Under the pieces are notes generated by a model. That model did no database searches, had not been told where the DNA came from, and saw only the letters and a list, made by a program, of their open reading frames with translations. DNA of 30,182 nt from Oculatellaceae cyanobacterium bins.114. Its GTDB lineage: Bacteria; Cyanobacteriota; Cyanobacteriia; Elainellales; Elainellaceae. How positions within the stretch are numbered: the stretch's first letter is position 1; every line of letters begins with the position of its first letter. This document shows, piece after piece, positions 1 through 30,182 of this stretch. A program made the position numbers and the translations under genes. The stretch lies in contig JANRJA010000250.1 in the NCBI GenBank assembly GCA_033764315.1, forward strand, positions 1-30,182. Direction: 5' to 3'.

Positions 1-118
1 TAGGAATCATTAACACGCCGAACCAACCTACATACAGGCGATTCTCGGTGCTAGTGACCCACTGACAAAATTGCTCCCACAGATTAGCACTCTCGCGCTT
101 CTGAAGTACAGTCGTCAT
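1..118 (-). CDS. psbA: Photosystem II D1 protein, 5' end only (runs off the left edge)
   Basis: Manual minus-strand translation from ATG at 118: [39 protein letters not shown], the characteristic D1 N-terminus. Not in the ORF track because it is truncated. Confidence 0.97.
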
Positions 119-178
119 AGGTAATGATTGCTTGTTATGTGTACAAAAATTTACAGTCGTTTATTCGACTATGTATGA

Positions 179-207
179 AGTTTAAGGGATTTATTTCAGT
201 TTGTAAA
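179..207 (-). promoter_or_regulatory. Putative sigma70-type psbA promoter
   Basis: Minus strand TTTACA (207-202), 17-nt spacer, TAAACT (184-179). Followed by a short AGTCG-aataaa-CGACT stem-loop in the predicted 5' leader. Confidence 0.65.
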
Positions 208-464
208 GCACTTTGTGAGCTTTTACTCATCGAATTATTAATTCAACTACAGAAACTGAGCCACTGAAAAAAATTAAGGGAAAGAGTAAAACCCTTTGTG
301 AATAGGTGGTTTCGTTGATTCTGTTCAGATTGAAGTCATCCCTCTCTCGCCTCAGCTAAACTGACCTAAGTCCTTTCCCTGTGTCCTGCACACCACAAAA
401 CCCATTACTCTGATTCATAATTAGAAACATTCCTTGTTTAAGAAATATTTTCTTAATCTTTACC

Positions 465-1445
465 GTGTTACCTGTCATTACTTTTAGCCCTGCCTACACG
501 GTTGTGCCGACCTACGAGTGCTTCAATGCCTGCACTTACTGCAACTTTCGGGTAAAACCAGGCACAGATGAGTGGTTAAGTTTGGCACAAGCTGAATCTG
601 AGTTGCAGCGATTGCGATTACTCTCTCAGGAAAGTTCTTTTACAGAGCACGGAGTCATTGAGATTCTGGTTCTTAGTGGTGAAGTACATCCCCACCATCC
701 GAAACGACTAGCCTGGTTTCAACGGGTTTATGACCTGTGTGACTTAGCCCTCCGGTTAGGGTTTCTGCCGCACACCAATGTAGGACCTCTCAGGTTTGAG
801 GAGATGGCGGCTCTGAGACATGTGAATGTATCAATGGGCTTGATGGTGGAGCAGGTCACGCCTAGATTGTTACAAACGGTTCATAAACACGCCCCCAGCA
901 AAATTCCTGAAGCGCGACTGCAACAATTGGAATGGGCAGGAATGCTAAAAATTCCGTTTACAACTGGGCTGCTTTTAGGTATTGGTGAGACAGAAGCAGA
1001 TTGGCAGGATACGTTGCGGGCGATCGCTCAGATTCAATCACGCTGGGGTCACATTCAAGAAGTAATTTTGCAACCCCACAGTCCAGGGCAATCTCAAGCT
1101 AATCAGGGGAGTCCTTTTCCGGCTCAAAAATTAGCTGACGTAGTGGCGATCGCCCGTGAGATTCTCCCCGACGAGATTACGCTGCAAATTCCACCCAATT
1201 TGATTTCAGATCCGTCGAGTTTGTTACAATGCCTTGCGGCAGGGGCCAGAGATTTGGGGGGCATTGGTCCCATTGATGAGGTTAACCCTGACTATCCCCA
1301 TCGCTATCATGAGGCGATCGCTACAGTGATCCGTGACGCTGGATGGCAACTAGTCCCTCGATTACCGATTTATCCCCAATATGACAAATGGTTGCCCCCC
1401 CATTTACAGGAGGCAACCCGACACTGGCGCGATCGCTTGTCTTAG
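465..1445 (+). CDS. cofG: 7,8-didemethyl-8-hydroxy-5-deazariboflavin (F0) synthase subunit CofG, radical SAM
   Basis: ITFSPAYTVVPTYECFNACTYCNF (CxxxCxxC), LPHTNVG, SMGLMVE, PFTTGLLLGIGE, HIQEVILQ, QIPPNL, DLGGI..DEVNPDYP and RLPIYP motifs. Confidence 0.93.
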   Translation: MLPVITFSPAYTVVPTYECFNACTYCNFRVKPGTDEWLSLAQAESELQRLRLLSQESSFTEHGVIEILVLSGEVHPHHPKRLAWFQRVYDLCDLALRLGFLPHTNVGPLRFEEMAALRHVNVSMGLMVEQVTPRLLQTVHKHAPSKIPEARLQQLEWAGMLKIPFTTGLLLGIGETEADWQDTLRAIAQIQSRWGHIQEVILQPHSPGQSQANQGSPFPAQKLADVVAIAREILPDEITLQIPPNLISDPSSLLQCLAAGARDLGGIGPIDEVNPDYPHRYHEAIATVIRDAGWQLVPRLPIYPQYDKWLPPHLQEATRHWRDRLS

Positions 1446-1454
1446 ACGGTTGTC

Positions 1455-2180
1455 TTAGAAGAATGCAGGCTGGTGGCGAATCAGACTCAAGAACTCTTCG
1501 CGAGTCTTGGAATCATCTTGAAACACCCCCAACATTGCGCTGGTAACGGTCCAGGAACCAGGCTTTTGAACCCCACGCATGACCATGCACATGTGGGTTG
1601 CTTCCATCACCACAGCCACTCCTCGCGGTTCTAAGATGGCTTGCACCGCTTCCGCAATTTGACGGGTCAACCGTTCTTGCACTTGCAGACGACGAGAGTA
1701 CATTTCGACAATGCGGGCTAATTTGCTTAAGCCCACCACTTTTTGATTAGGGATGTAGGCAACGTGAGCTTTGCCCATAAATGGCAGCATGTGGTGTTCA
1801 CACAAGCTAAAAACATTGATATCTCGCACCAAGACCATCTCATTGTGCCCTTCGTCAAAGATGGCATTATTGACCAATTCTTCCAAAGATTGATTGTAGC
1901 CACTGGTTAAAAACTGCATGGCCTCAGCGACCCGTTTGGGAGTTTTGAGTAATCCTTCCCGATCTGGATCTTCACCCACCCCAATCAACATGGTACGCAC
2001 CGATTCCATCATTTCTTCGGTAGAAACTTCGACCGTTGCTCCGCGATTAATTGCCTGTTCGCTGGGAGTTGTTCGATCAGGACGGACAGGGACATTGATG
2101 GTTTCGGTGGATTCGGAGGAAGATTGGGGCTTTGAGGTCTGTTGGTTAGAACCGTTGTAGCCGTTAGAAGCAATAGTCAT
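1455..2180 (-). CDS. folE: GTP cyclohydrolase I
   Basis: [43 protein letters not shown] and HMCMVMRGV motifs. Confidence 0.98.
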
Positions 2181-2235
2181 AATGATCTAAGTCAATTTTT
2201 CGAGAGTAATTGGACAAACGTAAACACATGAAACT

Positions 2236-2958
2236 TTAGAGCGCGCCACCACTGGGCATGATTGTCAATTCTTGAATCACTGCATGGGGGGGCAGTGAGG
2301 CGGCGTGAAGAATAGACTGAGCCACAATGTCAGGGGTCAACATTTGAGAGCGATCGAAGTCAGCTTGAACGGTGTCAGTATCCCAAATGGGGGTATTGAC
2401 CGAACCAGGGCTAACGATGACCACACGAATGCCATGAGGACGCTCTTCTGCTGCCAGGATTTTAGAAAGACTTACTAATCCTGCTTTACTGACGCTGTAA
2501 CCGCCCCAATCAGGGAAAGAGGCATAGGCAGCGATGGATGCCACATTAATGATGATGCCCTGCCGCCGATCGCGCATCCCAGGTAATACAGCTTGAATGC
2601 ACTGCAACACACTGGTCAGGTTGAGATTGATGACAGCCTGCCAATCAGCCAGGGGCATATCTGACAGAGCACCTGTATAGCCTATTCCCGCGTTATTGAT
2701 GAGAATATCAATCGGTTGGTTAGCAGCGATCTGCGCGATCGCAGCTCTAACCTGCTCAACCTCAGCGAGGTCAACACTATGAGTGCTAACCTCGACCCCG
2801 AATTGTTTGGCTTTGGCGGCCACCTCCTCAAGGCGATCGCTAGAACGAGCAACCAGCACTAAGTGTGCCCCTGCCTTAGCAAACGCCAAAGCAGTTTCTC
2901 TGCCAATTCCACTACTTGCCCCTGTGATCAGGGCGCGACGATCGTTTAAAGGCGTCAT
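2236..2958 (-). CDS. Short-chain dehydrogenase/reductase (SDR)
   Basis: TGASSGIG, NNAG and catalytic YSVSK (YxxxK). ATG at 2958 (MTPLNDRRALITG) preferred over the track's 2979 start. Confidence 0.9.
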   Translation of the reverse strand: MTPLNDRRALITGASSGIGRETALAFAKAGAHLVLVARSSDRLEEVAAKAKQFGVEVSTHSVDLAEVEQVRAAIAQIAANQPIDILINNAGIGYTGALSDMPLADWQAVINLNLTSVLQCIQAVLPGMRDRRQGIIINVASIAAYASFPDWGGYSVSKAGLVSLSKILAAEERPHGIRVVIVSPGSVNTPIWDTDTVQADFDRSQMLTPDIVAQSILHAASLPPHAVIQELTIMPSGGAL

Positions 2959-3352
2959 ACAGAGTGAGGGTTGAACCAATACTAGGGGTCAAAATGGACA
3001 CAATTTTTCAGGTCAGTCAACTGTAAGATGTGGCGAGGGTCAGCCTAAAGGTTGACGAGAGAAAAAGGTGGAGCGAATCAAAGAGACAAAAATCTAATTT
3101 AAAGATGAGTCAATTCTCCACAACGTTTTAAGAACCAACCTGCTCAAGGAATCACCTGCTCTATCTTGACCATTGAGTCAGACTTATCAGGTTGATAAGA
3201 TTATGAGCCAAGCCATTAACAACAGGTTGCAACTTAAAACGGATTTGTGTGAATAACAATTGACCTCAAGATATGAACAAAGTTGTAAAGAATTGTATCA
3301 TTCAATATTATAACACCGTCAATTAATGGATCCATGTTGCTTCAGAAACAAC

Positions 3353-4336
3353 TCATGCGGTCACTTCAGTAAACATGCCAATTGAGCGAAATTTCTGGTA
3401 ACGCAGCTCTCGACGTTGAGCATGAGTCATTTGAGTCAGCTCGTCAAGATTTTGAATGAGAGCCGCTTTCAGTACCTCTGCGGCTTTTATGGGGTTGGCA
3501 TGAGCACCGCCTATGGGTTCTGGCAATGTCTGATCCAAAATCCCCAAACTCTTTAAATCTTGAGAGGTGATCTTTAAAACCTCTGCTGCCTGGGGTGCTT
3601 TGCCCGCATCTTTCCAAAGAATGGCAGCACAGGCTTCAGGGCTAGCCACGTAATACACTGAGTGCTCAAACATCAAAAAGCGATCGCCCACACCAATGCC
3701 TAATGCGCCGCCAGAGCCACCTTCACCAATTACTGTACAGATGATCGGCACCTCTAACCGAAACATTTCGCGCAGATTGTAGGCGATCGCCTCTCCTTGC
3801 CCCAACCGTTCTGCTTCAACGCCGGGGTAAGCACCCGGAGTATCAATAAACGTCAGAATGGGCATGCCAAAGCGGTTTGCATGTTCCATCAGTCGCATGG
3901 CTTTGCGATAGCCACCGGGAGAAGCCATGCCAAAGTTGCGAGTGACATTGTCTTTAGTATCACGCCCTTTTTGGTGCCCCAGCATGACGACTGGACGACC
4001 TGCCAACCGAGCCACACCACCCACCATCGCAGGGTCATCCGTCCCTGTTGCGCGATCGCCATGCAACTCAAGCCATTCATCTGTCATAGCCTGAATGTAG
4101 TCAAGCGTGCTAGGACGGCGGGGGTGACGTGCTACCTGCAATCGTTGGGATGGAGACAGGTTACTAAAAATCTCTTGACGAAGCTGTGCGGCTCGCAATT
4201 CCAGGTTTTGAATCTGGTCAGACACATCGACATCATTTTCTTCAGCCAATTCGCGAATTTGAGTGATGCGTGCCTCTAATTCCATCAAAGGCTTTTCAAA
4301 ATCAAGCAAAATTGGTCGGCGGTCTGAATTACTCAT
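3353..4336 (-). CDS. accA: Acetyl-CoA carboxylase carboxyltransferase alpha subunit
   Basis: [43 protein letters not shown] and [12 protein letters not shown] motifs. ATG at 4336 preferred over 4360. Confidence 0.98.
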
Positions 4337-4451
4337 GGGGCTACTAACAATGAGGTTCAAGCAATGAAGTGTGCGGTGTTGTTACATTCGTCAATATTTA
4401 ACAAATGGTGAACACATCGCGTGAATTTCGACACTTAAAGATTCTAACAAA

Positions 4452-4483
4452 GTGTGTTGCGTCCCCTGTGTGTTGCGTCCTCT
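4452..4483. repeat. Two-copy 16-nt tandem duplication
   Basis: GTGTGTTGCGTCCCCT followed directly by GTGTGTTGCGTCCTCT (1 mismatch). Confidence 0.8.
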
Positions 4484-4535
4484 GAACTCAATCCCTATTC
4501 TTTTTCTAGATACGCAACCTGCAATTCAGGGGTTT

Positions 4536-4602
4536 AGATCCCCAGTTTTTCGTTGGGTCTGACCGAAAGGTGCCTCGTTACATCCCTAGAAACCGAGGAT
4601 CT
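4536..4602. repeat. Short dispersed inverted-repeat element, degenerate copy (AGATCCCC...GGATCT family)
   Basis: AGATCCCCAGTTTTT (4536-4550) and AGAAACCGAGGATCT (4588-4602), 12/15 complementary. Arms resemble the element at 29759-29821. Confidence 0.65.
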
Positions 4603-4752
4603 GGAATAGTCGCACATAGGATTCTAGATGGTATTGATGATCGAATCCTTGATCTTAAGTAGCTCTGGGTCAGGCTCTACGGTATTGTGGGAAGAGGGTA
4701 TTAACCAAATTTAGAACCAGTTTTTGAGCTATTTAGCAAGATTTAGTTTTAC

Positions 4753-5994
4753 ATGACTTCTACCCATCCTCCTCGCTCAGCGAGCGATTCCTCTGCTGAA
4801 TCTCGGCCACCTTCGACTCATCACAAAGCCAAGGCACTCAAAAGTGGGAGCCGTCGCCCTGCTAAAGAGTTGTGTAGTGAATGCGGGTTGTGTGACACCT
4901 ACTATATTCACTATGTCAAAGAAGCGTGTGCCTTTATTAATCAACAAGTAGCGGATTTAGAAGTCGAAGCTCACGGTCGCAGCCGCGATTTGGAGAATCC
5001 AGACGATATCTACTTTGGGGTCAATCAGACGATGATGGCAGCCCGTCGTGTTGAGCCGATTGAAGGCGCACAGTGGACAGGGATTGTCAGCACGATCGCC
5101 ATTGAGATGTTGAACCGGGGGCTAGTGGAAGGCGTGGTGTGTGTGCAAAACACCAAAGAAGATCGCTTTCAACCCATGCCTGTGATTGCCCGCACCCCTG
5201 AAGACATTTTGGCAGCACGAGTCAATAAGCCCACGTTGTCACCCAACCTCTCGGTGTTGGAACAGGTAGAGCAATCTGGACTGAAGCGGTTGCTGGTGAT
5301 TGGTGTAGGGTGCCAGATTCAAGCTTTGCGAGCGGTTGAAAAACAGCTAGGACTAGAAAAACTGTATGTGTTAGGTACTCCCTGTGTAGATAATGTCACC
5401 CGTGAGGGACTGCAAAAGTTTTTAGAAACTACGAGTCGATCGCCCAAAACAGTGGTTCACTACGAGTTTATGCAAGATTATCGGGTGCACTTTAAGCATG
5501 AAGACAGTTCCGTAGAAATGGTGCCCTTCTTTGGGCTAAAAACCAACCAACTCAAAGATGTGTTTGCTCCTTCGTGTATGAGCTGTTTTGACTACGTCAA
5601 CTCTCTGGCCGATCTGGTGGTGGGCTATATGGGTGCCCCCTATGGTTGGCAGTGGCTTGTGGTGCGCAACGATCGCGGTCAGATGATGCTCGATCTGGCG
5701 TGGAACCAACTTGAAACCCAACCTGTGATGTCGCAGGGCGATCGCCACGCAGCGGTGCAACAGAGCATTCCTGCCTATGACAAGGGCGTAACCCTGCCGA
5801 TGTGGGCAGCCAAACTGATGGGGGTGGTGATTGACAAAATTGGTCCTAAAGGGCTGGAATATGCTCGGTTTTCTATCGACTCTCACTTTACCCGCAATTA
5901 TTTGTATCTCAAGCGCAACCACCCTGAAAAGCTAGAGGCGCATGTGCCCGATTACGCCAAACGGATTGTGGAGCAATACGAGTTACCAGAGTAA
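4753..5994 (+). CDS. bciB: FrhB-family Fe-S flavoprotein, probable ferredoxin-dependent 3,8-divinyl (proto)chlorophyllide 8-vinyl reductase (BciB/CvrA)
   Basis: RPAKELCSECGLCDT, GAQWTGIVS, KPTLSPNL, GVGCQIQALR, GTPCVDN and SCMSCFDY..LADLVVGYMG motifs of the cyanobacterial BciB/HCAR-like family. Confidence 0.85.
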   Translation: MTSTHPPRSASDSSAESRPPSTHHKAKALKSGSRRPAKELCSECGLCDTYYIHYVKEACAFINQQVADLEVEAHGRSRDLENPDDIYFGVNQTMMAARRVEPIEGAQWTGIVSTIAIEMLNRGLVEGVVCVQNTKEDRFQPMPVIARTPEDILAARVNKPTLSPNLSVLEQVEQSGLKRLLVIGVGCQIQALRAVEKQLGLEKLYVLGTPCVDNVTREGLQKFLETTSRSPKTVVHYEFMQDYRVHFKHEDSSVEMVPFFGLKTNQLKDVFAPSCMSCFDYVNSLADLVVGYMGAPYGWQWLVVRNDRGQMMLDLAWNQLETQPVMSQGDRHAAVQQSIPAYDKGVTLPMWAAKLMGVVIDKIGPKGLEYARFSIDSHFTRNYLYLKRNHPEKLEAHVPDYAKRIVEQYELPE

Positions 5995-6014
5995 TTTTCT
6001 TTCATTGCGGAAGA

Positions 6015-6066
6015 TTCATCTGATTGGGTGAAGAGTGGGTATAGCCCCCTCACACCTGACATCCTC
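6015..6066 (+). promoter_or_regulatory. Conserved leader of TIR-WD40 copy 1 (degenerate palindrome plus TATAGCCCCCTCA plus ACATCCTC)
   Basis: TTCATCTGATTGGGTGAA (6015-6032); homologous to 11146-11198 and 14682-14734. Confidence 0.7.
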
Positions 6067-9000
6067 ATGAGCGATGTTTTCATCTCGTATTCCCGCAAAG
6101 ACAAAGACTTTGTCAAAGTTTTGCATCAAGCCCTAACCGCCAGCACTTATAACGCCTGGGTAGATTGGGAAGATATTCCCCTAACCGCAGATTGGTGGCA
6201 GGAGATCAAAAGTGGCATTGAGCAAGCCGATACCTTTGTCTTTGTCATCAGTTCAGATTCAGTGCGCTCTAAAGTCTGTGGTCAAGAGCTAGACCATGCG
6301 ATCGCCCACAATAAACGCCTCATCCCGATTGTGCGGCGCGATGGATTTGACTCCGAATTGATTCGTCCAGCCTTGGGCAAACACAACTGGTTGTTTTTTC
6401 GAGACGAAGATGAGTTTGATCAAGCCTTTCAAGCACTTGTCAAAGCCCTCGACACCGATTTAGATCATGTCAAGCGTCACACTCGCTTGTTAGTTAAAGC
6501 GATCGAGTGGGAGCATCAACACCACAATCCTGATTTGTTGATGCGAGGCAGTGAGTTAGAACAGACGATTCAGTGGCTAACTCAGAGCAGTAACAAAGAA
6601 CCGCGATCGACCGAGTTGCAACTGGAATACGTCAACGAAAGCCGCAAAGCTGAACTCGCTCAACGGGATGCCGAAATTAAGCGACAAAAGAAAGCTCGAA
6701 AGGCGATCGCCACTGCTCTGGTTGGGGCTGTTTTCTGTTTGATTATCGCGATCGCATTAGGGTTATTTTCGTTTAGCCAATATCAAACCGCTGAAGCTCG
6801 CCGTAAAGAAGTTGAACAAAGCCAAATTGAAACGCTTAGCACCTCTGCCGAAGCATTTCTCAATGCCAATCACGGGCTTGACGGGCTGCTCTATGGACTT
6901 CGCGCCGCCCGCAAATTGCGCAATACGGAAGGTGTAGCGTTGGAAACGCAGATGAAGGTCACGGCTGCGCTGCAACAAGCACTGCATGGTGTACAGGAGC
7001 GCAATCGGATGGAGGGACATCGTGATGAGATTTGGAATCTTGCGGTTAGTTCAGATGGTAAAACGATCGCATCTGCTAGCCGAGACAATACGGTCAAGCT
7101 GTGGAATTTAGAAGGTCAACTGCTCGCAACATTGACGAAACATACATTACCCGTGAGCGGGGTCAGTTTTAGTCCAGATAGCCAAATCGTCGCCACGACT
7201 GGTGAGGACAAAACCATTAACCTGTGGGATTTGAAGGGTAACTTGTTGCGATCGCTAACGGGACACTCAGCAAATGTTATTAACGTTAACTTTAGTCCAG
7301 ATGGGAAACAACTAGTTTCGACTAGTTTGGATGGCACAATTAAATTTTGGAGTGTAAATGGTACGCTACTAAAGACACTTAATGCCCATCGTTACGGAAC
7401 ATGGAGTGCTAAATTTAGCCCCGATGGCAAGCTACTAGTCACTTGTGGTAACGATAATACTGTTAAGCTGTGGAACTCGTTTGGTGAGCTGTTAAAGACG
7501 TTTGAAGGACACCAAAATAATGTTAGACGAGCAATCTTTAGCCCAGATGGTCAGGTGATTGCTTCGGCAGACCGAGATGGTGTGATTAAACTGTGGAACT
7601 TGAGCGGCAAAAAACTTGCAACTATGCAAGAACACACCGATGCGATTTGGGGATTAAGCTTTAACCCGGATGGACAGACCCTTGTGTCTGCGAGTGAAGA
7701 CGGCACCGTTAGATTTTGGAATTTAGATGGCAAAGAAGTGGAAACTCTGCGAGGGTTTTATCCTGCGATAGATGCCCTTGGTTTTAGCCCAGATGGTCAA
7801 ACCTTAGTAATGGGCGATCGCGGGGGTGTAGTCAAACTGTGGAATCTGAATCAATTGACTCTAAAGCATGATGCTGAAGTGACAGGTCTTAATTTCAGTC
7901 CAGATGGTCAAATGGTGGTGACGGGCAGCAATGACCTCACAGCAAAGCTATGGAGTATTGATGGCACAAAGCTTAGAACCTTTAGAGGCTATAGTTCTGG
8001 GATCAGTTGGGTTAGCTTCAGCGCAGATGGAAATCACATCAACACCGGAACATATGGTGGAACGATTAAACTTTGGGATTTGAACGGCAAAGAATTGAGA
8101 GCTACATCGGAGCAGCCTCGTTTCAAAATTGTGAGTTTTAGCCCTGATGGTCAAACCATTGCTTTTGCTGAGGAGGGTGGCATGATCAGGCTTGAAACTT
8201 CAAACGGTAAACAGTTGGCCTTCGTTAAAGGACACGATGCCTTTATTAATATCATTCAATTCAGCCCCGATGGCAAAACGATTGCATCACCTAGCGATGA
8301 CGGTACAGTTAAGCTTTGGGATTTACAGGGCAAAAATTTGGCAACGCTGAGGCAAGGTAGTGCTGTAGCGCAGGTTAGCTTTAGCCCGGATGGCAAAACG
8401 ATTGCCTCGGCAGGTGCTGACAGAACTGTTAAACTTTGGACTCTAGATGGTAAAGAAATCAGAACTCTGAGAGGGCACAGCGGCAGTGTCAGAAGTGTTA
8501 CTTTTAGCCCTGATGGAACGTTGATTGCCTCTGGTGCAACCGATGGCATGGTTAAACTGTGGACTATAGATGGCAACGAGTTAGCAACCCTAAAGGGACA
8601 TCAAACTTCCGTCTTGGTATTACGCTTTAGCCCGGATGGAAAAACAATTGCCTCTGGCAGTCAGGAGGGATTGGCAATTTTATGGAGTGTAGATTTTGAC
8701 GAGTTGCTGACTCACAGTTGTCATGTGCTGCGGGGGTATCTGAGCAATAATCCAAATCTTGCTGAGAGCGATCGCCACCTGTGCGATGGACTTGAGCGCG
8801 ACTGGGTAGCAGAAGGGGAAGAACTGGCTAGGGCAGGAGATGTGCCCAGGGCGATCGAGCGATTTCGAGAAGCCCTCAAACGCAATTCCAACCTAAAGTT
8901 TGATCCTCAGATCAAAGCCCAGCAAATTGCAGCCGTCATTCCATTAGATCAGGCTGAGCGGCTGATAGAGAGAGAAGATTTAGAAGGTGCAACCCAAGCC

Positions 9001-9489
9001 TTTCAGAAGGCGTTGGAGTATTATCCGGGGTTAAACTTCGACCCTAAAACCAAAGCCTATCAAGAAGTTGCCATTGTCAAAGTGCGACAAGGAGATGAGC
9101 TGGCTTACGAAGATCAACTTAGTTGGGCTGAGGTTCAACAGTTGATGGAGTTATACACCAAAGCACAGGAGCTTGACCCGAAGGTTGATATTCCTGCTCA
9201 AGGTTTGAATAATATTTGCTGGCAGGGTTCTCTCCAGGGACATGCAACTGAGGTGCTTGATAGTTGTGAAAAAGCAGTTGCTCGCAGTCCTGGTGATAGT
9301 AATATTCAAGATAGTCGTGGTCTGGCTAGAGCACTCACAGGTAATACACAAGGGGCGATCGCAGATTTTCAATTTTTTGTTGACAAAACCAACGATGAGG
9401 AATTGAAAGCGCAACGACAGGGTTGGATTGAAGCATTACGTCGAGGTGAGAATCCATTTACTCCAGAGGAAATTGAGACATTAATGTAG
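6067..9489 (+). CDS. TIR - TM - 14x WD40 - TPR-like protein, copy 1
   Basis: TIR_2 start DVFISYSRKD with CGQEL helix; basic KRQKKARK then a hydrophobic helix; 14 GH...FSPDG...LW repeats; TPR-like tail. ATG 6067 chosen because it aligns with both paralogue starts. Confidence 0.92.
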   Translation: MSDVFISYSRKDKDFVKVLHQALTASTYNAWVDWEDIPLTADWWQEIKSGIEQADTFVFVISSDSVRSKVCGQELDHAIAHNKRLIPIVRRDGFDSELIRPALGKHNWLFFRDEDEFDQAFQALVKALDTDLDHVKRHTRLLVKAIEWEHQHHNPDLLMRGSELEQTIQWLTQSSNKEPRSTELQLEYVNESRKAELAQRDAEIKRQKKARKAIATALVGAVFCLIIAIALGLFSFSQYQTAEARRKEVEQSQIETLSTSAEAFLNANHGLDGLLYGLRAARKLRNTEGVALETQMKVTAALQQALHGVQERNRMEGHRDEIWNLAVSSDGKTIASASRDNTVKLWNLEGQLLATLTKHTLPVSGVSFSPDSQIVATTGEDKTINLWDLKGNLLRSLTGHSANVINVNFSPDGKQLVSTSLDGTIKFWSVNGTLLKTLNAHRYGTWSAKFSPDGKLLVTCGNDNTVKLWNSFGELLKTFEGHQNNVRRAIFSPDGQVIASADRDGVIKLWNLSGKKLATMQEHTDAIWGLSFNPDGQTLVSASEDGTVRFWNLDGKEVETLRGFYPAIDALGFSPDGQTLVMGDRGGVVKLWNLNQLTLKHDAEVTGLNFSPDGQMVVTGSNDLTAKLWSIDGTKLRTFRGYSSGISWVSFSADGNHINTGTYGGTIKLWDLNGKELRATSEQPRFKIVSFSPDGQTIAFAEEGGMIRLETSNGKQLAFVKGHDAFINIIQFSPDGKTIASPSDDGTVKLWDLQGKNLATLRQGSAVAQVSFSPDGKTIASAGADRTVKLWTLDGKEIRTLRGHSGSVRSVTFSPDGTLIASGATDGMVKLWTIDGNELATLKGHQTSVLVLRFSPDGKTIASGSQEGLAILWSVDFDELLTHSCHVLRGYLSNNPNLAESDRHLCDGLERDWVAEGEELARAGDVPRAIERFREALKRNSNLKFDPQIKAQQIAAVIPLDQAERLIEREDLEGATQAFQKALEYYPGLNFDPKTKAYQEVAIVKVRQGDELAYEDQLSWAEVQQLMELYTKAQELDPKVDIPAQGLNNICWQGSLQGHATEVLDSCEKAVARSPGDSNIQDSRGLARALTGNTQGAIADFQFFVDKTNDEELKAQRQGWIEALRRGENPFTPEEIETLM

Positions 9490-9530
9490 CGGTTAATTGG
9501 CAAAGCGAAACGTTCTGGACATACCCAAAA

Positions 9531-10232
9531 TTACTCCTCTGGTGGAGTCCCCAATGCCTTGAGTTGAGCTTTCAGCCGTTCAATTTCTTCCTCTGCGGCT
9601 TCTGCTCGCAGGCGTTGTTGGTCTGCGATGAGGCGTTGTTGCTCTGCGATCGCGCGTTGTTGCTCTGCCCGTTCCGCTATTTGCTCATAGGTTTCAAAGG
9701 GTTGCCCATCAGGACGGTACAACACCAGTTGCCCCTCCAAACTCAACGTGAAGCGAACTCCTAACCGAGGACTGATCCAGCTGTCGATCTCCTCGATGGC
9801 TTCGAGCTGACCTTCCTGTCGTTGAAAGCCTCCTAAACTGAGCCGATCGGGGTCATAGATGTAATATTCTTCGACTCCATAGCGATCGTAAAACTGAAAC
9901 TTGCGGGTCATCTCTGGAATCGTGTTGCCCGGAGAGATAACTTCAAAAACGACTTGAGGGGCAACGTTCTCTTCTTTCCACTGCTGGTAACTGCCCCTAT
10001 CGCCCTTGGGTCGCCCAAAAATCACCATAACATCGGGGGCTTGCCGCAATTTATTGTTGCCCTCAATCGGATACCAGAGGAGATCTCCTGCAACAAAGAC
10101 ATTTGGGTCATTAAGAAACAACCAATCACAACCCTTCTTGATGTAGACAATCACCTCAAACTGTTTGGTATTGTCTGCCATCGGTTGACCGTCAGAGTCG
10201 GGATAGTGAACAGGGGTGGAAATCGTAACCAT
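9531..10232 (-). CDS. Uma2-family (PD-(D/E)XK fold) putative endonuclease
   Basis: YPDSDGQPMADN, APDVMV, PQVVFEVISPGN, FYDRYGVEEYYIYDP and a coiled-coil tail. Confidence 0.92.
   Translation of the reverse strand: MVTISTPVHYPDSDGQPMADNTKQFEVIVYIKKGCDWLFLNDPNVFVAGDLLWYPIEGNNKLRQAPDVMVIFGRPKGDRGSYQQWKEENVAPQVVFEVISPGNTIPEMTRKFQFYDRYGVEEYYIYDPDRLSLGGFQRQEGQLEAIEEIDSWISPRLGVRFTLSLEGQLVLYRPDGQPFETYEQIAERAEQQRAIAEQQRLIADQQRLRAEAAEEEIERLKAQLKALGTPPEE
9610..9672. repeat. Three 21-nt tandem repeats in the Uma2 coiled-coil tail
   Basis: AGGCGTTGTTGGTCTGCGATG / AGGCGTTGTTGCTCTGCGATC / GCGCGTTGTTGCTCTGCCCGT, encoding heptads such as AEQQRAI-AEQQRLI-ADQQRLR. Confidence 0.85.
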
Positions 10233-10296
10233 GCGATCGCCTCAAGAACGGTTCAGTTCACATACTACTGATTTTAACAACCCTGAGTGGGTTCGA

Positions 10297-11040
10297 TTAC
10301 TCTGGCAAGTTATCAGGGTCAACACCGAGCGATCGCACATACTCTGCTAACCGTTCTGCTCGCTGGCGTTCTGCCTCCGTTCGCTGGCGTTCGATCACAA
10401 GCTGACGTTGCGTATCATAAACCTGCTGATCAGGCATGGGGTACGCCTGCCCCTGAGCGTTGTGCCACAACAGCACTTCTTGTTCAATGCCGCCAATTAC
10501 CTGCCGACCACGACCTAGCCCCAGACCGACTTCTGGCATCCAGTACGGTTCACCAATTTGCAGATGGTAGGTTTCACCCGCTAGTTTATAAACCTCAAAC
10601 GGTTGATGGCGGTCACGCTGCCAAAACTCTGGGTTGTAGATCACATAGTAGAGAACACCGAGCCGAGCATAGATCTTCAATTTCTCGTCATACTCCTCGT
10701 TGGGACGGTGAGACACCATCTCTAACACCAGAGTCGGCGCGACATAATTTTCCTCCCAAGTAGCATAGCTCCGACGTGACTTGCCCCCCTTCTTGCGCTC
10801 AACCCCCAAACTCAAAAACCCGTCGGGCACGACAGGAACCTTGGGACTAACTCCAGTCGTGTGATAGACCGCCATATCGACCCCAAAGTACCAATCCATG
10901 CGGTCTGACCAAAGGAGAGCTAGAGAAAATAGCAATAGGTTAGGCAGTAAATTTTGGTCTTCGTTATCCACAGGAGTATCGTCAGAGCACGGTAGCTCTT
11001 CGGTGCTGGGTAAAGTGGTATCAAGGGGATGTGAAACCAT
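10297..11040 (-). CDS. Uma2-family putative endonuclease (different subtype from its neighbour)
   Basis: LPCSDDTPVDNEDQ, VPDGFLSLGV, PTLVLEMVS, YARLGVLYYVIYNP and a RAERLAEYVRSLGVDPD tail. Confidence 0.92.
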   Translation of the reverse strand: MVSHPLDTTLPSTEELPCSDDTPVDNEDQNLLPNLLLFSLALLWSDRMDWYFGVDMAVYHTTGVSPKVPVVPDGFLSLGVERKKGGKSRRSYATWEENYVAPTLVLEMVSHRPNEEYDEKLKIYARLGVLYYVIYNPEFWQRDRHQPFEVYKLAGETYHLQIGEPYWMPEVGLGLGRGRQVIGGIEQEVLLWHNAQGQAYPMPDQQVYDTQRQLVIERQRTEAERQRAERLAEYVRSLGVDPDNLPE

Positions 11041-11145
11041 AGGAATGAATTGAATTCCCGATAGTACTTATTCTAATGCAGCGTCTGCTTGTTCCTCGTT
11101 CATTAAGGAGTTGTAACCCCGTTAATGGCTCTCTGTTGCAGAAAA

Positions 11146-11198
11146 TTCGCCCGATCGGGTGAGGATTAAGTATAGCCCCCTCAAAACTCAACATCCTC
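11146..11198 (+). promoter_or_regulatory. Conserved leader of TIR-WD40 copy 2
   Basis: TTCGCCCGATCGGGTGAG (11146-11163), TATAGCCCCCTCA, ACATCCTC-ATG. Confidence 0.7.
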
Positions 11199-14100
11199 AT
11201 GAGTGATGTTTTTATTTCCTACTCTCGCAAAGACAAAGCCTTTGTTGAAGCGCTCCATGCTGCCCTTCAAGCGTGCGATCGCACCACCTGGGTCGATTGG
11301 AGCAACATTCCGTTAACTGCCGATTGGTGGCAGGAGATTAAAACAGGGATCGAAGCGGCGGATACATTTGTTTTTATACTCAGTGCTGACTCCGTTGCGT
11401 CCACGGTGTGTCGTCAGGAAGTTGAACATGCCGTTCTCCATCACAAGCGATTAATTCCCGTTGTGTGGCGCGATGATTTTGACAATGAGTTAGTACATCC
11501 GGCTCTGCGAAAGCACAACTGGCTGTTTATGCGAGAGGCAAATGATTTTAACACCACATTTGAGCAGTTATTGAAAGCGATCGACACAGATTTAGAACAT
11601 GTCAAACAACACACGCAACTGTTATTAAGAGCGATCGAGTGGAAGCACAAACACTACAGCCCTGATCTATTGCTACGGGGACGAGAGTTAGAGTTAGTGA
11701 TTCAATGGCTCACGCAAGATGCCGATAAAGAGCCGCGATCAACTCAACTGCAACGCGAGTATGTCAACGACAGCCGCAAAGCCGAAGTTGCCTACCGCGA
11801 AGCCGAGATTAAACGTCAGAAAAAAGTTCGTAAAACGATCACGGCTATGTTGGCGATCGCCATTTTCTGTTTCTTCATTGCTACTGGATTGGGATTATTA
11901 GCTGTGGGTCAATATCAAAGGGCTGAAGCCCAGCGTCAAGAGGCGACCCTGAGCGAAATTAAGGCGTTAAATACCTCCTCAACAGCACTGTTGGCATCCG
12001 ATCATCCCTTTGATGCTCTGCGAGAAGCAATGCGAGCCGCCAGTCGAGTTAAGTCCGTTCATTGGATTCCAGATCACACTCAAGCACAAACCCGGTTATC
12101 GTTGCAGCAAGCGATCGACGCTGTGCAAGAACTCAATCATTTGGAGGGTCACACTAACATTGTTTCTCAAATCCGCTATAGCCCCGATGGGCAAACTCTG
12201 GCCTCTGCCAGTTGGGACAACACGATAAAACTGTGGAACACGAACGGGCAACTGTTAAAAACATTGAGAGGTCATACTGATGTGGTCACAAGCATCGACT
12301 TTAGCCCAGACAATCAACAGTTAGTGTCGGCGGGTCGAGATAACATCATCACCCTGTGGGATCTGAATGGGCAGCAATTAAGAACCTTTAGTGGGCACTC
12401 ACCCTTTGCTTTTGATGTGAAGTTTAGCCCTGACGGTAAAGCGATCGCCTCGGCTGGGGCTGATGGCACTATTAAACTATGGGATTTGGCAGGACACGAG
12501 TTAAACACCTTCAGAGGTCATTCTGGCTTTGTCAATAGTGTCAGTTTTAGCCCCGATGGTAAAACAATCGCCTCAGGTGGATCGGACAAAATCATCCGAT
12601 TGTGGAGCGTGGATGGACAAGTATTACAGACCTTCACAGGTCACAGCGATAGGATAGCTCAAGTGACCTTTAGTGCTGATGGTCGCCATTTAGCGTCTAC
12701 TAGTATGGATGCGACCATTAGACTGTGGAGTGTGGATGGACGGGAACTGAAAACATTTAGCCAGCATGGGTCAGCCATTGCTATCAGCTTTAGCCCCGAT
12801 GGACAACAATTGGCGATCGCTCACGCAGAAGGTGTGATCACCCTTTATGACTTAGCAGGTCAACCCATCGCCACCTTTGAGAGCACAGGAGAGCAACTTC
12901 TTAGTGTTTGTTTTCATCCTGATGGCAAAACTCTTGCGGTTGGCAATAGCAATGGCACAATCCAGCTTTGGAATCTAAATCGCTTAGGACCCATAACCCT
13001 TGAAGGGCATTTAAAGACTATTGCGGCTGTGACTTTTAGCCCCGATGGTCAAACGCTTGTCTCTGCCAGCGAAGATAACACCATTCGCCGTTGGAGCCTG
13101 GATGGCAAATCTCTCAATGTTATTAACGGGCATCAAAAACAGCTCACCACGGTTGAGGTTAGCCCCAATGGTCAAATTCTGGCTTCAGCTAGCCTGGATG
13201 GCACGGTCAAACTGTGGAACCAAGATGGACAAGAACAAGCCTCGATGCAAGCCGATCCGCTGGGAGTTTTCAGTCTGAGTTTTAGTCCCGATAGTCAAAC
13301 CCTTGCCTCTGCTGGGCTTGATGGCATTTTGAAATTGTGGAATCTAGACGGTCAGATCTTGAAACAATTTCCAGGGCAAAATTATGGAATCACAACCATC
13401 AGCTTTAGCCCCAATGGTCAGGCAATCGCCACTGGTGGATATGATAACCTGGTTCGCTTGTGGAGCCTTCAGGGCCAAGAATTAAAAACACTGAAAGGAC
13501 ATACCAGTTACATCTACAGCGTTAGTTTTAGTCCTGATGGCAAAACGATCGCCTCTGCTAGCAACGATCGCACGATTAAACTGTGGAATTTAAACGGAGA
13601 AGAACTACAAACGCTGCGAGGACATACCAGCCTTGTGAGTAGCGTCCGCTTTCACCCTAATGGAACCGTTTTACTTTCCGCTAGTGATGACAAAACAATT
13701 AAGTTGTGGAGTCTTGATGGTCAAGAACTCAAAACCTTGCAAGGGCACACCGATGGAATCGCCAGTGCGGTCTTTAGCCCCGATGGTCAGACTATCGCCT
13801 CTGGTAGTGCAGATAAAACCATCAAACTGTGGGATGCCAAAGTTCTCAATTTTGGCGAATTAACCACTCAAGGATGTCGCTGGCTAAATGACTATTTAAT
13901 TAGCCATCCAGAAGATTTAGAAGACATTGCCATTTGTCAAACTTCAGCAAACCGCCCTCAAGCCGCTTTTACCTTTGTCACGCGAGGCGAAGATTTGGCA
14001 AGCCAGGGCAAGGTTCAGGAGGCGATCGCCCAGTTTCAATTGGCAAACCAGTGGGATCCGCAATTGCACCTTGATCCACAACAAACCGCTGACCAGTTTG

Positions 14101-14657
14101 CAACTCAAGCCCATGTAAGAAAACTGGTGGCTGACGGAGAGGCACTTGCCAGAGCCAATGATATTCAAGCGGCGATTGCCAAATTTCAAGAGGCACAACG
14201 GTTAGACTCCAGCCTCACCTTTGACGCCACCCAGAAAGCAACTCAACTCGCCACCACAATACAGATGGCTCAGGGAGTTTTGCTGGCACGCCAGGGCAAC
14301 ATCAAAGAGGCGATCGCCATCTACAAAGAGGTTCAACGCCTTGACGCTCATGCCATTTCTGTTCAAGCGTGGGATAGTCTTTGTTGGCGTGGCAGTCTCC
14401 ACGGATTCCCCCAAGAAGTCGGTTTTGCCTGCGAAAAAGCAGTTGCCCTCTCTCGCCAAGACCCATCGACTTTAGAGAGCCGGAGCGTAAATCGAGCGTT
14501 ACGACACAACTTTAAGGGAGCCATTCAAGATCTGGAAACCGCTTTACAACACACGACCGATGAGTCATTGAAAGCCAGATGGAATCGTTGGTTAAAGATG
14601 CTTCGTGCCAATCAAACCCCCATCACTCCCGAAGAAGTTGAGAATCTGCTGAATTAA
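11199..14657 (+). CDS. TIR - TM - 14x WD40 - TPR-like protein, copy 2
   Basis: DVFISYSRKD and CRQEV helix; KRQKKVRK then TM ITAMLAIAIFCFFIATGLGLLAV; 14 WD40 repeats; TPR-like tail. Confidence 0.92.
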   Translation: MSDVFISYSRKDKAFVEALHAALQACDRTTWVDWSNIPLTADWWQEIKTGIEAADTFVFILSADSVASTVCRQEVEHAVLHHKRLIPVVWRDDFDNELVHPALRKHNWLFMREANDFNTTFEQLLKAIDTDLEHVKQHTQLLLRAIEWKHKHYSPDLLLRGRELELVIQWLTQDADKEPRSTQLQREYVNDSRKAEVAYREAEIKRQKKVRKTITAMLAIAIFCFFIATGLGLLAVGQYQRAEAQRQEATLSEIKALNTSSTALLASDHPFDALREAMRAASRVKSVHWIPDHTQAQTRLSLQQAIDAVQELNHLEGHTNIVSQIRYSPDGQTLASASWDNTIKLWNTNGQLLKTLRGHTDVVTSIDFSPDNQQLVSAGRDNIITLWDLNGQQLRTFSGHSPFAFDVKFSPDGKAIASAGADGTIKLWDLAGHELNTFRGHSGFVNSVSFSPDGKTIASGGSDKIIRLWSVDGQVLQTFTGHSDRIAQVTFSADGRHLASTSMDATIRLWSVDGRELKTFSQHGSAIAISFSPDGQQLAIAHAEGVITLYDLAGQPIATFESTGEQLLSVCFHPDGKTLAVGNSNGTIQLWNLNRLGPITLEGHLKTIAAVTFSPDGQTLVSASEDNTIRRWSLDGKSLNVINGHQKQLTTVEVSPNGQILASASLDGTVKLWNQDGQEQASMQADPLGVFSLSFSPDSQTLASAGLDGILKLWNLDGQILKQFPGQNYGITTISFSPNGQAIATGGYDNLVRLWSLQGQELKTLKGHTSYIYSVSFSPDGKTIASASNDRTIKLWNLNGEELQTLRGHTSLVSSVRFHPNGTVLLSASDDKTIKLWSLDGQELKTLQGHTDGIASAVFSPDGQTIASGSADKTIKLWDAKVLNFGELTTQGCRWLNDYLISHPEDLEDIAICQTSANRPQAAFTFVTRGEDLASQGKVQEAIAQFQLANQWDPQLHLDPQQTADQFATQAHVRKLVADGEALARANDIQAAIAKFQEAQRLDSSLTFDATQKATQLATTIQMAQGVLLARQGNIKEAIAIYKEVQRLDAHAISVQAWDSLCWRGSLHGFPQEVGFACEKAVALSRQDPSTLESRSVNRALRHNFKGAIQDLETALQHTTDESLKARWNRWLKMLRANQTPITPEEVENLLN

Positions 14658-14681
14658 GTCTCTTCAATCTCCTACGGAAAA

Positions 14682-14734
14682 TTCACCCGATCGGGTGAAG
14701 AGTTGGATATAGCCCCCTCACAACCAACATCCTC
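14682..14734 (+). promoter_or_regulatory. Conserved leader of TIR-WD40 copy 3 (perfect 18-bp palindrome)
   Basis: TTCACCCGATCGGGTGAA (14682-14699) is its own reverse complement; then TATAGCCCCCTCA and ACATCCTC-ATG. Confidence 0.75.
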
Positions 14735-17700
14735 ATGAGTGATGTTTTTATTTCCTACTCCCGCAAAGATAAAGCCTTTGTCAAAGTTTTGCACCAAGCC
14801 CTGACCGCCAGCACTTACAACGCCTGGGTGGATTGGGAAGATATTCCCCTAACCGCAGATTGGTGGCAGGAGATCAAAAGTGGCATTGAGCAAGCCGATA
14901 CTTTTATATTTGTCATCAGTTCAGATTCAGTTCGTTCTAAAGTTTGTGGTCAAGAGCTAGACCATGCGATCGCCCACAATAAACGCCTCATCCCAATTGT
15001 GCGGCGCGATGGATTTGACTCCGAATTGATTCGTCCAACCTTAAGCAAGCACAACTGGTTGTTTTTTCGAGAAGAGGATGATTTTGAGCAAGCGTTTCAG
15101 TCACTCGTTAAAGCCCTCGACACCGATTTAGATCATGTCAAGCGTCACACTCGTTTGTTAGTTAAAGCGATCGAGTGGGAGCATCAACACCGCAATTCTG
15201 ATTTGTTAATGCGGGGCAGCGAGTTAGAACACACGATTCAGTGGCTAACTCAGAGCAGTAACAAAGAACCGCGATCGACCGAGTTACAACTGGAATACGT
15301 CAACGAAAGCCGCAAAGCTGAACTTGCTCAACGGGATGCGGAAATTAAGCGACAAAAGAAAGCTCGAAAGGCGATCGCTACGACTTTGGTCGGTGCCTTG
15401 GTCTGTTTGATGATTGCGATCGGATTAGGACTCTTTTCATTTAGCCAATATCAAACGGCTGAAGCCCAGCGGCAACAAGCAACCATCAGTGAGATTCGAG
15501 CAATCACAACTTCCTCCAATGCCTCGTATGACTCCAATCGAGGACTGGATGCGTTGACAGAAGCGTTAAAGGCAAGAAGCCGCTTAGACTCAGCACCTTG
15601 GGCGGATGAGGCAACTCGCCAGCAAGTGAGACTGTCGTCGCAGCAAGCCGTTTACGATATCAGGGAAAAGAATCGACTGGAAGGACACCTCGACGCAGTT
15701 CAAGGTCTCAGCTTTAGCCCTGATGGTAAAGCGATCGCCTCAGCCAGCTTTGATAAAACCATTAAACTGTGGAGTTTGGATGGATATGGAATCAAAACTC
15801 TGAGAGGACATAGGTCTCGGGTCTATAGCGTGAAATTTAGCCCTGACGGCAAGATGTTAGCGTCTGCTAGCGGAGATAGAACCATTAAACTTTGGAACTT
15901 AGAAGGACAGGAACTTCAAACATTTCAGAATATTAATTCAATCTTTGCGATTGACTTTAGCCCCGATGGAAAAACCCTTATTTCTAGTAGTTTTGATTCT
16001 ACTGGTGAGGGTGTAATCGGGTTGTGGAGCTTAGAGGGTCAGCTTAGGAGAACGATTAAAACCTCTGAAGCTTCAAGCGACACTGTGAGCTTTAGTCCTG
16101 ATGGCACAACGATTGCGATCGCCAGTGATAAAACAGTTAGACTCTTTAGCTTGAATGGTCAAGAACTCAAGACGCGAGAATTTAGCGGTTCCATTACCGA
16201 TCTAAGTTTCAGCCCAGACGGTGAAACCATCGTTTGCTCTACTGATGATGGCAACATCAGTGTTTGGAATATTGAGACTCAAGAATTCAAAACATTCAGA
16301 GCAATTCAAAGTGGAAGTTTTCATAGTGTGAGTTTTAGCCCCTATGGCAAAACCGTCGCGTCGTCTGACTCGAATGGAATGATTGCAGTTTGGACACCTG
16401 CTGGACAGATGCTCACAACGTTTCAGGGAGGATATGGCGGTCGGAGCAGTGTTGTTCGGTTTAGTCCTGATGGTCAAACAATCGCTTACGGTCATGCTGA
16501 TGGCAGTGTCACACTTTGGGGGTTACAAAATCAGGAACTCAGGACATTTCAGGGTCATGATGGCTTTGTTAGAGGGGTCAGTGTTAGTCCTGATGGCAAA
16601 ACGATCGCCTCTGCCAGTGCTGATCAAACCATCAAGCTCTGGACTGTAGATGGACAGGTTATCAAAACATTGCAGGGGCATACTGATGAAGTTACCACAG
16701 TCCGTTTCAACCCGGATGGCAAAATAATCGCCTCTGGTAGTGCAGACAAAACCGTTAAACTGTGGACTGTGCAGGGTCAACTCCTTGCAACATTAACGGG
16801 TCATACCGATTGGGTAAATGATGTTCAATTTAGTCCTGATGGCAAAACCCTTGCAAGTGCGAGTTGGGATGGAACCATTAAACTGTGGAATTTAAGCGGG
16901 CAAGCAATCAGGACATTCAAAAATAATGGACTGGGAGTATTAGGAATCAGTTTTAGTCCCGATGGTCAAACCATTGCGGCTGCAAATGCCAATTGGGATA
17001 AAACGGTCACACTTTGGAGTGTTAAGGGTGAATTGCTCAACACTCTTAAGGGACATAATGCTGCAATCACGGGTGTGAACTTTAGCCCAGATGGCAAGAT
17101 GATTGCCACAGCCAGTGACGATAGAGTCATTAAACTCTGGAGTTATCCAGAGGGTCGAGAATTAAGCTCGTTTAGAACACGTATTCAAGTCAGTATGGTA
17201 AGGTTTAGCCCTAATGGTCAATTTCTTGTAACCGCCAGTAAGGACAACACCATTAAATTTTGGACGTTAGACGGTCAAGAACTAAAAAGTTTAAGAGGGC
17301 ACACAGGGTTAGTCCGTGACATCAGCTTCAGTCTTGATGGCAAAACCCTTGCTTCTGCTAGCGAAGATAGAACGATTAAGCTCTGGAATGCTACGATCCT
17401 TGACGAGGAACAGCTCATGACACGAGGATGTCAGTGGACGCAGGAGTATTTGATCCTTCATCCTGAGATTTTGCAAACGACTGAAGCGTGTCAATCTGAT
17501 GTGCTCTTTACCCAGGCTGTACCCACCTTGATGGCTCAGGCAGAAGACCTGGCACGAGATGGGGATACTCAAAGTGCGATCGCCAAACTTCAAACGGCTT
17601 TAGATTGGAATCCTCAATTAGACATTAATCCCGAAGAAACCGTTCAACAATTTGCGGTCAGAGGTCAGGCCGAACAACTGATTGTCGAGGCTGACCGATT

Positions 17701-18082
17701 AGCATCACAAGGCAAGATTCGAGAGGCGATCGCATTCTACACAGAGGCTCAGGCACTTGATCCAGATTTGCAAATTTCTGCTGACTCATGGGATATCCTC
17801 TGTTGGTATGGTAGTCTGCGCAATTTTGCTCAAGAGGTCGTAGTGGCTTGCGATCGCGCCGTTGAGTTGTCGCCTAACGATTGGTCTTCTCCTGAAAGTC
17901 GTGCTGCGAATCGAGCTTTACGAGGTGACTTTAAGGGAGCGATCGCAGATCTGGAGAAGGCGATCGCGAATGGCATACCCGATGAGGAATCTAGAACGAG
18001 GTGGCAACGGTGGATGACAACATTACAAGCTGGCAAAAACCCATTAACTACCGATGAAATTGAGGCAATGCTGAGTGAATAA
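14735..18082 (+). CDS. TIR - TM - 14x WD40 - TPR-like protein, copy 3
   Basis: N-terminal ~217 aa nearly identical to copy 1; TM helix; 14 WD40 repeats; TPR-like tail one unit shorter than copies 1 and 2. Confidence 0.92.
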   Translation: MSDVFISYSRKDKAFVKVLHQALTASTYNAWVDWEDIPLTADWWQEIKSGIEQADTFIFVISSDSVRSKVCGQELDHAIAHNKRLIPIVRRDGFDSELIRPTLSKHNWLFFREEDDFEQAFQSLVKALDTDLDHVKRHTRLLVKAIEWEHQHRNSDLLMRGSELEHTIQWLTQSSNKEPRSTELQLEYVNESRKAELAQRDAEIKRQKKARKAIATTLVGALVCLMIAIGLGLFSFSQYQTAEAQRQQATISEIRAITTSSNASYDSNRGLDALTEALKARSRLDSAPWADEATRQQVRLSSQQAVYDIREKNRLEGHLDAVQGLSFSPDGKAIASASFDKTIKLWSLDGYGIKTLRGHRSRVYSVKFSPDGKMLASASGDRTIKLWNLEGQELQTFQNINSIFAIDFSPDGKTLISSSFDSTGEGVIGLWSLEGQLRRTIKTSEASSDTVSFSPDGTTIAIASDKTVRLFSLNGQELKTREFSGSITDLSFSPDGETIVCSTDDGNISVWNIETQEFKTFRAIQSGSFHSVSFSPYGKTVASSDSNGMIAVWTPAGQMLTTFQGGYGGRSSVVRFSPDGQTIAYGHADGSVTLWGLQNQELRTFQGHDGFVRGVSVSPDGKTIASASADQTIKLWTVDGQVIKTLQGHTDEVTTVRFNPDGKIIASGSADKTVKLWTVQGQLLATLTGHTDWVNDVQFSPDGKTLASASWDGTIKLWNLSGQAIRTFKNNGLGVLGISFSPDGQTIAAANANWDKTVTLWSVKGELLNTLKGHNAAITGVNFSPDGKMIATASDDRVIKLWSYPEGRELSSFRTRIQVSMVRFSPNGQFLVTASKDNTIKFWTLDGQELKSLRGHTGLVRDISFSLDGKTLASASEDRTIKLWNATILDEEQLMTRGCQWTQEYLILHPEILQTTEACQSDVLFTQAVPTLMAQAEDLARDGDTQSAIAKLQTALDWNPQLDINPEETVQQFAVRGQAEQLIVEADRLASQGKIREAIAFYTEAQALDPDLQISADSWDILCWYGSLRNFAQEVVVACDRAVELSPNDWSSPESRAANRALRGDFKGAIADLEKAIANGIPDEESRTRWQRWMTTLQAGKNPLTTDEIEAMLSE

Positions 18083-18172
18083 CTGGCATGCAACAGGGGT
18101 TTTATTTCCCTGACTGGGGTGGGCAAAATCGACCCTTGGGTATACTCAAGACAGTCACTTGCCGTGCAATTT

Positions 18173-19498
18173 ATGGCTCTCTTTAAGCTCCCCCGGCTCA
18201 AGTTTTGGCAGCGATCGCCTGCATCCAATGCTTCTGGTATTGCTCCAGCGCAACCCATTCAACCGCCAACTCCACCGTCCCCGCAGCCGATTGTGCCCCA
18301 GGTTAAATCACTAACCGCGTTAGAACGGGAGATGGAAGCAGAGGCTAAGCGATTGCGAGTCCATCCCACTTATCCAATGGCTCCCAAACGTCGCCCTAAC
18401 AGGTTGAACAAGCTAATGTGGCTGGCAATTTTGGTGGGTCTTCCGGTGGGAGTGCTGTGGGTCGTGAACTTGCCCTATCCGCCAATTCGTTATCCTGTGG
18501 CGCGAACGGCTCCAATTTTGTTGTTGCCCAGCTACATGAGCATTGATAGTAACTATCGACAGGCGATCGCTGCGGTAGAGCAAGCTAAGCAATTTATTGA
18601 TAATCCCACCAGTGCCGCCGATCTGGATTTGGGTCAACAAAAAGTGCGTGAGGCTCAAGATCGGCTGGATGCCCTTCCCCTTGACCTACTCAATACCTTT
18701 CCGCAATCTCGCTATTGGTGGTATGACTGGCGGTTTAGTCAAAGCGGATTTAACAACGCCCGTGCTGAGGTAGGGCGATTGCAAGCTAAGGTTCTGCAAG
18801 AGCAAAATGCTCAAACTCTTTTAATTGATTCAGAGCAGGCAATTACCACTGCTAAACAGCAGTATCAACAGGCAACTACTCCGCTAGATAAGCAAATGGC
18901 GATCGCCGATTGGCGTTCTGCGTTAGATCAATTCCTTCAAATTCCCGGTCAAACGCTGGCGGGTCGCACCGCTCAACAAAAGCTGCAAGCCTATCAACGC
19001 GACTTTGAGGAAATCGTGGGGTTAGCGGCGGGTAATGAACGAGCCAGCACGATGATTGAGTCGGCACGGCAATTTGGCTCACAAGCCGCACAAGCCAGTC
19101 AAAATCCACCCCACTCAGTCGCCGAATGGCAACGAGTCGAAAAATTGTGGCAGGACGCGATTCAGCGATTAGAGCAGATTCCGCCAACTGACTTGACTGG
19201 ATATGCTGAATCTCAAAAGTTGTTAGCGACCTACACCGCTAATCTAGAACAAATCAAAGTGCGACGACAGGCTGAGGCGGATTCAGTCAGGGTGTTTCAG
19301 CAAGCTCAACAAGAGATTGAATTGCTGCAAGCCTCCATTCCCAATGATGGCAATATCACCAACATCAATCGCACAATTAGCCAACTACAAAGCATTATCA
19401 ATCAGCTCAACCAGGTACAGGAAGGCACAACCGTCTACTTAGAAGCACAAAGCCTGAGACTATCCGCCCAAAACAAGTTGAACCAGTTGCAACCCTAA
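18173..19498 (+). CDS. Hypothetical single-pass membrane protein with a Gln/Ala-rich helical C-terminal region
   Basis: Long ORF; Pro-rich N-terminus; basic PKRRPNR then hydrophobic LMWLAILVGLPVGVLWVV; repeated W..A...L.QIP helical units. ATG 18173 preferred, GTG 18119 possible. Confidence 0.75.
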   Translation: MALFKLPRLKFWQRSPASNASGIAPAQPIQPPTPPSPQPIVPQVKSLTALEREMEAEAKRLRVHPTYPMAPKRRPNRLNKLMWLAILVGLPVGVLWVVNLPYPPIRYPVARTAPILLLPSYMSIDSNYRQAIAAVEQAKQFIDNPTSAADLDLGQQKVREAQDRLDALPLDLLNTFPQSRYWWYDWRFSQSGFNNARAEVGRLQAKVLQEQNAQTLLIDSEQAITTAKQQYQQATTPLDKQMAIADWRSALDQFLQIPGQTLAGRTAQQKLQAYQRDFEEIVGLAAGNERASTMIESARQFGSQAAQASQNPPHSVAEWQRVEKLWQDAIQRLEQIPPTDLTGYAESQKLLATYTANLEQIKVRRQAEADSVRVFQQAQQEIELLQASIPNDGNITNINRTISQLQSIINQLNQVQEGTTVYLEAQSLRLSAQNKLNQLQP

Positions 19499-19511
19499 CT
19501 CGTTTCATTCA

Positions 19512-20030
19512 ATGGAAATTCGTTTTACCCTGTTGCCCAGAGATTATTGGGAGTTTCATAAATTTGGCATGTTGCATGTTCCTCACTTGCAACTCACAAC
19601 CTTGGCCCACTGTTTTGTGTTGACCTTAACGAGTTTTTCGTTGTGTTGGCTCTATGCATCAACCACAGGGCAACGGGATTTAGAGGTTGTGCTATTAAAC
19701 CCATTGATTTTGAGTGTTGGGGTCGTAGCCTGGTATTTCTGGCAACTGAAACTGCGCTATCAACGCTTGGTTGCTCAGACTCCTGGATTGGTCGGCGAAC
19801 ATGTTTTGAGTGTGGCAGCAGAGGGAGTTCACAAGATTAATCCAGTGAGTGAGAAGTTTATCACCTGGTTACGCATTGAGAAAATTGTGGAGCAACCTCA
19901 CTACATTTTTCTGTTGTTTCACGATCGCTGGGCTTATCTCATTCCTAAGCGTGCATTTGAGCATCCAGAAGCGGCAACAACATTTGCAATGACGCTGATT
20001 TCTTACTGGAAACAAGCAAAAATGAGTTAA
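19512..20030 (+). CDS. YcxB-family membrane protein
   Basis: Two hydrophobic helices followed by W..IEKIVE..HYIFL....AYLIPKRAF, the typical YcxB C-terminal domain. Confidence 0.85.
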   Translation: MEIRFTLLPRDYWEFHKFGMLHVPHLQLTTLAHCFVLTLTSFSLCWLYASTTGQRDLEVVLLNPLILSVGVVAWYFWQLKLRYQRLVAQTPGLVGEHVLSVAAEGVHKINPVSEKFITWLRIEKIVEQPHYIFLLFHDRWAYLIPKRAFEHPEAATTFAMTLISYWKQAKMS

Positions 20031-20051
20031 AAGTGATTGATTTTTGCAATA

Positions 20052-20097
20052 AGTTCAAAAATACTAAAGTTCACTTGTATTAAAGTGCGTCTGTACT
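20052..20097. promoter_or_regulatory. Three tandem LexA-box-like sites upstream of sbcC
   Basis: AGTTC-AAAA-ATACT (20052-65), AGTTC-ACTT-GTATT (20068-81), AGTGC-GTCT-GTACT (20084-97). Each resembles the cyanobacterial LexA palindrome AGTAC-N4-GTACT; 16-nt period. Confidence 0.55.
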
Positions 20098-20133
20098 GCT
20101 AACTTAAGATCAAGTGTGATGCGCTTGATTAGC

Positions 20134-23100
20134 ATGATTCCGCTGCAACTGACGCTAAAAAACTTTTTGAGTTACCGTGAGGCGACGCTCGATTTTCGGG
20201 GCCTGCATGTGGCTTGCATTTGTGGAGCCAATGGGGCGGGCAAATCGTCGTTGTTGGAGGCGATCGCCTGGGCAGTCTGGGGACAGAGCCGAGTCATGGC
20301 TGAGGATGATGTGATTCATCTGGGTGAAACGGAAACGCAAGTCGATTTTTTGTTTCAGTGCCACCAACAAACCTATCGGATTATTCGATCGCGCTATCGC
20401 CAGCAAACTAGTTCTCTAGAGTTTCAGGTGCAAACGCCGAACGGGTTTCGGTCGCTGACAGAACGCAACATGCGATCGACGCAACAATTAATCCTGCAAC
20501 ACCTGAAGCTTGACTATGAGACGTTTATCAACTCGGCATACTTGCGGCAGGGACGAGCCGATGAGTTTATGCTGAAGCGTCCAGGAGAACGCAAACAGAT
20601 TCTGGCAGATTTGCTGAAGCTCAAGCAATATGATGACTTGGCTGAACAGGCTAAGGAGCGATCGCGCCAACTCAAAGCCGAAGTCAGCTTGCTAGAGCGG
20701 AACCTGGAGACAATCACCACGCAGCTTGAGCAACGGCAAGCCCTGGCAACCGAACAAGAGACATTGGCAGCGACTCTAGCCAACTGGCAGCATGAACAAG
20801 AGCAAGATACAGAAACCTTGCGGCAACTGCAAGCGACACAACAACAGCGATTGACCTGGCAGCAGCAATTAAACCTGCATCAACAGCAGCAACAGCATTT
20901 GACGCAAGATTGTCAGCGACTGCAACAAGAGATTGCGGCGACGCAACAGCAATATCGCCAGATAGAGGCCATCTTGCAGCAATCAGAGGCGATCGCCACA
21001 GGGTATACCCAATTTCAACAATTGCAAGCCGAGGAAGACGTTCAAAGTCGCAAATTTCAAGCTCATCAAACGGCAGTACACCAACACCAACAGCTTCAGC
21101 AGCAACAAACAGAAGCGATCAACACGCTTAAGGATCAACTGCGTCAGGCTCAGGCTCAGCTAGAAGCGTTGCATCAACAACGAGATGAGATCGCGGCGAC
21201 GCTTGCCAAAGCTCCGGATATTGAAGTGGCACTGGAACAGCTAAAACAGGCGCGATCGCACCTGGCAGAGCTTGACCAACTGCAACTTAAAGTGGCTCCT
21301 TTGTTGCAACGGCGTCAACAGGTGCAAAGCACGCTCGATCGCCATCAGGCTCGACTGACCGCGCGCCTAGAGGAGTTGCAAGCCACGACTCGACTGTTAG
21401 AAGCGCAACAACAACGGCAACCCCAGATCAAACGGGCTGTGTTGGAAGTAACCGAACTGGTGGAGCACCTGGAACAGCGACGGCTCTATCAACAACGGGT
21501 GCGCGAAAAAGGGTTAGAACGGCGCAACTTTATGGAGCGGTTACAGGCTCATCAACGCGACCATGAGTTAAAACTGGCAGAACTTGACCACAAAATTGCT
21601 ATGTTGAAACAAGGGCATGGTGACGAGGAGCACGATGCAGCAGGGCATGGCGAAGATAGGGTGTTCCATGCCTCTAATGGGCATGAGGTAATTCAAGCAG
21701 GTCATGTTGCACAACTCTCTTCTGCATTGGTGTCTGCCTCTGAGTATCCCCCTTGTCCCTTGTGCGATCGCCCCTTAGATGAGCACCACTGGACGCTGGT
21801 TCTGGAAAAACATCAAACTGAGCAACAGGAGGTGCGCGACCAACTGTGGGTGATTCGAGAGCAACTGGTTGTCTCAGAGCGCGAAATTCAAGTCTTGCGA
21901 CAAGAGTATCGAGACTTAGAGCGAGAACTGTCCGCCTATGGCTCCATTTTAGAGCGTCGAGGCCAACTACAAGAGCAGCTTCAAGGAGCCAGCGATGAAC
22001 AAACGCGACTCCAACAGATTGCGGCAGAACAAGCCGAACTAGAGCGATCGCTGCACAGTGGCAACTATGCCCCCGAATTGCAGGAAGAACTGCGATTGCT
22101 CGATCAAACCCTGCAACACCTCAACTACGACGACAAAAACCATGCGATCGCCAGAGGAGAGGTCGATCGCTGGCGTTGGGCAGAGATTAAGCAAGCTGAA
22201 ATCAAACAGGCACAACGTCGCGCCACTCAGATCGCGGCTCGTCAACCTGAGCTAGAAGCCATCATGGCTGACCTGGAACAACACCTAGACACGATCCACC
22301 ACCACTCACCGCTGCAACAACAGATTCAACACTTAGAGCAGCAGATCGCTGAGATTGGCTATGACTTGCAGCGACACACTGCCATTCGAGCCACATTGCG
22401 GCAGGCACAGGCATGGCAATTGCGCCAACAAGAGCTCACTCAAGCACAACAACACTACCCTCAATTGCAACGGCGACTGCACGAATTGAGTGAGGTCTTT
22501 GCGGCTCGAACTCAGGCTCTCCACACGGTGATCGCTCAGGTCGAAGAACTCAGCCACCACTTGCAACAGGTGAGCGATCGCACCTCTGCGATTCACCAAC
22601 TAGAGCAGCAGATGCTGCAACGACGAACTCAGCTAGACGAACAACTGGGTCGGCTGGGGCGTTTACAACAGCAACAGCAACAGCTTGACCTACTGCAACA
22701 GCAAGTAGAGACGCAACAGCAGCAATTGCAAACCCTGCGACGACAATCTCGGATTCATCAAGAGTTGGCGCAAGCCTTTGGTAAAAACGGCATTCAAGCG
22801 TTGATGATCGAGAACGTCTTACCTCAACTAGAAACGGAAGCCAACCGCATTCTGGGACAGCTCAGCAACCACCAACTGCATGTGCAATTTGTGACGCAAC
22901 GAGCCGGACGACGACGTAGCGCGGCACAAGCTACTAAGTTGATTGATACCCTCGACATTTTGATCGCGGATGCTCAGGGCACTCGCCCCTATGAAACCTA
23001 TTCGGGTGGAGAGGCATTTCGGGTCAACTTTGCCATTCGGTTGGCCTTGGCGCGTTTGTTGGCGCAGCGATCGGGCACAGCACTACAAATGTTGATCGTG

Positions 23101-23286
23101 GATGAGGGGTTTGGCACGCAAGACGCTGAGGGATGCGATCGCCTGATTTCTGCCATTAACGCGATCGCCTCTGACTTTGCCTGCATTCTCACGGTGACGC
23201 ACATGCCCCACTTTAAAGAAGCCTTTCAAGCTCGCATTGAGGTGTGCAAAACCCACAGTGGCTCTCAATTACAGTTCTCAATTTAA
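20134..23286 (+). CDS. sbcC: SbcC (Rad50-like SMC ATPase)
   Basis: LKNFLSY, Walker A GANGAGKSS, YLRQG Q-loop, long coiled coil with CPLC zinc hook, YSGGE signature, Walker B LIVDEGFGTQD and VTH H-loop. ATG 20134 preferred. Confidence 0.95.
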   Translation: MIPLQLTLKNFLSYREATLDFRGLHVACICGANGAGKSSLLEAIAWAVWGQSRVMAEDDVIHLGETETQVDFLFQCHQQTYRIIRSRYRQQTSSLEFQVQTPNGFRSLTERNMRSTQQLILQHLKLDYETFINSAYLRQGRADEFMLKRPGERKQILADLLKLKQYDDLAEQAKERSRQLKAEVSLLERNLETITTQLEQRQALATEQETLAATLANWQHEQEQDTETLRQLQATQQQRLTWQQQLNLHQQQQQHLTQDCQRLQQEIAATQQQYRQIEAILQQSEAIATGYTQFQQLQAEEDVQSRKFQAHQTAVHQHQQLQQQQTEAINTLKDQLRQAQAQLEALHQQRDEIAATLAKAPDIEVALEQLKQARSHLAELDQLQLKVAPLLQRRQQVQSTLDRHQARLTARLEELQATTRLLEAQQQRQPQIKRAVLEVTELVEHLEQRRLYQQRVREKGLERRNFMERLQAHQRDHELKLAELDHKIAMLKQGHGDEEHDAAGHGEDRVFHASNGHEVIQAGHVAQLSSALVSASEYPPCPLCDRPLDEHHWTLVLEKHQTEQQEVRDQLWVIREQLVVSEREIQVLRQEYRDLERELSAYGSILERRGQLQEQLQGASDEQTRLQQIAAEQAELERSLHSGNYAPELQEELRLLDQTLQHLNYDDKNHAIARGEVDRWRWAEIKQAEIKQAQRRATQIAARQPELEAIMADLEQHLDTIHHHSPLQQQIQHLEQQIAEIGYDLQRHTAIRATLRQAQAWQLRQQELTQAQQHYPQLQRRLHELSEVFAARTQALHTVIAQVEELSHHLQQVSDRTSAIHQLEQQMLQRRTQLDEQLGRLGRLQQQQQQLDLLQQQVETQQQQLQTLRRQSRIHQELAQAFGKNGIQALMIENVLPQLETEANRILGQLSNHQLHVQFVTQRAGRRRSAAQATKLIDTLDILIADAQGTRPYETYSGGEAFRVNFAIRLALARLLAQRSGTALQMLIVDEGFGTQDAEGCDRLISAINAIASDFACILTVTHMPHFKEAFQARIEVCKTHSGSQLQFSI

Positions 23287-23344
23287 GGTTAACGACAAAA
23301 TCCAGGTACAATACTCTACGAACTGAACCACCCAGGTTGTGTCC

Positions 23345-24847
23345 ATGCAGTTTTGTAAAGTTGCAGATTTCGTTGATTGGAATAACCCCGACTTTCAGGC
23401 GACGGCTGACCTGTTGAAATTAGAGGGCAAAAGCCGCAAAGTGTGGGAATTTATTCAGGTTTATAACGGGCTGAAAGACCTGGGATTGTTAAACGGTGAA
23501 AGCCGAGGTTTGGGGCTAGGAGTCGGGCACGAATGTCTGATCTATGCCTTCACCAATGTGTGTCGAGAAATTATCGCCACCGATTTATACGATTCGCAAA
23601 ACTGGTCAACCGCTTCGATGGCTGTCAACGAAGTCTATGAGCGCAATCCCTTTCCCTATCAGCGCGATCGCCTGGTGGTGAAACACATGGATATGACCCA
23701 GATTGACTATCCAGATGCCAGTTTTGACTTTATTTGGAGTTGTTGCTCCATTGAACATGTCAGCAGTTTTGAAGATTTACATCAGGTCTACGCCGAAATT
23801 CACCGAGTCTTAAAACCAGGAGGAATTGCGGCTCTAACGACTGAATACAATCCCACTGATCGCCACAGTTATGAACCCCATATGCTGTTTACCGATCGCC
23901 ATTGGATCGAGCATTGGATGACTGGAACAGATCCTCTAGTTCAAGGCTTTGAATTGTTAGATGCAATCGATTTAGCCCTCACTCCAATTCCTCAAAATGA
24001 CCCGGTGCCTCGACGCGATCGCCGTAACCCAATTCAGGTGCTTTCTAAAGACATTATCTTAAACAGTGCATCGTTTTTTCTCCGCAAAACAGGGGAGTTT
24101 TCTCAGCCTTATCAAGACACCTGGTTGCCGGAGGATTTGCGGGTTTATCTAGCCGCTTGCTCTAAACAAAAAGCCGATCAATCGGAAGCAGCTCAAGCTC
24201 TGTTTCGACAGGTATTGGAACGCCCAACCTTAGAGCCACGCATGCAAATTGCGGCGTCTCGCCAACTGATTGTATCGCTGTTAGCGGATGGCAAGTTAGA
24301 CGCCGCAAAAGAGGTGTGTCGGCAAGTCGTTCCTGTGGCTCAAGCGGCTGAAGATGAAGATCACTTGCTGCCGATCGCCCATTCCTGTAGGCGTGTCGGC
24401 TTATTTGATGAAGCCAAATTACTCTATGAACGAGTAGAGCAATTGCCAGGTGCCCACATCAATCAAGTGATTCGCAGTATTATTTGTCAGGCTGAATATT
24501 GCGATCGCCAGGGTGATGTTAAAAAAGCGTTAGAGCTAACTCAAAAAGCCCATCAGGAAATGCAACTGCATAATACTGATGAAGCGCACAAAGTTTATTT
24601 TCATCTGGGTCTTTATACTGAAAAGTTAGGACGTTTGGAGGAGGCGATCGCCCATTATCAAACGGCAATTACAATGTCTGAAACAGGCAGCAAATTTCAA
24701 AACAATTGCCAGTTGCGGCTCAATCTTTGCTTAAAACGGCAGAGTGAAAGAATAGGTACTGCTGACGAACAACCCTCTAAGCTTCAGTCTTTTGTCACAG
24801 CAACAAAGCAGTTGATTAAACAAACCATTGGGCTAAAGAAAGGATAA
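23345..24847 (+). CDS. Class I SAM-dependent methyltransferase with C-terminal TPR-like repeats
   Basis: GLGLGVGHE, MDMTQIDYPDASFDFIWS..SIEHV, EIHRVLKPGG; TPR-like YFHLGLYTEKLGRLEEAIAHYQTAI. Start is ATG 23345 or GTG 23339. Confidence 0.85.
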   Translation: MQFCKVADFVDWNNPDFQATADLLKLEGKSRKVWEFIQVYNGLKDLGLLNGESRGLGLGVGHECLIYAFTNVCREIIATDLYDSQNWSTASMAVNEVYERNPFPYQRDRLVVKHMDMTQIDYPDASFDFIWSCCSIEHVSSFEDLHQVYAEIHRVLKPGGIAALTTEYNPTDRHSYEPHMLFTDRHWIEHWMTGTDPLVQGFELLDAIDLALTPIPQNDPVPRRDRRNPIQVLSKDIILNSASFFLRKTGEFSQPYQDTWLPEDLRVYLAACSKQKADQSEAAQALFRQVLERPTLEPRMQIAASRQLIVSLLADGKLDAAKEVCRQVVPVAQAAEDEDHLLPIAHSCRRVGLFDEAKLLYERVEQLPGAHINQVIRSIICQAEYCDRQGDVKKALELTQKAHQEMQLHNTDEAHKVYFHLGLYTEKLGRLEEAIAHYQTAITMSETGSKFQNNCQLRLNLCLKRQSERIGTADEQPSKLQSFVTATKQLIKQTIGLKKG

Positions 24848-24867
24848 GTAAGGAAAGGATGAAGGAT

Positions 24868-25013
24868 GGGAGCATGTCACTTTTGCCTCCCTCACCCTAA
24901 ATCCCTCTCCCAAAGCGGTAGAGGGACTTTGAGCCGCTCTTTCTCCCCTTCTCCTCAACTGGGAGAAGGGGTTGGGGGATGAGGGGACTGATTTGCAAGG
25001 GTGACATGTTCCC
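24868..25013. mobile_element. 146-bp MITE-like element with internal branched hairpin
   Basis: Terminal IRs GGGAGCATGTCACTTTTGC / GCAAGGGTGACATGTTCCC (16/19); internal CCCTCACCCTAAATCCCTCT...AGAGGGA...CCCCTTCTCC...GGAGAAGGGGTTGGGGGATGAGGG; no coding capacity. Confidence 0.75.
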
Positions 25014-25100
25014 TGAAAGATGAAGGATGAAGGATAAAAATGGAGGTCTTGTCCGTTTCTTGCTTGCATGGCTCATCCTTCATCGTTGATCTTTTATCCG
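25014..25100. repeat. Opposed heptamer (AAGGATG-type) tracts between convergent genes, possible terminator
   Basis: TGAAAGATGAAGGATGAAGGATAAAA followed by the complementary TCATCCTTCATCGTTGATCTTTTATCC. Confidence 0.6.
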
Positions 25101-25108
25101 TTTCCCCA

Positions 25109-25573
25109 TTACCCTTGCCCCTCTTTTCGGTACACATCCTCTGCGACTCGCTTAAACCGTTGCAGTTGCGATCGCATGTCTTGTTGAGTCCAGGTAGCGG
25201 CAATCGTGTTGAACCCATAGCGGACAATTGGGCTGGGGATCGCAAATTCAAAACGGTTGAGTAGGGTGGTTCCCGATTGGTTGGGCTGACACTCCCAGCG
25301 ATCGCGCCCCTTAAAAAAACCATCAAATTCCCATACGATCAGTCCCGGTTCTCTGGCGACCACAATACTCTTAAGTGAGGGTTCCAACAGCGGGATCTGA
25401 ATCACAAACCGACTTTTGCTGCCCAGGTCAGTGCTCCACTCGCCAATCGGTTCACAGCGCAAAGCAGGGTTGAGCCAGCGATGCATCAGTTCTAAATCTG
25501 TCAAACAGTGCTCAACAGCCGTGGCACTGGCATTGATTTGAATGAATTGTTCAAAAACTTGTTGAGCAGTCAT
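25109..25573 (-). CDS. SRPBCC (polyketide cyclase/dehydrase-like) family protein
   Basis: FEQFIQINAS..VEHCLTDLELMHRWLNP start, beta-rich core, C-terminal helix QQDMRSQLQRFKRVAE. Confidence 0.8.
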   Translation of the reverse strand: MTAQQVFEQFIQINASATAVEHCLTDLELMHRWLNPALRCEPIGEWSTDLGSKSRFVIQIPLLEPSLKSIVVAREPGLIVWEFDGFFKGRDRWECQPNQSGTTLLNRFEFAIPSPIVRYGFNTIAATWTQQDMRSQLQRFKRVAEDVYRKEGQG

Positions 25574-25630
25574 TCCAATTCGTAGCTGAAGTAATTAAAG
25601 GTATAAGAACCAGCCTAACGAATTAGGAGA

Positions 25631-26128
25631 CTATTCAAATAAACCTCTTAGTTTTTTTAAGAGCGTTTGCAATTGCTGCATTTCGTCGGGGGTCAATTGC
25701 TCAAACCGTTCTTTGAGGTGGGCAATATGCATCGGAAACACCTCCTCAAACACCTGTTCACCCTCTGGGGTGAGAATTAACATAAAACAACGACGGTTGC
25801 CCTCAGGCACTTCACGCCGCACCAGGTTTTTATGCTCTAGCCGATCGATAATTCCGGTTAGAGTCCCTTTTGTGACCAGCGTTTTTTCGGCAACTTCCCC
25901 CATTGTCATGCCATCCGTGTTGCCCAATGTGGCAATCACATCAAATTGAGCAGGCGTTAAGCCCAATTCTCGAATGTGGGTTTGAGAGTAGACAGCATAG
26001 GACTGATAAGCCCGCACTAGTTCGCGCATCACGGGGATAAACGCCTCTTGAGAAGCGGCTTTTGCCGCGACTCCAATGCCTGATTCTGGCTCTGATTCTT
26101 TAGATTGTTTCGATTTCACTCGTGTCAA
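25631..26128 (-). CDS. MarR-family transcriptional regulator
   Basis: LGLTPAQFDVIATL, MGEVAEKTLVTKGTLTGIIDRLEHKNLVRR..NRR..LTPEG winged-helix signature. Exact start uncertain. Confidence 0.93.
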   Translation of the reverse strand: MTRVKSKQSKESEPESGIGVAAKAASQEAFIPVMRELVRAYQSYAVYSQTHIRELGLTPAQFDVIATLGNTDGMTMGEVAEKTLVTKGTLTGIIDRLEHKNLVRREVPEGNRRCFMLILTPEGEQVFEEVFPMHIAHLKERFEQLTPDEMQQLQTLLKKLRGLFE

Positions 26129-26359
26129 GCTTCACCTCAAACAGTACGATGAAAAACAGTAAGGACTCAAACAATAGGATTAGTATAACATTAAGCAGAG
26201 GCATCTAATCAAGCTTAAACGGGAAATAAAGTGCATTCTGCTCATGTTGAGTTCTATATTTAATGACACCCATCTGCTTACAATGATTAATCTAGTGGAG
26301 TATATGGAAGCATTCACCATAATTCTGCTCCCTAGCTCCCTGAAGTCTCTATCGACTGT

Positions 26360-27130
26360 ATGATTACTGCGATCGCCAATCAAAAAGGTGGAGTTGCCAA
26401 AACAACTTCTACTATTGCCCTAGCAGGATTGCTGGCACACCAAGGAAGTTCATGTCTTGCGGTTGACCTTGATCCCCAGGGCAATTTAACCACGGGACTG
26501 GGGGTAGAAGTCTCAGAAGGGCAACTAACGACCTACGAGGTATTCACTGAGCAAGCCTCTGTGATGGAGGCGGTTGTAGAGACTAAGTATGATATTAGCC
26601 TTTTGCCAACCGACATTTCATTAGCAAAGGTAGAAAAAGAGTTAATTAATCAAGACGGTCGATTTTATATGCTGCGTCGGCAGTTGGAAGCCGTTAAGGG
26701 CAAGTTTGAATACATTTTGATCGATTGCCCACCCAGTATGGGGTTATTGACCATTAATGCATTAGCAGCGGCGGATAGCTTGCTGGTGCCCGTGCAGTGC
26801 CAGTTTTTTGCTCTAAAAGGCTTAGAAGCAGTTCTACAAACGATTCAGACGGTCAAAGAAAAACTCAATCCTGACCTCAAAGTGTTGGGCGTATTGCCAA
26901 CGATGGCAGAAAAGAACACGGTCATCACTCAGGACATCTTAAAAACCCTGAGAAGCCAATTGGATGGCATCAAGGTCTTTGAGCCAGTCCCTAAATCTGT
27001 CAAATTTGCGGAGTCTAACCTGGCGGGAGAACCGATTCACGTTTATGCGGGTGAGTGGCGACTCGTGCAACCCTACCGCGAGGTGATCCGAGAGATTTTG
27101 GTGCACGAAGAAGCGATGGAGGAAGAGTAA
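26360..27130 (+). CDS. ParA/Soj-family ATPase
   Basis: IANQKGGVAKTT deviant Walker A, DLDPQGNLT, ILIDCPPS and PVQCQFFALKG. Confidence 0.93.
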   Translation: MITAIANQKGGVAKTTSTIALAGLLAHQGSSCLAVDLDPQGNLTTGLGVEVSEGQLTTYEVFTEQASVMEAVVETKYDISLLPTDISLAKVEKELINQDGRFYMLRRQLEAVKGKFEYILIDCPPSMGLLTINALAAADSLLVPVQCQFFALKGLEAVLQTIQTVKEKLNPDLKVLGVLPTMAEKNTVITQDILKTLRSQLDGIKVFEPVPKSVKFAESNLAGEPIHVYAGEWRLVQPYREVIREILVHEEAMEEE

Positions 27131-27135
27131 AGATT

Positions 27136-27181
27136 GAAAGAGGAAGAAAGAAATTCAAAGTTCCTTCTTTCTTCCTCTTTC
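27136..27181. terminator. Probable bidirectional terminator between convergent parA-like and DAHP synthase genes
   Basis: Perfect 17-bp stem GAAAGAGGAAGAAAGAA (27136-52) / TTCTTTCTTCCTCTTTC (27165-81) with a 12-nt loop, filling the gap between the two stop codons. Confidence 0.75.
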
Positions 27182-27186
27182 TTGCT

Positions 27187-28251
27187 TCAGGCGGGTTGGA
27201 GCGATCGCCCCTTGAGTGAGCTTGCCAGTTCTCGCAGCAGGTCAACCGTTGTTGGGAAGTCAACGCAAGCGTCTGTGATGCTTTGTCCGTATACGAGTTG
27301 GCTGGCATCTTTGGGAAACGGTTGTTTACCCGCTACCAGGTGACTTTCGAGCATGACCCCCATGATGTGCTGAGAACCGTTTGTCACTTGAGTCGCGATC
27401 TCCTGTAGGGCGATCGGTTGACGCGTGTGATCGCCACTAGAGTTACCATGACTGCAATCAATCATCAGGCGGGCATTGAGGTTATGGCGTGCCAATTCAC
27501 TAGCCGCTTTCTCAACATGAGTGGCGTCAAAGTTGGGTCCATGTTTGCCACCCCGCAAAACGATGTGCCCATCAGGATTGCCCGTTGTGGTGACAATGCT
27601 GGCGAGTCCCTCCAGGTTGATCCCCAAAAAGCGGTGCGGTTCACTGGCGGTTAGCATCGCATTGATAGCTGTGTGTAGGCTGCCATCCGTGCCATTCTTA
27701 AAGCCCACTGGCATAGACAAGCCCGATGCCATCTCACGGTGGGTCTGACTCTCGGTTGTGCGTGCCCCGATCGCCGTCCACGAGATCACATCAGCAATGT
27801 ATTGGGGTGTGATCGGGTCGAGCAATTCAGTAGCCGAGGGCAAGCCCAAATTAGCTAGCTCTAACAGCAGTTTACGCGCCACCCGCAAACCAGAGTTGAT
27901 GTCATAGCTGCCGTCTAAATGGGGATCATTAATCAACCCTTTCCACCCCAGGGTAGTGCGAGGTTTCTCAAAATAGACCCGCATCACAATTTCGAGATCG
28001 TCTTCCAGTTCCTGCCGTAAAGCGGTCAGTTTTTCGCCATATTCAAAGGCGGCGTTGACATCATGGATGGAACAGGGGCCAACAATCACCAAAAGTCGGG
28101 GATCGGCACCACTGAGAATGTTCCGGATGCGATCGCGCGTCTCTCCAACGAGGGCAGCCGCTTTTTCGGTAATCGGCAATTCTGCATGGAGGGTGGCTGG
28201 TGCCAACAAGGGGCGAGTCTCAACAACGTGAAGATCACTGGTTCTACGCAT
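27187..28251 (-). CDS. aroF: 3-deoxy-7-phosphoheptulonate (DAHP) synthase, class I-alpha
   Basis: VGPCSIHD, RVYFEKPRT..GWKGLINDP, IGARTTESQTHRE, GFKNGTDG, DCSHGNS and GQSITDAC. ATG 28251 preferred; the aroF/G/H isoform cannot be distinguished. Confidence 0.95.
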   Translation of the reverse strand: MRRTSDLHVVETRPLLAPATLHAELPITEKAAALVGETRDRIRNILSGADPRLLVIVGPCSIHDVNAAFEYGEKLTALRQELEDDLEIVMRVYFEKPRTTLGWKGLINDPHLDGSYDINSGLRVARKLLLELANLGLPSATELLDPITPQYIADVISWTAIGARTTESQTHREMASGLSMPVGFKNGTDGSLHTAINAMLTASEPHRFLGINLEGLASIVTTTGNPDGHIVLRGGKHGPNFDATHVEKAASELARHNLNARLMIDCSHGNSSGDHTRQPIALQEIATQVTNGSQHIMGVMLESHLVAGKQPFPKDASQLVYGQSITDACVDFPTTVDLLRELASSLKGRSLQPA

Positions 28252-28417
28252 GGGTTTGGAGCGAGTTAACACACAAATCCTAAAATTATTTGCTAGGGGT
28301 TGACGGTTGGGGTTGAATGTTGGATAGGGTCATAGATGGGAGGCAAGGGATCCGCAAGAGGCTGTCTTGATCGGCGATATCGTGCAAACACCCGCCCCAA
28401 CCCATCATCTTACCCTA

Positions 28418-28526
28418 AGGGAAAAAGGAAAACAGAAAAAAGAAGAGGGAACCGGATGGGACAGCGATCGCCCCCTTCATTCTTCTTTTTTCTCTCTTCG
28501 TTCTTCATTCTTCTTTTTTCTCTCTT
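28418..28526. repeat. Purine tract facing a pyrimidine tract with a 24-nt direct repeat; possible terminator
   Basis: CTTCATTCTTCTTTTTTCTCTCTT at 28475-28498 and 28503-28526 (period 28); partially complementary GAAAAAAGAAGA-containing tract at about 28418-28450. Confidence 0.6.
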
Positions 28527-29044
28527 TGTTCTTCTAAATATCGCTGTACCCCTTCACTCATCTGCAACAGGTTGGGTTCGATGCGCTTGCTCAAGACATC
28601 TTCAACCAGTTGAGCGACCATCCCAGTGAGCATGGGCAACATCCCCTTAATCTTGCGGGGATCAATCGTCAATTCGCCTAAGCTCTCGATCATCGTGCCC
28701 CCCTCTGCCTCTAAAAAGCGATTTTTTCCGGCACAAAAGACCGCTTCACTAAAGGCATGAGTTTCAATTTGCCAGTTGGTTGTGAAGTTGGTCTCGTTCC
28801 AGGCGGCGCGATCCGTCCACGAGAGTAAATCTTCGCTGAGCAACGCCCGAGCCGCCTGGGGAATTTCGCCACCTCCATGCCATTCGTTGACAAAGTGAGT
28901 GATATTCCCGTCTTGTTGCCGAGATTTAATCTCAATTCGCCGCACATTGGGCATATAGGTTACAAGATCGAGCAGCTTATCGCGGTAAGTTGCATAGACC
29001 AGGGGGCGCGGAAAGGGAATATGTGCTTTGGCGGAGATGAGCAT
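28505..29044 (-). CDS. Hypothetical protein, probable SRPBCC/START-like fold
   Basis: HIPFPRPLVYATYRD start, beta-strand-rich middle and a long C-terminal helix; fold inferred from pattern only. Confidence 0.65.
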   Translation of the reverse strand: MLISAKAHIPFPRPLVYATYRDKLLDLVTYMPNVRRIEIKSRQQDGNITHFVNEWHGGGEIPQAARALLSEDLLSWTDRAAWNETNFTTNWQIETHAFSEAVFCAGKNRFLEAEGGTMIESLGELTIDPRKIKGMLPMLTGMVAQLVEDVLSKRIEPNLLQMSEGVQRYLEEQREKKEE

Positions 29045-29218
29045 GTTGAGCCACTACCAAGATGGTCAATCGGGATATCGACAGCACGATATCCAGGGGT
29101 ACTGTTCCCATCCTCCCTTACTCTTTCCCATTTCGGGATCATGAGAAAGTAAATTTAAGATTTTAGAAATCTCTAAATGTGTGGTTAGATTTAATCTTCA
29201 GCGTGAGGAATTTGAGGT

Positions 29219-29695
29219 ATGACGAGTCTGAGAAATCGATTTATGGAGGAGGCGATCGCCCTTTCGCGTCAGGCAATCCACTCTGGACAAGGCGGGCCGT
29301 TTGGAGCCGTGGTGGTTAAAGATGGTGAAATTATTGCGAGAGGCAATAATCAAGTCACCTCGACCCATGATCCGACGGCTCACGCTGAGGTGGTGGCGAT
29401 TCGAGAAGCGTGTAAAGTTTTGCAACACTGGCAACTGACGGGCTGCGAAATTTATACCAGTTGTGAACCCTGCCCCATGTGTCTGGGAGCGATTTATTGG
29501 GCACGCCCCGATCGCGTCTACTATGGCAACACCAAAAAAGATGCTGCCGAGATCGACTTTGATGATGACTTCATTTATAAAGAACTGGAACTCCCCCTGG
29601 AAGAACGCACGATGCCGATGGTTTCCCTGATGCGAGAGGAGGCAGTCAAGGTGTTTGAGGAGTGGGCAGCCAAGACCGATAAGGTGGAGTATTAG
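29219..29695 (+). CDS. guaD: Guanine deaminase-like nucleoside deaminase (cytidine deaminase fold)
   Basis: GGPFGAVVV, DPTAHAEV, SCEPCPMC zinc motifs, AIYWAR, FDDDFIY and a C-terminal Tyr. Confidence 0.85.
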   Translation: MTSLRNRFMEEAIALSRQAIHSGQGGPFGAVVVKDGEIIARGNNQVTSTHDPTAHAEVVAIREACKVLQHWQLTGCEIYTSCEPCPMCLGAIYWARPDRVYYGNTKKDAAEIDFDDDFIYKELELPLEERTMPMVSLMREEAVKVFEEWAAKTDKVEY

Positions 29696-29757
29696 GAAAA
29701 AAGAAAAAAGAAGAGAAAAAAGAAGGAAGAAAGGCTAAAGGATGAAGGCTAAAGGCT
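29696..29757 (+). repeat. Degenerate purine-rich heptamer tract after the guaD stop
   Basis: GAAAAAA GAAAAAA GAAGAGAAAAAA GAAGGAA GAAAGGCTAAAGGATGAAGGCTAAAGGCT. Confidence 0.65.
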
Positions 29758-29758
29758 T

Positions 29759-29821
29759 AGATCCCCGGCTTCTGATGTTGAACTCAAGCGAAGCTGACAG
29801 GTTTAGAGAAGCCGGGGATCT
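29759..29821. repeat. Short dispersed inverted-repeat element, intact copy
   Basis: Perfect 15-bp arms AGATCCCCGGCTTCT (29759-73) / AGAAGCCGGGGATCT (29807-21). Confidence 0.8.
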
Positions 29822-29929
29822 GTCTCACGATCGTTCATGCCATCCTCTCGACCTCCAAATTTCTCGGTTGCCTCCATCGGACATTTATAGAAGAAGGGGC
29901 GATCGCCCCTCAAAATTCCGAGTTCTGAG

Positions 29930-30043
29930 CTACGGTGTACACACAAGTCTTCTGATTTAGCCTGGGCTGGGTTTGATCCTCCCTAACCCTCCTTAAAAAG
30001 GAGGGGATCGGAGTCAAAGTCTCCCTTTTCAAGGGGGATTGAG
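29930..30043. mobile_element. Left part of a MITE/REP-like element, apparently interrupted
   Basis: CTACGGTGTACACACAAGT resembles a cyanobacterial MITE end (from recall); internal hairpins CCCTCCTT-aaa-AAGGAGGG (29987-30005) and CTCCCTT-ttc-AAGGGGG (30021-37); the closing arm stops at GATTGAG. Confidence 0.55.
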
Positions 30044-30182
30044 CAGGGTGGTTTCATTTATGGGGATAAAAATCAAAATGGATTGAGGTGCATTGGCTTC
30101 AACCATGACTCAACCTCAAACCCTCAATCTCATCGAACACCTCAAACAAATTCCAGACTACCGCAAAGGCAAAGGCAAACGA
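30044..30182 (+). mobile_element. Left end of an ISAs1-family-like insertion sequence (partial)
   Basis: Begins CAGGGTGGTTTCATTT (CAGGG ends are typical of ISAs1), followed 61 nt later by a transposase-like ORF. Confidence 0.65.
30105..30182 (+). CDS. ISAs1-family transposase N-terminus (runs off the right edge)
   Basis: Manual translation MTQPQTLNLIEHLKQIPDYRKGKGKR matches the L...L..IPD.R...G.R start of the ISAs1-associated N-terminal domain. Only 26 codons are visible. Confidence 0.7.
   Translation, partial: MTQPQTLNLIEHLKQIPDYRKGKGKR

Follow-up and report, generated by a model that had tools for sequence, protein, structure and literature searches.

To our knowledge, and in the literature searched, every characterised bacterial TIR system senses its trigger inside the cell. 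SARM1, AbTir, SPARTA TIR-APAZ, Cat1 and TIR-SAVED are soluble, and their triggers are intracellular (NMN/NAD, guide-target duplexes, cyclic oligoadenylates). Bacterial TIRs examined to date are generally enzymes, and an extracellular beta-propeller is found in PknD-type Ser/Thr kinases. A further group comprises the WD40 proteins with caspase/CHAT-nSTAND1 or AAA-like modules (PF20703; Kaur, Burroughs, Iyer, Aravind). According to the passages of these publications on which we rely, the caspase/CHAT-nSTAND1 modules are conflict or cell-death effectors (PMC7159879, PMC8195603), while the main-text passages searched mention no transmembrane (TM) helix between effector and WD40 region. In addition, the consulted part of a preprint reports anti-phage activity for BcTir/BcTpr of Bacillus cereus, a two-gene operon that pairs a TIR with a TPR protein (bioRxiv 10.1101/2023.05.26.542521).

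Here we analyse three paralogous genes, A, B and C, within a stretch of 30,182 nucleotides (contig JANRJA010000250.1 of Oculatellaceae cyanobacterium bins.114; hereafter the window). A functional description of their TIR-TM-WD40-TPR layout was not found in the literature searched, in which the family is annotated only generically. This agrees with the preliminary description of the locus, which knew of none either.

Architecture and context of the three genes

Based on the ORF list and translations, A, B and C are co-oriented plus-strand paralogues (Table 1). In each product, a TIR_2 domain is followed by a conserved linker of helical structure and a basic patch, then by one hydrophobic helix, a WD40 region of 14 repeats and the TPR tail. 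This architecture had been proposed earlier, and ORFs, Pfam and repeat HMM agree on it. The three genes had also been called a tandem array. Their common orientation bears this out, but A and B are not adjacent: two Uma2 genes on the minus strand lie between them. Furthermore, the locus had been taken to start at position 6015, which in fact opens a conserved upstream palindrome. The ORF of gene A opens with a GTG at 6028, while the gene starts at the ATG that is the common start of B, C and the Crinalium orthologues.

Table 1. Positions of genes, protein parts and upstream elements in the window.
Feature	Position	Strand	Remarks
Gene A	6067..9489	+	1140 aa, counted from ATG 6067
A, TIR	6067-6456		
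A, linker	6457-6690		
A, uncharged TM span	6703-6792		
A, juxtamembrane helices	6793-6987		
A, 14 WD40 repeats	6988-8685		
A, Cys-capped TPR tail	8686-9486		
Gene B	11199..14657	+	1152 aa
B, TIR	11199-11588		
B, linker	11589-11822		
B, TM span	11835-11918		
B, 14 WD40 repeats	12120-13832		41-aa period
B, Cys-capped TPR tail	13833-14654		
Gene C	14735..18082	+	1115 aa
C, TIR	14735-15124		
C, linker	15125-15358		
C, TM span	15371-15460		
C, 14 WD40 repeats	15656-17386		
C, Cys-capped TPR tail	17387-18079		
Uma2 gene between A and B	9531-10232	-	Pfam neighbour scan
Uma2 gene between A and B	10297-11040	-	Pfam neighbour scan
Conserved palindrome upstream of A	6015..6032	+	ends about 35 nt before ATG; two mismatches
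Conserved palindrome upstream of B	11146..11163	+	ends 36 nt before ATG
Conserved palindrome upstream of C	14682..14699	+	ends 36 nt before ATG; exact match
Tract of A resembling C	6007..6770	+	DNA 83-98% identical to C ~14675-15440; P0013 also compared

The N-termini match Pfam TIR_2 (PF13676) with E values of 1.1e-28 (A), 2.7e-27 (B) and 8.4e-29 (C), and the bit scores (100.6, 96.1 and 101.0) exceed the cut-off of 28. In an AF2 model of B residues 1-312 (pLDDT 90.2), the TIR fold superposes on solved TIR domains as a flavodoxin-like alpha/beta structure. It is closest in structure to the TIR of SARM1 (Z 18.8, rmsd 1.9, 127 residues). The best Foldseek matches are SPARTA, TIR-1, SARM1 and AbTir, and the TIR part reaches TM-scores of 0.82-0.86 to AbTir and Hydra TRR-2; all Foldseek and VIA matches of the N-terminal model concern this part only (residues 1-133). 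The alignment with Cat1 runs without gaps over residues 2-78 and places S7, D33, S68 and E74 on the Cat1 residues of the same names and numbers, while K121 and Y122 of the second Cat1 TIR fall outside this stretch and the residue preceding the Cys is Trp in Cat1 but Val in the A/B/C-type TIR. As stated in those parts of the Cat1 study that we draw on, the four residues line the NADase site, and the substitutions D33A, S68A and E74A are defective in vivo (PMC12162218). All four are invariant in 19/19 sequences from Cyanobacteria and Chloroflexota. The Glu of the alpha-C helix, which had been reported for all three proteins, was confirmed as well (CGQEL in A and C, CRQEV in B) and is conserved in 295 of 301 aligned TIR domains. 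Judged by residue identity, the TIR has an intact NADase-type active site and may be enzymatically active.

The repeat HMM counted 14 WD40 repeats in each protein, exactly the number given before, and the period is strict in B. The WD40 region matches Pfam families of 7-bladed propellers and, from repeat number and Pfam matches, probably folds into two of them. Variation, both between orthologues and between repeats, peaks at repeat positions 14-20 and 34. The tails match Pfam TPR_2 (E 5e-11 to 4e-13), and Foldseek searches with the tail model returned only generic TPR solenoids, including the pilus-biogenesis protein PilF.

The upstream palindrome is of the type TTCACCC-N4-GGGTGAA and lies in a block of ~60 nt that A, B, C and both Crinalium orthologues have in common, which suggests that the three paralogues are co-regulated. 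A genome-wide search allowing up to two mismatches gave 121 loose matches and no sign of a regulon beyond A/B/C, and a promoter/terminator scan of positions 5900-18400 gave 6 promoter-like sites versus 13.7 expected, none of them at the conserved block. The tract in which A resembles C runs from the 5' leader across TIR and linker into the codons of the TM helix, where it stops; downstream, DNA identity is ~45-55%. This collapse indicates, at the level of sequence, gene conversion or an exchange of the cytoplasmic module between A and C. Compared with the Crinalium orthologues of B and C, the linker is the most conserved part (91-92% amino acid identity), while WD40 region and tail reach 65-75%. 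The dN/dS values of 0.03-0.2 in every region point to purifying selection throughout and show no positive selection at this coarse scale, although dS is saturated (mostly >1, undefined in two regions), which makes them a weak test for diversifying selection.

The genes that flank A, B and C are housekeeping genes (18 neighbours, Pfam scan). PADLOC, applied to 12 neighbours, delivered single-domain matches only and no known defence system, and the defence or self/non-self role considered in the preliminary description finds no support in the neighbourhood. Neither did the 18 Pfam-scanned or the 12 PADLOC-scanned neighbours include a ThsA-type effector (SIR2 or TM with SLOG/Macro). Consequently, a Thoeris system (ThsA plus ThsB) was rejected, the ThsB_TIR scores being 21.3, 19.1 and 21.2 bits at a cut-off of 21.2. 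An assignment to STAND/NLR-like receptors was rejected as well: the proteins do carry C-terminal superstructure-forming repeats (14 WD40 plus TPR), but Pfam searches with residues 1-310/330 found TIR models only and no P-loop NTPase. A polymorphic partner gene linked to A/B/C was not found in the window.

The cassette of TM helix, WD40 repeats and TPR tail is not restricted to TIR proteins, as it also follows caspase/nSTAND1 and AAA-like modules, and proteins of the nSTAND1, caspase and AAA-like kinds bear the tail as well. Residues 147-311 of B align with a CHAT-nSTAND1-TM-WD40 paralogue (E 2e-11), and at E<=1e-10 the linker-TM region has matches in 374 representative clusters. Searched in the ESM Atlas, residues 131-312 gave unnamed clusters and weak nSTAND1 and TIR leads only. 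Members of the family are spread widely among filamentous Cyanobacteria and are found in Chloroflexota too. The distribution is patchy (11/201 sampled genomes) with varying numbers of paralogues. The source genome contains >20 TIR ORFs.

Predicted membrane topology and the cysteine pattern

Strongly hydrophobic 19-mers occur exactly once per protein (Kyte-Doolittle means 2.78 in A, 2.61 in B and 2.53 in C); the next-best segment does not exceed 1.34. The basic patch noted earlier ahead of this helix reads KRQKKARK in A and C, while B has Val in place of Ala (KRQKKVRK). Lys and Arg number 7 on the N-side versus 2-3 on the C-side of an uncharged span of 28-30 residues; A/B/C thus combine the TM-length span and the positive-inside charge of an N-in/C-out single-pass protein. 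The same bias is seen in 133 TM-anchored WD40 proteins (median uncharged span 24 aa), which on average have 5.10 Lys plus Arg within 15 residues on the N-side versus 3.05 on the C-side, with N>C in 111, equality in 18 and N<C in 4, statistics that ignore kinship among the proteins. The ~80-residue linker is helical and highly conserved. In the AF2 model of B, residues 132-311 are helical only, and a single continuous helix (183-266) crosses the TM segment. In addition, the same genome encodes a TIR-linker module of the same kind followed by a TM helix and CHASE2 (2 ORFs) or dCache (1 ORF), with more TM helices after these domains.

A second line of evidence comes from cysteine. Among 108 proteins with >=10 WD repeats, 100 have an upstream hydrophobic segment and 8 do not, and pooled WD-region Cys amount to 40 of 57,475 residues in the former versus 73 of 4,775 in the latter, that is 0.07% behind a TM helix versus 1.5% in TM-less relatives at a genome background of 1.09%, again ignoring kinship. 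Individually, 79 of the 100 have no WD-region Cys, 16 have one, 3 have two, and one each has 8 and 10, while the eight proteins lacking the segment have 15, 1, 10, 10, 10, 9, 10 and 8. Exceptions to the rule are P0060 (TM helix, 10 Cys) and P0068 (no TM helix, 1 Cys). In WD40 proteins that combine an nSTAND1, caspase or AAA-like N-terminus with the tail, WD-region Cys number 0-1 and tail Cys exactly 4 in 21/21. Cysteine exclusion and an even-Cys bias are described marks of exported proteins, according to the passages available to us (PMC2823432). Of the 133 TM-anchored proteins, 59 have two and 63 have four Cys after the WD array; the total beyond the TM helix is even in 106 and odd in 27. The tails of A, B and C contain two conserved Cys pairs, and one extra WD-region Cys in each brings the number beyond the TM helix to 5. 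The first pair forms a cap after the last repeat and is also kept in TM-less relatives, so that it does not by itself indicate a position outside the cell. Of the machinery that could form the proposed disulfides, searches of the 90.7%-complete assembly turned up only three DsbA-like thioredoxin-fold ORFs, and neither VKOR nor DsbB.

Taken together, the CHASE2/dCache swaps, the positive-inside bias, the Cys exclusion and the continuous predicted helix speak for the topology put forward before, with the TIR inside and WD40 plus TPR outside, and from these indicators, computed from sequence and AF2, we infer membrane insertion of A/B/C. However, the same domain order is also found in relatives that lack the TM helix, which form at least three independent lineages if counted by architecture only. 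Thus the TIR-WD40 module can also work wholly inside the cell. Some of these relatives differ by a clean deletion of ~29 residues, so that the family does not depend on a sensor outside the cell.

Proposed mechanism and alternative readings

We favour, with moderate confidence, the reading that A, B and C are single-pass transmembrane sensors with a cytoplasmic N-terminus, an external WD40-TPR part and a TIR with NADase or signalling output. TIR and linker would lie inside, connected through the membrane by the long predicted helix, and two helices, the WD40 array and the TPR solenoid would lie outside, be it in the periplasm or perhaps the thylakoid lumen. The WD40/TPR surfaces might bind a multivalent ligand or register a change of the envelope, upon which receptors would cluster or re-orient via TM and juxtamembrane helices. 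The cytoplasmic TIRs could then enter head-to-tail contacts that complete a composite active site, as in solved TIR NADases, and NAD+ cleavage would lead either to NAD+ depletion with cell arrest or death or to an ADPR-derived signal. The three paralogues would have one common output and diverged sensors. The analysis shows the domain composition, the conservation, the topology indicators and the identity of the active-site residues; besides membrane insertion, it is enzyme activity, activation by clustering and the biological role that we infer here.

Housekeeping flanks with no defence island, purifying selection in all regions, a tail like generic TPR scaffolds including PilF and the confinement of the family to filamentous lineages would also fit an envelope or cell-cell housekeeping factor. 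Here the WD40-TPR part in the periplasm would serve as a scaffold for the filament's peptidoglycan, septal-junction, pilus or outer-membrane assembly complexes, with a regulatory or vestigial TIR and no role in immunity. However, the same cassette is attached to caspase/CHAT-nSTAND1 modules, treated as conflict or cell-death effectors in the passages cited above, the TIR active-site residues are strictly kept, and the patchy occurrence with variable paralogue number fits an accessory rather than a core function. We thus consider such a factor unlikely. We give a lower rank to the scenario that the same receptor perceives a self-derived cue, such as damage of a neighbour cell or kin/non-kin surface molecules, instead of serving anti-phage defence. 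The TIR would then execute the programmed death of single filament cells, e.g. as sacrificial cells or in allorecognition. Such a role is in line with the restriction to filamentous, multicellular Cyanobacteria and Chloroflexota, with diverged sensor paralogues whose one output module is exchanged between them, and with variation concentrated at few repeat positions, but the window lacks a linked polymorphic partner gene and selection is purifying at coarse scale. Less probable still is a TIR that, at the same topology, acts as non-enzymatic assembly or scaffold domain in the style of animal TLR/MyD88 and recruits other TIR proteins. Hydra TRR-2, IL-1RAcP and MyD88 do match about as well as SARM1 (Z 17-18.5), and the TIR ORFs of the genome offer many potential partners; against this stand the four identical, invariant Cat1-pocket residues, the near-universal Glu and the generally enzymatic nature of bacterial TIRs examined so far. 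Finally, a buried or oligomerisation helix in a cytosolic, NLR-like TIR-WD40 sensor with no NTPase is very improbable. TM-less relatives do make the architecture workable in one compartment, but the hydrophobicity of the 28-30-residue uncharged span (2.5-2.8 over 19 residues), its positive-inside bias and the homologous TIR-linker modules ahead of TM helices flanking CHASE2 and dCache speak against it, and a 20-fold Cys difference between forms with and without the helix would be difficult to account for if both were cytosolic.

Returning to the transmembrane sensor, one might speculate that A/B/C and the caspase/nSTAND1 cassette proteins form a class of transmembrane innate-immune or death receptors, in which a surface cue acts through a cytoplasmic TIR NADase, or a caspase in the sister proteins, so that the filament cell concerned is sacrificed or arrested. 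We offer this wider interpretation tentatively, as possible rather than probable. Its periplasmic beta-propeller/TPR ectodomain would detect attacker or damage before the cytoplasm is breached and signal along the continuous helix, which would make it a functional counterpart of Toll-like receptors with independent origin in multicellular bacteria. If the TIR is indeed coupled to an extracytoplasmic sensor, bacteria would also own surface-surveillance receptors with immune- or death-type output. Toll-like receptor logic and NADase-type TIR chemistry would be joined in one polypeptide, which would also offer a simple, single-chain system for studying how binding at the ectodomain leads to TIR assembly. 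The TIR-TM-WD40 family is large, and its receptor-like layout is common in filamentous bacteria. Furthermore, the Cys contrast between TM-anchored and TM-less proteins provides a cheap, sequence-only predictor of outward-facing cyanobacterial WD40 proteins.

Comparison with known systems

Thoeris ThsB is a weak sequence match to the TIR of A/B/C (PADLOC E 3e-9, Pfam ThsB_TIR 19-21 bits), while A/B/C are large, membrane-anchored and multidomain, with no ThsA-type effector nearby. The BcTir/BcTpr operon, as far as the consulted part of its description goes, apparently lacks both TM helix and WD40 array. SARM1, AbTir, SPARTA TIR-APAZ, Cat1 and TIR-SAVED have the same TIR fold, with pocket residues in Cat1 identical to those of A/B/C, and by analogy activation by oligomerisation is expected here as well. 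In contrast to these assembly-activated NADases, A/B/C are predicted to carry their sensor outside the cytoplasm and to couple it via a membrane helix. This logic of cytoplasmic output, TM helix and extracytoplasmic sensor is that of CHASE2/dCache TM sensors, which occur here with the same TIR-linker. However, A/B/C differ from such sensors and from PknD-type kinases in a TIR output in place of kinase, cyclase or MCP, and in an ectodomain of 14 WD40 repeats plus TPR.

Toll-like and IL-1 receptors resemble A/B/C as single-pass proteins with repeat-built ectodomain and cytoplasmic TIR (fold match Z 17-18.5). Yet the polarity is reversed, with an N-terminal TIR, a C-terminal sensor and no signal peptide, WD40-TPR replaces LRR or Ig domains, the TIR keeps NADase-type residues, and no adaptor proteins are known. 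The earlier proposal of a TLR-like topology consequently stands as an analogy, but not for polarity and sensor, and membership in the metazoan Toll-like receptor type, with its type I orientation, N-terminal LRR ectodomain and C-terminal TIR, was rejected because A/B/C have the TIR at the N-terminus, the sensor at the C-terminus and no LRR; the likeness is analogous, not orthologous. The caspase/CHAT-nSTAND1 and AAA-like WD40 proteins, which occur in the same genomes and lineages as the TIR family, have a homologous cassette in common with A/B/C. It comprises the linker's second half with the basic patch, the TM helix and the juxtamembrane helices, followed by ~14 WD40 repeats and the TPR tail with its 4 Cys, while the cytoplasmic module here consists of a TIR and an 80-aa helical linker with no NTPase.

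Domain architecture and locus of the three paralogues

Genes A, B and C are best read as encoding transmembrane sensors, in which the ectodomain would control the assembly of a cytoplasmic, NADase-type TIR domain of putative activity. Pfam scans were run separately on the N-terminal 310-330 residues and on the tails. All three N-termini match TIR_2 (E 1e-27 to 1e-29, 96-101 bits at a cut-off of 28) and the tails match TPR_2 (E 5e-11 to 4e-13), while WD40 and beta-propeller family matches dominate the parts in between. As claimed in the preliminary description, each protein carries 14 WD repeats according to a repeat HMM built from B, whose own repeats keep a strict 41-residue period. Differences between B and its Crinalium orthologue, as well as between one repeat and another, are highest at repeat positions 14-20 and 34, which we take to be the top-face positions of WD40 blades. 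The tail was modeled as an all-helical solenoid (pLDDT 96.5), and its structural likenesses are generic TPR proteins only.

Each protein contains one strongly hydrophobic 19-mer (Kyte-Doolittle mean 2.5-2.8) and no second; it sits within an uncharged span of 28-30 residues and is preceded by KRQKK(A/V)RK. Because this transmembrane (TM) span is 88% identical between orthologues and, in 33 of the 56 family members with a single TIR, comprises a G-x-G motif, its sequence suggests more than an anchor. The linker (residues 131-208) gave no Pfam match and is the best-conserved part between orthologues, with 91-92% amino acid identity compared to 81-84% for the TIR domain and 65-75% for WD40 array and tail.

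The translations of A, B and C are clear paralogues, and their earlier description as an array was correct, although the start of A had been misplaced and two adjacent Uma2-family genes interrupt the array. One of these two genes gave weak matches to the PADLOC candidate PDC-S03. By Pfam family, the remaining neighbours resemble housekeeping genes (radical SAM, GTP cyclohydrolase I, SDR, ACCase alpha, FrhB-like, SbcC, methyltransferase-TPR, MarR, ParA-like, DAHP synthase and a deaminase). PADLOC returned single-domain matches only for A, B and C and nothing system-like among 12 neighbours.

Starting 37 nt past the end of C, a 459-aa ORF encodes a protein whose N-terminus is Pro-rich, with a single hydrophobic helix around residue 100 and an extended helical part rich in Gln; it matched no Pfam, NCBIfam or PADLOC family, and in Crinalium the C orthologue is not linked to a counterpart. 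Together with an ORF for a YcxB-like protein it lies upstream of a gene for an SbcC-family ATPase (TIGR00618, 510 bits, above cut-off), which has no recognizable SbcD gene adjoining.

Table. Coordinates of genes, tracts and upstream blocks (L001-L004 and L011 are loci, the latter a Crinalium contig; C81 to C241 are contigs of the source genome)
Feature	Location	Strand	Basis
Gene A	window 6028-9489; start common to paralogues, ATG 6067	+	long ORF
Gene B	window 11199-14657	+	long ORF
Gene C	window 14735-18082	+	long ORF
Uma2-family (PF05685) genes between A and B	window 9531-10232, 10297-11040	-	Pfam
459-aa ORF	window 18119-19498		
SbcC-family ATPase gene	window 20116-23286		TIGR00618
A/C high-identity tract (leader, TIR, linker)	window about 6007-6770 vs 14675-15440		DNA identity
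Conserved upstream blocks	window 6015-6066, 11146-11198, 14682-14734; L011 about 5550-5603, 9300-9352		
Triple TIR-linker ORF, L001	C241:719-4852		
Triple TIR-linker ORF, L002	C141:34754-37837		
Triple TIR-linker ORF, L003	C213:9886-13047		
Triple TIR-linker ORF, L004	C81:27192-30419		

Predicted orientation in the membrane

Four independent lines, namely domain swaps, the positive-inside rule, structure prediction and cysteine content, point to a predicted topology with the TIR domain inside and WD40-TPR outside, as the preliminary description had proposed. First, the TIR-plus-linker module occurs in 10 ORFs of the source genome (6.6 Mb, 251 contigs, 90.7% complete). Besides A, B and C, two further ORFs are of the TIR-TM-WD40 type and one reads TIR-TM-unknown-TM. 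Three tandem units are followed in two ORFs by a TM helix, CHASE2 and three further TM helices, in one by a TM helix, a dCache-like domain and another TM helix, and in one by a TM helix and 14 WD40 repeats. CHASE2 and Cache domains flanked by TM helices are established extracytoplasmic sensors, as stated in the accessible part of PMC8195603. Consequently, the homologous TIR-linker should be cytoplasmic and the part after the single TM helix should face outward. In the triple ORFs (L001-L004) the tandem units always stand ahead of the TM helix, with the WD40, dCache or CHASE2 sensor behind it, and database relatives possess up to 7 units.

Second, 133 WD40 proteins whose array is preceded by a hydrophobic segment were compared for K+R in the 15 residues on either side of it; the mean is 5.10 for the N-side vs 3.05 for the C-side. 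The N-side is richer in 111, equal in 18 and poorer in 4, and the net charge is +3.4 vs +0.7. Third, AlphaFold2 modeling of B 1-312 (19-sequence alignment, pLDDT 90.2) gave a TIR domain at 1-129, helices at 132-150 and 161-176, and an unbroken 84-residue helix at 183-266, followed by two more helices. Basic patch, TM span and the first stretch of the juxtamembrane part all lie on this long predicted helix.

Fourth, exported proteins have been described as tending to even numbers of cysteines and as excluding cysteine (PMC2823432, in the part available). In the source genome 21 ORFs possess at least 5 WD repeats. In 12 of them a TM helix immediately precedes the WD region (248-618 residues, mostly about 570), which contains 0-1 Cys; the two long arrays that lack a convincing TM helix contain 8 and 15. 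Source-genome ORFs and retrieved homologues were then pooled, ignoring kinship, to 108 proteins with at least 10 WD repeats. A hydrophobic segment lies upstream in 100 of them, and of these 79 have no Cys in the WD region, 16 have one and 3 have two; the two outliers are a protein with 8 Cys, whose doubtful segment lies 415 residues upstream, and P0060 with 10. The 8 proteins without such a segment have 15, 1, 10, 10, 10, 9, 10 and 8. Pooled, this amounts to 0.07% Cys with and 1.5% without the segment, compared to a genome background of 1.09%. The TM-less set comprises proteins with one TIR, three TIRs or none, so that the contrast is seen in no fewer than three architectures. Within it, P0076, P0095, P0101, P0103, P0115 and P0120 carry 8-10 Cys per array vs 0-2 in nearly all TM-anchored proteins. 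The TM-less relative L011:1391-4066 lacks basic patch and TM helix as one clean gap of about 29 residues in the alignment of the TIR-to-juxtamembrane part.

Past the WD array, 59 of 133 TM-anchored proteins have 2 Cys (a short cap only) and 63 have 4 (cap together with TPR tail). Counted from the TM helix onward, 106 of the 133 show an even number of Cys, and Cys density is 1.03% in the cytoplasmic vs 0.41% in the outside part. Across an alignment of 22 tails, three of the four Cys never vary and the fourth hardly does; in B the two pairs are Cys 893/913 and 1062/1078. The cap pair is kept in TM-less forms too, and one additional Cys lies in the WD region of each of A, B and C. Three DsbA-like ORFs were found in the source genome, while VKOR and DsbB were not found in this 90.7% complete assembly.

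A shared cassette, its distribution and module exchange

The predicted outer part is not confined to TIR proteins. B 147-311 resembles a CHAT-nSTAND1-TM-WD40 paralogue of the source genome (28% identity, E 2e-11), and a search with the tail only (B 885-1152) returned 26 proteins at E<=1e-5, mostly annotated as nSTAND1 NTPase, caspase family or AAA-like. All 21 tail-bearing proteins with WD repeats show 0-1 array Cys and exactly 4 tail Cys, and 20 of them have a hydrophobic segment at most 200 residues before the array, P0135 having none there. This recurrence on other N-termini thus defines, by sequence comparison, a cassette of TM helix, juxtamembrane helices, WD40 array, Cys cap and TPR tail that is combined with alternative cytoplasmic modules. 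In CHAT-nSTAND1, AAA_35 and TPR-nSTAND1 proteins of the source genome (C222:2771-7495, C16:17103-20582 and C16:20642-25813) the TM helix separates the NTPase module from a WD40 array of 13-14 repeats. A membrane between a STAND NTPase and its repeat sensor, as predicted here, is unexpected.

A search with B 1-312 gave 571 matches among 8000 scored candidates; the named ones are all from filamentous cyanobacteria and bear generic protein names. With linker, TM span and juxtamembrane part as query, 2873 representative clusters were found at E<=1e-3, 374 at 1e-10 and 13 at 1e-30. Of the 150 top-ranking representatives, 87 read (TIR)n-TM-WD40 (n = 1, 2, 3, 5 or 7) and 4 are TM-less TIR-WD40, while most others have TM helices and then other domains. 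In an evenly sampled phylum, matches at E<=1e-40 occur in 11 of 201 genomes and 10 of 96 genera; the source genome has 9. The same TIR-linker-TM design exists in Chloroflexota (Anaerolineae, Ardenticatenaceae; loci L013-L022). There, L016:9965-13177 encodes 1070 aa in which TIR-linker-TM is succeeded by a long coiled coil rich in AEEQR and then by a WD40 array, with a Cys pair at the terminus.

On a Crinalium contig the orthologues of B and C, each 73% identical, likewise stand in tandem and in this order, between differing flanks and with a TM-less TIR-WD40 gene nearby; B-C is therefore a conserved pair. A and C share 83-98% DNA identity over a stretch that opens some 60 nt ahead of the ATG and extends to about nt 640, beyond which identity drops through the TM codons to about 45-55%. 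In addition, the post-TM part of A is nearly identical to the metagenomic protein P0013, whose N-terminus differs. Paralogues have thus swapped the cytoplasmic module, the breakpoint lying at the TM helix, and by its identity profile the A/C tract is a gene-conversion or recombination tract ending within the TM codons. All regions evolve under purifying selection (dN/dS 0.03-0.2, with dS saturated).

A block of roughly 60 nt precedes A, B, C and both Crinalium orthologues. It comprises an invariant TATAGCCCC stretch and a 7+7 palindrome (TTCACCC-N4-GGGTGAA type) whose end lies about 36 nt ahead of the ATG. This shared block suggests a common regulator for A, B and C; it could be an operator overlapping the promoter or a leader hairpin.

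The TIR domain and comparison with known effectors

The active site of solved TIR NADases is completed by TIR-TIR contacts. The sole PDB sequence match of B 1-214 is Cat1, a CRISPR-associated TIR NADase (E 1.2e-5, ungapped over residues 2-78). According to the available part of PMC12162218, its site is lined by S7, H8, N9, N10, D33, S68 and E74 of one TIR and by K121 and Y122 from a second, and the variants N10A, D33A, S68A, E74A, K121A and Y122A are defective. S7, D33, S68 and E74 of the present TIR coincide with the same Cat1 positions and show no variation among 19 cyanobacterial and Chloroflexota sequences. The conserved Glu noted at first sight holds more widely: of the 301 TIR domains retrieved and aligned, 295 have E there.

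The best structural match of the TIR model is the SARM1 TIR (Z 18.8, rmsd 1.9, 127 residues), and Foldseek ranked SPARTA TIR-APAZ, TIR-1, SARM1 and AbTir on top. However, scaffold TIRs score almost equally to enzymatic ones, so that an enzyme and a scaffold cannot be told apart by fold alone. On the active-site residues, we favour an enzyme. As TIR-TIR contacts are needed (Cat1 K121/Y122 come from the second TIR), ligand-driven clustering would be a natural switch: a ligand may cluster the single-pass receptors, upon which the cytoplasmic TIRs would assemble. In tandem TIR-linker forms (n up to 7), part of this assembly might be pre-built in one chain. The output may be either loss of NAD+ or a signal molecule, and candidate roles are defence, programmed cell death, kin recognition and envelope maintenance.

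The preliminary description knew of no functional account of such proteins; likewise, none was found in the openly available full-text literature. The accessible parts of PMC7159879, PMC8195603, PMC10907252, PMC5587647 and PMC7075850 describe no TM helix between effector and WD40. Nor do the open full texts, as far as available, describe a TIR-TM-WD40 protein; the supplementary architecture tables of the two eLife papers may list one. We rate the TIR-TM-WD40 design not as categorically new, but as lying within the known TIR/conflict-type effectors with repeat sensors.

Follow-up and report, generated by a model that had tools for sequence, protein, structure and literature searches.

The window analysed here, a 30,182-nucleotide contig from the Oculatellaceae cyanobacterium bins.114, encodes a conserved cluster of three paralogous TIR-WD40-TPR proteins. 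The near-identity of copies 1 and 3 is very probably the result of gene conversion that was confined to the N-terminal module and took place in at least two layers, with copy 1 as a chimera. A preliminary description of the locus had proposed conversion or a module swap between these non-adjacent copies that homogenised the TIR and linker and left the WD40 and TPR parts untouched; this core of the proposal is supported by our analysis, while the assignment of roles to the copies and the number of events had to be revised.

A conserved three-gene locus

We denote copies 1–3 of the source genome (G000) as A1–A3, those of its congener G001 as B1–B3 and those of G011, a member of another genus, as C2 and C3 (Table 1). 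All three genes are also present in G001 and copies 2 and 3 in G011, and a search of 57 genomes from the family showed the cluster to be conserved in three, one of them G000. In G011, copy 1 is absent from the locus. An 891-aa ORF upstream of its CitMHS gene was considered for this role and rejected, being a TM-less TIR-WD40 protein nearest to P0069 (49%). B1 is the only orthologue of copy 1 in the genomes searched. The Uma2-family gene pair was found in G000 only, and copies 1 and 2 are adjacent in the ORF map of G001.

Despite the placement of G000 and G001 in the same genus, their sensor bodies are unlike in all three genes, while those of copies 2 and 3 are common to G000 and G011, which belong to different genera. 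Since G011 shares these bodies and G001 does not, the history of the locus is more tangled than a simple species tree. In G000, the full upstream element (Table 1) stands before the three paralogues only, and no sigma-70 consensus promoter was found at this element.

Table 1. Coordinates of the cluster genes, their segments and neighbouring features in the window (nt and aa are counted from the start of the respective gene)
Feature	Position	Strand	Description
Upstream element, copy 1	6005-6066	+	conserved; palindrome-like CATCTGATTGGGTG, then TATAGCCCCCTCAC, then ATG
Copy 1	6067-9489	+	TIR-linker-TM-WD40-TPR gene
Copy 1 N-terminal module	6067-6788	+	copy 3 type; TIR (aa 4-125), helical linker, single TM
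Copy 1 partner of tract 1	6109-6366	+	quartet sites: 17 concerted, 0 orthologous
Copy 1 partner of tract 2	6442-6706	+	quartet sites: 8 concerted, 0 orthologous, 1 other
Copy 1 body	6789-9309	+	P0096-like subfamily; juxtamembrane helix, about 14 WD40 repeats, most of TPR region
Copy 1 tail	9310-9489	+	orthologous to B1 tail; last 59 codons
Two Uma2-family genes (PF05685)	9531-11040	-	between copies 1 and 2; from Pfam and ORF maps
Upstream element, copy 2	11136-11198	+	conserved; from alignment of 8 upstream regions
Copy 2	11199-14657	+	same architecture; orthologous to B2 and C2; outside recent tract
Upstream element, copy 3	14672-14734	+	conserved; 18-nt perfect palindrome TTCACCCGATCGGGTGAA at 14682-14699
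Patch common to copies 2 and 3	14724-14775	+	about -11 to +41 from ATG; 37-nt identical run, Ala14
Copy 3	14735-18082	+	TIR-linker-TM-WD40-TPR gene
Recent conversion tract 1	14777-15034	+	nt 43-300, TIR domain; quartet 17:0
Unconverted island	15035-15109	+	nt 301-375, 75 nt; orthologue-specific states kept
Recent conversion tract 2	15110-15374	+	nt 376-640, helical linker; quartet 8:0
TM segment	15375-15456	+	nt 641-722; old shared layer only, outside recent tract
Copy 3 own body	15457-18082	+	juxtamembrane helix, WD40 array, TPR tail; orthologous to C3, P0009, P0010

Architecture of the encoded proteins

From N- to C-terminus, each protein of the cluster consists of a TIR domain, a linker of three helices, one TM helix, some 14 WD40 repeats and a TPR tail. 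The TIR domain belongs to Pfam PF13676 (TIR_2; 101.3 bits versus a cut-off of 28, E = 6.7e-29). An AF2 model (pLDDT 90.3) shows the TIR domain plus helices, one of which spans 183–259, and the nearest folds detected with Foldseek were the TIR domains of SPARTA, SARM1, AbTir and MyD88 (E-values from 3e-7, TM-score to target up to 0.86). E74 aligns with the glutamate of the W/C-x-x-E motif of Cat1 (9mud) and AbTIR (8g83), which we take to be the catalytic residue, and its conservation among 35 module sequences is 90% or more.

A single hydrophobic TM segment was found in all eight proteins, flanked by six K/R residues on its N-terminal and one on its C-terminal side. Judged from the sequence, the TIR domain would reside in the cytoplasm and the WD40-TPR part in the periplasm. 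A ligand from outside could then act through the continuous helix on TIR oligomerisation and a predicted NAD+ cleavage. Across the whole family, no part is better conserved than the N-terminal module, which other proteins carry joined to sensor domains of the CHASE2 and dCache types; the same WD40-TPR tail, in turn, was found on nSTAND1, caspase and trypsin proteins.

The tract shared by copies 1 and 3

Over nt 43–640, copies 1 and 3 are 94.3% identical (34 of 598 positions differ), versus 67.1% for copies 2 and 3. The paralogues A1 and A3 exceed the orthologue pairs A1-B1 (84.1%) and A3-B3 (81.8%); their TIR domains are 95% identical. In 90-nt windows, identity remains at 0.93–0.98 from 14780 to about 15365, drops beyond this point (0.87, 0.81, 0.70, 0.52, 0.44) and is about 50% after nt 722. 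MaxChi delimited a tract at 14782–15456, within which 190 of 203 informative sites pair copy 3 with copy 1 (chi-square 164, reached in 0 of 500 permutations, maximum 23.5). Among the 860 informative sites outside the tract, 484 pair copy 3 with copy 2 and 376 with copy 1. The near-identity reported previously for 14780 to about 15380 is confirmed, as is the reported offset of 8668 nt between the copies, and copy 3 is indeed nearer to copy 2 than to copy 1 after the TM. The count of 11 amino-acid differences in the first ~217 residues has to be corrected slightly, to 12 in 217, with 17 in the first 245.

Third-codon-position identity in the tract amounts to 0.859 for the pair of copies 1 and 3, as compared with 0.46 versus copy 2 and 0.60–0.63 between orthologues, and the flanking syntenic genes of G000 and G001, used for calibration, gave 0.53–0.65. 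With a value of 0.859, the tract is therefore not a matter of selective constraint. Among the WD40 repeats, no recent homogenisation was found within or between genes (off-diagonal matches of at most 81%, in short stretches).

Copy 1 as a chimera

The N-terminal module of copy 1 is 85–98% identical at the amino-acid level to copy 3 and B1, versus 36–72% to P0096. It falls into an eight-row clade (support 100/99), and the AU test rejects its placement in the P0096 subfamily (p = 0.001); when 12 outgroup paralogues were added to the N-terminal tree, copies 1 and 3 formed a clade with 100/98 support. The trees of the N-terminal and the C-terminal/body segments differ for copy 1. In 40-aa windows, its body (aa 234 to about 1090) is 68–100% identical to P0096, versus 25–58% to copy 3 and 27–63% to B1. 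A1 and P0096 group in the body tree with 100/100 support and A1+B1 is rejected (AU, p = 4e-8). The tail matches B1 at 143 of 177 nt, with a third-position identity of 0.66 that equals the level of flanking orthologues, against 46% identity to B1 in the 60 codons preceding it.

According to the junction alignments, both transitions fall into conserved motifs, QY(Q/R)TAEA and DSRG(L/V)ARA; they were mapped at the amino-acid level only, because P0096 is available as a protein sequence only. Copy 1 is a chimera of a copy 3-type N-terminus, a roughly 2.5-kb body of another subfamily and a tail orthologous to that of B1. The body may have been replaced either in G000 or in the G001 lineage. A scan of the genome collection returned 63 loci and no close relative of the copy 1 body (best 42–46% identity). 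Within the order, this body was not found at E <= 1e-90 in the other 56 genomes, with at most 37 candidates scored per genome, and a metagenome DNA scan with the N-terminal module yielded two distant loci.

Copy 3 as an ordinary orthologue

The preliminary description had taken copy 3 for a mosaic with copy 2-like flanks, produced by a gene-conversion or module-swap tract between copies 1 and 3 with one breakpoint at the membrane boundary; in the form considered here, copy 3 is a copy 2-like gene that received the tract from copy 1. Within G000 there are grounds for this reading: copy 3 groups with copy 1 inside 14782–15456 and slightly with copy 2 outside. As stated there, the first 26 nt of copy 3 are those of copy 2 and differ from copy 1 at five synonymous sites (nt 6, 15, 18, 21 and 24), Ala14 (GCC) is shared with copy 2 only, and the tail resembles that of copy 2. 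We nevertheless regard a mosaic copy 3 as unlikely, since the comparison with orthologues contradicts it. The same combination of N-terminal type, body and tail recurs in C3, P0009 and P0010, and G011 is without copy 1 at this locus. In the C-terminal tree, which contains three clean orthologue clades, copy 3 is equally far from B1 (path of about 1.29) and copy 2 (1.2–1.3). It is the foreign body of copy 1 that makes identity fall so sharply after the TM, so that the apparent switch back to copy 2 reflects old paralogy and not a breakpoint in copy 3. Moreover, the recent tract ends short of the TM, and an island divides it in two.

Copy 3 is a normal orthologue over its whole length, and its copy 2-like flanks are ordinary old paralogy. 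In B3 and P0014 the copy 3 N-terminus is combined with a second type of body, and the copy 3 tail is likewise retained in B3 (in a tree without P0014). The patch that copy 3 has in common with copy 2 differs from copy 1 at 7 of 42 nt, whereas the difference in the tracts is 4% (binomial p = 0.0013), and among the eight genes the states at nt 18 and nt 41 are common to A2 and A3 only.

Two probable layers of conversion

We propose that before the split of G000 and G001 copy 1 would have gained a copy 3-type TIR-linker-TM module (nt 1 to about 722), with the 3' junction located where the TM helix ends on the outer side, in the conserved motif QY(Q/R)TAEA. The direction was probably from copy 3 to copy 1, because copy 3 orthologues carry this kind of module natively, and in the P0096 subfamily it is foreign. 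Later, and solely in the lineage of G000, the two copies would have been homogenised again over nt 43–300 and 376–640, leaving the 75-nt island and the TM segment unconverted. A 5' patch of about 50 nt round the start codon is common to the adjacent copies 2 and 3. Recurrent conversion may have linked copies 1 and 3 and not copy 2 because only these two retain enough nucleotide identity.

Instead of the single tract described before, we therefore distinguish an old module (nt 1–722) that is overlaid by two recent tracts with an island between them. A breakpoint at the membrane boundary fits the old junction, which lies at the outer boundary, but not the recent tract, which ends at about 15374, the cytoplasmic edge of the TM. 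This end coincides with a HIP1 site (GCGATCGC, 15371–15378).

In the island, five quartet sites are orthologous, one is concerted and one other, which differs from the tracts (Table 1) with p = 3.5e-5 (Fisher test, on segments picked after viewing the data). The TM segment contains seven orthologous sites and one concerted site, and its identity is higher for A3-B3 (86.6%) and A1-B1 (85.0%) than for A1-A3 (79.3%). Within the tracts, dS is 0.17 for A1-A3, versus 1.27 for A1-B1, 1.17 for A3-B3 and 1.61 for B1-B3, and is saturated versus copy 2; dN of A1-A3 is 0.010. For island plus TM, dS of A1-A3 is 0.90. The tract tree unites A1 and A3 (96/98), and the AU test, with segment limits set post hoc, rejects both A1+B1 (p = 0.011) and A3+B3+C3 (p = 0.007). 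The evidence is weaker for island plus TM, where A1+A3 was not rejected (p = 0.087). A raw count for the donor direction of the recent event (23 vs 9) was discarded as biased by B1-specific changes; the proper quartet over the tracts (A consensus, B1, B3, C3) is a star (9:10:9).

A single old event combined with uneven substitution rates, with no second conversion in G000, could account for the B1-B3 dS of 1.6 near the orthologue level, which implies that most of the similarity in module type is old, and it gains from the post hoc delimitation of the segments. We consider it improbable, as 14 derived nucleotide states in the first 760 nt are common to A1 and A3 against B1 = B3 = C3, the tracts support A1+A3 and reject the orthologue groupings, and a dS of 0.17 adjoins one of 0.90 in one reading frame. 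An assembly artefact, in which short reads of two similar 5' regions were collapsed or cross-joined, is slightly less probable still. The G000 assembly is a draft (251 contigs, 90.7% complete) and both copies are known from assembled sequence alone. However, their differences are patterned, island and TM retain orthologue-specific states, each copy is embedded in unique flanking sequence of the same contig, and the same copy 3 architecture is present in two independent assemblies, G001 and G011. Very strong purifying selection or slow evolution without recombination would suit the low dN in the tracts and the conservation of the module, but is scarcely credible, given that the paralogue dS is about 7 times below that of the orthologues (1.2–1.3) in the same segment, that copy 2 is saturated under the same constraint, and that adjacent segments of one module differ fivefold in dS. 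Two layers of conversion between copies 1 and 3 remain by far the best reading of these data.

Comparison with known systems

Sequence exchange and gene conversion occur in clusters of plant TIR-NLRs and other NLRs and in the fungal NACHT-WD40 families of the HNWD/HET-E type, and domain-restricted gene conversion together with sensor swapping is classic for eukaryotic immune-receptor clusters. The locus resembles these clusters in its (near-)tandem receptor-like paralogues with an effector domain and a repeat sensor, in recombination tracts bounded at domain borders, and in a signalling end that is kept similar while the repeat sensors differ. Unlike them, it is bacterial, its proteins have a TM helix, an N-terminal TIR and no NTPase domain, and their WD40 repeats show no recent homogenisation.

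A general framework for conflict-system proteins is available (Kaur et al. 2020, PMC7159879). In five cyanobacterial conflict proteins of the nSTAND1/AAA-like/caspase/trypsin-WD40-TPR type, inspection by eye revealed the same chassis: an LLRG..L..A..WL linker, a hydrophobic TM-like stretch at the same position, a juxtamembrane helix, a WD40 array and a TPR tail ending in DSRGLARALTG..GAI.DF...KAQRQ.W..AL..G.NPFT. The copy 1 tail is close to that of P0165, again by eye. Unlike in these proteins, the cytoplasmic part here consists of TIR and linker only; a profile search of the first 245 aa returned TIR families only, and neither a STAND nor an AAA NTPase was among them.

The enzymatic TIR domains of AbTir, SARM1, SPARTA TIR-APAZ, Cat1 and Thoeris ThsB have the same fold, and none of the partner genes of such systems was seen among the genes of the window. 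Assignment to Thoeris or another catalogued TIR defence system was rejected on this ground and on model scores far below the cut-offs (NCBIfam Thoeris model ThcB4, 25 bits versus 220; retron TIR model, 34 versus 600); the PADLOC match to ThsB (E = 3.7e-10 over 77 residues) is at the generic TIR level only. By analogy, a repeat sensor, a single TM and a TIR domain across the membrane recall animal Toll-like receptors, if the predicted topology holds. The order is reversed, however, with the TIR domain at the N-terminus and a WD40 and TPR sensor in place of LRRs, and the TIR fold is all that is common to both. The literature we searched contained no description of a single-pass TIR-WD40-TPR architecture or of conversion in it, which we do not offer as a claim of absence from print.

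Implications

Gene conversion between paralogues is in itself a commonplace phenomenon; what makes this case of interest is the family concerned and its modular pattern. For an uncharacterised family of bacterial single-pass TIR-WD40-TPR proteins, a eukaryote-like pattern of conversion and sensor swapping is documented here and controlled by comparison with orthologues, including mapped junctions, a dated recent event (dS 0.17) and a corrected polarity with copy 1 as the chimera.

Tentatively, and with doubts that outweigh our confidence, the locus might be seen as a system of receptor cassettes. A constant chassis, made up of a private putative promoter element, the TIR-linker-TM module and the C-terminal tail, would be kept matched between paralogues by recurrent conversion, and the putatively periplasmic WD40/TPR sensor bodies of roughly 2.5 kb would be exchanged between lineages by recombination at the two conserved junction motifs, QY(Q/R)TAEA and DSRG(L/V)ARA. 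Receptors that differ in their sensors could, by virtue of matching N-termini, join one TIR signalling oligomer. If true, this would be a bacterial counterpart to the way in which eukaryotic immune receptors diversify their sensors while the signalling module stays fixed. The family can be used to ask whether the signalling ends of bacterial TIR receptors are kept compatible while their sensors vary.

Three paralogues with a common layout

The ORF map of the window revealed three long open reading frames (copies 1-3, here A1, A2 and A3). All three proteins share one layout: TIR_2 (PF13676; aa 4-125 in each, 95-102 bits against a Pfam cut-off of 28), a conserved linker, a single hydrophobic segment (TM, ~aa 214-237), WD40 repeats (at least 10-13 by Pfam score, ~14 by reading of the alignment) and TPR repeats within the final ~200 aa. 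The family is large, with 31 matches to the N-terminal module alone in this genome (G000). A GTG at 6028 was rejected as the start of A1 in favour of the ATG, because every paralogue starts with MSDVFISYSRKDK and a conserved non-coding element occupies 6005-6066. This element comprises TGCGGAAAATT, the palindrome CACCCGATCGGGTG, AAGAG, N5 and TATAGCCCCCTCAC, followed by the ATG; within G000 it is found complete before these three genes only. It did not match the sigma-70 consensus and probably acts as an operator or promoter private to these genes.

Features of the locus (window coordinates unless another locus is named)
Feature	Position	Strand	Remark
Copy 1 (A1)	6067-9489	+	ATG start at 6067
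Copy 2 (A2)	11199-14657	+	
Copy 3 (A3)	14735-18082	+	
Upstream element, ~60 nt	6005-6066, 11136-11198, 14672-14734		before all 8 genes in three genomes, thus also in L040 and L041
Uma2-family genes (PF05685, restriction-endonuclease-like)	9531-10232, 10297-11040	-	between copies 1 and 2, G000 only
459-aa ORF	18119-19498		directly 3' of copy 3
Recent conversion tracts, copy 3	14777-15034, 15110-15374		
HIP1 sites (GCGATCGC)	6703-6710, 15371-15378		exactly at end of second tract
A1 tail	9310-9486		
Insertions before B1 and B2, ~100 nt	L040 ~5960-6068, ~9615-9724		between upstream element and ATG
TM-less relative	L041 1391-4066		G011

Neighbouring genes are mostly housekeeping (accA, folE, SDR, an FrhB-like gene, sbcC). 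G001, a member of the same genus, has this cluster in the same syntenic setting (B1, B2 and B3, locus L040), and G011 from another genus has copies 2 and 3 (C2 and C3, locus L041); of the 57 genomes of the family that were searched, three, including G000, carry it. The Uma2-family genes gave weak PADLOC PDC-S03 matches; in G001, copies 1 and 2 adjoin each other. The 459-aa ORF, without match in Pfam, NCBIfam or PADLOC, is kept 3' of B3 (80% aa identity) and not 3' of C3. The insertions before B1 and B2, alike by eye only and missing from the other six genes, hint that copies 1 and 2 of G001 exchanged their 5' regions. In two TM-less relatives (the one in G011 and the database protein P0069) a coiled segment joins the TIR-linker straight to the WD40 repeats; the former adjoins the G011 cluster upstream of a CitMHS transporter gene, and a CitMHS gene also precedes B1.

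Old and recent gene conversion between copies 1 and 3

In a three-copy codon alignment scanned in 90-nt windows, A1-A3 identity was 0.93-0.98 between 14780 and ~15365 and ~0.5 past 15456; A2-A3 identity in the tract was 0.62-0.73. MaxChi (1,063 informative sites) placed the best segment at 14782-15456, where A3 grouped with A1 at 190 of 203 sites, versus 376 of 860 outside; the chi-square of 164 was reached in none of 500 permutations (maximum 23.5). The mosaic is genuine and rests on solid statistics. A preliminary description had already noted the near-identity from ~14780, which held, although we found 12 rather than 11 amino acid differences in the first ~217 residues. Separate segment trees, which it had also proposed, gave a copy 1 + copy 3 clade (support 100/98), a copy 2 clade (100/99) and all three together (98/98) for the N-terminus (12 outgroup paralogues), and three orthologue clades for the C-terminus (A1, B1 99/99; A2, B2, C2 91/90; A3, B3, C3 100/99). 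Copy 3 bears the N-terminal type shared by A1 and A3 in every genome.

Over gene nt 43-640, nucleotide identity was 94.3% for A1-A3, 84.1% for A1-B1, 81.8% for A3-B3, 80.3% for B1-B3, 78.9% for A3-C3 and 65-70% for any of these five genes against copy 2. For calibration, flanking genes in synteny between G000 and G001 show 76-85% identity overall and 0.53-0.65 at third positions; the third-position identity of A1-A3 is 0.859. For the quartet A1, A3, B1, B3, informative sites were scored as concerted, orthologous or other, yielding 17, 0 and 0 at nt 43-300; 1, 5 and 1 at nt 301-375 (the island); 8, 0 and 1 at nt 376-640; 1, 7 and 0 at nt 641-722 (the TM segment); and 13, 11 and 12 beyond. Compared with the two tracts (nt 43-300 and 376-640), the island (Fisher p = 3.5e-5) and the TM segment (p = 1.9e-6) differ, all segments having been picked after the data were seen. 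In the tracts A1 and A3 formed a clade (96/98), and AU tests rejected A1+B1 (p = 0.011) and A3+B3+C3 (p = 0.007); in island plus TM segment, A1+B1 was supported (91/95) and A1+A3 left standing (p = 0.087). Nei-Gojobori dS in the tracts was 0.17 for A1-A3, 1.27 for A1-B1, 1.17 for A3-B3 and 1.61 for B1-B3; A1-A3 reached 0.90 in island plus TM segment. A tract quartet of the A consensus, B1, B3 and C3 was a star (9:10:9), favouring neither copy as donor in the recent event.

Identities, quartet sites, AU tests and dS therefore point to a module shared early and re-homogenised later in G000. As read from these comparisons, copies 1 and 3 had the N-terminal module in common already around the G000/G001 split, and the much later re-homogenisation appears as two tracts. 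Both the old and the recent layer arose by gene conversion. Conversion between copies 1 and 3 had been proposed before and is borne out (MaxChi; tract dS 0.17 versus 1.17-1.27 for orthologues); the single event then envisaged is contradicted by quartet sites and dS. That conversion stayed confined to this pair is in line with recombination that depends on sequence identity. The HIP1 site at the tract end may be there by chance, since such sites are common, with 60 across the window (about 2 per kb).

At the 5' end, 7 of the first 42 nt of A3 differ from A1, six of them in the A2 state, a rate exceeding the 4% of the tracts (binomial p = 0.0013). As previously described, A3 is the same as A2 in its first 26 nt, where A1 departs from both at five synonymous sites, and it shares Ala14 with A2; nt 18 and nt 41 (which gives Ala14) have states restricted to A2 and A3 among the 8 genes. 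The A2-A3 identical run begins ~11 nt upstream of the ATG, and farther upstream A3 is like B3, unlike A1 or A2. These data lend modest support to a short exchange between the adjacent copies 2 and 3.

Copy 1 as the chimera

A search with the A1 C-terminus retrieved P0096, a 1150-aa metagenome protein. In 40-aa windows, A1 aa 1-233 was 85-98% identical to A3 and B1 and 36-72% to P0096; from aa 234 to ~1090 the values were 25-58% (A3), 27-63% (B1) and 68-100% (P0096); the last ~47 aa were 96% identical to B1 and 63% to P0096. At nucleotide level, the A1 tail (9310-9486) shares 143 of 177 nt with B1, with a third-position identity of 0.66 (orthologue level), and the preceding 60 codons are 46% identical. 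In an N-terminal tree of 17 proteins, A1 fell into an eight-row clade with A3, B1, B3, C3 and the database proteins P0009, P0010 and P0014 (100/99), and placement in the P0096 subfamily was rejected (AU p = 0.001). In the body tree (aa 238-620, 17 proteins), A1 joined P0096 (100/100) within a six-member subfamily (100/100), A1+B1 was rejected (AU p = 4e-8) and A3 grouped with C3, P0009 and P0010 (100/100). The junction on the 5' side falls within QY(Q/R)TAEA, at the outer TM end, at a point where B1 shows a gap of 7 residues; the 3' junction is near DSRG(L/V)ARA, and both motifs are kept across subfamilies. Judged by sequence, copy 1 is a chimera. The earlier reading of copy 3 as the mosaic thus had the wrong polarity: it is the A1 body that pairs with P0096, and the A3 body stays with C3, P0009 and P0010. 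Likewise, the copy 2-like tail ascribed to copy 3 is largely an effect of the long A1 branch, because C-terminal path lengths from A3 are ~1.95 to A1, ~1.29 to B1 and ~1.2-1.3 to copy 2.

Apart from G000, none of the order's 56 remaining genomes yielded a body of the P0096 type at E <= 1e-90 (up to 37 candidates scored per genome), and a scan of the genome collection gave no relative of the A1 body above 46% identity. The last ~100 aa of B1 are of P0096 type and the remainder resembles copies 2 and 3, which weakly favours a P0096-type copy 1 as the ancestral state, overwritten step by step. In their sensor bodies (WD40 regions), G000 and G001 are unlike for each of the three copies (nt identity 53-60%; 55-60% for copies 2 and 3). 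G000 and G011 have the bodies of copies 2 and 3 in common (72-74%), and the A2 N-terminal module is nearer to G011 than to G001 (80.8% versus 73.4%). B3 paired with P0014 as a second body type of copy 3.

Predicted protein function

An AF2 model of A3 aa 1-260 (pLDDT 90.3) comprised the TIR (1-129), helices 132-150 and 161-173, and an unbroken helix 183-259 through the TM; the closest folds were TIRs of SPARTA, SARM1, AbTir and MyD88. E74 aligned to the motif Glu of Cat1 and AbTIR and is kept in at least 90% of 35 module sequences. Six K/R precede the TM versus one after it, which suggests that the TIR is inside and WD40-TPR outside. Catalogued defence systems (PADLOC, NCBIfam) gave no match past the TIR domain itself. 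Elsewhere CHASE2 and dCache domains occur as fusion partners of the N-terminal module, and five nSTAND1, AAA-like, caspase and trypsin proteins share, by eye, the linker-TM-WD40-TPR-tail chassis. In P0165, a caspase-nSTAND1 protein that shares this tail, the tandem WD40 repeats are nearly identical, a sign of repeat homogenisation and in clear contrast to the diverged repeats of the window's three genes.

Significance

There is nothing unusual in gene conversion between paralogues, and plant NLR and fungal HNWD genes offer parallels. Passages of PMC7159879, PMC8195603 and PMC10907252 treat TIR, WD40 and STAND conflict systems of multicellular bacteria and describe neither the TM architecture of this family nor conversion within it. 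The matching of A1 and A3 may be either a product of selection, perhaps for mixed TIR assemblies, or a neutral by-product. The moderate interest of the locus rests on an uncharacterised receptor family and its pattern of modular exchange.
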